Source: Mobula birostris | Taxonomy: Eukaryota | Direction: 5' to 3' | DNA: 64,000 nt | Assembly: GCF_030028105.1 (NCBI RefSeq) | Contig: NC_092379.1 | Location: forward strand, 74,325,006 to 74,389,005 | Part shown: positions 1-64,000 of the stretch, one piece after another | Layout of the letters: the number at the start of each line of letters is the position of its first letter | Position numbering within the stretch: the stretch's first letter is position 1 | The notes under the pieces: model-generated | Told to the model about the DNA's origin: nothing | Databases searched by the model: none | The model's input: the letters and a program-made list of their open reading frames with translations, nothing else | Position numbers and translations under genes: made by a program

Positions 1-517
1 CTGTCCAAGACCTAAAGAAGCTGCAAAATATCGTGAACACGGCGCAGCACATCTCATAAACCCATCTTCCATCCGTGGACTCACTTCACACCGCACGCTA
101 TTGGAGCAGTGCTGCCAGGATAATCAAGGACACAACCCACCCAGCCAACAGACTTTTCGTCCCTCTTCCCTCCGGGAGAAGGTTCAGGAGCTTGAAGTCT
201 CGTACGGCCAGATTTGGGAACAGCTTCTTTCCAACTGTGATAAGACTGCTGAACGGATCCTGACCCGGATCTGGGCCGTACCCTCCAAATATCTGGACCT
301 GCCGCTCGTCTTTTTTGCACTACCTTACTTCCCATTATTCTGTTTTCTATTTATGATATATAATTTAAATTTTTAATATTTACTAATTTTAACTATTTTT
401 AATATTTATAATAATTAATATTTGTAATCCAGGGAGTGTGAAGCGCAGAATCAAATATCGCTGTGATGATTGTATGTTCTAGTACCAATTGTTTGTCGAC
501 AATAAAGTATAAAGTAT
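1..517 (+). mobile_element. Rex1/Babar-type LINE 3' end
   Basis: ORF 75-263 (HPANRLFVPLPSGRRFRSLKSRTARFGNSFFPTVIRLLN) matches the typical Rex1 C-terminus. 3' UTR ends aataaagtataaagta. Confidence 0.8.
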
Positions 518-763
518 TTCAGTGCAAGACAGGGAAGATATCTTCAAATTACAGAATATTTCTGTTGTCTAAAATTAAGGAACAGTAGAGATGTGTTAAG
601 ATTTCATTATTGGTCACCATCTAGTGTAAAAGATGTTGAGGAATGGATTTTCAGGAAAATGACACAGTGTGCAAAATACAAGATGATAATGGGGGATTTC
701 TATTCCCCAAATATGGACCTTGATAACAATAAGGGGCCAGAAAGGGAAGGTGTTTCAGCAGGT

Positions 764-1593
764 AACACACATCAAAGTTGCTGGATATTCCTCCCTTACC
801 ACCATTCAGGGCCCCAAACAGTCCTTCCAGGTGAGGCGACACTTCACCTGTGAGTCGGCTGGGGTGATATACTGCGTCCGGTGCTCCCGATGTGGCCTTC
901 TGTATATTGGCGAGACCCGACGCAGACTGGGAGACAGCTTTGCTGAACACCTACGCTCTGTCCGCCAGAGAAAGCAGGATCTCCCAGTGGCCACACATTT
1001 TAATTCCACATCCCATTCCCATTCTGACATGTCTATCCACGGCCTCCTCTACTGTAAAGATGAAGCCACACTCAGGTTGGAGGAACAACACCTTATATTC
1101 TGTCTGGGTAGCCTCCAACCTGATGGCATGAACATCGACTTCTCTAACTTCCGCTAATGCCCCACCTCCCCCTCGTACCCCATCCGTTATTTATTTATAT
1201 ACACACATTCTTTCTCTCACTCTCCTTTTTCTCCCTCTGTACCTCTGACTATACCCCTTGCCCATCCTCTGGGTTCCCCCCCCCCCCGCCCACTTGTCTT
1301 TCTTCCTGGACCTCCTGTCCCATGATCCTCTCATATCCCTTTTGCCTATCACCTGTCCAGCTCTTGGCTCCATCCCTCCCCCTCCTGTCTTCTCCTATCA
1401 TTTTGGATCTCCCCCTCCCCCTCCCACTTTCAAATCTCTTACTAACTCTTCTTTCAGTTTGTCCTGACGAAGGGTCTCAGCCTGAAATGTCGACTGTACC
1501 TCTTCCTAGAGATGCTGCCTGACCTGCTGCGTTCACCAGCAACTTTGATGTGTGTTGCTTGAATTTCCAGCATCTGCAGAATTCCTGTTGTTT
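764..1593 (+). mobile_element. Penelope-like retroelement, 5'-truncated (GIY-YIG endonuclease + pLTR)
   Basis: GVIYCVRCSRCGLLYIGETRRRLGDSFAEH...GSLQPDGMN. 21-bp perfect inverted repeat 764-784 / 1536-1556. Flanking duplication GTGTTTCAG(C/T)AGGT at 750-763 and 1594-1607. Confidence 0.9.
1461..1494 (+). ncRNA. Minimal type I hammerhead ribozyme motif in the Penelope pLTR
   Basis: GTC-CTGACGA-(AGGGTCTCAGCCT)-GAAA-TG-TC^-GAC: both core boxes, 3-bp stem I, GUC cleavage triplet. Confidence 0.75.
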
Positions 1594-2714
1594 GTGTTTC
1601 AGTAGGTCTTGGTTGTGGGAATTAGGTCAGGTCAAATGGAGGAAGTGTCAGTGGTGAGCATCCAGGAAACCTATATCAATGATCAACCTACGTAAAGTTC
1701 AAAATAGCAATGGAAAAGAATGCAGAACACTCCAACTGGAAAAGAGCCATTTACATTTGGATGTGATAGATCTGGCCTGGATAAATTGAATTAAAGCTTG
1801 GCAGGGAAAAGTAAAACCTTGAAGTTCAGCTGTACTGTATGCACATTCCCACAACAGAATTAAAACCAGAGCAAGATCATAAATGTAGACGATAAAATAG
1901 TAGAATTACATGAGAACATATGACAGCTGCTGAGTTTATAGAGATGTGAACCAGGTTGCTTACATGTGTTCAGAGTAATAATAAATAATAAAGTTATGAG
2001 AGACAGAAGTGAGCATGACCAAAGGTGACAGCAAATGTAAAATGGAAACGGAATCAGACAGTTTTTTGGAGGAGTAGGCAAAGGCAGAGATTGAGGCTGA
2101 GGATAATAAGTGGAGACACAGGAGGTGTGAGAGCTGGAAATACAAGTGGGAGAAATCCGAAGTACCCAAAGAAATCCCCACGGTTACCACAAACATGCAA
2201 ACCACACAGAGGTCAAGATTGAAAGTGGTGTTATGAGACAAAGGCTTTCATGAGAAAACTGCAAATAACAAGAAAGGGTTCTTGAGTAAATTGTTGTGCC
2301 TCTAGGTACTAATGAATTTAATGCCGGAGTTGTACAAGCAATGTCTGGTGCCTGATAGTTGCTTTAATTTTCCAAAATTCCTTAGGTTTGGGAAAGGGTT
2401 CATCAGAGTGGCAAGTAACAAATTTCATTTATTCAAATGCGACAGAGAGGGGAAACAAAGCAGGAACCTCAAGGCCAGTCAGCTTACTGTCCATCATGGG
2501 AAAGCATCATTAAATGTGTTATAGGATGCCACTTAGAAAGTAATGAGGCAAAGTCAACATAGTTTTGTGATTAGAAATGTTCAACAAATTAATTGGAATT
2601 CTTTGAAGAAGTATTGTAGATAAATGAGAATGACATTTGTACAGTATCAGAAGTCATTTTTATAAGGTGCTGCATCCAAGGTTCTCATAAAACTTAGAAT
2701 CTCATGGTTTAGGA

Positions 2715-4190
2715 CAGGGGTAGGCAATCTACAGCCCGCAGGCCAGATCCGGCCCGCGAAGGTATTTTGATCGGCCTGCAAGCAAATATTGAGGTACTAT
2801 GCTTATCTGGCCCGTGAGCGATTTTTCCTTATTCTGAGTGTTTCACGCGACCACACTGATGGGCATACATGGCGTCTTGTTATACTGGCCTCAGGTTCCG
2901 TTTAGTTCCAAACCAAGCACTGGTATACTGTATACGAATGACAGGAAGGCAGACTACCTTATTAATATGTATTAGATACTTCCCGTGCACACGCAGGTTT
3001 TCAGATGGGATTGTTGCCCATTCACATTTGTAAACAGAAACAGCGTCACTGTGTTTTAACAAGAAATCCACGCTAAAAATCCAGATATTTACGTGTGCTA
3101 TGACACTTGTTGAATAACTGATGTTTCGAAATAAAATTGAAGAAAAAAATTCCAATGGCAATGAATGCGAAACACAGGAAGGTAGACACCGAGTGCCGCA
3201 ATTTCCAAGACACTTGGACATTAGATTACCTCTTCATCAAGCAAGCTGAGAAACCATTTTGTCTCATTTGCCTAGAAAATGTTGCTGTGAAGAAGGTGGC
3301 AAATATCAGGCGACATTACGAGACCCGCCATAGTGGAAATTTTAACAAGTTTACTCGGCAAGCAAGGAAAGATGAAGCTGAGCGAATGAAGGCTAGTTTC
3401 AGAAAACAAATGTCATTTTTTGCCAAGAAAAGCAGTGAAAATGAAGGAAATACCCAGGCCAGCTGCGAAGTCTCAAAACGTGGACACTGCGTCAGAAATT
3501 TTTCAAATGGAATTGACTGAGATGCAGTGTGATGACATATTGAGATCAAAATTTCATTCTGAAGATGTGTCAGTGCTTGACTTCTATAGAAAATATATTC
3601 ATCCAAGTGGGAAGTATCCTAACCTGGTGGACCATGCAAAAAAGATGGCATCATTGTTTGCACTTATCTGTGTGAGCAATTATTTTCAAAAATGAAGCAC
3701 ACCAAGAACCATTTGAGAACAAGACTGACTGATGCTCATCTGGATAATGTCTTGCTCTTGGCATCAACGAGTCTGACACCCAATATTGAGAAGCTTTCAA
3801 GCAATAAACAGCATTAAGTTTCACATTGATTTATCGACTGTTTGTATTAAAATTTTCTTTTTTATTATACTTAATTTACCACCATTCAATGCATCATGTT
3901 CATATGTTTTCTGTTGAAAGATTCTTTGTGTCCTTTTAATAGATTCAAAAGGTGCCTTGATTGAAATAAATTGCAACTAAACTGAGTTCTTTGATTACTA
4001 ATTCGCATCCTTGGTTAAGCACAAATGATTTTCTAGCATGCGTTATTCATTAATTTGTGGCAAAACATAACTAGATGTATTTAAATGGATAATTCCCATA
4101 TTTCAAGTTTTTTATAGCATTTATCTGGCCCACCATCCGCTCATTAATACGTGATCCGGCCCACAGAGGCAAAAAGGTTGCCGACCCCTG
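2715..4190 (+). mobile_element. hAT (Charlie/SPIN/GTF2IRD2-like) DNA transposon, internally deleted
   Basis: TIRs CAGGGGTAGGCAATCT / AGGTTGCCGACCCCTG. Perfect 8-bp TSD GTTTAGGA (2707-14, 4191-98). Transposase N-terminal zinc finger (CLIC...RRHYETRH) joined to the C-terminal dimerisation region (~3490-3817). Confidence 0.93.
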
Positions 4191-4416
4191 GTTTAGGAGG
4201 TAGCACTTTGTGTAGGAGGTTGACTATCAACAAGCTCTTTACTAGTTGGTATGATGTAACAAATGCTTTGTTGCAGGAATTGGATCTGGCATCTAAACCT
4301 TTTACATCATGTAAATTGTCTGGACAAAGGCACTAGGAATAGTTAATAAATATGCCAAGGACACAAATATAGATAAACTGAAAGTAAGAAAAGGGTGATG
4401 GCAAAAATCCGAGCAT

Positions 4417-4895
4417 ATTAGACCATAGACCATAAGATTTAGGAGCAGAAATGGGCCATTTGGCTCATCGAGTCTGCTCCGCCATTCATTCATGGGCTGA
4501 TCCACTTCATCCAGTCATCCCCACTCCCCTGCCTTCACCCTTTGGTGCCCTGGCTAATCAAGAACCTATCTATCTCTGCCTTTAATACACCCAATGACTT
4601 GGCCTCCACAGCCACTCGTGGCAACAAATTCCACAGATTTACCACCCTCTGATTAAAGTAATTTCTCTGTATCTCAGTTCTAAAAGGATGTCCTTCAATC
4701 CTGAAGTCGTGCCCTCTTGTCCTAGAATCCACTACCATGGCAAATAACTTTGCCATATCTAATCTGTTCAGGCCTTTTAACATTTGGAATGTTTCTATGA
4801 GATCCCCCCTCTTTCTCCTGAACTCCATGGAATACAGCCCAAGAGCTGCCAGGCATTTCTCATAGGGTAGCACTCGCATTCCTGGAATCATTCTT
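4417..4895 (-). mobile_element. CR1 LINE 3' end
   Basis: ORF 4535-4891 (LGLYSMEFRRKRGDLIETFQ...RTRGH...QRVVNLWN) plus a (tatggtc)n tail. Confidence 0.88.
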
Positions 4896-5443
4896 GCTTA
4901 CAGTGTGGGAAAGATGTTTATTTTGGCAAGATAATTACAAAAACAGCATAATGTAAGTGGCAAGAGATTGCAAAGTTCAGATCTAAGATGCAGAGTTATG
5001 TGAAGTATCCAAAGGGGCAATTTGAAAAGAGCTAGTATGGAGGTACAGTAAGTAATTAGGACAGCTAATAGAATCTTACTGTTTGTGGCTAGGAGAATTC
5101 AGTGGAAACTTTACTGGTGAGACAGCTTCTACAAATGTGTGTATAGTATTAGTCTCCTTATTTAGGAAAGTATGTTAATATATTGGGAGTAATTTAGAAA
5201 AGGGTTTGAGAATAGACAATTTGAGTTATGAATAAAGGCTCTACCATTTAAGCTTCTGATGCTCCCCCTCTTAGACACCTCTTTCTGGACTTTTACCCTC
5301 TCTTGCCCTCTTATTTTCTGGTTGCCAATGTGATGGCAGCCACCTTGACGCCTCCATTCCTCGCATCATCTCCAATCTCACACCAAATGGTTAAGAAATG
5401 GTTTGCTGTTCCATTGGTGGAAGAGAAAACAAGTTCAATTGTA

Positions 5444-7045
5444 CAAACCCCATTTCCAGAAAAGTTGGGATATTTTCCAAAATGCAATAAAAACAAAAAT
5501 CTGTGATATGTTACTTCACGTGAACCTTTATTTAACTGACAAAAGTACAAAGAAAAGATTTTCAATAGTTTTACTGACCAACTTAATTGTATTTTGTAAA
5601 TATACACAAATTTAGAATTTGATGGCTACAACACACTCAACAAAAATTGGAACAGTGTTAAAATAAGATTGAAAAGTGCACAGAATATTCAAGTAACACT
5701 GGTTTGGAAGACTCCACATTAAGCAGGTTAATTGGTAGCAGGTGAGGTATCATGACTGGGTATAAAAGTAGCGTCCGTCAAAGGCTCAGTCTTTGCAAGC
5801 AAGGAGGGGTCGTGGCTCACCCCTTTGTGCCAAAATTCGTGAGAGAATTGTTAGTCAGTTCAAAAGGAACATTTCTCAATGCAAGATTGCAGAGAATTTA
5901 GGTCTTTCAACATCTACAGTACATAATATTGTGAAAAGATTCAGAGAATTCAGAGCCATCTCAGTGCGTAAAGGGCAAGGTTGGAAACCACTGTTGAATG
6001 TGCCTGATCTTCGAGCCCTCAGGCGGCACTGCCTAAGAAACAGTCATGCTACTGTGACAATTATAGCCATTTGAGCTCGGGAGTAGTTTGGAAAACTATC
6101 GTCACTCAACACAGTCCGTCACTGCATCCAGGAATGCAACTTGAAACTGTATTACTCAAGGAGGAAACCATACATCAACTCTATGCAGAAACGCCTGCCA
6201 GTTCTCTGTGCCCAGGCTCATCTCAGATGGACTGAAAGACTGTAGAACAGTGTGCTGTGGTCAGATGAGTCCGCATTTCAGCTAGTTTTCGGAAAAAATG
6301 GGCGTCGAGTTCTCCGTGCCAAAGATGAACACGACCATCCAGATTATTATCAGCGAAAGGTGTAAAAGCCAGCATCTGTGATCGTATGGGGGTGCATCAG
6401 TGCCCACGGCATGGGTGAGTTGCATGTATGTGAAGGTACCATTGACTCTGAGGCGTATATTAGGATTTTAGAGACATATGTTGCCATCAAGGCGACGTCT
6501 CTTCCCGGGACGTCCATGCTTATTTCAGCAGGACAATGCCAGACCACATTCTGCACGGGCTACAACAGCATGGCTTTGTAGACACAGAGTGCGTGTGCTT
6601 GACTGGCCTGCTGCCAGTCCAGATCTATCTCCTATTGAAAATGTATGGCGCATCATGAAGAGGAGAATCAGACAACGGAGACCACGGACTGTTGAGCAGC
6701 TGAAGTCTTATATCAAGCAAGATTGGACAAAATTTCCCGTAGCAAATCTACTACAATTAGTATCCTCAGTTCCAAAACGAATAAAAAGTGTTATTAAAAG
6801 GAAAGGTGATGTAACACAACGGTAGACATGCCTCTGTCCCAACTTTTGTTGAGTGTGTTGCAGCCATCAAATTCTAAATTTGTGTATGTTTACAAAATAC
6901 AATTAAGTTGGTCAGTGAAACTATTGAAAATCTTTTCGTTGTACTTTTGTCAGTTAAATAAAGGTTCACGTGAATTAACATTTCACAGATTTTTGTTTTT
7001 ATTGCCTTTTGGAAAATATCCCAACTTTTCTAGAAATGGGATTTG
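5444..7045 (+). mobile_element. Tc1/mariner IR/DR transposon, full length, transposase pseudogenised
   Basis: TA at both ends (5442-43, 7046-47). ~210-bp inverted repeats with inner and outer AAAGTTGGGA direct repeats. TATA box at ~5761. Start codon mutated to AGG (5805), with several stops and a frameshift. Confidence 0.96.
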
Positions 7046-7736
7046 TAGTTTTCAAATGGGAGCTAAGTCAGTATCTGAAAGGGAAAAGAAAGTTACAGGA
7101 TTATAAGTAAAGAACAGGAGAGTGGAATGAGCTAAGTTGCTGTTGCATAGGATCAATATTGACTAGATTAGCTAAATGGGCTCCCGCCATGCTGTAACCA
7201 ATTTGTAAAGATTCCCAACAGAGCATTACCTGAAAGAGAATTGTGTTTGCTGCAAAATAGACCTAAAAGAAAATGCACCTTAAAATTTCCTGTGAGAAGC
7301 AGTTAGCTTTGATTCTTTTTGATTGTATGCATGATTACCATCAAGTTACTTTGGGAAATCTAATATAAGATCATCCTCCTTTATGTTCCTCTGGGCCCAT
7401 TTGTAAAATCAAGTCATGCCACAGCAATATACCACTGGGTTTGTGGTAGAACAACAATACTTTTACTTGCTCTGGGAGTTTAATTATTTCACTCGGTTTG
7501 GTTCCCATTATTCAGGATAATTAAAAATAATCTTATTTTTAATTTATTTTTTATCGGTCAACTCCATCCAAATTATTACCAAGTACTTGTAATATTTAAA
7601 TCCTTATAATGCTTTAAAATACCTCCTTAATCAGTTCATGGGCCTTGAATGTTCAATGTTGTTGAAGGATTTCTTTGTTTTTTCTCTTTTTTGATTGTAG
7701 CCACAGCTGATTTTTTAAAATTTCATTTTATAATAG

Positions 7737-7875
7737 GTTGCTCAGCAAATGGATTTCCCAGCTGCACTAATAGACGATGCTGCTGACATTATTGTACGTT
7801 TGTATGAACTGTTTTTGAAATATGATGCTACTTTAATTGAAATAAACCCAATGGTGGAAGACTCATCGGGCATGG
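7737..7875 (+). CDS. SUCLA2: Succinate-CoA ligase ADP-forming beta subunit, exon equivalent to human exon 6 (139 bp)
   Basis: AG at 7735-36, GT at 7876. Translates [46 protein letters not shown]. Phase 0 to 1. Not in the ORF track. Confidence 0.97.
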
Positions 7876-8223
7876 GTAAGGTAACCCTTAACATTCTGTC
7901 TTCTGGAATTCACTCACATTAAAGTACTTTCAAAGGTGCTTACTAAAAAAGCAGATTCATAAAAGTAATTGAACTGTTAAGAGTTAAATTTCTGCTTCAG
8001 TGTTTTTGGAATTATTAATTGTTAAGTAAAACAGAACTCTACATTTAATTTATTAGCTGATTATTTAATTCTAACTCTTTTTTCAGATTTTATGTAAGGA
8101 TTTTGGTAGACCAGAAAGCATAATTTAGTAAGGAAGTGAAAGACTCTCAGCAATTAACTGTCCTATCTGCCACTGAGTTTTTTTAGAAATTTTATATGCA
8201 AATCACAGATTCATTCCTCAATA

Positions 8224-8451
8224 GCAACACACACAAAATGCCGGAGGAACTCGGCAGGCCAGGCAGCATCAATGGAAAGGAGTAAACAGTTGAAGTATCA
8301 GGTCGAGACCCTTCAGCAGTCCTGATGAAGGGTCTCGGCCTGAAATATCAACTGATTACTCTTCTTCGTAGATGCTGCCTGGCTTGCTGAGTTCCTCCAG
8401 CATTTTGTGTGGTTGCTTGGATTTCCAGTATCTGCAAATTTTCTCTTGCTT
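8224..8451. mobile_element. Fold-back Penelope pLTR insertion (two inverted hammerhead-bearing arms)
   Basis: 8224-8319 is the reverse complement of ~8322-8416. CTGATGA..GAAA motif at 8322-8345. Flanking duplication ATTCCTC(A/T)ATA at 8213-23 and 8452-62. Confidence 0.82.
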
Positions 8452-10653
8452 ATTCCTCTATATGCTTCTTGTTACAATCCATTGATTGGAATAAAAGTTT
8501 TCTGATCTTGGTCATCTGACTATTGTTTGAGAATCTGCAAATTTCATGTATTTTTGTCCATTTTCTAACCTTTATGTTTTAATTTGATCATTATTGCTTT
8601 TAAATTTTCTTTGAACTTAGGGTTAGTAAGCTTAAAATGCTGCTTACACCCGGCAGCACAGACAGGATCTGAATAGAGAGAATAAATTGATATCTCAGGT
8701 GAACATCCTTGTACAACAAACTCACAAGCTACCACAACTACTTGACTACATTTCTTCTCACCCTATTTCCTGTAAGGGCTGTATTCTGTTCCCACAGATT
8801 CTGTTATATCTTTTCTGACTGCTTCAGGTTTGAAACTGGTCTTCTTTCTACCTCATCCTTGAACAAAAAAGTAAACTGATGCAGAAAGTCAGCAGATGGA
8901 GCCAGGTGGTGAGATTCATTTGAGCGAGGGTATAGGAAAATAGGTGACCCAGTGGGTTAAGTGTGTGGGTGTCAGACAAACAGAACTGGTTCGATGACTG
9001 GGGTGGGATTATTGGAAAAAGAGAGGAGAGAACCTGGGTTGATCAGAAGGATTGAGAAAGGAACATAGAGTATGCATTGCTTACATTTGGAAAATACCAT
9101 AGGTTTATAGACTACCCAGGCAAATTTTGAGGTATTATTGTTGTATCTGTTTCTTCACCCTGTCTGGAGAAGGTCGTAGATGGACAGGCCATTTTGGGAA
9201 GAACAACTGACATGCCATACAATTGGGACTTCTGGCCGTACCACACAGTACACAAATCTCCACAAACCATCAACTATTCTGTGCTTGGCTTGGCGAGTAA
9301 TTTTTATTGATGCATATAGGAACCTGCCTGGGATTTCATGGAAATTTGAGAACACATGCCCTAAAGATTCAATTGTAACAGTATGCTAATCAACCATTCA
9401 GCAACTTGGATGCCTAAATTCCAAAGGGGCTGATCCATCAGGAGTGATCTGGTTTTTAGTTCTATCATTGATATATCCACATCCGTTCTTTTGGCATTTT
9501 ACTAGGCAACTTAAAGGAGGACTAGACCTGCTCTTTATCCTCCAGCCACCCTTGTCACCATTCAGATGAAGCTGCCATTTAGTGTCACTACTAATTTATT
9601 GTTCTACATTTGCAGCTCACTCAGTCAATGCAAATTCAGTGGCCACTTTTGAGAATGTTTCTCCTTGTAAGAGAATTTTATACTAGGGGTCTGTGGTTAA
9701 AAATAAGCAGTCATCCAGTTGAAATAGATCAGGTTTTATTTTGAAGCGCCATGATGCTTTGGAACTTTACCTCGTAGGATAGTGGAAGCTAAATATCGAA
9801 TACTTTTAAGGCAGATGTAAATAGATCTAGAAAAATGAGGAGGTGAAAGATTATTGGAAATAGGTAGGAAGACAGATTTGAGGTTAGTCAGATCACTGAA
9901 TGGTAGTACAGGTACGGCCTCTAGGGGTTCACTGCTGCTAATTTGATGCTCCAGCCTGGAATTCAGCAAGTTTTATCTTTATACCTTACACTTCAAATAC
10001 AGAGGTTTTTTTCAGCTATTTATTCATCTTCTTGAAACAACATGTCAACTCCAGCTTGTTATTCATTAATGCTTTATCATCAGATTTCACTTTGTTCCAT
10101 TAATACCTTTGACAGTTAATCTCTCCTGCCTGCCATCTTGTCAGATACTTAATGTAATCTCCACTTTTTCTGATCTTTATAAGCTTGTTTACTCGAAACT
10201 TTTCCTCAGTTCTGACATGAGCATTGAACATAAAACTTTAATTCAAGTCCAAGTTTGATTGTCATTCAACCATATACATGAGTACAGCCAAACAAAACAG
10301 AGTTCCTATGGGGCCACGGTGCAAAATATGGAACAGCACATTTAGCATAAATAATTATAACAGAAAAAAATACAGTTACAAAAAAACAAAATTAAAAAGT
10401 AATAATAGTGTCCTGGCCTGTAGATTGATGGTGCATAGATGTTGTCCTGGAGCCACTTTCTGCAAGAACAGCCACAGAGCTTCCTCTTACCATGCAATGC
10501 AGATGAAGACAATCCAGCTTGTCTCCCATTGAACTTTGTTCCTCTCTGTACTTATTCTGACCTGAATATTTACTACCTTTTCTGATTTATTACAAGCCTT
10601 CAGCATGTACATTTTACTTTTCGATTAGTAAATTTTTTTGGTCTGTTTTTCAG

Positions 10654-10815
10654 TCATGTGCATGGATGCAAAAATTACTTTTGATTCTAATGCTGCATAT
10701 CGCCAAAAACAAATCTTCGAGTTGCAAGACTGGAGCCAAGAAGATGAAAGAGATCAGGAAGCAGCGAAGGCGGACCTGAACTACATTGGACTAGATGGCA
10801 ACATTGGCTGCTTGG
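10654..10815 (+). CDS. SUCLA2: SUCLA2 exon 7 equivalent (162 bp)
   Basis: ttttcag|TC...TTGG|gtagg. (V)[53 protein letters not shown]. The FDSN motif is SUCLA2-type (SUCLG2 has FDDN). Confidence 0.98.
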
Positions 10816-11318
10816 GTAGGAAAGAATGCGGTTAGAAAAAGAAGTGATTCAGATAATTAAGAGATTATATCAGCTTGCTTCAAGTTGTTTTCTTTTATCA
10901 TTCCTTCTCCTCTCTTACAGTAATTTTTAATATGCCACTCATTGAAAGATGACTTTTAAAGGTATCCAGTAATTTAACAAATTGTTTGTAATGTGTAAGG
11001 CAAGCCTATTATTTATAGACACTACTGAATTGTTTTGTCTACATTGCAGAGTCTCATCTTTTCTTATCCTGTGTCAGAAAGTTTTCCAAAGTTCGGCCGT
11101 ATACTGTTCTAGAATGGGGCATTTGGCTGGCTTTATCTGCTATCACTGTATGTGCCTTTTTTGAACCTGTAATGCCAGTGGCATTGAAGAGTGACAATGG
11201 AGTTCTAAACTGTCCGAAAACAAACTGTTCAACACTGAGCATAAGTTTTGCATGGGATAGCTGCTGTCCTTGGCCTTTAGTACTCAGGCCATTGACACTA
11301 CTGGATATTTTTATTTCT

Positions 11319-11454
11319 ATCATGCAGTAGTTTCATATAAACTAACAAATGGCTAGAAACCATATGTAAACTCTCATCCTAAATTTTAATCATGCAGTAG
11401 TTTCATATAAACTTACAAATGGCTGGAAACCATATGTAAACTCTCAGCCTAATT
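11319..11454. repeat. 70-bp tandem duplication
   Basis: atcatgcagtagtttcatataaact...catatgtaaactctca occurs twice with period 70 and about 3 mismatches. Confidence 0.92.
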
Positions 11455-11796
11455 CAGCATTTTACTCTCTCCTACTAGCTATTTGCATTCTGACCTAACT
11501 TATTTTTGGCACGTAATTTCATGATAACTGCTATTTTTAAAATTTCAAGCATATTTTTTCTTTAAAAAATCTCTTAGTATCACTCTAGCAGTTTGTTGAT
11601 CTATACATTTTTTTGTGAAAGTTCTATCATTTACCCTTTAAACAGCATTTGTAACATTTCTCTACACAAAATGTCTGGTGCCTTTTGTGAATTTTACAAA
11701 ACTTGGATCTTTTTCATTCCCAATGTGATTTTGAAAATCAAAATTACTTTTCTATTATCATGCCCCAATACTTGTGCAGGTTGTTAAGTGCTTTAA

Positions 11797-12024
<228 letters not shown>

Positions 12025-12962
12025 TAACATCATAATTGAATATGCCCATGGGTAATGTATTTAATTGTGTTTGGCATCACTAGCTCACTATGATGGCACC
12101 ATTAAGTGGTGACTGTTTGCGTGCAGCTCTGATGGGAACCATGAAATATTCCCATTTAATACTACTATAGCTATAAGTCGCGGTCACAGCCATTGGTACT
12201 TCAGTAAGCAGCATTGCTTTAAAACATTTAAAAAATCTATTGATGTGGCAAACCGATGAACCTCGGACGGTAGAATCAGGTCGCGAGTGCAGTTCCCCTT
12301 TAAGAAAGCAGAAGTGGGGATGCCGCACTGGTTTAAATTGAAGTGCAGAGGCGTTAGACTTCCACTCCCGACTATCCTGCTGGTGAGTGTACAGTCTCTG
12401 GAAAATAAAATTCAAGACCTCAGATTAAGATTGCTGTACCAGAGGGACATCAGGGACTGCTGTGTGCTCTGCTTCACGGAAACATGATTCACACCCACCA
12501 TTTCTTACGCAGCGCTGCAGCTTGATGGCTTCACCATTCTCCGTAAAGGTAGAACAGTTCAGTCTTAAAGGCAGAGAAGGTGGAGAACTGTATGCTTTTT
12601 GATTAACTCATTGTGGTGCACAAATGTAGCGCTTTTGCCTCAGTCCTGCTCATCTGACCTGGATCACCTAGTGGCTAAATGCTGTCCATTTTATCTGCTG
12701 AGGGAGTTTTCTGCCATCATCCTGGTAACAGTGTACACTTTATCTCAGGCCAACATCAGGCAGACACTGGAGGAGCTGAGCAACGTAATCAGCAGGCAAG
12801 AAACTGCGCACTCTGATGTCTTCCATATCATTGCAGGAGAATTCAACTAGGCCAGCTTGACGTAGTCTCTGAACAACTACCACTAACATATCGCCCGTGG
12901 AACCAGAGGAGCCAACACACTTGACCACTGTTATACCACCATCAAGAACACTTAACAAAAAT

Positions 12963-14479
12963 ACAAAAGTACAAAAATACAAAGAAAAGATTTTCAATAG
13001 TTTTACTGACCAACTTAATTGTATTTTGTAAACATACACAAATTTAGAATTTGATGGCTGCAACACACTCAGCAAAAGTTGGGACAGAGGCATGTTTACC
13101 ATTGTGTTACATCACCTTTCCTTTTACTAACACTTTTTAATCGTTTTGGAACTGAGGATACTAATTGTAGTAGGTTTGCAATTGGAAATTTTGTCCATTC
13201 TTGCTTGATATAAGACTTCAGCTGCTCAACAGTCCGTGGTCTCCGTTGTCTGATTCTCCTCTTCATGATGCGCCATACATTTTCAATAGGAGATAGATCT
13301 GGACTGGCAGCAGGCCAGTCAAGCACACGCACTCTGTGTCTACAAAGCCATGCTGTTGTAGCTCGTGCAGAATGTAGTCTGGCATTGTCCTGCTGAAATA
13401 AGCATGGACGTCCCGGGAAGAAACATCGCCTTGATGGCAACACATGTCTCTCTAAAATCCTAACATGTGCCTCAGAGTCAATGGTACCTTCACATACATG
13501 CAACTCACCCATGCCATGAGCACTGATGCACCCCCATACCATCACAGATGCTGGCTTTTGCACCTTCCGCTGATAACAATCTGGGTGGTCGTTTTCATCT
13601 TTGGCACAGAGAACTCCACGCCCATTTTTTCCAAAAATTAGCTGAAATGTGGACTCATCTGACCAGAGCACACTGTTCCACAGTCTTTCAATCCATCTGA
13701 GATGAGCTCGGGCCCAGAGAACTCGCCGGTGTTTCTGCATAGAGTTGATGTATGGCTTCCTCCTTGCGTAATACAGTTTCAAGTTGCATTCCTGGATGCA
13801 GCGACGGACTGTGTTGAGTGACAATGGTTTTCGGAAGTACTCCCGAGCCCAGGTGGTTATAATTGTCACAGTAGCATGACGGTTTCTTAGGTAGTGCCGC
13901 CTGAGGGCTCGAAGATCAGGCACATTCAACAGTGGTTTCCGACCTTGCCCTTTACGCACTGAGATGGCTCTGAATTCTCTGAATCTTTTCACAATATTAT
14001 GTACTGTAGATGTTGAAAGACCTAAATTCTCTGCAATCTTGCATTGAGAAATGTTCCTTTTGAACTGACTAACAATTCTCTCACGAATTTTGGCACAAAG
14101 GGGTGAGCCACGACCCATCCTTGCTTGCAAAGACTGAGCCTTTGATGGATGCTACTTTTATACCCAGTCATGATACCTCACCTGCTACCAATTAACCTGC
14201 TTAATGTGGAGTCTTCCAAATCGGTGTAACTTGAATATTCTGTGCACTTTTCAATCTTATTTTAACTCTGTCCCAACTTTTGTTGAGTGTGTTGCAGCCA
14301 TCAAATTCTAAATTTGTGTATGTTTACAAAATACAATTAAGTTGGTCAGTAAAACTATCGAAAATCTTTTCTTTGTACTTTTGTCAGTTAAATAAAGGTT
14401 CACGTGAATTAACATATCACAGATCTTTGTTTTTATTGCATTTTGGAAAATATCCCAACTTTTCTGGAAATGGAGTTTG
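12963..14479 (-). mobile_element. Tc1/mariner IR/DR transposon copy 2, outer ~95 bp of its 3' inverted repeat deleted
   Basis: Same family as 5444-7045 in opposite orientation. Intact end at 14479 followed by TA. The other end stops inside the IR at acaaaagtac. Confidence 0.95.
13096..14118 (-). CDS. Tc1 transposase, 340 aa, uninterrupted ORF, DD34E
   Basis: ATG at 14118. HTH and GRK(P) linker, WSDE, QQDNA, SPDLSPIE. 34 residues counted between the second D and the E. Confidence 0.93.
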   Translation of the reverse strand: MGRGSPLCAKIRERIVSQFKRNISQCKIAENLGLSTSTVHNIVKRFREFRAISVRKGQGRKPLLNVPDLRALRRHYLRNRHATVTIITTWAREYFRKPLSLNTVRRCIQECNLKLYYARRKPYINSMQKHRRVLWARAHLRWIERLWNSVLWSDESTFQLIFGKNGRGVLCAKDENDHPDCYQRKVQKPASVMVWGCISAHGMGELHVCEGTIDSEAHVRILERHVLPSRRCFFPGRPCLFQQDNARLHSARATTAWLCRHRVRVLDWPAASPDLSPIENVWRIMKRRIRQRRPRTVEQLKSYIKQEWTKFPIANLLQLVSSVPKRLKSVSKRKGDVTQW

Positions 14480-14949
14480 TACAAAGCAAAGCCTAACATC
14501 ATGAATGGCAGTGGTGCTTCGCTCCCAGATGAGCTCACTGAGTTTTATGTGAATCCCCTTGTTATCTGATGACCCTGTAATCTCTGTCTCGGAGGCTGAT
14601 GTCAGATCATCTTTCAAAAGGGTGAACCCTTGTAAGGTGTCAGGCCCTGATGGCATACCTGGTAGGGCTCTGACAATCTCTGCCAACCAGCTGGCAGGAG
14701 TGTCCAAGCTCTCACTGCTGCAGTCGGAGGTTCCCACCTGCTTCAAAAGGGCAACAATCATACCAGTGCCCAAGAAGATCAGGATGAACTGTCTCAATGA
14801 CTGTCGTCCAGTGGCACTTATATTTTCTGTGATGAAGTACTTTGATCATGACTAGAGTCAACTCCTGCCGAAGCAAGGACCTTCACCTGCTGCAACATGC
14901 CTATTGTCATAATAGGTCTACAGCAGAAGTAATCTCACTGGTTCTCCTG

Positions 14950-15200
14950 AGCAGGGATATGTTGCAATTAATCTGAAGACTGGACAAATGATTTGGAGAT
15001 TTGAGTTCAAATCTTGTGATGGAAATTGAACTCTGTTAGTTAAATGTTGGAATTTAAGAAAATCATAACCTCAGTCAAAAAAATCACCGGGTGTTCATAT
15101 AAACCCAACCAGTTTACTAATGCCTTTCAGGTGAAAAATTTGTCTGGATGTGAATCCAGATCTGTGGCAATGTACTTAACACTTAACTGCCCTCCAAAGC
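14950..15200 (+). mobile_element. Old SacSINE/DeuSINE-like SINE remnant
   Basis: B-box-like gagttcaaatc, plus ttactaatgcctttcagg...gaatccagatctgtggcaatgt...cttaactgccctc resembling the chondrichthyan SINE body. Confidence 0.5.
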
Positions 15201-16919
15201 TGGATGAACTTCAACAGCTGCACTCTGTCCTCAGCAGTTGCACTGTAACCTCAGCACCAACACTTACTGCAATTACTGAGTCATGGTTCTTCTCATTTAC
15301 CAGATTATAATTAGTAACTCTTTATTATAAATTATCTCAGTAGGTTGAATTTATAATCAGGAACTTCAACACTTTCCAGTGTAACTTCATTGTATATTTA
15401 AGATGAGTTTTTTTTTAAGGCAGAAAACTAGTGTAAAAACTGTTCCTATGAACTATTAGTTCAAGGACCAGTTGTAAAACCCTCAATATAAAAATGAGTT
15501 ATTATCTGGAACTCACTACCACACCAGACGCCAATTTCACATGGAGTTCCAATAGAGTTAAGCTTCAGGTTAGCCATGCTCCAATTTAATTCTGAATAAG
15601 ATTGATAGTTTCAAACTTTCTTAACTTTAAGTAAGAGCAAAGATAAATTGGTGAAACTTTATTTCTTGGTATTTTTGTTCCATGAACAACCTGCGGGGTG
15701 ATTGTTCTACTTGGCTGTTTTCATTTGTATTCATGATACCAGAGTTCCTAATAATAACCCTGAAATTAAATTTGATCAGCTTTATTTCCCACGGCGGGCC
15801 TGCTGATAAGAACAAGAGATTCATTGGAAACTAATGATTTATTTGGGCTTTGAATGAATTTAAGGTTTACCAGTGGTTCAGAAAATCTTTTAAGGGGTGA
15901 TCTGTTCCATGATTGTGCAGAAGGAAAGTGACTTATAGACTATCTTGAAAATATCTTGTGATCATTTTGTGCGAAGTTCAAGTATCATTTTAAAGAAATT
16001 GTGGAGGTGGAAGTCAAACTTAGGGGAGCTGGAAAATGCTAAGGTACTAAAAGAAAAACATAATTTTAGTTAAACTTTTATCTGTTTAGTGATGCGGTCC
16101 TTCTCAAGCTTAAGTTACCAAGACTAGAAGGGCAATGATGGTTCTCAACTGAGAATGATAAATTGAATTTTCTCTTTAAAGGCCATGATAACCAGGTGAA
16201 GAATATTATATTATTGATGGTTAGTGGTAATCTGAATAACTCTCTGCCCTCTTGAAATGATATATACCTTACCAATTTATTGCTAGACTGTGTTTTTTCT
16301 CCACACATAGACACCATTTATAAGACTGTAAAGATTGCATAAGGGCAAGTTGTTAACCCTGAAGCATAGTAAAAGTAAGAAAAATTTCATGAAATAAAAA
16401 TGTAAGTGATCTGATGAAGGCATCTTGACAATTCAGTGCAGCCTTTTATAAAAGGTTGTATAAGCTAGCAACAGGACTCAACAAAGGGTAGAAGAATCAG
16501 AAGTAACGATTCATATAGAAATCACTTCACAACAACATTTATTAATATGGAACAATTAATGTAACAAAAGGCATTTCATTAGAGCTCATCAAACAACCCA
16601 CATAACAAGGTATTGGGGCAGCTTGACGAAAGAATGTTTTAAGGGTCATCTTAAATGAGGAGAGAGAAGAGAAATTAGAGAAGAAAATTCCAGATCTCAA
16701 GGCCTTTGTCACTTAATACATAGATAGTAAAGGTGTAACTGTGGGAGAATGAGCAAGGTAGAAACTCGCTACTTACCTTTGGAGGAAAGCAGTTTTCTCA
16801 GGTTGTGTGGCTGGAAAAGATTAAAATAAGAAGGGGTAAGGTCTTGGAGGAAAAAAGAAGGATAAAAATTTGAAACCAGATAGTCTTGTGGAGGTATGGA
16901 TAACTTCTACTTGAGCAAA

Positions 16920-17236
16920 TAACAGAATGCTGAAGGAAGCCAGTGGGTCAGACAGCATCTCTGGAGGCAAAGCATATACATCAGCTATTCATCAGGACTG
17001 AGAAGAGAAAAGATTGCCAGTATGTAGCAATAAAAGGAAGGAGTGTGACAGAGGAAATAAGTGATAGGCAAAAGCAGATAAAGAAGGGTGATAATGGGCA
17101 AATGGAATTGGGAGAGTATGGGAAAAGTGGACAAAGGAAGGAAGAAACACGTAGGAAAATGAGTGTGTATTGGAAGAAAACATGGAGGGAATTGGTTACT
17201 TGAAATTGGAAAATTTAGCATTCATGCTGTTAAGGT
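16920..17236 (-). mobile_element. Decayed Penelope pLTR
   Basis: ttcatcaggact (reverse of agtcCTGATGAa) at ~16988, followed by a purine-rich tract and the reverse of the GIY-YIG end. Confidence 0.55.
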
Positions 17237-17239
17237 GTT

Positions 17240-19085
17240 GGCAGAGTGTGGACAAATGTAATAGCAACAGGGTGGTTGTATTAGGTGACTTTAATTCTCC
17301 CAGTATTGTTTGGGACTCTCTTGCTGCCAAGGCCTTAGGTGGGGTAAAATTTCTTGAAATATGTAGATAGATCAACTAGAAAAGGGGCTTTATTAAACTT
17401 TATACAGGGGAATCTGTCTGGCCAGGTTATTGAAGTTACATTGGAGGAGCATTTTAGGGACAGTGATCATAAATCTGAAAGTTTTAAGATGGTTTAGGAT
17501 ATTATAGTTCCATATGAAAGTGTTAAATTGCAAAAAGACTAGTTACAACAGTATTAGTCAGGAACTGGAAAGAATAGTCCAGGGATAAGTCCACATCTAA
17601 CATTAAAGGCCAGCTGGATTGAGGTCGCGGCCAGCATGTTCGTGTGATGATGAAAGATAAGGATAGCAAGGTTTAGAAATCTTGGATGACAAGAGATGTT
17701 GCAAATTTAGTCAAAAGAAAAAGGCAGAACACATATGAAATCAGGCAAGGACCAGAGAATGTAGAAGAAGCAGGAAGTAGGCCTAAGGTCACATGAAATG
17801 CCCTTGGTAAATTGGATTACGGCGAATTTCAAGATATTTTATGCATATATTAAAAGCAAGATGATAACTAGGGAATGAGGAAAGCTACTTCAGGCCAAAT
17901 TTATTTCTAGAGTCAGAAGAAGTGGATGAGGGCTAAATGAGTTATTCAAATTAGTATTCACTGTTGGATCTCTTTTTGTTTTCTGATCCTTAGGGTTCCT
18001 TTGGGAGTCAGGAATGGTGAGCAGTCTTAATTCCAATATTTCAGTTTATTTTGGAGTACAAACAAGTGTGCAAACATTAAGCAAATAAAATAAAGAGCTG
18101 AAAACAATGCTAAGAGGTGATTGCGAAGGCAAGAGAATAAAGAAGTGAAGATGGCAACTCTGAAAAAGCCATTACTTTTATAGATAACATAAGAAAAATT
18201 ATTAAAAGTAAACTAGCTAATAGGCTACATAATTAAAACAATCACATCACGTAGCTAATACTTAGCCAATGAAAAATTATAAAGGATGATAAACCGTTAG
18301 TTTAGATTCTATACCGCTTTCAGCTAGTGATTGGGGATGAATAACCACACTGTGAAAAATATATGAGTTTGTTTAATAAAGTACAAATCTTATGAAAAAT
18401 ATCAAAAAAAATCAGTGCTTTCCAGTATCACCAAAGGGAACAAAATAGATGAAGGCGAGGTCAGGGCAAGGACATGTTGATATTCTAGGGCAAGTTGAGA
18501 AGGATGAAGTGTTGTGTATCTTGAAAAATGTTTAGCGTGGATAAGCCTCCAGGCCTGATGGAATCTCCCAGGATACTAAGGGAGAAGAGTGATGTGGCCT
18601 TGACTGAGATCATCATATCCTTTATAGCCACAGGTGAGATCCCGGTAGACTGAAGAATAGCCAGTGTTGTTCATTATTTAAGAAGGGTAAGAGGAAAAAT
18701 CCAGTAAGTTGCTGGTGAACCTTGCATCAATGGTATGGAAATTATTGAAGAAGATTCTTAGGATAGGATTTACTTGCATTTGGAAAAGCATGGGATAAAC
18801 TGTGCACCAGGAAGGTTCTGTCTCACAAATTTGATTGAGTTAAGAAGGTGGTAAAGATAATTGAGGATAAGGCAGTGGACGTCGTGTACATGGATAATGT
18901 CCTTAGCTGGCCCAGAAGAGTAGGTTAATTAAATAGGATACAAAATTGGCTTTGGAATAAAAGATGGGGTAGTGGAAGGAAGATGTTATTCTGATTGGAG
19001 GTCTGTGATCAGTGCTGTTCTGCAAGGATAATTACTTGGACCTCCAATGCATGAAAATGTAAATGGATTGATTAATAAGCAGGTA
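17240..19085 (+). mobile_element. Degraded CR1 LINE ORF2 (continues in pieces at ~20820-21020 and 23089-23440)
   Basis: VVVLGDFNSPSIVWD, K(P)PGPDG-like and VDVVYMD motifs. 3' tail ttctgttctgttct at ~23430. Confidence 0.75.
17962..18427 (-). mobile_element. Solo LTR (466 bp)
   Basis: Termini TGTTGGA...TCCAGTA. 4-bp TSD TCAC (17958-61, 18428-31). Splits the CR1 cleanly. Minus-strand TATAAAA (~18177) and AATAAA (~18047). Confidence 0.78.
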
Positions 19086-19094
19086 AGAGTGATA

Positions 19095-19655
19095 CACTCA
19101 ATGGCCATTTTATTAGATACACCTATAACCTCATTAATGTAAATATCTAATTAACCAATCATGTGGCTCAAATTCAATGCATAAAGGCATGCAGAGATGG
19201 TCAAGAGGTTCAGTTGTTGTTCAGACCAAACTTCAGAATGGGGAACAAGTGTGATCAAAGGGACTGATCTTGGAATAATTGTTGGTGCCAGAAGGAGTAG
19301 TTTGAGTATCTCAGAAACTGCTAATCTCCTTGGATTTTCATGCATAACAGTCTATAGAGTTTACAGAGGATGATGTGAAAATTAGAAAACACCCAGCGAG
19401 CAGTAGTACTGTCAGTGAAAATGCCTTTTTAATGGGACAGGACAGAGGAGAATGGTCAGACTGGTTGAAGCTGACACTAAGGTGACAATAAATTAAGTTA
19501 CCGTGCGTTACAACAGAGGTGCACAGAAGAGCACCTCTGAACGCAAAACACAATGAACCCTGAAATAAATGGTTACAGCAGCAAAAGACAACAAGCATCC
19601 AGTCAGTGGCCACTTTATTAGATATGGGGTACCTAATAAAGTAGCCTTTTGAGTG
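19095..19655 (+). mobile_element. Non-autonomous Tc1-like element (deleted transposase)
   Basis: TA on both sides. TIR CACTCAATGGCCATTTTATTAG / CTAATAAAGTAGCCTTTTGAGTG. Remnant MG..CD....GIIVGARRSSLSISETANLLGFSCITVYRVYR. Confidence 0.85.
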
Positions 19656-19661
19656 TAGATA

Positions 19662-20780
19662 CAGGTTTCTCCCGCCATCCGAAGGTAGAGCATTCCTATG
19701 AAACGGTTCGTAAGCCGGAATGTCATAAAGCAAAGAAGCAATTACTTATATGGGAAAATTTTGTGAGCGTTCGCAGACCCAAAAATAACCTACCAAATCA
19801 TGCCAAATAACACATAAAATCTAAAATAACAGTAACATATAGTAAAAGCGGGATTGATACGATAAATACACAGCCTATATAAAGTAGAAATACTTTTCCA
19901 CAATCATTGCCTGAACTGTTGTCCGTAGCGAAAATCTCATGCAAGCGCTGTTGGCAAAAACACTCCAGTAACCTTTAAGCTATGAAGCTGCCAAATCATA
20001 CCAAATAACACGTAAAAATACACAGCCTATATAAAGTAGAAATAATGTATGTACAGTGTAGTATCACTTACGGGAATCAGGAAGACAGCGCAGAGTACAC
20101 TGATGATGGTGTGTTAGGCCGAGTCATCGGAGGTTGGGGTGGTGCAGTGGCCCCCACCCTCCAGGCCGCCGAGCGATACATTGCCGCGAAGCATGCAGGG
20201 GTACAGCGGTAGCTGGGACACATCCAGCACATCTTTAAGAAAAAAGCTGTAATAAACAAGCTAATTAATTAAGTGCCGCCCGGCACGTAATTGTCAGCCC
20301 AGATCAGTGCTGATTTCTGATTGCGTCGTCTCTGATCTGGGCCGACAATTACGTGCCGGGCGGCACCTAATTAATTAGCATGTTTATTTCGACTTTTTTC
20401 TTAAAGATGTGCCCAGCTACCGCTGCATTCTCCGCGAATCGGTATCTGCCCGCGGCCTGGGGGGTTGGGGTGGTGGGACACTGGGGTGTCATCTCATCGT
20501 TGTCTGTTTCCATTAGGGCAGGCAGCTCATCTTCTCTATGACTGCTGGCCTCGATGTCGAAGGTTGAAGTTCGTCGTCTGCTGTGGCTGATGTGGAAGGC
20601 TTGAAAAACTGACAGTATGCTTGACTGTTGAGCCTCGCGCATTTTTCTATCATACAGTTCTTTGTAAGCACTCAAACCATCTTGCAAATATGCTCTAAAC
20701 CGACGTACCCTTTCAAAATTAAAGTCATACTTTATCATTGCAGCAACAGTCTCACGTAGTTGCTTCACGTTCAGTTCCTG
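19662..20780 (-). mobile_element. Tigger/pogo-type DNA transposon 3' part with a large internal palindrome
   Basis: TA|CAGGTTTCTCCCGC terminus. Minus-strand peptide KYDFNFERVRRFRAYLQDGLSAYKELYDRKMREAQQSSI resembles a Tigger transposase C-terminus. The other end is missing. Confidence 0.75.
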
Positions 20781-21121
20781 GACATTGTGATGCAACTCTA
20801 CAGTTTCCTGAAAGTGGGAACACAAACAGATAAAATTGTCATACTTACTGTTATGGGTCATTGATAATATAAAAATTGGGAAGTGACATTGCAGTTGTAT
20901 AAAACTTCTGCTTAGTTCACTTTTGAAGTGTGGTGTACTGTTTTGATCACCTTGCTATCTGTATTAAGAATGTGGAGGCTTTGGAGAAGGTGCAGAATAG
21001 TATGTTGCCTGGATTAGAGACCATGTTCCCTCTAATTTGTAATGACCAGGGTGCACAAAGACCTTGTGCTGTTCAATTTTTTGCCCAGTGACAACAACAT
21101 ATGTGCACTGAATTTTATATA

Positions 21122-21637
21122 CAGGTGTCCTCTGCTTTATGAACGTTCGCTTTACACTTAGCTTTTACGAAAGACCTACATTAGTACCTGTTTTCGGTAA
21201 CCGAAAGAGGATTTCCGCTTTTACAAAAAAAGATGCCCGCTTTAAACTTGTGTTTACTCCGAGGAAGACTACCATGACCGTGAAGCCTTGCGCGGGTAGG
21301 TGTGTGCACATGGGTGTACGTGCCGATTTTTTTTTCTACAGATCGGTTTTGGCTAAATCTTCCTAATTCTGTTAAGTAAAACTACACTGTACATACATTA
21401 TTTCTACTTTATATAGGCTGTGTATTTATCATATCATTCCTGCTTTTACTATATGTTCGTGTTATTTTAGGTTTTATGTGCTATTTGGTATGATTTGGTA
21501 GGTTATTTTTTGGGTCTGGGAACACTCAAAAATTTTTTCCATATAAATTAATGGTAATTGCTTCTTCACTTTAAGCCATTTCGGCTTATGAATGGTTTCA
21601 TTGGAACGGTCTACTTTCGGATAGCGGGGGAAACTTG
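21122..21637 (+). mobile_element. Tigger-derived MITE
   Basis: TA on both sides. Ends CAGGTGTCCTCTGC / GCGGGGGAAACTTG. Right half is the reverse complement of 19662-19895. Confidence 0.85.
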
Positions 21638-21644
21638 TATAGAG

Positions 21645-22385
21645 TGTTACCTGTCCCGTGAGTATCTCGTGAATATGACGAAGTTGTCTTATGCTACTGG
21701 AATGATGTAATGGTCTCGTGCCATTAGAATGATGTAATTGTCTTGTGATAGTGGGGTGATGTGATGTCACGTGATGGTGTGTTCTAAGTGGTATACAAGG
21801 GGAGACTGCAGTTGTGTAGTTCATTTTGGTAGGAACTCGTCATTGGTAGTTACGCCATCAGAGAAGAAGAGAGAGAGAGTGTGAAGAATCTGAACGAACC
21901 CCAAAGGGATTGGGGTTAACCAGTGGAATTCGGCGCATTATGGGTGTGACTGACATTTTGAACCATCCGTATGTGGCACGCACGTTTTGTTAACCCTTAT
22001 GTGGTTTTGGGTGTGTGATGACCACCTCTGTCAGAAAGGTCAGTTGCTTTGAGAACTCGTATTCTGCGTCATAACTTTGGAAAAGGTATTTCTCGGCTGG
22101 AACTTTTCTTCATCGCAAGGTTCGGGAAGTCTCTCCTCTCAGTTATTTCATAAATCATATGGACTTATTAAACTACCACCTTAAGACTGTGCTTAAATGG
22201 GATCTGTTAAGAATTGTCTTTAAGTTTAATCATTTGATAACTATAGAAGCATAACGCTGTTAACATCCGTTTAAGTTAATCGATTTGTTTATTGTTCCAT
22301 GTTAATTTGAGTAGAAGTTAATAAATGTCATTTCTTTTATAAAAACTCGACTCAAATTTATTTCTGTTGCTGCTGATTCATAACA
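21645..22385 (+). mobile_element. Solo LTR (741 bp, Gypsy-like)
   Basis: TGTTA...TAACA termini. 4-bp TSD AGAG (21641-44, 22386-89). Internal gaatgatgtaat repeats. AATAAA at ~22320. Confidence 0.88.
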
Positions 22386-23808
22386 AGAGATACTCACTTT
22401 AACAGCTAGCAAAACACTGTCAGTAAGAACTTTGATCTTCCCTGGGTTTGATTGTTTTTGCTCTCGTTCATCTGCACTCTCCTAAAACATACATAGCAGG
22501 CCTGTAGAGGGTAATGAAGGATTTTCTCGCTGGAGCTTTTGTACACTGTCCATCTGTGATTTGAAAAATAAATGACACTTTTAAAAAGTCAAGTTTCCAA
22601 ATATCACTCCACCTCTTCCCACTTGCAAATTCTCCAGCAAATTTTGCATCACAACAATACCTTCAGATAACATCAATTTCTGTATTAAACATTAATATTT
22701 CTCGTGGCTGCTCATTCCTGACCTCATGAGCTTCGGTGTAGCAGTTTCTACTATTTAATAAGCCGTTCTGATTTAAATGAACTAGCAGTTGTTTTGCGCT
22801 TCACACCCTTTGCTTCTTTGGAATTTGACATAGTGAATCAATAACTTCTTTAATAAAAATAGTATAAATAAGCCAGTTCCAAAATCTGCAGACAAGTCAT
22901 CGCAGACTCCATGTTGTCCGCATCAGAAACCAGAAAAGGAAAATATGATTATGTATGATTGTGAAATATACTTAACATGTCAATGAGTTAAAGGGTGACA
23001 ACCTTTTGTGTGCAGTTTAAGTTCCTTTGTGCACTAGTAGCAAAAGATGTGTGCAAGCACACACCTTAGAGGGAACATTAATTAGAGAGTATTAGCTGTT
23101 AGAGGTATTTGGACAAACAATTAGTTTTCTCGTTAGTCTTTTTCTGAGTTTGGAAATTTCAAATATTGGAGGGCAGAGGTTCAAATTGAGAGGGGGTAAG
23201 TCTCAAGAAGATGTGCAAAATATGTTTATTCACACAGCAAGTGTTAGGTGGCTGGAGTACCCTTTAATGGGAGATGATAAAAGCAGATAGGATGATGACA
23301 TAATAAGAGGCATGTAGATGGCTAGGGAGAGAGTCAGACTATGTGCAGGCAGATGGGATTAGTTAAATTGGAACCTTGGTTGGTGCAGACTTAGTTGGCT
23401 AAAGGACCTATTCTGTGCTGTAACGTTCTGTTCTGTTCTTTTTTTCTGATGTACTGAAGTTATTTTAATGGTTTTAGTTTGTTTTCTTGAATAATTCAAT
23501 AGGAGTGCATATAAAGCCAAAAAAGCATGAATTTTGGTTGTCTATCAAATAGGCTGAATAACGACCAATTTTGGGTTGCTATGTTGTGCCAGCAAATTCA
23601 GAGTTTTACTTTGAATAAAATCATGTTTTAGTCTTAAAAAGACATTGTGGAATATCATTGTAACATAATGTTGGTGAGGTATATTCATGCCTTCCATTAA
23701 TGAGGAAGCTACCTTCTTGTTTTATTTAGCATTGTAACTAGATTTTCAATGTTCTGTTGTTGGAAAACACTTGTAGATAATATCACTATATATTTGTTTT
23801 CTTTATAG

Positions 23809-23929
23809 GTTCAGGCAATTCTGGTGAATATATTTGGTGGAATTATGCGTTGTGATGTAATTGCTCAAGGAATCATTACTGCTGTTTCAGATTTGCACTT
23901 AAAAATTCCCATCGTTGTTCGATTGCAAG
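23809..23929 (+). CDS. SUCLA2: SUCLA2 exon 9 equivalent (121 bp)
   Basis: tttatag|GTT...CAAG|gtgag. [40 protein letters not shown]. Not in the ORF track. Confidence 0.98.
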
Positions 23930-24099
23930 GTGAGAGTACTTCAAAGTTATACACACACTTTTCACGCCTCTACATAAACGAATGCAGAGAATAACTACTA
24001 AACTTTTATACATGTATCAACCATTGCTGTTTTAAATAATTAGTATATTTACTTGTGCACACTCACCATATCGTTGATACACTGGACAATTGTGAACTA

Positions 24100-24830
24100 G
24101 GGTGTAGAAGTTTGTTCAGTATACCCATCAGCCTCTGTGTGGAATAAGTTGCTCCGAAGATCCCCTTTAAATCCTAGCACTCTAGCATTAAGCCTATGCC
24201 CACTAGTTTTTGATTCCTCTACCCTGGGAAAAAGTCTGAGTCAATTCACCTTATCCATGTCCCTCAAGATTTTACATAAGGACTCCTACGCTGAAGAGAA
24301 AACAGCCCCAGCGTACTTGTATCTCTTTGTAATTTAAGTCCTCCATTCCCAGCATCGTCCTCCTGATTTTTTTTAATACATTTTCACTAGCTTAATAACA
24401 TGCTTCCTATTGATGGGCAATAGCAATACACTACAAGTGAGATCTCACCTATGTCTTGTAAAACTGTGAAATGACATCCAGACTCGTTGTACTTAGTGCC
24501 CTGACCGATGAAGGCAAGCATGGCAAGGGTAATTATCACCATTTTCTCTACTTGTTGTCACCACTTTCAGGAATTATATATTTTTAATCTCTGGTCTCTC
24601 TGTTCTGGCCAAGACTCTTCATCAGGACTGGAAAGGAAGAGGGAAGATGCCAGAATAAGTGTTGGGGGCAGGGTAAGGAGGACAATCTAGAAGGGGAGAG
24701 GTGAAGCTAGATATGTGGGGGAGGCGGAAAGAAGTAAGATGCTGGGAGGTCATAGGTGGAAAAGGCAAAGGGTTGGAGAAGAAGGAATAGGAGAAGAGAG
24801 CGGGCCATGGGAGAAAGGAATGGATCAAAT
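24100..24830 (-). mobile_element. Old CR1 3' fragment followed by a reverse Penelope pLTR
   Basis: CR1 C-terminal remnants at 24100-24600. ggccaagactcttcatcaggact (reverse hammerhead half) at ~24607-24629. Confidence 0.55.
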
Positions 24831-27112
24831 GTAGCTGTGATTAAATTAATGATCTTAATGGAAGAGGAAAAATTGAGAAATAATATAACTGCAGTTACTT
24901 CTGACTTCAAAAGATTTTTCAATCTTGTCGAGATTACTAGGGCATAGCCTTAAAATGAAGCTGGATTAGCAAATTTGCAGTATAAATTCCCAATGGAAAT
25001 TGTGAAAGCAGTTGGTGTTGAATAATCTAAATGCAAATTAGATTGCTCAGTAATTATACAGCATATAAACAAGTTGAGAGGTGATATGTTCAGTGTAGAA
25101 TATTTAGGAGATTGGGTGACTTTAGACCTACTTCTCTTAAAGCTTTCTAAAACTTGGTATTTTCCTTAGCCTGTTGATGTACTTCAATCAATAAACATTG
25201 ATTGAACATAGAACAGTATAGCATAGGAGCAGGGCCTTCAGCTCACTATGTCTGCGCTAATCAGTGCTATTTTAAAATATAGGAGGGATGTCAGAGGTAA
25301 GTCTTTCACAGAGAGCGTGGGTGAATAGAACACCCTGCCAGAGTTCATAGTTGAGACAGATATGTTGGGAATATTTAAGAAACTTTTAGATAGGCGCATG
25401 GATGATAGAAAAACTGGAAGCTATGTAGAAGGAAGGGTTTGATTGATCTTAGAGTAGGTTAAAATGTTGGCACAATATTGTGGGCCGAAGGATCTGTACT
25501 GTGCTCGAATGATCTTTGTTCTATGTTCTAATCCCATCTGTCTGCACAAGGTCAATATCCCTGCTTTCCATTTCATTTAATAGTCAGTGAGTAATCATTG
25601 TTGTATCCAATAAACAGAAGAGTGAAGAGGTTGTTTTTGTTTAACAAAGCAATTCCAAAGTTCTTGTGTTAATTTTAAGCATCTGCAGTGCACTGTTGAA
25701 AATTCATTTTGTTTCAAGTGATCAACTGATAACCTACAGGATGAAACATTATGCTGTTACCTAGTCCCCCACAAGTCAGTCCTAAAATTCAAACTCTTAT
25801 GAACAACTGAATATGTTTGAAAAGTAGAATAAGTTTTCATTATTTCGAGATTATGTCTTTATTGGGTAAATAAAATTAATTTGCTCGCAAGTTTGTCCAG
25901 CAATCTGATTGAAAACTGAGATAGTGCAATAATCTTTCAGTGTGATAATCCAGAAAATAAAACCAGCATAAATCACAGATTTACCAAATACTCTTGATAT
26001 GGAAAGTAGTCAATTGTCCCATTAAGTCTCAATCAGTTGTATCTAAGAACAATCTAGCTAATTTTACGACCTCATTCCATAGCCTACAAGTTATTTTATT
26101 CTTATCCCACTATCTTTTGAAGTATTTAATTGAGTCTGCTTCCATAACTTCTGCCATTGTATTTGAGGCTCTTAAGTACTCACTCTGAAAAGTTTTTTTT
26201 CATGTTCAGTTGGTTGTTTCATTGTATCTCATTCCACATCCTCTGGGTTTTGCTCCTTCAGATCGTGAGAACTGATTTTGTCCAGCTACTCTAAACTAAA
26301 TTAATTTGACTTTCTATATTAGATCATCTGACAATCTCTCAATTGCAAGGAAAATCAGTGGCAGCACCTTCACTCTCCCCACTGAGGTCTGTCTTCCCTG
26401 TAATTATTTTGACAAATGTTTTTGTAAAAAGTTTTGGGATCTTTCTTAAAAATTGATGTCCAGAATCAAATACAATATTCCAGTTATGGCCAAACCAGTT
26501 ATTCATAAAGATTCATCAAGATTTCTTTGGTCTTGTATTTTACATCTCCAGTTGCTTCATTAGCATTTTCTTTATTTACCCTATCATTCTCAATTAACAA
26601 AATACACCTCAATATTTTTGTTCTGATCCCTCTTTTAGAATTGTATACTTGAATTTCTATTGCCTTTTCTCACTTTTTTTATGTGCCATTTATCTACTCG
26701 TTCTGTCAGCTTGTTACTATTCTCCTCACCGTTCACTGTGCCTCCAATTTGGTGTCACTGGAGATTCTGAAAATGCAAAGCACTCCTTTTATTCAGTCTT
26801 TTTATGTACAATACGCCTTTTATTCACAGAGCGCTGGGTCCATTCTGATACTGAGGTGCTTCTTTACTCTCTACCCAGATACTGTTCCTGTTCCCTTAAC
26901 CCACTGTGGCACTTTTGTCCATATTGCTTTTAAAGTAATTGGATCTTGTATCCCGCAGTCCTGTTACTGACTGGACATGTTCTCCTCCACTCCTGTTGCT
27001 CACAGAGATTTAGTTTCATCAGGTCATTTCACTTTGTAGTACCATTAATCACCTAAACCATGCTTAACATGTGGCTTTTAACCACACTGGAATCCTGTTA
27101 TTGTTTGTTACT

Positions 27113-27507
27113 CAGGCCAGAGATGTTGTGGGGATGGAACTGGACTCTCTGACGGTGGTGTCTGAAAAGAGGATGCTGTCCAAGTTGCATGCCATCTTGG
27201 ACAATGTCTCCCATCCACTACATAATGTACTGGGTGGGCACAGGAGTACATTTAGCCAGAGACTCATTCCACCGAGATGCAACACAGAGCGTCATAGGAA
27301 GTCATTCCTGCCTGTGGCTATTAAACTTTACAACTCCTCCCTTGGAGAGTCAGACACCCTGAGCCAATAGGCTGGTCCTGGACTTATTTCCTGGCATAAT
27401 TTTACATATTACTATTTAACTATTTATGGTTTTATTACTATTTATTATTTATGGTGCAACTGTAACAAAAAACAATTTCTCCCAGGATCAATAAAGTATG
27501 ACTATGT
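27113..27507 (+). mobile_element. Rex1-type LINE 3' end
   Basis: AILDNVSHPLH...FSQRLIPPRCNTERHRKSFLPVAIKLYN. Tail aataaagtatgactatg. Confidence 0.85.
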
Positions 27508-28959
27508 AACACTGTACTCCTTAAATGTATCAGGGATCTGTGTTCTTTTTCTTCCTGCTGGAAACTTGTTCCTGTTCCTTTTAGGCAGTGTTGCCTTTCA
27601 ACCAATCAGTCTCTAATCACCCATACACTGCTTTTTAACTCACCAAACCCAACCAGGACTCTGGCCCATCAAGAATCTGTTCCCTGTGCTCCTTTTATTT
27701 ATTACTGTTTCCATGGCTGTTTTTACTAAATGGCCATCTGTTTTTGGCTCTTTTACTCACTCATGCTCTGTACCCTGGACAGCTTTTACTCACCGGTTTT
27801 TATTTCAAAAGTAAGCTTTATTCACAATAAAAATATATATACAAAAGAATAAATAGTGCAGAATCTTTTACAATCTCTTCCAGTGTGATATGTCAATACA
27901 TTTGGTAGTGTTAGTTAATTTTTCAAAACCATAATACTTCTTGCAACTAATATGTCCACCTGGTGTGATACATTCCCACCTCCCCATTTTTTGTATGCCC
28001 TGGAGGTCCTCGTACGCACTTGGAGTCTGTCTCCTGAATTCCTGTTACTTGCTGCAACACTGTCTTCTACTCTCCTTTTACTCATTGTGGATCTGTTTTT
28101 CTCCTTAGTCTTATTCAGCAGAGATTTGTTTTCTGTTCTCCATTTAATCTCTTAGACTTTGCTTATTTGCTCCTTTTATTAACTGGAATTTGTTCCTACA
28201 TTCTTTGATTCATTAGGGATTATTTTTCTGAGTTCTTTTTCCAACCAAGGCTATTGTTCCCACATTTCCTCAAACAAAACTCCTACTGGCTCCCAGTCAC
28301 AAGAGAATGCAGATGCTGCGATCTTCAGCAAAATAAATCAGGTTCCTGAAGGACGTCTGTTGGCAGGAGGGGGGGATAATACGTATATATTTTAGGCAGT
28401 GTCTCAACCCAAAATGTCTGCCATCTTTTCCCATCTCCACCACTACAGTTGTTGCTCGACCCTTTGAGTTCATCCAGATTTTTGTTTTCTGCTGTATCCA
28501 CACCTGTCTTCGGAGCTCCATCACATAAATGGTTTTCAGTATAGCCAAAGAGTTTTAAGGATGATGTCAGGCCTATTTGGGGGAAATGTATTATCTGTAT
28601 TCTTGGTGATTAATTTAAATGTAAAAAGTGCATCTGAGAAGTTGCCAAGCACGTTGAGTGTAGATCGGAGGGAGTGTAGATTGGGGTCTGCAGTGACCAT
28701 GAGCAATGGAAGGAGTCCATGATATCATGATTATAATTATAGTTATTAATTGATCAGTAGTTTGGCCAATCCAGGTTTTGGGTGGGACTGATAAATGTTA
28801 GCCACCAGTGATATTGCTCCACCACATGTTCTTGCAAAGTTTAACACGGTCAGGAGACAAATAACCAGCATGAATTGTTGGATTTTCTTCCACAGTTGTA
28901 CTGATTTTTGATGGTAGTGTTGCACTGTTTCAAATTTGTTGGTTTCTATCTTATTTTAG

Positions 28960-29048
28960 GTACACGTGTTGATGATGCAAAAGCATTAATAGCAGCGAGC
29001 AGCCTGAAAATTCTTGCCTGTGATGATCTGGATGATGCAGCGCGAATG
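28960..29048 (+). CDS. SUCLA2: SUCLA2 exon 10 equivalent (89 bp)
   Basis: attttag|GT...ATG|gtaat. (G)[29 protein letters not shown]. Confidence 0.98.
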
Positions 29049-29349
29049 GTAATACATATTCTGCAATCAGGAGTTTATGTAAAAATATTTAAAAGTTTAA
29101 ATTTTGCAATTAACTGCAACAAACAGCAGAAAACAGCTGAAAGCCTGCACGTGTGTATCACTCCTGCCCTCCACTCTCAGTCCATTGACCTAAAACTACT
29201 CACGTGCCACACAGGAAACCGTCTTTGAGTCTCCCACCTGGTACAAGAATGAGTCATTTTCTTATTTGTATTATAAATAGGGTTTATTACAAAGGATGAA
29301 TGTTGGTGTAAATTAAATGTTCCCAGATTAATCAATCAGCCATTAGGTA

Positions 29350-30820
29350 GCTTTCTAGAGTAATTTGTGGTTGAGCCCACTAGGGGAAAGGCAGTCCTGG
29401 ATTGGGTGTTGTCTAATGAACCAGATTTGATTAGGAAGCTTAAAGTAAAGGAACCTTTCTGAGGCAGTGATCATAACATGATAGAATTCGCCTTGCAGTT
29501 TGAGAGGGAGAAGATAAAGTCAAATGTATCAATATTCCAGTGGGGTAAAGGAAATTACAGAGGCATGAGAGAGGAGCTGGCCAGAGTTGATTGGAAGGGG
29601 ACACTAGCAGGAATGGCAGCAGAACAGCAATGGCTGGAGTTTCTGGGGGCAGTTCAGGGTAGATGTATCAGCAAGATGTAGCATTCTAAAAGCAGGGTGT
29701 GGCATCCGTGGCTGTCAAGGGGAGTCAAAGAGTGCATAAAAGGAAAAGAGGAAGCATATAATATTGCAAAAAATAGAAGTTAAGAGAATTGGGTAGCTTT
29801 TAAAAGCCAACCATTTTCAGGGAAAGCTGGCCAATAAAATAAAAGGAGATGTAAAAAGTTTTTCCCAATATAAAAGAAAAGCGAGGCTAGATATCGGACT
29901 ACTGGAAAATGACACTGGGGAGGCAGTAATGGGGGACAATGAAATGGCAGACAAACTAAGTGAATAAATATTTTGTGTCAGTCTTCACTGTGGAAGACAC
30001 TAGCAGTATGCGGGATATTTGAGAGTGTCAGGGGGCAGAAGTGAGTGTAGTTCCTATTACTAAGGAGAAGGTGCTTAGGAAGCTGAAAAATCTGAAAGTA
30101 GAAAGTCACCTGGATCAGATCGACTACACCCCGGGTTCTGAAAGAGGTAGCTGAAGAGATTGTAGAGGAATTAGTAATGATATTTTAAGAATCACTAGAC
30201 TCTGGAATGGTTCCAGAGGACTGGACAATTGCAGTGTCACTGCACTCTTTAAGACTGGGGGGGGGGGGGGGGGAAGAAAGGGAGTTATAGGCCAGTTAAC
30301 CTGAGTTCAGTGGTTCGGAAGATGTTGGAGTCCATTATTAAGGATGAGGTTTTGGGGTACTTAGAGGAACATGATAAAATAGGCCAAAGTCAGCATAGTT
30401 TTCTTAAAGGGAAATGTTGCTTGGGAAATCTGTTGGAATTCCTTGAGGAAATGACAGGCAGGATAGACAAAGGAGAGTCAGTGGATGTTGTATACTTAGA
30501 TTTTCAGAAGGCCTTTGACAACAAGATGCTGCACGTGAGGCTGCTCAAGAGTTCATGGTATAGGAGAGATACTAACATGGATAGAAAATTGGCTGACTGG
30601 TTGGAGGCAAAGAGTGGGAATAAAGGGGGCCGTTTATGGTTGGCTGCCGGTGACTAGTGATGTCCTGCAGGGGTCAGTACTGGGACAGCTTCTTTTCACA
30701 AGATATGTAAATGATTTGGATGATTGAATTGATGGCTTTGTGACTAATTTTGCAGGTGATACAAAGATAGATGGAGAGGCAGGTATTGCTCAGGAAGCAG
30801 GGAGTCTGCAGAAAGACCTA
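29350..30820 (+). mobile_element. CR1 LINE ORF2 fragment
   Basis: SDHNMIEF, KMLESIIKD, QHSFLKGKCC, VDVVYLDFQKAFD motifs with frameshifts. Confidence 0.9.
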
Positions 30821-31162
30821 GATGTAGTTTACAGGTAGAAGAAGATTTCCACAAACTATTGTCTACCCTGTCTTACAGTTGACTGAGACCCTTGATTCTG
30901 AAAATATCAATTGATATGAAGTATCCAAAATATAAAAGAGTATAGAGGTAAGAGAGAGGTGAAGCAAGGACTGGTAGGTCAAGATTTTTAGGTCAATTAC
31001 CTTTCATTGTTCTGTGAAGGTTATAAATTACAGAGATGGGGCCAGGTGAAGAGAAGAAAAGATATGTTTGTAACTGGTCAAAGACCAAGAGAAACTGGAT
31101 GACAATTGACGGGAAATAGTTTACAGCAGCTGATCTGTCTGGATGATGGGGATCAATTAGAG

Positions 31163-31910
31163 CAGGGGTCCCCAACCTTTTTTGCACCACGGACTGGTTT
31201 AATATGGTTTAATATTCTTGCGGACTGGCCAACCGGGGGTGGGGGGGGTGCGGATGTTCAAATAGGGTTAAACTCACCTCAACATGTCTTTTACAGTGAG
31301 GGTTGCCAACTTTCTCACTCCCAAAAGTAGCAGTCAAATCCCGGGATACTTGTGTTTACCCCAGGAAAGGCTGCCATGACCATGAAGCCTTGCATGGGCA
31401 CCTGTGTGTGCATGCGTGTACGTGCCGATTTCTCCCCCCACAAATCGGTTTTGCCTTTATCTTCCGGACTATACGAACGTTATTTCTACTTTATATAGGC
31501 CGTGTATTTATCATATCATTCCTGCTTTTACTATATGTTAGTGTTACTTATTTTCGGTTTTATGTGTTATTTGGTATGATTTGTTAGGTTATTTTTTGGG
31601 TCTGGGAACGCTCAAAACTTTTTCCCATATAAATTAATGGTAGTTGCTTCTTCGCTTCACGCCATTTCAGCACGAAAGGTTTCATAGGAATGCTCTACCT
31701 TAGCGGGGGGAACACGGAACAAGGGCGGTCCTGTGTGGGACAAACCAATTTAGCCCAATATACGGGATGTCCTGGCTAGTACAGGACAGTTGGCAACCCT
31801 ATGTTCAAGTTCAACAGTGCGTGACAGCGAATGAGGAAAGGTGCAGCTGACTCATATTGTTTCCTCACGGCCCGGTAGCACATGCCCGGCCCGGTGGTTG
31901 GGGACCGCTG
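31163..31910. mobile_element. Composite hAT MITE (Charlie-type outer ends, Blackjack-type inner element, Tigger-derived core)
   Basis: TIR CAGGGGTCCCCAACC / GGTTGGGGACCGCTG. 8-bp TSD AATTAGAG (31155-62, 31911-18). Inner AGGGTTGCCAAC...GTTGGCAACCCTA. 31350-31712 is homologous to 21250-21637. Confidence 0.88.
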
Positions 31911-32289
31911 AATTAGAGCAGGGCAGTGAGAAGTAAACAATGCCAGGACTGAGTTACAGATTCAGCTGTTGTTAAAAATCTTAGAATGTTGTTAGAATAT
32001 TTCCATCATTATCTTTTATACACGTATATTTATCTCTTGATATATGGATGATGACCCTCGTTCACAAAGGGTGTAAAGATAAACTGTAATAACTATAGTT
32101 TAACTTCAGAAGTAGGGAAAGTTCTAAAAAGGGAGATTGGAGACAAAATCACTTTGACAAATGTGGATGAAGAGATGAGTTTAAAAAAATGTATCTGAAG
32201 TTTATTGATGTTACAAAGAACATAGATGAAAGAAATGCAACTGCTCTGGTACATTTGGACTTTATAAGGCACCATCTAATGGGTTTTAT

Positions 32290-32827
32290 CAAGGATTGGA
32301 AAAAGCTGCAGTAAGTTGTAAACTCAGCCAGCTTCATCATGGGCACTATCGTCCCCAGTATCGAGGACACCTTCAAAAGATGATCCCTCAAAAAGATGGC
32401 ATCCATCATTAAGGACCCTGTCACCCAGGACATGCCCTCTTCCCATTGCCACCAGCAGGGAGGGGGTACAGAAGCCTGAAGAGAAGCACTCAGTGTTTCA
32501 GGGACAGCTTCTTCCTGTCTGCCATCAAGTTTCTGAATGGAATATGAACCCATGTACACTACCTCACTATTTTTTCTCTTTTTGCACTAGTTAATTGATT
32601 ATATTTACTGTTTTTAATCATTGTATATTGAAATGTACTGCAGCTGCAAAACAACAAATTGCATGACAACACACACAAAATGCTGAAGTAACTTGGCATA
32701 TCAGGCAGCGTCTGTGAAAATGAATAAACAGTTGATGTTTTATGGCAAGGATTAGAGCTGAGATCGGGAGTGGGCGGGAAGATTTCACGATATATGCTAG
32801 TGATATTAAACCTAATTCTGATTCTGA
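32290..32827 (+). mobile_element. Rex1-type LINE 3' end interrupted by a reverse Penelope pLTR piece (~32668-32780)
   Basis: ASIIKDPVT/HALFPLPPAG..Y..LK...FRDSFF remnants. (attctg)n tail at ~32815-27. Confidence 0.7.
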
Positions 32828-32829
32828 CT

Positions 32830-33115
32830 GCAGTTGTGGGGATCTGGAACAAAAGCATTCAAAGGGTCAAGCAGCATCTGTGGTGAGGGTGGAATTGCCA
32901 ATGGTTCTGGTCGAGATCCTGTTTGCAGAATCTGTCTTTGTGATATCTGTGGAAGACAGTGGGAGAGCATTATCTAACCACTTCCCCTCTCCTATTTTAA
33001 ACCATCTACCTTCCCTCTCCTGATGCAGGGTCTTGATCTGAAATATCGGCAATTCCTTCCCCCACTGTAGATGCTTTCGACCTGCTGAGATCCTCTAGCA
33101 GATTGTTTTTAGCTG
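32830..33115. mobile_element. Second fold-back Penelope-type pLTR with a variant hammerhead core
   Basis: CTGATGC-AGGGTCTTGATCT-GAAA-TATC at ~33020-33047. Arm 32865-32925 is its degenerate reverse complement. Confidence 0.55.
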
Positions 33116-33225
33116 AAGTATTGCGTTCTGTTCAGAAGGAACACTTTAATGAGGATGCCAAGTTACTGCAAAGGATGGATAAAACAGTGACCAGAATATT
33201 ATCAGAGATAAACATACAAATGTTT

Positions 33226-34582
33226 GTACTCCCTCTATGGCAAGAATGTCTTTCCTCAGATTAGGGAACCAAAACTGCACACAATACTCCAGGTGTGGTC
33301 TCACCAAGGCCTTGTACAACTGCAGTAGTACCTCCCTGCTCCTGTACTCGAATTCTCTTTCTATGAACGCCAGCATACCATTTGTCTTTTTCACCGCCTG
33401 CCCACTTTCAATGACTGGTGTACAATGACACCCAGGTCTCGTTGCATTTCCCCTTTTCCTAATTGGCCACCATTCAAATAATAACCTGTTTTCCTGTTTT
33501 TGCCACCAAAGTGGATAACCTCACATTTATCCACATTAAATTGAATCTGCCATGAATTTGCCCACTCACCTAACCTATCCAAGTCACCCTGCATCCTCTT
33601 AGCATCCTCCTCACAGCTAACACTGCCACCCAGCTTCGTGTCATCCGCAAACTTGGAGATGCTGCATTTAATTCCCTCATCCAAGTCATTAATATATATT
33701 GTAAACAACTTGGGTCCCAGCACTGAGCCTTGCGGTACCCCACTAGTCACTGCCTGCCATTCTGAAAAGGTCCCGTTTATTCCCACTCTTTGCTTCCTGT
33801 CTGCCAACCAATTCTCTATCCACATCAATACCATACCCCCAATACTGTGTGCTTTAAGTTTGCACACTAATCTCCTGTGTGGGACCTTGTCAAAAGCCTT
33901 TTGAAAATCCAAATATACCATATCCACTGGTTCTCCCCTATCACTCTACTAGTTACATCCTCAAAAAATTCTATGAGATTCGTCAGACATGATTTTCCTT
34001 TCACAAATCCATGCTGACTTTGTCCAATGATTTCACCGCTTTTCAATTGTGCTGTTATCACATCCTTGATAACTGACTCCAGCAGTTTCCCCACCACTGA
34101 CGTTAGGCTAACTGGTCTATAATTCCCCGGTTTCTCTCTCCCTCCTTTTTTAAAAAGTGGGGTTACATTAGCCACCCTCCAATCCTCAGGAACTAGTCCA
34201 GAATCTAACGAGTTTTGAAAAATTATCACTAATGCATCCACTATTTCTTGGGCTACTTCCTTAAGCACCCTGGGATGCAGACCATCTGGCCCTGGGGATT
34301 TATCTGCCTTCAATCCCTTCAATTTACCTAACACCACTTCCCTACTAGCATGTATTTCCCTCAGTTCCTCCATCTCAGTAGACCCTCTGTCCCCTACTAT
34401 TTCCGGAAGATTATTTATGTCCTCCTTAGTGAAGACAGAACCAAAGTAATTATTCAATTGGTCTGCCATGTCCTTGCTCCCCATAATCAATTCACCTGTT
34501 TCTGACTGTAAGGGACCTACATTTATCTTAACCAATCTTTTTCTTTTTACATATCTATAAAAGCTTTTTACATCTTTAATCT
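33226..34582 (-). mobile_element. Young CR1 LINE RT fragment
   Basis: Long ORFs 33867-34679 and 33391-33927 with KSPGPDGLHPRVLKE, NYRPVSLTS, GVPQGSVLGP, FADD. Few lesions. Confidence 0.95.
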
Positions 34583-35506
34583 TGTTGCTGAATTCTTTTA
34601 AAAAGAGTTTGACGAAGAGCCATATAATAAACATACTTGCAAAATTAATGCCAAATGGATTAAAAAACAGTAACATCATGAATATAAAATTGACTCTGTT
34701 CAGAACGGTGGAAGGATGGTTGTTCAGTTTCTACCAGCCCCGAGGACCGAGGAAGTAGGATATTATTCCTCAGGAATCTATAGTTGACCACTTTTATTTT
34801 GTGTTTTTCTGTCAACAAGGCTTAAATATCCACAGAATAGACTGGGAGAATGGCAAGAACAGAAGTTAAACATTTTGGTATAAAGAGTGACACAAAGGGT
34901 AGGGTAAATTGGGTGCACATACTGTACATTCAATAAAGTCGTCAGGACCAATTGGGAATAAGCTTAAGATACCGTATGCATCCTTAACTTTACTAATAAA
35001 AGAACAGTATTACAATGTCAAGAAGAATGCTGTAAGCTATAAAACATTTCCTATGCATCTGTGAGAATATTGTATTCAGTTCAAAGTCCACACTGAATGA
35101 ATGTGGAGCCTTAGGAGAAGGCAAGGATAACAATTCCTGCAGTGTTATCGGTGGTGAGCATTTTTAGGTATGTGGAAAGGTTAAAGGGACAATGTGAATG
35201 TGGCTTTCAGTGTTAACATTCAGAAACAATCAGATAAATACTTAGGTAAAGCTTCAATCAGATTACTGAAGAACTGGCATGATTATTAATTAGAACACTG
35301 GATAATGATTTGTAATGAGACTGTGCAGTTGTTTATTTGCTTTGAAAAAGAACAAATAATGCTTCAAAGAATAACTGCCATCATGAATTATATCCTGAAC
35401 ACCAATTTCAAAGATTAAAAATAAACTGAATTACTCATGTTTTTCTCTGTTGCAGATATTATATGCCCTCTCTTCTTTTTTACTTCTATTTTTCCTTCCC
35501 GAACAG

Positions 35507-35581
35507 GTTGTCAAACTTTCAGAAATTGTTTCACTGGCTAAAGAAGCACAAGTCAATGTGAATTTCCAGCTCCCAATCTAA
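35507..35581 (+). CDS. SUCLA2: SUCLA2 last coding exon (75 bp including TAA)
   Basis: Polypyrimidine tract then gaacag|GTT. VVKLSEIVSLAKEAQVNVNFQLPI*, the SUCLA2-type C-terminus. All six exons join in frame. Confidence 0.98.
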   Translation, partial: VVKLSEIVSLAKEAQVNVNFQLPI

Positions 35582-36908
35582 TCACAATACTCCAGCCTCG
35601 AAAGTGGATGCTTTAAGGGGACAGTTGTTAAACAGCTATTTATTTTTCATATGCTTATGTTTTTTGAAATGTTTGCTTAATAAAATGAATGTGGTTAGCA
35701 ACCTGGAGTTATTTATTTGCTTGAAGGGGAAAGAAAGGTATGTTTAGAAGAAGCAACACTGATTACTGCCTTTTCCAGGCTATATTAACTTATGAAAATC
35801 TGTCATGCCAGTTCATTAACATTGGATGCTTCAGAGCAATGTACTCTACATGAAACATCTTAACTTGCTTAGCACAAAGGCTGTTTTTCTTTGGTGCACA
35901 TGTTCATAGTGCAGTTTGTCAATTGGCTTTTTCCAATGAAATGTGTAAAATTTTAACATCTACATTAAAATAATGAATGTCATGTAAATGTTCAGTGGTT
36001 TTGTTAAATTGTTAACAAACAGTAATTTCTGTCTTTTAATTCCTTCATCTATTGGTCATGCAAGAGTCAAAGTACAATAGTGCAATTATTCGACCAGCAA
36101 AATAGAGATCTACTTTCAGCAATCCCTGTGATCTACATTCAAATCTCTCTGTGGCAGCTGTGGAATTTAATTTTAATTAATAATCAGAAATACATGAAAA
36201 AAACTGTTGCCCTTATCTGATGGGGCCTTTAAGTGACTCAAATCTCATACAAGAACCTAGCAAACCCCTTAGTTCAAGGGCACATAGGAATAGGGAGTAA
36301 ATTCTGGCCTTACCGGTAACGCTAGTGTCCTGAAAAATGAATTTTGAAGATATCGTCCACTGAGCATAAGATTTGCATGTACAGAAGCAGTAATTATGCT
36401 ATTTTCTGTGCTTTTTAGATTGCTTTTTCTTCTTCCATCGAAGATAGGAAATGGGTCATTTTTATGGCTTGTTTACTGCTTTGTACTGGGTAACTATGTT
36501 CCGTCAGCTTGCACAGTTAATTATATCAGCAATTTTTATAATTTTGTAAATTTTATCTAAATAATTCTAGTACCTTCAATGATACAGAACAAATGTTATG
36601 TTGACTTAGTAAGTTTATTACACGAATGTGTACATTGCATGTGATTTAGTTTCTCTGTTTAAAAATGCTCTTCATTATACCACTCCTGTTTATTTTAGAC
36701 AAATAAAACACTGGCCCACAGAATTCCCACTTAGCAGAGATATGAATCCAGTGAAATATGAAAGATTGAGAATGCAAGAATTTTGAGCAATTTTAGACTG
36801 CAATCCATTGATTTCTGTTTGGTAAGGTATCAGATGATATAGAGCAATGGCCATGTGGCTCACTTTGAGTCCATTGTATTATCAAACTTTATGGAAAATT
36901 CAAATAAA
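35582..36908 (+). promoter_or_regulatory. Putative SUCLA2 3' UTR with candidate polyadenylation signals
   Basis: AT-rich sequence after the stop codon. AATAAA at 35679-84, 36702-07 and 36903-08. The site actually used cannot be determined from sequence. Confidence 0.5.
36075..36345 (+). mobile_element. Old SacSINE/DeuSINE-like SINE in the putative 3' UTR
   Basis: ttcaaatc..tggcagctgtggaattta head and cctagcaa..cttagttcaagggca..tagga..gggagtaaattctggcctt 3' part. Confidence 0.55.
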
Positions 36909-38329
36909 GACAACATGAGCAATATAAAGCTTAGTGCCACGTGGTGTAATTATGAGTGTAATTACAGCTCCCTATGCTGCTGCAAAAAAGTCCTAAATGA
37001 TATTTTTTAAAAACCTGCAAATGCTGGAACTTGAGAAAAATATTATAGAAAATGTTGAGAAAGGGCTATGGTTAGGCGGAATTTGCAGAAATAGAGAAAA
37101 ATTAACATTTCAGGTCAAACATCCTCAGAGCTGGAGAACAGTGAAAACAAGCTAGTTTTAAGTACAACACTGGTCTGACCCTCTCTGCACCTTAAGACTA
37201 ACTTGTTTTCTCTCTTCCTCTCTCTAATGAAGTGTCTTCATTCTGAAAGACTAATTCTGTCCCTCTTTCCTCAGATAATGAATGTTAATTGCATTTTTTA
37301 AATTTCAAAATTTTAAATTATTATTTTTCCTTTCTGGGTAGAGCATTTTCACTATGCAGACTTTTCAAGGCTTTACTGTTTTGATGTCTGTTCAGATTCT
37401 CACTAAATTGTGTCTGTCTGATTTAATGAAAACTATGGATTTGTGATAGTGTATGCGAAAAATGAAAATGCCAGCTCAGAATGAAACATAAGTATCATCT
37501 GAACTTGAATTTATTTTTAAGTTCAACCGGGGTCTGTATCTGCGATGATATTAATAGAGTTTTTATTGAAACTGCAACAATTTTAATGAAAATAATTAGA
37601 AAAAATGGTCATTCTGTTCATTTAATACAGAAGACAATGAATTCTAAAGATTGCTTAACTTAGTCAAGGTTGCCATTTATTTTTAACAGTTGTTTTCCCT
37701 ATTGAATGTTCAGTAACCTATGTTTATTAAATTTGAATGCACTAATTGTGTGAGATGAAGGTATGCTGATCTAACACAAATCTGAATGTTGTTTTTATTT
37801 GATCATTTTAAAAGGGTGCATAAAGATGAGAATAACATGAACTCTGGTGTATAATCAGAAATTTCTGATTTTGAAATTAAAAATATTAGACAAATACTTA
37901 TATTTATGTAGCTAAATAGTTTGCTCCGAGAGCGATTTATCTTATTTATCCAGAAGCATAAGCAACTTCTGGTAAAAACAGTAGAAGACTGTAATCTTTG
38001 GTGTTTGGTGGTATGCCCATGACATATTTCACCCTAATTAGATTTTTTTTCTTGCATGCATTTTGAAATTTAAAGTAAGATTTTGGGATTTGCATTTGTG
38101 ATTGTGGCCTGCGGCATAAAATCTCACTAACAGTCACGGTGCTATAGATTGAAAACAGCTGTGAGTAAAAAAACTGAACAGGTATTTCATTTTTATAGAT
38201 ATTCAAAGCTCTATTTTACTCTGCAACTTACTGGTTTAGTTTAACTTTCCTAGTCACTATTTTATCATTTACCACTACTTGAATGCAGTTTTAAAGCCTT
38301 TAAAATGGTAGATTTGAATGGCTCCTTGT

Positions 38330-39170
38330 TGAGTAGTACAGCCTCTTTAACCTACTCCATGATCAATCTAACTCTTTCCTAAAACCTCTACCACCAGCCC
38401 CGGCAGTGCATTCCAGGCATTTGCCTCTGTGTACCTTTGACATCTCGCCTAAACTTTCCTCCACTGCTATTGTATCTACTTTCACCACTTCAGCTGGCAG
38501 CAGGTTTTAGATACCTACCACCTCTATGTAAAAAAAAATCAAGTAATTTTTTAAATATTCCCTTTCACACCTGAACATTTTTCTTTCTAGTATTTGACGT
38601 TTCAACTCTGTGGAATAGATTCTTAAGCCTCACATAATTTTCTATACTTCTAATAGGTCGTCTCTCACCATCGAGTAATCCAAAGAAAACAATCCTAGTT
38701 TGTCCAATCTTTCATAATACACACAAAATGCTGGATGAATTCAGCAAGTCCTGCCATGGAAAGGAATAAAGAGTCAGCGTTTTGGGCCAAGACCCGTTAT
38801 CGCATATATGATTTGTCCCGTCTCTCTTCAGGACTAATACTTTCCAACCCAAGAAATGTCTTATGAACCTCTTTGGAATCACTTCCAAAGCCTTGACATC
38901 CTTCCTATAGTGTGGTGACCAGAGTTGCAAACATGACTCCCAAGTGTGGCCTAAATGAAACTTCATACCATTACAACATGACTTCCCATTTTTCATATGC
39001 ATTGTCCTTAACAATGAATGCAAACTTGCCATACACCACCTTTACCACCGCACCGAAGCCACTTTCAGGGAGCTGTGGACTTCCAAGACTCCTCAACATC
39101 AATCCTTAAGGGAATTGCTTTTTGTAATTGACCTCTCAAAGTGCAACTCCTCACATTGATTTAGGTGAAG
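38330..39170 (-). mobile_element. Old CR1 3' fragments with a reverse Penelope pLTR piece at ~38716-38801
   Basis: LQLWSPHYRKDVKALE remnant. acacaaaatgctggatgaattcagcaag...ttttgggccaagaccc. Confidence 0.6.
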
Positions 39171-39877
39171 AAGAATGTTAGAGGGAGGAATGCAGATAGA
39201 AAAGATCTCATCTCCAATTATCTTTGGGGCTTGATAGCTGGTGAGTGCAACAGCAAATTCACGTGAAGAGTATTCCTACATAAGTGTCTTCTGCTTCTCA
39301 GATCTGTAGTGGAAGCAAGTTATCATTGATGCTGAGGAGCTGCTTAAGCAGACGAGATAATTGAAATGCGGTTACTGATATAATATACGTAAAGCATTTT
39401 CTTGTCAAACTATTTAAATGTGATGTTTGGTTGCTGTATGTAATCTGATAGCTTCCTTGAACATGAAGTTGATTAATATGCTTGAGTGAAGCCATCTATG
39501 CACTTGGAAACAACTGATATTTGTTCTGACCATATCAAACCAAATATATGAAAAGCTTCATCTCTGTTTATATTATTTACCTGACTAGAACAGTTCAAAT
39601 ACCCTGAGGAGAGGAACCCTTCCATTTTGCTGAGCTTTAGTTTAAAATGTTGACAGAATGGTAGTTAAAACCCTACTTCAGGGAGCAAGTCAAAGCCACT
39701 GGGAAAAGATAGAAGAGATTTACTGACAGCGCTTCAAGGATGAAAATCTGTTTGGAAATAAAAATTGGCCCTTTTCAGAACAGCAGACAAAGGTGAGCTC
39801 TATTAAAGTTTTTCTTTTGTATTAATGTGGAATAGCTGTTCCTCCTGGGTAGAAAGTTAGTAAAGGCATATATTTAA

Positions 39878-42529
39878 GATATGTGGGTGGAAGTTAGGAA
39901 CAGGAAGGGGGTCAATAACTCCACTGGGTGTTTTTTTATAGACCACCCAATAGTAACAGGGACATCGAAGAGCAGATAGGGAGACAGATTCTGGAAAGAT
40001 GTAATAATAACAGGGTTGTTGGCGTGGGAGATTTTAATTTCCCAAATAATTGATTGGCATCTTCTGAGAGCAAGGGGTTTAGATGGGGAGGAGTTCATTA
40101 GGTGTGTTCAGAAAGGTTTCCTAACACAATATGCAGATAAGCCTACAAGAGGAGAGGCTGTGCTTGATCTGGTATTGGGAAATGAACCTGATCAGATGTC
40201 AGATCTCTCAGTGGGAGAGCATTTTGGAGATCGTGATCACAATTCTATCTCCTTTACCATAGCGTTGGAGAAGGATAGGATCAGACAAGTTAGGAAAACG
40301 GTTAATTGGAGTAAGGGGAAATATGAAGCTATCAGGCAGGAATTTGGAAGAATAAATTGGGGACAGATGTTCTCTGGGAAGTATACTGTAGATATGTGGC
40401 AAATGTTGAGGGGATATTTGCGTGGCATTCTGCATAGGTACATTCCAATGAGATGGAAAGGATGGTAGGGTACAGGAACCGTGGTGTACAAAAGCTGTTG
40501 AAAATCTAGTCGAAGAAAAGAAAAGCTTACAAAAGGTTCAAAAAACTAGGTATTGATAGAGATCTAGAAGATTATAAGGCTAACAGGAAGGAGCTTAAGA
40601 ATGAAATTAGGAGAGACAGAAGGGGCTATGAGAAGGCCCTGGCAAGCAGGATTAAGGAAAATCCCGAGGCATTCTACAGTACGTGAACAGCAAGGGGATA
40701 AGATGTCAGATAATAGGACCAATCAAATGTGACGATGAAAAAGAGTGTATGGAACTGGAGGAGATAGCAAAGGTACTTAAGGAGTACTTTGCTTCAGTAT
40801 TCACTATGGGAAAGGATCTTGGCAGTTGTAGGGAAGACTTAGAGCAGACTGAAAAACTTGAGCATATAAACATTAAGAAAGAGGATATGCTGGAGCTTTT
40901 GAATAAGTCACCGGGACCAGACAAGATGTACCCCAGGCTACAGTGGGAGGTGAGGGAGGAGATTGACGAGCCTCTGGTAATGATCTTTCCATCATCAATG
41001 GGGACAGGAGAGGTTCCGAAGTATTGGGGGGTTGCAGATGTTGTTCCCTTATTCAAGAAAAAGAGTAGAGATAGCCCAGGAATTATCGATCAGTGATGAA
41101 GATCCTGAGAGACAGGATTTATCAACATTTGGAGAAGCATAGTATGATTAGGAATAGTCAGCATGGCTTTGTCAAAGGCAGGTTGTGCCTTAGGAGCTTG
41201 GTTGAATTTTTTGAAGATGTGACATTGATGAAGGTAGAGTAGTAGATCTAGTGTATATGGATATCAGTAAGGCATTTGATAAGGTACCCCATGCAAAGCT
41301 TACTGAGAAAGTAAGGAGGCATGGGATCCAAGGGGATACTGCTTTGTGGATTCAGAACTGACTTGCCCACAGAAGGCAAAGAGTGGTTGTAGACGTGTCA
41401 TATTCTGCATGGAGGTCAGTGACCAGTGGTGTGTCTCGAGGATCTGTTCTGGGGCCCCTACTCTTTGTGATATTTATAAATGACCTGAATGAAGAAGTGG
41501 AGGGATGGGTTAGTAAATTTGCTGATGACACAAAAGTTGGGGGTGTTGTGGATAGTGTGGAGGGAGGGCTGTCAGAGGTTACAGAGGGACATTGATAGGA
41601 TGCAAAACTGGGCTGAGAATTGGCAGATGGAGTTCAACCCAGATAAGTGTGAGGTGATTCATTTTGGTCAGGAATGATGACAGAATATAGTATTCATGGT
41701 AAGACTCTTGACAGTGTGGAGGATCAGAGGAATGTTGGGGCCCAAGTCCGTAGGGCACTCAAAGCTGCTGCACAGGTTGATTGTGTGGTTAACTTTTCTT
41801 GGATAAGAGGTCCGAAAGTGTTCACAATGCTCCAAATGCGGCCTGATCAATGCCCCATAACGCTCAGCATTACATTCTTGTTCCTAAATTCTAATCCTGA
41901 AAATGAAAGATTATATTGCATTGGCCTTCATCAACCGTGGGATTGAGTATAAGAGCTTAGAGGTAATGTTACAGCTACCCTGGTCAGACCCCACTTGGTG
42001 TACTGTGCTCATTTCTGGTTACCTCACTACAGGAAGAATGTGGAAACTATAGAAAGGGTATTGAGATTTACAAGAATGTTCCCTGGTTTGGGGAGCATGC
42101 TTTATGAGAATCGGTTGAGTGAACTTGGCCTTTTCTCCTTGCAGCGACAGAGGATGAGAGGTGACCTGATAGAATTGTATAAGATGATGAGAGGCATTGA
42201 TCATGTGGATAGTCAGAGGCTTTTTCCCAGGGTTGAAATGGCTAACATGAGAGGGCACAGTTTTAAGGTGCTTGGAAGTAGGTACAAAGATTTCAGGGGT
42301 AAGTTTTTTTTTTACACAGAGTGTGGTTAGTGCGTGGAATGGGCTGCCGGTGATGGTGGTGGAGGCAGAAACAATAGGGTCTTTTAAGAGACTCCTGGAT
42401 AGGTACATGGAGCTTAGAAAAATAGAGGGCTGTAGGTAACCCGAGATAATTTCTAAAGTAAGTACATGTTCGTCTCAGCATTGTGGGCCAAAGGGTCTGT
42501 ATTGTGCTGTAGGTTTTTCTATGTTTCTA
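39878..42529 (+). mobile_element. CR1 LINE ORF2 with 3' tail
   Basis: PTRGEAVLDLVLGNE, KSPGPDK, SVLGPLLFVIFINDL..FADDTK, MRGDLIE. Tail tttttctatgtttcta. Confidence 0.93.
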
Positions 42530-42577
42530 AGATTATAAAAGGAGAAAGGACAAAGGGGAGGGTCAGATTCTACACAG

Positions 42578-45500
42578 AGAATAAGACCGTGAGGCATAGG
42601 AGCAGAATTAAGACATACGGCCCATCGAGTTTGCTCTGACATTCCATCATGGCTAATTTATTATCCCAACTCAACCACATTCTCCTGCCTTTTCCTTGTA
42701 AATAATCAAGAAGTTATCAAGCTCCACTTTAAATATACTCAATGTCTTGGCCTCCAGAGTCATCCATGACAATGAATTCCTTCGGTTCGCTACCCTCTGG
42801 CAAAAGATATTGCTACTCATCTGTTCTAAATGGATTTCCCCCTATTCTGAGGATGTGCCTTTTGGCCCTAGACTCACCCACTATAGAAAATATCTTCCCC
42901 ATACCCTGTCTGTCTAAGCCTTTCAAAATTCAATTGGTTTCAATGTGATTTCCCACCCTTCTCCCCGCCACCACCTTCTTCTTAACTCAAGCAGAGCCAT
43001 CAAACACTTCTTATACATTAATATTTTCAATCCTGAAAGCATTATGAAACTCCTCCAACGCTAACACAACTTTTCTTGGATAAAAGGTCCAAAAGTCTTC
43101 ACAATGCTCCAAATGTGACCTGATCAATGCCCTATAATGTCTCAACATTACATTCTTGTTCCTAAATTCTAATCCTGAAAATGAAAGATAATATTGCATT
43201 TGCCATCTTTATTTGATTCAAACTGCAAATTAACCTTTAGAGATTCATACACATGTACTCCCAAATCACTTACCACCTCTGATTTTTGAATTTACTCCGT
43301 TTAGAAAATAGTCTCCTTCTTTATTTCTTCTTCCAAAGTGCATGACCGTACACTTCCCTACACTATATTCCATCTGTTACTTCTTTACCTATTCTCCCAA
43401 TTTGTCCTTCTGCAAACTCTCTGCTTCCTCAATATCATCTGCCCCTCTCCCTACCTTCGTATTATCCACACAAACTTGACAGCAAGGCCTAAATTCTGTC
43501 ATCAAAATGGTTGATATATAATGTGAAAAGAAGCAATCCCAATACCGACCCCAGTAGAACACCACTAATCATAGGCAGCCAATCAGACTAGGCATCCTTT
43601 ATTCCCGCTCTTTGTTTCTTGCCAGTCCACCAATCTTCTATCCATGTTAGTATCTTTCCTGTTATACCATGGGCTCTTGTTAAGCAGCCTCATGTGCGAC
43701 ACCTTGTCAAAGGCCTTTTGAAAATCCAAGTAAACAACATCCAATGACAAATAAACTCTGCTTGGGCTTCCAGCCAGGTACAGGTATCAATCATAACCGA
43801 TGTTTTGATGACCAACTCTGCCACCTTCATCAGGGATGATGCTAGGGCATGTGTAGTCTGTTGGTACTTATACCCCCGTTGTCTGTCCCTTCTGATTAGT
43901 TAGTCCTCATCCAATCAGGTTTCCGCTGTCCCACCTTGTTTATAATTGAGTTCCAGTTGTTACTTAGAGTGAGATCTTCGTCTTTGTTAAATTCTTTTCA
44001 CTTAGTTTTATTTCAATGGCTTCCTTCTACAGGAAAAGAATTTTAACAAAGACAAAGATCTCACTGTAGGTAAGAATTAGATTTCCATTGTATATTGGTT
44101 TTTAAAAGCTTCCCTATCTTCTAACTTCCAACTAATTTTTGCTATATTATGTGTCTTCACTTTTGCTTTTATGCTGTCTTTAACTTCTTTTGTCAGCCAT
44201 GAATGCCTTATCCTCCTTTTAGAATACTTCTTCATTTTTGAGATGTATCTATCTTGCATCTTCATAATTGCCACCAGAAACTCCAGCCATTACTGCTCTG
44301 CCAACATCCCTGCTAGTATCCCTTTCCAATCAACTTTGGTCAGCCCATCTTTCATGCCTCTGTAATTTGCTTTACTCCATTGTAATACTGATCCATCTTA
44401 CTTTATCTTCTCCCTCTCAAAGTGCAGGGTAAATTCTTTCATATTATGATCACAGTTTCTAAGGGTTCCTTTCCCTTAAGTTCCTAAATTAAATCTGGTT
44501 CATCACACAACATCCAATACAGAATTGCCTTACCACTAGTGGGCTCATCCGCAAGCTGCTCTAAGAGTCGTCTTGTAGACATTCTACAAATTCCCTTGCA
44601 GGATCCAGCACCAACCTGATTTTCTCAATCTACTTGCATATTGAAATTCCTCTTGTAAAATTGTAAAATTGTCATCATTACATGCCTTTTCTATCTCCAA
44701 TTGTAATTTATATCCCACATCCTGGCTACTGTTTGGAGGCCTATATATAACTCCCATCAGGGTCTTTTTCCCCTTTCAGTTTCTTAACTCCACTGACAAG
44801 GATTCTACATTTTTGAATTGTATGTCACCTCTTCCTATGGATTTGATTTCATTTTCTTTCCAACAGAACCACCGACCCCCTCTGCCTACCTGCATGTCCT
44901 TTCAATAAAATGTGTATCCTTGGATGTTAAGCTCCCAACTATGATCTTCTTTCTGCATGACTTAGTACAGTAACACCTGCCAATCATCATATCTGCCAAT
45001 CTCTAATGGTGCTACAAGATCATTTGCCTTATTCAGTATACTGAGTGCATTCAAATTTAATACCTTCCATCCTGTGTTTGTCATCCTTTTCAATTTTGCC
45101 TTCATGTTACATTTCAGCTCACCTGCTAATTGCAATTATGCCATACCATCTGCCTCACAGTCTCACTATAGAATGAACCTACTTGTATGGCAACTGCCCC
45201 ATCCTCAGCCCTATCACTCTGGTTTCCATCCTCCTGCCAAATTAGTTTAAACCCTCCCAACAGCTCTAACAAACCTTCCAGCAAGGATATTGGTCTCCCT
45301 CAGGTTCAAGTGCAATCTATCCTATTTGTCATCATTTCCTCAGTGGAGATCCCCCTGTACCATTTCCTCAGCCACTCATTCCTCTGTACTGTCATCCTAT
45401 TCCTGTACTGACCAGCACATACTGGAAGTAATCCAGAGATTGCTACTTTGGAGGTCCTGTTCTTCAGCCTGTTCCCCAACTCCCTATAATAACTGCGCAG

Positions 45501-46100
45501 GACCTCTAATTCCCTTCCTTCCTATGTCATTAATGCCAGTGTGCACATTGACCTCTGGCTGCTCACCTTCTCCCTTGAGAATTTTCTGCAGCCGGACTAA
45601 GACATCCTGGACCCTAGGACCTGAGAGGCAACACACCATCCTGGTGTCTTTTTCGCAGCTACAGAATCTCCTGTCCATCCTTTTAACATTCAAGTTACCT
45701 ATCACCACAGCTTTGCCTGACTTTACCCTTCCCTGCGGAGCCTCAGAGATGGATACAATGCCACTGGCCTGGCTGCTGGTGCACTACCCTGAAAGATCAA
45801 CCCCCAGCAGTATTCAAAGGAGTATACTTGCTGCTGTGGGGAATGTCCACAGGGAACCCTATACACCTTTCTGGTTGTCACCCATCTGCTATTTTGAAAC
45901 CTGCACTCTGGATGTAACCACCTCAGTAAAAGTCTTGTCGATGAGGGTTACAGCCTCCTGGATGGTCCTGAGTGCATCCAGCTCCAGCTCCAGTTCCTTG
46001 ACCTTGTCAGTCAGGAGCAACAGGTGGATGCATTTCCTGTGGTGTAGTTGTCAGGGAGATCGTCAGGTACCTTGAAATCCCACATCTCACAGGAGGAGAA
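42578..46100 (-). mobile_element. CR1 LINE including ORF1 (SGNH/GDSL esterase-like), internally deleted
   Basis: 3' tail at ~42580. RT remnants at 42700-43745, EN remnants at 44080-45060. ORF1 RMVCCLSGPRVQDV...VHTGINDIGRK at 45484-45708 and a coiled-coil/zinc region at ~45950-46095. Confidence 0.88.
43750..44076 (-). mobile_element. Poseidon-type Penelope 3' end with hammerhead motif and inverted 5' tail
   Basis: Minus strand reads EAIEIKLSEK..(N)KDEDLTLSNNWNSI, then CC-CTGATGA-A-GGTGGC-AGAGTTG-GTCATC-AAAA-CATC-GG. 44038-44073 is an inverted copy of ~43960-43996. Confidence 0.72.
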
Positions 46101-46802
46101 TAAATACATTTAAAAACAGTTGATAGAAGAGAAAGAATAATATACGACTGAGGAAGGGGGAAGGGAATAAATAGAGAGCTATCAGAAATTGGGCGCGGTC
46201 ATTGACGGATTAAACAGCCTGTAAAATATTGCAGTTAGGTTGCTTGAAAATTAACAGCAGAAAGTAACTTTTTCCACAATAAATTGTTTGCAGCTGTTCT
46301 GTAGTGAAAGTTGTTTTGTAATAAGATCGTGCAGTGAGAAACTCCTTGCCAGTTGCTCTTGGCCTGGTTTAACAGCACTCTTCTGTGCTCCTCACACACT
46401 TCAGCACACAACATCTACATTGTTGAAACTGTGGCTATTTGCTAGCTTGTAGGCAGTTAGCCAAAATGGCTTTAAGGAATCAGAGGTTAAAGCAACATTG
46501 TTCAAACATTGACTGCATTAGTAGTGAAATTCATCTTGGGAGATAATACCCAGTAGCAACACATAACTCTGTTTTTGTGTGGGAACAAGGGTCATACTGA
46601 GGACTTCTATTTCCGGTCCCAGAACTGCCTTTATTAATATAAAATTGGTGGAATTGTATTTTCTTTATTGATGTTAAACAGAATTATTAAATCAGCAATT
46701 ACCTGCTCACCATTTTCCAGTTACCTTACATTTTTTAAAGGGAAGTCACGATTGCGTGCATTTGGCCAATATCACTCTAAAAAACCTTTCCTATCCATTT
46801 AC

Positions 46803-47673
46803 TGTCAACCTATCACAAAAATACCTAAATTAAGCAAATCATTGCATGAATCTTAATTAATTCAAAACTCTCACTTTATTGTCTCCAGAATAAATTATGT
46901 TGACCCTGGGACAATATAGGTCATGAATACTATTGTTCCTTTTGTACCAATACTCACACAGACCAACACTAAAACAGGGATCTCCTATTGGCCAAATGAT
47001 TGATCCTCCTTTTCTCTACCACTGGCATGGGATTGCAGGTGTGTGAAAGTCTTTCTTGTGATAACTAATCTCTGGAGTTCTTGGTGCCCTACATCTCAAG
47101 CCCCTCATTCCTTATGAATTCAAACTGTTGTGGTTTGATTTTTCATTGGCTCCAGCCTATTCAGCTTTTTGGCTCTGGTTCAAGCCAACATTAGTTCCTT
47201 GCTCTTTTCCTAAGTAAGAGCTCCAGTCTAAGGCAGAATCACTTTATTGCTATTCTCATAAATAACGATTTATCTATCATGTTTACTTTTTTTTTGTCAT
47301 CCCTGAATCACACTAGTTTAGCCAGATCAGGCAGTTGCTGGGCTCAGGTTACAGTCACAAACTGCCTTATTCATAAACCTGAATTTTATATTTTACCAAA
47401 GAACATCTCATAAACAACTTCTTATTTGAAAATGATCTCTACTTTAGCAGATTCTCAGTAGGGGGCTCATTGTGCCTACTTTTAATTGCTTTGATCCAGC
47501 TAGCCCTGAGCAAAAATAGTTCACAAAATGGAGGTTACAGAACAGTGTCACAAAATGGCTGCCTCCATTCTTTCATGGCAAGAGCAAAGCCACTTGTTTT
47601 GTCTACTTCCACTGTCCTTGACTTGTTCAAGTTTGATGGTTTCTTCCATGGTTTAATATCTTCACAGTCAATA
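46803..47673 (-). mobile_element. Solo LTR related to the proviral LTR at 59832-60642
   Basis: Collinear similarity at both ends (tcttaattaa..caaaactc.cactttattgt; gcctccattc..tacttccactgtcctt). Termini TGTCAAC...GTCAATA. Flanks TTAC/GTAC (degenerate TSD) inside an old CR1 tail. Confidence 0.8.
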
Positions 47674-49935
47674 GTACAAATGTATTTTAAATTTTGTAAT
47701 TATACCTGCCTCTACTACTTCCTCTGCCAGCTTGTTCCATATATCCACCACCTTCAGTGTGTAAAACTTTCAACTCAAATCCCCTTTGTCTCTTTCTCCT
47801 CTCACTTTAAACCTACAGCCCCCAGATTTATACTTCCCTACCCTGGGAAAAAGACTGTGACAATCCACCTTATCTATGTGCCTTGTGATTTTATAAACAT
47901 CTGTATGTGATTGTATGGTGATGAGAATTCCATGTATAATCTCATCAAAGTCTTGCACAGCTATAAAAAATCCTTTCCCAACTCCTGTACTCAGTTCCCT
48001 ATCTTATAAAGGCAAGCTTGCCATACACCATCTTCATCACTTCATCTACTAATGTCACCTCTTTCAGAAACTACTTGCTTGATTCTCTGAGCCTGCCTGT
48101 TCTACAACATACTACAGGATGCTGTCATTCACGGTATATATCCTGTCTGGTATAACTTCTCGAAACATGTCTGAGTTAACTTCCATCTGCTATACCTTGG
48201 CCCACTTCCTCAGTTAATCTAGATCCTGTTGCAGTCTCAGACAACCTCCTTCCCTGTCAACTGCTACATAATTTTGAAGTTGTCCACAAATTTACTAATT
48301 GTGCCACCTACATTCTCATCCAAAACATTAAAGCAAATGACAAATAACAGCGAATCCAGCACTGATTTCTACAACACACTACCATTCACATGCTCCAACC
48401 TGAAAATCAAGCCTCAAATCTGAAAAGCAATCTTACACTACCACCCTCTGCTTCTTATCTTGAAGCTAATGTTGTATCCAGTTGGCTAGCTCTCCCTGAA
48501 TTCCATGTGATCTAACTTCCCGGCCTACGTTATTAAAGACCTTGCTAAAGTCCACATAGATAACATCTACTGCCCTTCTCTTGCCATTTGCTTGGCCACT
48601 CTTCAAAAAAAGATTGTCCCCTTAAATGGCCATGCAAGCCAATCAATGTAAATATGTCATTTACTGTTATATAATACATGTGGACAATGTTCCAGTGATA
48701 GCAAAATAATGTCACTTCTCCTTGTAGAATGTGTCAGTAGCAGCCACTTCAGACAATCTAAACAACACAACCTTGCTTTATGTCTCAACTCAGAGAAATG
48801 CCACTGGAAATCTTGCAGGTTACGCTCAATGTTCATTGAAAATTTCCTCTGAGTATTGAGTAGCCAGCAACCATTTTCACTGATGTAAATATTCCAAGTA
48901 GGGAAGGGTCAACAATCAATCTCCTATTGGAAAAAATAGCTGGGTAAGTGAATAAGTATTATTGGGAGAGCATTTTGGGGTCAGTGACCATAATTCTATT
49001 AGTTCCAAAATAATTATGAAAAAAAGGTGGGACTGATCCATGAGTTCAAGACCAAAAATGGGATAAGGTTAATTTTGATGGCATTACAGTCATAGACAAC
49101 TACAGCACAAAAGCTAGCCCTTTGGCCCATCTAGTCCATGCTGAAGCTTTTTAAACTGCCTACTCCATAGCGCTCCACATCCCTACTATCCATGTACCGA
49201 TCTAAACTTATCTTAATGTTGAAATAGAGCTTGCACGGACCACGTGCTAACAGCACATTTCACACTCTCACGGCCCTCTGAATGATGAAGTTTCCCCTAA
49301 TGTTCTACTTAAACTTCTCATCTTTCACCCTTAACCCATAACCTCTGGTTGTCGTCCCACCCAACCTCAGTGGAAAAAAACCTGCTTACATTTACCCTAA
49401 CCCTCATAACTTTGTTCACCTATTCAGCAGAAATTCACAAAGATTGACAGTGAGATGCTGGTTGCTAGTAAAAAGACATGTGACACGCAGAGGGCTTTAA
49501 AAATGAGATGGAGAGAGTTCAGTGCCAGCATGTTCCCGATAGAGTGAACGGTAAGACTGACAGCAAGGGGAACTCTCAGCAAGGGATGTTGAGACTCTTG
49601 TAAGGAAAAAGAAAGAAGAATATAAAGGATGTGTAGCTACTTCAAGAGGAATCGGGATGAAAAAATATGGAGATACCTTTGGAAGACAAGGTAAATGATA
49701 ATCCTAGGAGATTATATAAGTGTATTAAGAGAGAATGGATAACCTAGGAGAGAATGGGTCATTTAAGAATTACGGTGACTGCCTTTGTGTGGAGCCACAG
49801 AAGATGAGTGAGGTCTTAAATTAATCAATTTAGTCAGTATTTACTGTGGAGAAGATTGTGGAAGCTAGGAAGTTCAGGGAAGAGGGGTGATGTTCTGAAA
49901 ATACCCATGTTACAAAAGGAGAGATGTTTTGAAGT
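47674..49935. mobile_element. Old CR1 fragments (minus 47.7-48.6 kb; plus 48.9-49.9 kb with a minus 3' end at ~49088-49420)
   Basis: IDKVDCHSLFPRVG..FKVRG (minus), EHFGVSDHNSISSKI (plus) and CR1 3'-UTR-like sequence. Confidence 0.65.
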
Positions 49936-52069
49936 ACATCTTGAACTACTCCAAATCCTGACAGATTTGGTTGTTTGCTTACCACTTAATTTGTAGTTCC
50001 AAAATGATGAACAACATAAACTCCCAGAATCCTTTTCTGACCAGAGCATTGAATTAGTGCTCATACCTCACTTACGTCTTTTTGGTCTTCTTCACAATTC
50101 CAGGTAGAAGTTACCACTGCTCTGTGATTTGAATTCCTGAAGTTTGAGGAGCTTTTTGACAGCTTCTTGTCAAATATCATCTCCATTAACAGTTCTACAC
50201 CCACTTTTGCTGGTTAATCTATCCACCCACTCTGCGAAAACTATATGGAACTTTTATTTAATAATGTCCTTTTTGACAATTACACTTAAAATGAAATGTT
50301 TAATGTAAGATTTCACAATTTAAAAAGCAATGGCATACTTAACAAAAATACAGAGGTAAAATATTGGAGATACAGTTTGTACAATCTCTCAGTTCACTTT
50401 CTCAGAAATAAAACCAGGGTACAATCTCTGGGCTAAACAACATTAAGCTAAATTAAATCTTCTTTTGCTTACTTAGCATTAGTAAAACTCTGTAGCCTGC
50501 AGTGCATATCTTGTTCTCTTAACAACAAGCCTCTTCTTATTTGCAAGGTTTTTAATACCTAAACTGATATATTCTGCAGACTGCATATTGAGTACATTTA
50601 CTCATATAATAATTTACAATAATCTGCTATTTAATTACTAGAGAATCCCTGATGATTCAGCTTCAAGTTTACCTGCTAATGTTTGCAGAGCACTCTTCCT
50701 GTTCACAGGGACACAGTTTTCCCATGCACCCTATCCAGTTACCAACACCCTGCTTCATTTGTTCTCTTTCCATATACCAGGGTCCGATTTTCCATGATCC
50801 TTTCTATTCACTGGGGCTCCAGTTACCATGTTCTCTTTCCACTCACTAGGGAAGCTGAATTCTGCGCTCACCTTCAATTCCCCTGGTTTATTGGAAAGTT
50901 TATTTTCATCCCATGTAACATCTAAGAGTTAAAAGAAATTACATTCAGTAACCATCTGGAAGATCCACCATTCCAGCATCACCAAAGTCTCAAGTCAGCG
51001 TAGAAATGGAACCTTTGGCCCACTACATCCATGCTGATCTTTTTGCCCATCAACACTAATACCATTTGGCTGCATTGGAGCCTTATCCATCTATGCCTTG
51101 TTTATCCAAATATACTTGCTTAAGTATAACAATTACATCTGATACATTGTGGGTGCTTGTATTATTCTGCTGAACACTGTAGGCATGTTGTATCGGCGCA
51201 GGAATATGTGGGGACATTTGTGGGCTGTCCCCAGCACACCCCTGAGTTGTATTGGCTGTTAGCACAAACAACACATTTAGCTGTTTCAATGTACATCTGA
51301 AAAGTAAATAAATCTGAATCTAAACTTTAATGAACATGTCACAATGGGATTAGAAATCACAATGACTTTCTATTTCACATACAGACCACTATCAATAGAT
51401 ACATATTCTATTTTTATTTTTATTTCCATTCTATTATTTGTGATACAGTAATAGGAACAAAATAATTTATGTGGTTAATCAATTCTTTTCCTAGTTATAA
51501 ATAACTTGTAATCTCCCTCTATAATATTATTTTATATGCCAATAAGTTGGTATCCAAAACAGAGCTGCTTTTTTTATTTTGTGAGAGAGCTTTACTATAG
51601 ACAGCAGTTAGGCTATGTTTGATCTTGCCCTTACTTTTATTGGTTTCACTTATTCACTGAGTTTTATTGTTAAAAGGGCAAGATGTAGCAGATTTGTGAT
51701 GCTAAGTAAATAATGGATGGCTTCATACAACGTGCTACTACCGTTGAGGCAATAGTCCAAGCATTGTTCTGCTACAGCAGAATTAATATGCAGCACTATT
51801 TAGAAACCATTCATTTTATGGCACCTAAGTGGGACCAGTCTCTGTGGAACTGCAGTTTGCCAATGATACTTGTCTTTGTGCATCACAGAGTAAGCATGAC
51901 CGGATAGGGAAATGGAAGGTTATGGGCATTGTGTCGGTAGAAGGGATTAGTTTAGTTGTCCATTTGATTAGTAATTTAATTGATTTGGTACAATCTTGTG
52001 GCTGAAGGGCCTGTTCCCATGTTGTACTGTTCTATGTTCTAATTTATAGCTGACAGAGGAAGAGAAAGA

Positions 52070-52320
52070 ATAACAAGTCTCAAACTTGCTACACAACCCA
52101 TGGTCAATTGGGTAGTGTTGACCCCTGCCCTCTTATGTGCTTCCGGGACTTATGAGGGACCTCAAGGCACTGGAGAGAAGGTTACCTCCGGAAAATCCAC
52201 CATTTCAACTGGAAGGATAAGTGAATCAACATCCATGACCCCAGCAATGAGGCCCTCGTTATACTCGGCCTGTAACGATGAGCAAGCCACATTGTTCACA
52301 TGCCCTGCATTCAACACACA
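52070..52320 (+). mobile_element. RTE-type LINE C-terminal remnant
   Basis: VLTPALLCASGT resembles VLPTLLYGSET; LRKIHHFNWKDK; R*ASHIVHMP resembles RWAGHIVRMP. Confidence 0.6.
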
Positions 52321-52861
52321 TTATTCTGGGCACAAACTCATGGAGCTGAAGAAGCCTGATACCAGATCCCTGGATTTATTTATAGGATGGTGAATTCAGA
52401 GCCTACAGACTCTGTGTCTCTGTACTTCATGTTCTTATTTTTGTTAAGAAGGTCTTTTTTAAGTGTGAATTTGTATTAACATTAAATCAGATATGACTGA
52501 CAAGGAAGCACATGCATAAACACAAGTTCTATAAAATATGGTTTTCACAGAGTAGGTGGACAGTTGGATAGATTAACCGGTAGTGGTGGGTGTAAACCTG
52601 TTAATGGAGGTGATTATTTAAAGTGAATTTGCCTAGAATCTCCAAAACCTTTGGATGATCAAAGCATAGACCCCTGAAATCTTACACCCAGCAATTGTGA
52701 GGAAAGGCAGGGTCCCAACACAACTCTAGCAGGAGAACTGAACCTACGCTCTGCCTTTCAGGCAGTGGTCCAAAATTCTGTGTGCTTTTCTGCTTGTCAC
52801 TTTGTAAAAACTAATTAAGTTATATTCTTATCAAAGTGTTGCAGAGTGACAATCAATAATG

Positions 52862-53291
52862 TGTTGTAACAAGAGCAAAGTTACCGGAGAGACACTGAAG
52901 TTTGTGGATACGGAAGTGTTTTATTCAACAAAAATGTGAAGCAGGTATCATACTGAGGCACTCTTGGAGGAAGAGACCTGCCCGATCCAATATTACATGA
53001 CATTTTATATGCTGAAGATCAAAGGTAACAGCAGGACAACTCAATAGTTACAATGTATGCACAATGCTTCCTTTGAATATTCAATCCCTCCTTTGCACCC
53101 ACACTCCAGACACCCAAAATGAATGTTAATCAGCATTGTTTGGTTTTCAATCAGCTGGCGTTCACAGCTCCAGGGAATTTGTTTAGGGATGCATTTTAAA
53201 TTTAATCTACAATCCATGTTCATGTCTGAAGAATGGCTGCGGTTAAACTTCATATTCTTATATGCCCTAACTCCAGAATATTGTTGTGACA
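52862..53291 (-). mobile_element. Solo LTR (430 bp)
   Basis: TGTTGTAACAA...TTGTTGTGACA termini. 4-bp TSD AATG (52858-61, 53292-95). Minus-strand TATAAAA (~53006) and AATAAA (~52922). Confidence 0.85.
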
Positions 53292-53295
53292 AATG

Positions 53296-55300
53296 CTTGT
53301 CAGGATCTTGACAACTAGTCTCTCAGACCCTCTCATCGGTGTACAGGAGGGATTGGGGTGGTCTCCATTTGAATGATGGCAATTCCCTATCTCGGTGGCA
53401 AACCCTTCAGGACTGTTCAGCTGATTACTGGCCCAATGTGTGTCATTTCTTTTCTTGCTCGGTCTGCCACACCATTGCAATTGTGGAAACTGATGTTGCT
53501 GCTGTAACTCAGATGCCATCCCATCTATTTTCCCCAAATGTTTTGCTATGCGACTAATCATCTGCCTTCAGCACGCAGCCTTCATTACAGAGTACAGATA
53601 CTGTTATACTTTAATATGGTGTTCACGGCTTTCTTTCGCGCTCTCTCGGTGAACTCTACTTTCATGTTTGCTGTGGGTCTGTGTCCATCAGCTCTGGTCG
53701 GATCTCATGCAGCCGGCTGGTGTTCTTCACTTGGTTCTCTGCAATTAAATGACACTGTTACTGGGAACACTTGATCTCTTGCTCCATCTGTGAGGATGAC
53801 AAGAAGGTGAGTCATTCGGTTTAACCTGTATCCATTGTTTCCACTGGCTGCCTCGCAGGAACTGCTCACCAACACATGGTCATTCATCCAGAGCACCGCC
53901 TGTGGTTCCATCCACCTGGGAGTGAAACCGGCTCCCTTACCATGACTTGGTCACATGGCTGTGGGAGGACTATCTTCTCTCTCTCTGGCTCTCTCCGATC
54001 TGCAATATATCACTGCTATTTGCTCGAGCCCTCAATGTGTTACCATAGTTACAGTGGTCCTTCACTTCTCCATGTAATCCTACTAATTTGGTGTTTGTAC
54101 TTTCTTTCACTGTTCTCCTCACACTGGTGTCTGCCCACTTGTTCCCTTTCTGCTCCTTACTGTCCCCTTTCTGGTGAGTCTTTACTTTCATCTCAGCTCC
54201 CTCCTCAGGCAGCTGCACTACTAACAACTCCTGGCTGTTCTTGGCCCAACCCTTGGGACCTCCTGACATGATTTCCTCACATCACCCTGTCTCTCCTCCA
54301 TGCTTGAGGCTGCTGTCTCTCTGTGCGCCATGTTAGCTGCTTTGCAGGTCATACATGTTCCCTGTCCCTGTCTTGTCCATGTTATTTCTCCTTTTCCTGA
54401 GTCTATCATTGCTCCTGCCTTGCTCAGTGTGTCTACCCCCAGGACAGAATCTTCATTGTTTGGGCACACCCAAAAATCTACAGGAATCTGCACTCCCTCA
54501 ATCTCGGGTACGTGGGGCTGACTTCTCTCTGCCCTCATTGTTTCATCTCCTGCACTGGTAATGTAAATCAGCTCTCCAGTCATGGGCAAAGGTAGATCAG
54601 ATATCGATACTGATGACCCTGTGTCCACTAACATTTCACATTGCTGGCCCTCAAATAAACCTCTTGTGTACCTCCGTGGATGACCATCCGAGGCTGCTGT
54701 CAGCCATTTGGCTAACTTCACCAGCTCTATAATCTGGTCAGCAGTCAAAATCAGAAAGAGAGGGCGCTGCTGGATTCTGCCTGCTTTGGTGAGTGATTTT
54801 CACACTTAACCCTCTTTTCAGGACACTAGTTCCAATCATGGCCTGAGAAGCTGCAGCTTGAACAAATTATCTCCTTTACTCTCCCACTTCAATTCCGGCA
54901 GCTCCTTGCTACATGCCCCAGATACCGGCACACATAGCAAGTCCTCTGTGACATCACAGCAGCTACATTCACTACAGCCACTGTACGACTTCTCTTTCCC
55001 CTCCTCTGGTCTATCTTACTGGCCCAGGATACTATTCCAGAGTAGGTCTATCCCACCGCTATCCCCAAATCTAAAACTTCCTGGTGGGTTGAGGTCAGGC
55101 CCTCCTTCAGTATCTTCAGGAAGACTGAATCATCCCTCCCTGGATTATCCAACTCTGAATACTCATACACTTGATATTTACATTCTGCACCATTCATGGC
55201 TGGCTCATCATCTCTCTGAACCACTGACATTATTGTTTCCCAGTTACTTTCACCTCCCCCCAGTCACTGCCTCACCTCCTATCTCCTTTTGATATTTTCC
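53296..55300 (-). pseudogene. Decayed LTR-retroelement/ERV internal block B: capsid C-terminus, two CCHC knuckles, protease, probable integrase tail and env N-terminus
   Basis: FLKILKEGLT (capsid-like). CYVCRYLGHVARSC at ~54897-54938 and CSSCSFSGHDWN*C at ~54824-54865. MLVDTGSSVS...VLGVDTL retropepsin in ORF 54221-54748. DQVMVR at ~53945. Confidence 0.8.
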
Positions 55301-55870
55301 AACACTATGAACCTAACTGTTCAATTAATAAATATTGGAAAAGCTCTGGAGGCTTATTCCACACCAGCCAGAAATTTGGAGTGATGTCAAGTTGAACAAC
55401 ACTTGCATAGGTCTCTTTCCCGGTACTAGAACAGTTTGTTTTCCTGTTTCCTCTAAAAAAAAGTCCTACTCCCTTTGTATTTTTCTGAACCTCATCTCAC
55501 AACGACGGACCAGTACAATTGGCAATGCAGTGGTTGTGGTATCAGTTGTTGACTACACCAAGGGGTAAGGTATATGCAGAAGATCTTGAGGCTCCCAAGC
55601 AACAGAGATTGAGTTACCTGTCGTACGTGCTAACCCATGATCTCATTTCTGATTTGCGTCCATGTCAGTATTATCATTACATTCACAGTGAAGTTGTACT
55701 TGGGTTCTAAGTCCTTTCTTTCTAAAGCAGCACCCCAAAAAGCACAGGACTTCTTAACATTATCCTAATTCTCCCATCATTTCCCCATATTACCATTATT
55801 CAATCATGATTATCAACAACCATCGGCCTCATTTCCTCTACAAAATCCCGTATCAATTCTTCATAAATTC

Positions 55871-56149
55871 GGTACGGCACAGTAGTGTGGTGGTTAGCAC
55901 AACACTTTACAGTACCAGTGACCTGGGTTCAATTCTCGCTGCTGCCAGTGTGGGTTTGTACATTCTCCCCATGACCACGTGGGTTTCCTCTGGATGCCCT
56001 GGCTTTCTCCCACTGTCCAAAGATATACCGGTTGGTAGTGCAAATTGTTCTGTGATTAGGCTAGGATTAAGTTGGGGGATTGCTGGGTGCAGTGGTTCGA
56101 AGGGCCAGAAGGCCCTAGTCTCCACTGATTTTGAATAATAATAAAAAAA
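55871..56149 (+). mobile_element. tRNA-derived SINE (HE1/V-SINE-like)
   Basis: A box TAGTGTGGTGG 55883-93, B box GGTTCAATTCT 55926-36. Core tttgtacattctccccatgacc..gtgggtttcctctggatgc...ctcccactgtccaaaga. A-rich tail. Confidence 0.85.
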
Positions 56150-56377
56150 TCGTACTACCATTTCACCTTCCTCATCCACATAATCTACTGCCGTGGCATC
56201 CGATGAAATTGAATGAATATTGTGAATAGTCTATCCATTGCCAACCTAATCTTCATACCTTGTATCTGTTCAAATGAATATTCAACAGACTTTATTGTAG
56301 GACACGTAACCTTCAATAGAGCTGTCAACTATCATGAGGCCACTCAGCAGTTGTATTCCAACACCAATTATTTCAAA

Positions 56378-57243
56378 CACAGAAGATTCAAAGCACATTT
56401 ATTATCAAAGATTGTATAAATTATACACTTCGAAATTTGTCTGCTTATAGACAGTCACAATGCAAGAAACTTGTCTAACCCAATTTTAAAAAAACACTGC
56501 ACAGACAGAGAGAGAGAAAAACACACTGTGCAAACAATAGAAGGGAGCCAACAGCATCCCGATCCAGACTGAGTCCCAGATCCGCTCCTGGAGCAGCCCG
56601 AGTAGGCCCACGTCAAGCCTCAGTCCCTGGTTTTCACACCAGTGGGGCAGAAATGCACAGCGGGCAGAAATGCACAGCAGCCAGATCACAGTCTTGGCGC
56701 TGCGGAGAAAGGAATGAACATTCACGGGAGAGCGAGCAAAATCAGCCGGACGGTTATCTTTTCTTCACATCTTCTGCCAGCCTGTTGTCGCCAGTACATT
56801 CTCCACTACACAATGGTGTGCTGGGGCAATGGTATCAACATGGGTGATGCCCACAGGCTAAATAATCTGATTAGAAAGGCTGGCTCTGTTACAGGAGTCA
56901 AACTGGACACACTGGAGGCTGTGGTAGAACAAAGGACCCTACAGAAAATCCTGGCAATTTTGGACAATGTTTCTCACCCTCTGCATGCCATCTTGGCTGA
57001 ACAGAGGAACATTGTTAGTAGATTAAAACAACTGTGCTGTTCCAAAGAGCTCATTCTTACCCTTGGATTTTAAGCTCTATAATTAGTCAGTCTCTAGTTG
57101 GGGAAGTGATGACCTACTTCTGTTAGACTGTTTGAGGTAACTTTTTTATTCTTTCCTAGTTCACGCTAACATTTGTATATCTGTGCACTTGTAATGCTAC
57201 TGTGACACTAATCTCCTTTGGGATCAATGAAGTATCTATCTAC
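56378..57243. mobile_element. Two abutting LINE 3' ends (minus 3' UTR ~56378-56755; plus Rex1 ~56762-57243)
   Basis: VCWGNGI..DAHRLNNLIRKAGSVTG..AILDNVSHPLH with a tcaatgaagtatctatct tail. gattcaaagcacatttattatca is a reversed tail. Confidence 0.75.
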
Positions 57244-57649
57244 CTCTGTACTCAACACTTGGGCTCCCAGTCTACCTGTGCCGTCGTTCACATTGTCCAA
57301 GCACCGAGTAGTTCCACGTTCTAGGACCTTGATCCCAGCGCCCCGATATGCCTGGGTTGCCCTGCCTGAAGCCATCTCGAACGCACCAGATCAGCTCAGC
57401 ACTTGGAGTGATCCAGCCTCATATCGGGGGTAGGTGGAGGGGCATTGAAACTCTGCCACATTGGCCGCTCTCTAAGTCGCTCCCTCCATCTCCGACAGTG
57501 ATACCAACTCCATCTGTGAACCTGGCCGCTTGAACAATTTGTGTGTCGCAATGTCCCAGCGTGGCTCATCTTCCGAATCAGCCTGGTCTCTGCTTGCCTC
57601 CTCACTGCCTGTGGCGATAGTTCACCACAACTTGCTTCATGAAAGATGC

Positions 57650-58480
57650 CATAAGGAACGTTTTTATTCGATTCTTATTGTCTTATGATATACCAGTAGA
57701 CTGTTGTACATCTTCGGTTGCACCATCTTAAACCAGAAACAACCAGAGTGTGTTTACATTACTTCAGTGTGTTTAGTCCATTGATAGATTATAATCTAAA
57801 CATTCTCATCTCCCTTGCCTCCTTCACAACACACGTTCAGTCTGCAGTCAAATGATGAATCAGTGGCAACTCAGTAACAACACAGTCCCACAAATATTGA
57901 TCTGTATCACTGCATTGGATTGTGAGGTTCTCCTTTGTTACCCTATTTACTGCTGGCTCAGACGATGTTTGTCCTCCAATAGCCAGATCCAAGATCAAGT
58001 TCCTTATTGTGAAATTGTGACTTTCCAAAGGCATTGTTTCCATCCCTTGGTATAACTTGTGTCTGCTATTGCTATATAACATGTCTGTCCCACCAGTGCA
58101 TATTCTAAGGGAGACTGATTACTCACAGGTGAAGTAGCCAATGAACAATATTCATGAATGCTAAAACTACAATGTGCAAGTTTCTGCTTTGTTATTTCTT
58201 CCAGGCAAAACCGCTGGTCTCCCTGTTGATGGCATCTTGATAGTCCTATTCCTTTCCCAGTACCATTCATAACAATAGCCTGTGTTGGTGGGTTACTTAA
58301 GAATCTCCAAGTATACTCATGATATTTGCTCACACTGTGAACCTTTTATCTCTGCTATCCCCTGTATAACATTCTCCTGTGTACAGTTAATAACAAATGA
58401 AGCATCCTTTGGAAAATCCTTGGCTGTAACCACCCAAACAGATATATCTCGAGTAAGTCACTGCCCCACTCACACTCACA
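57650..58480 (-). pseudogene. Decayed env-like (Cys-rich fusion-protein-like) segment of provirus A
   Basis: GIGLSRCHQQGDQRFC...HCSFSIHEYC...QTCYIAIADTSY..KQC / NFT...ELPLIHHL. N-glycosylation sequons (NGT, NQS, NFT, NLT). Downstream of gag on the same strand. Confidence 0.5.
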
Positions 58481-58499
58481 TGAGTGTGATCCCACAGAA

Positions 58500-59737
58500 C
58501 TGTAATCTTACCTTGGCCATTGTTACCCGAGGGCTGCTCAGTAACTGGACCGAAAAACAGACTAGTATTCCCTCTGGGATGCTTGATGTGAGTTTTCACC
58601 TTTATGACTGTGTTCTTTTATCCTCACATACAGTATATTCCACAGCTGGCTCGCCTCACATCACCCTGTGCAAGCGAGGAACCTCCTACAAAAAAAAAGG
58701 GTTTGCTTTGTTTGTGTCTGTGTTCTCGGGTACTGCTTTCTGATCTCTTACCTCCTCCCCCATTATTATTTTTAAATAAATAGTCCCTTGGGATCATTTG
58801 TTATCATATCCTGACACCCCTGTGGTTCTGCAGTACAATGAGGATTATCTGCAAGGAAGGTAGAAACTTTAATACCCTTTACAACTCCATTCCAACCCTG
58901 CAGTGACAAGGCTATAGCACTCAATTGAACCCTGTCAAAAAGGGCAGAATACCTTATTACAACTGGTTCTCCGGGATCTGGTGTCTTCCGAACTTATCAT
59001 GGGTGCCACTGGGGCAGTGGGTGTTAAAGGTTTCACCCTCTCTTGAAAAACTCCATAGGGAGGTGGGCCACTTCCCCAGTCAAATTTAAGATTATAGTGT
59101 ATCACTTCATATGCTAAGTTACCCCAACCTATATCAGCATCATCGTTAGTCCTCATCCCAAATTCACATTTTACTTCTCTCTGAGTTGAGAGTTAACTTT
59201 GCAGCTTTTTGATCTGTTTTAAACACCAGGTGTGATTAGCGCTGCCTTTCTTCTCAGCTGCTGAGTTCTGTACGATATTCACAGCAGTCTGTAAATACTG
59301 ATGATGACTTTTCCATTTCTCCACTCCTGTATTCACCTTTTTACACTCCTCTTCACTTTCCTCCTTTTCTCTTTTCAAATGTTCACACTAAGCCTGGAAA
59401 TGAATCATCTATCAAATTCGCATAGCCCTGCTCCTCAGAATTTCATTTACTTTCCTCTCTCTTTCTCTCTGTCTCTAACTCTTCCCTATACTTACACTTC
59501 TGTTTTGCTCTCTTCACTTCAATTAGATCTTCCAGTATAAATCCCATCATAGCAAATTTTAAATCTCTCATATTTTCTTTGATTCCTTTTCATTAACTGC
59601 TTTCCACAACGCATCCCTGGCCCTCCACTCTCAACTCCTCATAGTCAGGCTATTTTCTTAATATATAACTAAGAAGGTATTCTCTCCAATCCCCTCCGAA
59701 CTTCTTGTGTGTTCTTCTTGTCCTTCCCTCTTCCCAT
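58500..59737 (-). pseudogene. Decayed gag of provirus A
   Basis: ATG GGA (MGRGK) at 59737 just after the PBS. Coiled-coil-like EKEESEEECKK...NHTWCLKQIKKLQS. PPPY 59055-66, PTAP 59010-21, then capsid-like YSAPFDRVQLSAIA. Confidence 0.72.
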
Positions 59738-59806
59738 TTTAATATCCTAACCTAATGGGTGGTTCAACTCGAAACTAGGGTCCCAGGCCTCTATTCTTCT
59801 AGCTAT

Positions 59807-59826
59807 GAGTCCACCCAGGGACACCA
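59807..59826 (-). promoter_or_regulatory. Primer binding site, tRNA-Asn
   Basis: Minus strand TGGTGTCCCTGGGTGGACTC, 5 nt from the LTR end. Matches the complement of the vertebrate tRNA-Asn(GUU) 3' end (GAGCCCACCCAGGGACGCCA, from memory) at 18/20. Confidence 0.85.
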
Positions 59827-59831
59827 AAATA

Positions 59832-60642
59832 TGTTGACTATTCCTCGACAGAACTAGGTTAGGAAACTCACTATGCAACTCTTAATTAATCAAAACTCAC
59901 ACTTTATTGTGTCCACACACACAACAATGTTGACCCCAGGCAAACAACTTAGGACATGAATTCTCCTGTTCCCATTGTACCAATACTCACTCAGACTGCT
60001 TTTCCAATTTATAACATTAAAACAGGGGATCACCCGTAGGCCAGAAGATTGAGCCTTTCTTCTCCCAGACCCTGGCTTGGGAATTCTTTCTTGCGATGAT
60101 TAATCTCTGGAGTTGTAGTGACCTTTGCATTTGAAGCTCCTTATTTTAAATACTTCTTATCAGTTCAAATTATCCACCTCGTTCTTGTAGGCCTGAGGTC
60201 ATCTGACTCACCTATAATACCTCCCACTGGATATAGTCCAAGAATAACACAACTTCATGCCTTAGGTGACTTCTTTTATTTTCTTTGACTTTGGTTCAAA
60301 CCAGTCAAACCAGATCACTCAGGTACTGGGCCAAGATAACGAGACTACTTTGGCAAACCTGCCATTGTACAGTTTATCTGAGAATGATCTCTAGTTTAGC
60401 AGGTCAATAGCAGAAACTCCTTGTGTCCAGGTTCAATTGTTCTGGTTAGATTACCACAGAGCAAGAATCAATTCTCAAACAGTTCACAAGGTGGAACTTA
60501 CAGAGCAGCTTCAGAAAATGGCAGCCTCCATTCCTTCAACCATATAGTAAGAACAAAAACAATTGGTTTGTTTACTTCCACTGTCCTTCACCCATTCGAG
60601 TTCGATGTTTCCTTCCATATTTTAATTCCTCCATGGCCAACA
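59832..60642 (-). mobile_element. 5' LTR of provirus A (811 bp)
   Basis: TGTTG...CAACA termini, minus-strand AATAAA at ~59905, adjacent PBS. Right flank 60643-60745 is a minus-strand Rex1 RT piece (RIGSNTS...GCILSP). Confidence 0.85.
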
Positions 60643-60745
60643 GAGGGAGTAATGGTTGGGGCTGAGGATGCAGCCTAGTGAGGCAGCAATTTTGAGGGTA
60701 GTCATGGTGGAGGTGTTGCTGCCTATTCTTAGTCACTGCAGTCTG

Positions 60746-61524
60746 TTGGTTAAGAAGTAGTGCAGACTATTATCTAAATGGGGAGAAGGTTCAAACATCA
60801 GAGGTGCAGTGACTTAGGAGTTCTCATGCAAGACTCCCAGAAGGTTAATTGACAAGTTGAGTCTGTGGTAAAGAAGGCAAAAGGAATGTTGGCATTCATT
60901 TCAAGGGGAATATGAATATAAAAGCAAGGAGATAATGCTGAGCCTTTATAAAACATGAGTCAGGCCACACTTGCAGTATTTTCAACAGTTTTGGGCCCCA
61001 TATCTCAGAAAGGATGTATTGTCATTAGAGAGAGTCCAGAGGAGGTTCACAAGGATGATTCCTAGAATGAATGGGTTAACATACAAGGAGTGCTTGGCAG
61101 CTTTGGGTGTGCACTTACTGGAATTTAGAAGAATGTCGGGGGACCTCATTGAAATCCACCGAATGTTAAAAGGACTCAATAGGGTGGATGTAGAGAGGAT
61201 GTTTCCTCTGGTGGGGGTATCCAGAATTAGAGGGTACAGCCTCAGATTTGAGGGGTGACCTTTTAGAACTGAGGCAAGGAGGAATTTTTTTAGCTGGAGA
61301 GTAGTGAATCTGTGGATTGCTCTGCCACAGACTGCGGTGGAGGCCAAGTCCGTGGGTATATTTAAGGTGGAAGTTGATAGTTTCCTGATAGGTTAGGGAA
61401 TCAAAGGATATGGCGAGAAGGCAGATGTATGGGTGGAGTGGGATCTGGGATCAGCCATGCTGGAATGGTAGAGCAGGCTCAACGGGCTAAATGGCCTAAT
61501 TCTGCTCGTATGTCTTATGGTCTT
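60746..61524 (+). mobile_element. CR1 LINE 3' end
   Basis: QFWAPYLRKDVLSLERVQRRFTRMIP...GDLIE. Tail gtcttatggtctt. Confidence 0.92.
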
Positions 61525-61599
61525 TGTAGGTAAAAAATGAAACCAAATCATTAGAAAAAGGTGACATTGGGTCATAAAGTGTTGAATCATTCTGGGTAG

Positions 61600-64000
61600 A
61601 GCTGAGGAACTGCAAAGGTAAAAAGACCCTGATTGGAGTAATATACAGACCCTCAAAAAGTAGTAAAGATGTTGTCTACAAATTACAACGGGAGATACAA
61701 AATATTCCCAAAAGGGCAATGTTACAATAATCATGGGGTTTTCAATCTACAGGTAGATTGGGTAAATCAGGTTGGTGCTGGATCTTAAAAGGGGGAATTT
61801 CTTGAATGGCTACAAGATGGCTTTTTAGAACAGCTTGTGTTTGAGTCCACTAGGGAATCAACTATTCTGGATTGGGTGTTGTGCAATGAACTGGAATTGA
61901 TTAGAGAGCTTAAGGTAAAGGAATCCTTAGGGAAAATGATAGAATTCACTCTGCAATTTGAGAAGGAGAAGCTAAAGTCAGATGTATCAGCATTACAGTG
62001 GAGCACAGGGAATTACAGAGGTGTGACAGAGGAGGTGGAAACTGATTGGAAAAAAACACTGGCAAGGATGATGACTGAACAACAATGGTTGGAATTTGTG
62101 AGAGCACTTCAGAAGGCACAGGATATATTCACCCCAAAGAGGTAGAAGAATTCTGAAGGCAGGATGATACAACTGTGGCTGATAAGAGAAGTCAAAGCTA
62201 ACGTAAAAGCCAAAGAGAGGGCATATAATAGAGCAAAAATTATATTTAGAGGAATAAATTTGTAGAGAGGTTACAGACTGTTGCAAGAAACATAAGGTTG
62301 ATATAGTAGGTGATTTTAACTTTCCACATATTGAATGAGACTCACATACTGTTAAATGACTAGATGGGATAGAGATTGTCATATGTGTTCAGTAAAGTTT
62401 CCTTAATCTTAACATAGAAATCCCCAACAGAGTGTGCAATACTTGATCTCCTATTCGGGAATGAGACAGGGCAGGTGATAGAAGTTTGTGAAAGGGAACA
62501 CTGCATCTAGTGAACATAATGCCATTAGTTTCAAGCTAAATATGGAAATGTATAGTTCTGGTCCTTGAGTTGAGATTTTAAATTCGACTAAGGTCAACTT
62601 GGATGGTACCAGAAAAAATCTGTCAAGTCTGGATTGGGACAGGCTGTTTTCTGGCAAAGGTGTAGTTGGTAAGTGGGAGGTCTTCAAAAGAGAAATTTTG
62701 GGAGTGCAATGCTTGTATGTGCCTGTCAGAATAAAAGTTAAAGTAACAGGTTTAGGGAATGTTGGTTATCAAGAGCTATTGAGGCCCTGGTTAAGAAAAA
62801 AAGGTGTATAGCAGGTATAGGCAGGTAGGAACAAATGAGGTGCTCATGGAGAATAAGAAATGCAAGAGAATACTTATGAAAGAAATCAGGAGGACTAAAA
62901 GAAGGTATGGGGTTGCTCTAGCAGACAAGGCAAAGGAGAATCCTAAGGGATTCTACAGGTATGTTAAGAGCAGAAGGATTGCAGGGGACTAAACTGGCTC
63001 TCTGGAAGATCTCATTGGCAATCTATGCATCAAGCCTAAAGAAATGGTGGAGACCTTAAATTAACTTTTTTGTATCTGTATTTACTTGGGAGATGGACAC
63101 AGAGTTCATAGAAGTGAGGCAATGCAGCAGTGAGGTCATGGACCATATACAGATAACAGAGGAAGAGTTGTTTGCTGTCTTGAAGCAAATTAGGGTGAAC
63201 AAATAGCCTGGGCCTGAAGGGGTGTTCCTTCAGGACCTGTGGGAGACAAGTGCATAAATTTCTAATGTTGGTCCACTGTTTCTGAAAGGCTCTAAGTATA
63301 AACCAGGAACTTATAAGTGGATGAGCCTGACATTAGTAGTGGGAAAGATATTGGAAGGTATCCTAAGAGATCTGATATATGATTACTTGGAGAGATGGAT
63401 TGATTAGGGATGGTCGGCATGGAAAATCATGTCTAACCAATTTTATAGAGTTTTTTGTGGATGTTATTAGGGAAGCTGATGAAGGCAAGGTAGTGGATGT
63501 TGTCTACATGGATTTCAGCAAGTCATTTGACAAGGTCCCGCATGGGAGGTTGGTCAAGAAAGTTCAGTCGCTTGGCATTCAAGAAGAGGTAGTAAATTGG
63601 ATTAGGCATTGGTTTTGCAGGAGAAGCCGGAGAGTAGTAGTAGATGGTTGCCTCTCTGACTGAAAGCCTGTGACTAGTGGAGTGCCACAGGGATCGGTGC
63701 TGGTCTGATGTTTGTCTTTTGTATCAGTGACCGAGATCATATTGTTGTTAGCTGGATCAGCAAATTTGCAGAAGACACCAAGACTGGGGGTGTAGTGGAT
63801 AACGATGAAGACTATCAAAGCTTGTAATGGGATCTGTATCAACAGGAAATATGGGCAGAAAAATGGCAGATTTAATTTAATGCAGGAAAACATGAGGTGT
63901 TGCTCTTTGGAAGGACCAACCAGCACAGGTCTTATAAAGTGAGCCACTAGGACACAGAGTTTAGAAGAAGAAAGGGATCTGGGAATCCAGGTCCACAGTT
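61600..64000 (+). mobile_element. Two abutting CR1 ORF2 fragments (junction ~62243), running off the window
   Basis: ILDWVLCNE..MIEFTLQFE; then IVGDFNFP, KENPKGFYRYVKSRR, VDVVYMDFSKSFDKVPH, GVPQGSVL. Confidence 0.9.

Follow-up and report, generated by a model that had tools for sequence, protein, structure and literature searches.

The locus studied here lies in the genome of Mobula birostris, in a stretch of 64,000 nucleotides (the window; contig C12, 74325006-74389005, of a 4.0-Gb assembly), and the question it raises is what kind of retrovirus it descends from. The initial annotation took it for a Loki-like provirus without pol, with a tRNA-Asn primer site, an MG-initiated coiled-coil Gag, two late domains and a Cys-rich envelope segment. 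Our reading, which we hold with high confidence, is a different one: the copy is dead and has suffered internal deletions, it combines parts of two subfamilies (A and B) into a chimera, its full-length relatives group with the canonical retroviruses, likely at a snakehead-retrovirus-like (SnRV-like; class III, clade Huo) grade, and the Env of the family is predicted to be a class I fusogen of the F-protein type. The window copy has no RT of its own, and it was placed via LTR, gag and env homology to relatives that carry one.

Extent and decay of the locus

The ERV remnant reaches down to 55284, past the bounds first given to it (57650..60642). These had missed a second env remnant at 56380-55284, of A type and covering residues 1 to ~270, which lies beyond an unrelated insertion of 1.36 kb. 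The features of the locus are the following.

59832..60642, minus strand: 5' LTR of subfamily A, 811 bp, TG..CA, unpaired (recurrent boundaries, target duplications)
59807..59826, minus strand: PBS complementary to tRNA-Asn(GTT), 18/20 (match to a tRNA gene of the same genome)
58912..59737, minus strand: 5' third of gag with MG start and coiled-coil region, its frame disrupted by stops and frameshifts; the capsid part and the CCHC knuckle are lost by deletion
59055..59066, minus strand: PPPY, not a stable family trait (3/28 copies; PPPH in 7)
59010..59021, minus strand: PTAP, likely late domain (commonest state, 8/28; also in a subfamily B copy)
58634..58911 (about), minus strand: pol remnant of subfamily B, from the tether/RNase H boundary up to the RNase H start
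58350..58583, minus strand: env 5' piece of subfamily B; the deletion joining it to the next piece is common to other loci
57737..58347, minus strand: env 3' piece of subfamily B, Cys-rich and F1-like; homologous to the intact 733-aa Env from its residue 463 onwards
56381..57736, no strand assigned: unrelated repeat DNA, a later insertion splitting the ERV
55284..56380, minus strand: subfamily A env, its 5' part (residues 1 to ~270), followed by a few codons that start at 464
~56146-55870: SINE-like insert within the subfamily A env part
52862..55279, minus strand: another LTR element, non-autonomous and high-copy, of which the 3' part is present, with gag-pro remnant and LTR at ~53281-52862
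46803..47673, minus strand: older solo LTR of the same family, 67% identical to the 5' LTR, with its own 4-bp duplication (3 of 4)

The locus is a chimera of two ray ERV subfamilies and a non-autonomous derivative; the copy is dead, repeatedly and internally deleted, and encodes nothing functional. Capsid, RT, fusion peptide and 3' LTR are all missing, and the copy can yield neither capsid nor RT nor a fusogenic Env. The loss of pol had been noted correctly, there is no RT and just a fragment at the tether/RNase H boundary is left. The 3' LTR is missing because the ERV is fused at 55279 to the inside of another LTR family, through the deletion that took away its own 3' end. The gag-pro stretch at 55279-53300 was considered as the ERV's own pol and ruled out, being a member of another LTR family, and the LTR at 47673-46803 was ruled out as partner of the 5' LTR by its own target duplication and the 67% identity. 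Rfam gave no match within 44000-64000.

LTR and primer site

The 811-bp LTR (60642-59832) belongs to a large family with 4-bp target duplications, and it has the TG..CA ends originally assigned to it. Its limits recur genome-wide: 1-811 is found again in dispersed copies, with 43 matches at 73-87% identity (40 scored of 2616 candidates). Read by eye, L040, L041 and the two-LTR copy L033 have exact 4-bp duplications, those of L039, L042, L046 and L027 agree in 3 of 4 positions, and those of L038 and L044 are unclear. LTR pairs in the family diverge by K2P 0.12-0.24.

The primer site (59826-59807) lies 5 nt past the LTR. Aligned to the species' own tRNAs, it keeps the 18/20 match (16/18) proposed for it, to the 3' end of a tRNA-Asn(GTT) gene of the genome. 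A pattern for the PBS complement had 106 exact matches in the genome as compared to 0 for a reversed control, and ARAGORN, run on 10 of the matching loci, called tRNA-Asn(GTT) in 8/10, Lys(TTT) in one and made no call in one. Seven other distinct PBS sites, from both subfamilies, match tRNA-Asn at 13-17/18, with subfamily B copies reaching 17/18 to tRNA-Asn(GTT); more decayed sites fell below the threshold for printing. In the portion of the Loki supplement available to us (PMC7947760), the Asn-type primer start lay inside LTR text, and not at a primer site, in the two occurrences examined out of three.

Gag stub and late domains

Gag begins with ATG-GG (MG) at 59737, a start kept in 11/19 distinct alignments of the family, and the frame at 59387-59196 is coiled-coil-like, with weak coiled-coil matches only in Pfam. 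Both features had been recognised from the outset. The two late domains proposed for the copy, PPPY (59066-59055) and PTAP (59021-59010), are present within one 85-aa frame, but the family keeps them unequally. Of 30 gag loci surveyed, 28 could be read at each motif. The most frequent form is PTAP (8/28), it was also present in the subfamily B copy inspected, and six near-identical C6 copies have PTTP. PPPY is found in 3/28 copies as compared to PPPH in 7/28, and the fourth codon of the PPPx motif encodes Tyr in 7 and His in 9 of the readable copies. It is likely, judging from these counts, that PTAP was a late domain; PPPY as a second one is unproven. The full-length family copies have a CCHC-like knuckle, as SnRV Gag does, and tblastn with the family gag showed no similarity to SnRV Gag.

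Remnants of pol and env and their shared junctions

Two-LTR relatives exist (L027 of ~9.2 kb, L028, L021 and L082/83), and their gene order is gag, pro, RT, tether, RNase H, IN, env. Subfamilies A and B are ~45% identical in Env. The window copy starts with an A-type LTR and the 5' third of gag and then jumps to a B-type pol fragment, env 5' piece and env 3' piece. The Cys-rich segment described as envelope does contain a real env remnant, but it is pieced together from pol (about 58911-58634), env 5' (58583-58350) and env 3' (58347-57737), and 57736-57650 is not env. The Cys-rich frame is 43% identical to residues 463-567 of the intact 733-aa Env, and the env piece at 57737-58347 has four sequons over two frames and neither fusion peptide nor TM. 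An Ig-like reading of 58118-57840 was ruled out: the Env segment that this part matches lies 3' of the Cys-rich domain.

The junctions between the pieces are in part found elsewhere. Each of the two B junctions is spanned in 7/33 loci (6 distinct places, L006 lies in L029), the A env junction in 2/33, and the gag|pol junction of the window copy in 0/33 other loci. The A-type env join, from ~270 to 464, recurs in L027 and L028, and L033 has the same B-to-A join without the insertion. Both env deletions take out the cleavage site, the fusion peptide and the first heptad, and their ends lie within ~10 nt of each other. Splicing as the origin of two deletions ending near codon 463 was ruled out, there is no GT donor and short microhomologies fit. 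Since the same B junctions are found at several loci, the deleted forms spread after the deletion, which we infer happened by trans-mobilisation by helpers.

Priming of reverse transcription by a tRNA, budding through PTAP and TSG101 and cleavage of Env by furin are established in retrovirology. It is likely that the ancestral virus of this family used tRNA-Asn as its primer and budded via a PTAP late domain, and that it entered cells by a furin-cleaved Env with signal peptide, RRRR site, fusion peptide, heptad repeat, Cys-rich domain, second heptad and TM. After endogenisation, deletions at short microhomologies removed the RT and the fusion-peptide/HR1 part of env, and it is likely that helper proviruses copied the shortened forms in trans. 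The window copy afterwards lost its capsid region, gained two insertions and lost its 3' end.

Placement of the family by its reverse transcriptase

The RT was taken from linked full-length copies, and seven family copies were placed in a tree of 57 rows, made up of 45 of 149 RT rows spanning the groups and 12 further viral ones (foamy, epsilon, gamma, delta and others). A single model, LG+G4, was used, and the tree holds no ERV-L, class II alpha/beta/lenti or fish-foamy rows. The Loki and SnRV reference rows were labelled by eye against alignment rows in the available part of the supplement of PMC7947760; P0076 is SnRV (whole genome L145), and P0093 and P0095 are among six Loki-type rows.

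The seven family copies fall inside the canonical retroviruses (100/99), beside coelacanth and frog Pols named 'NYNRIN-like', and outside the Gypsy clade (100/100) as well as the gamma/epsilon, delta and foamy clades. The Loki-type clade is separate (100/99) and sister to the canonical retroviruses, and a first, smaller tree agreed. AU tests reject a grouping of the family with Loki (p=9e-64), of the family and its near relatives with Loki (0.0005), and of the family with the epsilon (4e-9) and foamy (0.014) viruses, and do not reject one with SnRV (0.285). The earlier view that this was an enveloped type of retrovirus, and neither a Gypsy element nor a gamma/epsilon ERV, was right. The Loki-like assignment does not survive the tree and the AU tests (p<0.001), and the label fails because RT is what defines the group and that of the full-length relatives lies elsewhere.

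SnRV has the highest RT identity among the named viruses for 7/7 family copies, 36-48% as compared to 22-39% for Loki-type, 25-40% for foamy, 27-38% for epsilon and 28-42% for gamma. The family has an LPQG-type motif in RT where the Loki rows inspected have PFG.NSPA.FNI, and the family's LDISNGFWS motif falls in the SnRV row of the Loki-paper supplement in the two occurrences examined out of three. In the free tree the family and SnRV were not recovered as a clade, and the local backbone is poorly resolved (83-88). 'SnRV-like, clade Huo' is best taken as a label and not as a demonstrated clade; it rests on sequence identity, Env homology and AU non-rejection. The full-length relatives have a tether and a second RNase H, which are common to all retroviruses, and carry the automatic annotation NYNRIN-like; a sister relation to CGIN1/NYNRIN characterises the Loki integrase. 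Most RTs of cartilaginous-fish ERVs belong to clade III, according to the part of PMC11089739 at hand.

The Env of the family and its predicted fold

Among 150 genomic matches to the window env frame, one lies in an open frame longer than 400 aa (741; the next is 384). The intact Env has a signal peptide, an RRRR site, a glycine-rich hydrophobic peptide, heptads, a Cys-rich region and a TM. CX6CC, CXXC and LQNR-type motifs are absent from it, and the remark that no CKS-17/CX6CC of the gamma/epsilon type could be seen applies to the intact family Env too. An Env profile found 37 homologues, and the 18 whose names were checked come from sharks, rays and a frog, with no teleost protein among them.

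At the sequence level an F-type Env, as suggested for the locus, was not recovered: Pfam PF00523 is unmatched in the window env frames, the intact Env, 0/11 aligned members and 0/37 homologues, and a PDB sequence search with the Env profile gave coiled-coil noise only. The predicted fold points the other way. An AlphaFold model of Env, built from 40 alignment rows and of modest quality (pLDDT 54, pTM 0.39), had as its top listed Foldseek matches in the PDB only F proteins of RSV, hMPV and paramyxoviruses (best E 2.4e-12; TM 0.2-0.4). VIA-align gave Z 8.5-9.7 over 283-317 residues to nine F chains and the foamy Env. The matches of the model in BFVD were lispivirus G, baculovirus F, walleye epsilonretrovirus Env and feline foamy Env, and in Atlas the first matches of Env carry PF00523. 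As a prediction, a fold of the paramyxo/pneumovirus F type is well supported for the family Env, in line with what had been suggested for the locus.

The family Env profile aligns with SnRV Env in HHalign (probability 92%, E 6.6e-7, 394 columns), and the columns span the cleavage site, the fusion peptide and the Cys motif found in the window. With hmmsearch just a weak match to SnRV Env was obtained (E 0.033, top of 200 shuffles). It is likely that the same type of fusogen is used by a canonical retrovirus of the SnRV-like kind and, given the homology, by SnRV too. The F-type fold is not specific to Loki. The two traits from which Loki had been inferred, coiled-coil Gag and F-like Env, are shared with SnRV, and together they do not diagnose lokiretroviruses. 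In the literature searched, mainly open-access, we found no paper on an F-type Env in SnRV. The result bears on a question raised in the part of PMC7947760 available to us, whether the ancestor of retroviruses had an F-type Env.

Alternative explanations

A true lokiretrovirus with its pol lost, which would be the first in a cartilaginous fish, could explain the F-like Env of the family, the coiled-coil Gag stub in the window, the dual RNase H of the near relatives and their NYNRIN-like annotation. Every one of these traits occurs also in SnRV or foamy viruses, however, the AU tests on RT reject the grouping, and the RT motif is not that of the Loki rows, and we regard this explanation as very unlikely. 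The Loki survey, in the sections of PMC7947760 available, reported 0/6 chondrichthyan genomes positive. Hardly credible, too, are an epsilon-type ERV and a retrotransposon of the Gypsy/errantivirus type that carries an F-like env, even if F-type env is known in Ty3/gypsy elements (PMC13524379, in the part available) and walleye epsilonretrovirus Envs are among the BFVD matches: the RT lies outside the Gypsy clade, the epsilon grouping is rejected, and the relatives possess a second RNase H.

It is also conceivable that the family is a recombinant, with gag-pol of SnRV type and an env taken from a lokiretrovirus or straight from a mononegavirus. The Env is just ~16% identical to that of SnRV, its top structural matches are mononegaviral, and recombination in the family is free, as the A/B chimera shows. 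On the other side, Env is colinear with SnRV Env across the 394 columns, and none of the 18 named profile matches comes from a teleost, which makes a recombinant origin unlikely. An SnRV-like canonical retrovirus with its own, predicted F-type Env is the reading we prefer. The window locus is an inert fossil, and it is the family, with its F-type Env and the env on contig C3, that carries the significance.

A candidate captured env on contig C3

The open env lies at G000:C3 ~127,239,500-127,241,750 in a sister provirus of the same LTR family, where gag and pol are broken and the LTR pieces are just 79% alike over 333 nt. Hypanus sabinus and Hemitrygon akajei have full-length, orthologue-like proteins of 745 aa with 92-93% identity to it, which makes three ray genomes with an intact gene, and part of its DNA is present in eight organisms. 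Compared with contigs of one run, the 3' env differs at 14/480 positions as compared to 58/726 in the pol remnant (p=0.0003), and with those of another run at 11/451 as compared to 40/805 (p=0.036), in both cases for contigs among the matches listed. The indels listed (12 of 32, and 7 in the second comparison) are all outside the ORF. In the 5' env the divergence, 5-6.5%, is close to that of the flanks, with a protein identity there of 85-88%, and 4 synonymous and 6 non-synonymous changes were counted among just 10 listed differences.

One run, guessed to be RNA, covers the C3 env and not the pol remnant, and stops where a pyrimidine-CAG acceptor precedes the ATG by 11 nt. A short exon with a GTATGT donor lies ~1.6 kb upstream of the 5' LTR, inside another repeat, and accounts for the extra N-terminal residues of P0016 and P0017; the splice sites of this apparent join are canonical. 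No RNA record holding the C3 env was found on file.

The open ORF kept across species while the provirus decayed tips the balance modestly towards capture by the host, and makes this a candidate F-type env in rays. The gene would then, somewhat more probably than not, be a spliced fusogen or receptor-blocking factor of F-protein type that myliobatiform rays have kept whole as the gag, pol and LTRs around it fell into decay. If true, a live-bearing cartilaginous fish would possess a captured env whose architecture is that of paramyxovirus F and not of the gamma type, and the F-type Env would be the general state of aquatic class III retroviruses and not a Loki hallmark. The C3 env is a concrete, testable candidate for such a gene in viviparous rays. 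A captured ray env was not reported in the literature searched, mainly open-access and without a 2020 co-option survey; by term search, the available text of PMC12813294 has no mention of shark or ray, and that of PMC11468914 none of SnRV or Loki.

Comparison with known systems

The C3 copy alone resembles the captured envs, the syncytins and the teleost env described in the available part of PMC12813294, in being a lone open env in a decayed provirus, common to related hosts. It differs in that it is predicted to be F-type rather than gamma-type, and in that its hosts are rays. The foamy virus Env has an F-related fold, as the accessible part of PMC11468914 describes, and the predicted family Env aligns to it (PDB 8rm0) with Z 8.7 and rmsd 5.1 over 304 residues, but the RT of the family is not foamy (p=0.014) and its Gag has a CCHC knuckle.

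Lokiretroviruses, known to us by their description in part of PMC7947760, share with the family the order gag-pol-env, tether and RNase H, and an F-like Env with signal peptide, a cleavage site of RXKR type, fusion peptide, coiled coil and TM, all of which the intact family Env has, and a coiled-coil Gag is described for Bik-1 in the part of bioRxiv 2024.03.25.586437 available. The family differs in that its RT is outside the Loki clade, PF00523 is unmatched by sequence, the Gag has a CCHC knuckle where a glycine-rich patch is described for Bik-1 Gag, and no smc gene, which is optional in Loki, was seen in the decayed copies. The elephant shark CmiERV lineage I is reported, in part of PMC4422223, to be a chondrichthyan ERV that clusters with SnRV; Env fold, primer and non-autonomous derivatives are not treated in that text.

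The differences from SnRV are that the family has PTAP, whereas SnRV Gag has neither PTAP nor PPxY, and that the family Env is 733-745 aa as compared to ~1130 aa. The primer of the family is tRNA-Asn, unlike that of SnRV, which is tRNA-Arg. The Gag of SnRV is a coiled-coil protein, and by eye a heptad-rich region can be seen in it. SnRV shares with the family the top RT identity (36-48%), the dual RNase H, the CCHC knuckle and a colinear Env.

An open env and its relatives

The env reading frame of a sister provirus on contig C3 is open over 733/745 aa, and the provirus that carries it is decayed and belongs to the same family as the copy in the window.

Open env: L082:3528-5750 (minus strand) with L083:5127-5154 (L082 and L083 are loci of the C3 sister provirus); G000:C3, about 127.2395-127.2512 Mb

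Its protein shares 92-93% identity with proteins of Hypanus and Hemitrygon, and the gene has a canonical splice acceptor and an upstream exon derived from another repeat. We regard it as a candidate captured env. Hypanus sabinus has a further env copy on the same contig as its intact one, the truncated P0018 (319 aa). Env homologues were also observed outside the rays, a long open one of 739 aa in the bamboo shark Chiloscyllium (P0027) and an expanded set of 32 members in the frog Discoglossus (P0055 cluster); both are candidates for further captures or for young proviruses.

Deletions and copies of proviral pieces

Env has undergone two independent deletions, one in subfamily A and one in subfamily B, whose ends lie about 10 nt apart or less, at codon 463-464, numbered on the intact 733-aa Env.

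Env deletion ends: window 58347 and 55310; also in the two-LTR relatives L027 and L028, and in loci L002-L009

Both deletions removed the cleavage site, the fusion peptide and HR1. Splice junctions were considered as their origin and rejected.

One copy (L002/L031, G000:C12:71.43 Mb) lies 3 Mb away on the window's own contig and is 89-99% identical to window 58634-57894, as compared to the far lower 75-80% at the family level. We propose a local duplication or gene conversion for this copy. Contigs C17 and C6 hold clusters of numerous env or gag fragments that are nearly identical to one another, a pattern that would fit a segmental amplification of old pieces of provirus.

tRNA-Asn genes and other repeats

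Among the matches to tRNA-Asn genes that were listed, about 95 are fairly regularly spaced over G000:C33 19.2-37.6 Mb, some adjoining tRNA-Met; this is a large amplified tRNA array. On C5, one copy (L100) has the Lys(TTT) anticodon on a body of the Asn type.

Further features were observed in the window:

5439-7047 and 12971-14484: inverted repeat, 1.5 kb, 95% identity, arms about 6 kb apart
52043-52393 and 50680-50880, both plus strand: possible host exons

The inverted repeat contains internal 216-bp repeats, and is possibly an inverted-terminal-repeat element or a recent inversion-duplication. Window 55279-52862 is a high-copy, non-autonomous LTR element (2254 candidates) with LTRs of about 420 bp and a gag-pro remnant, the protease of which is closest to the proteins P0077/P0079, of another class III-type lineage.
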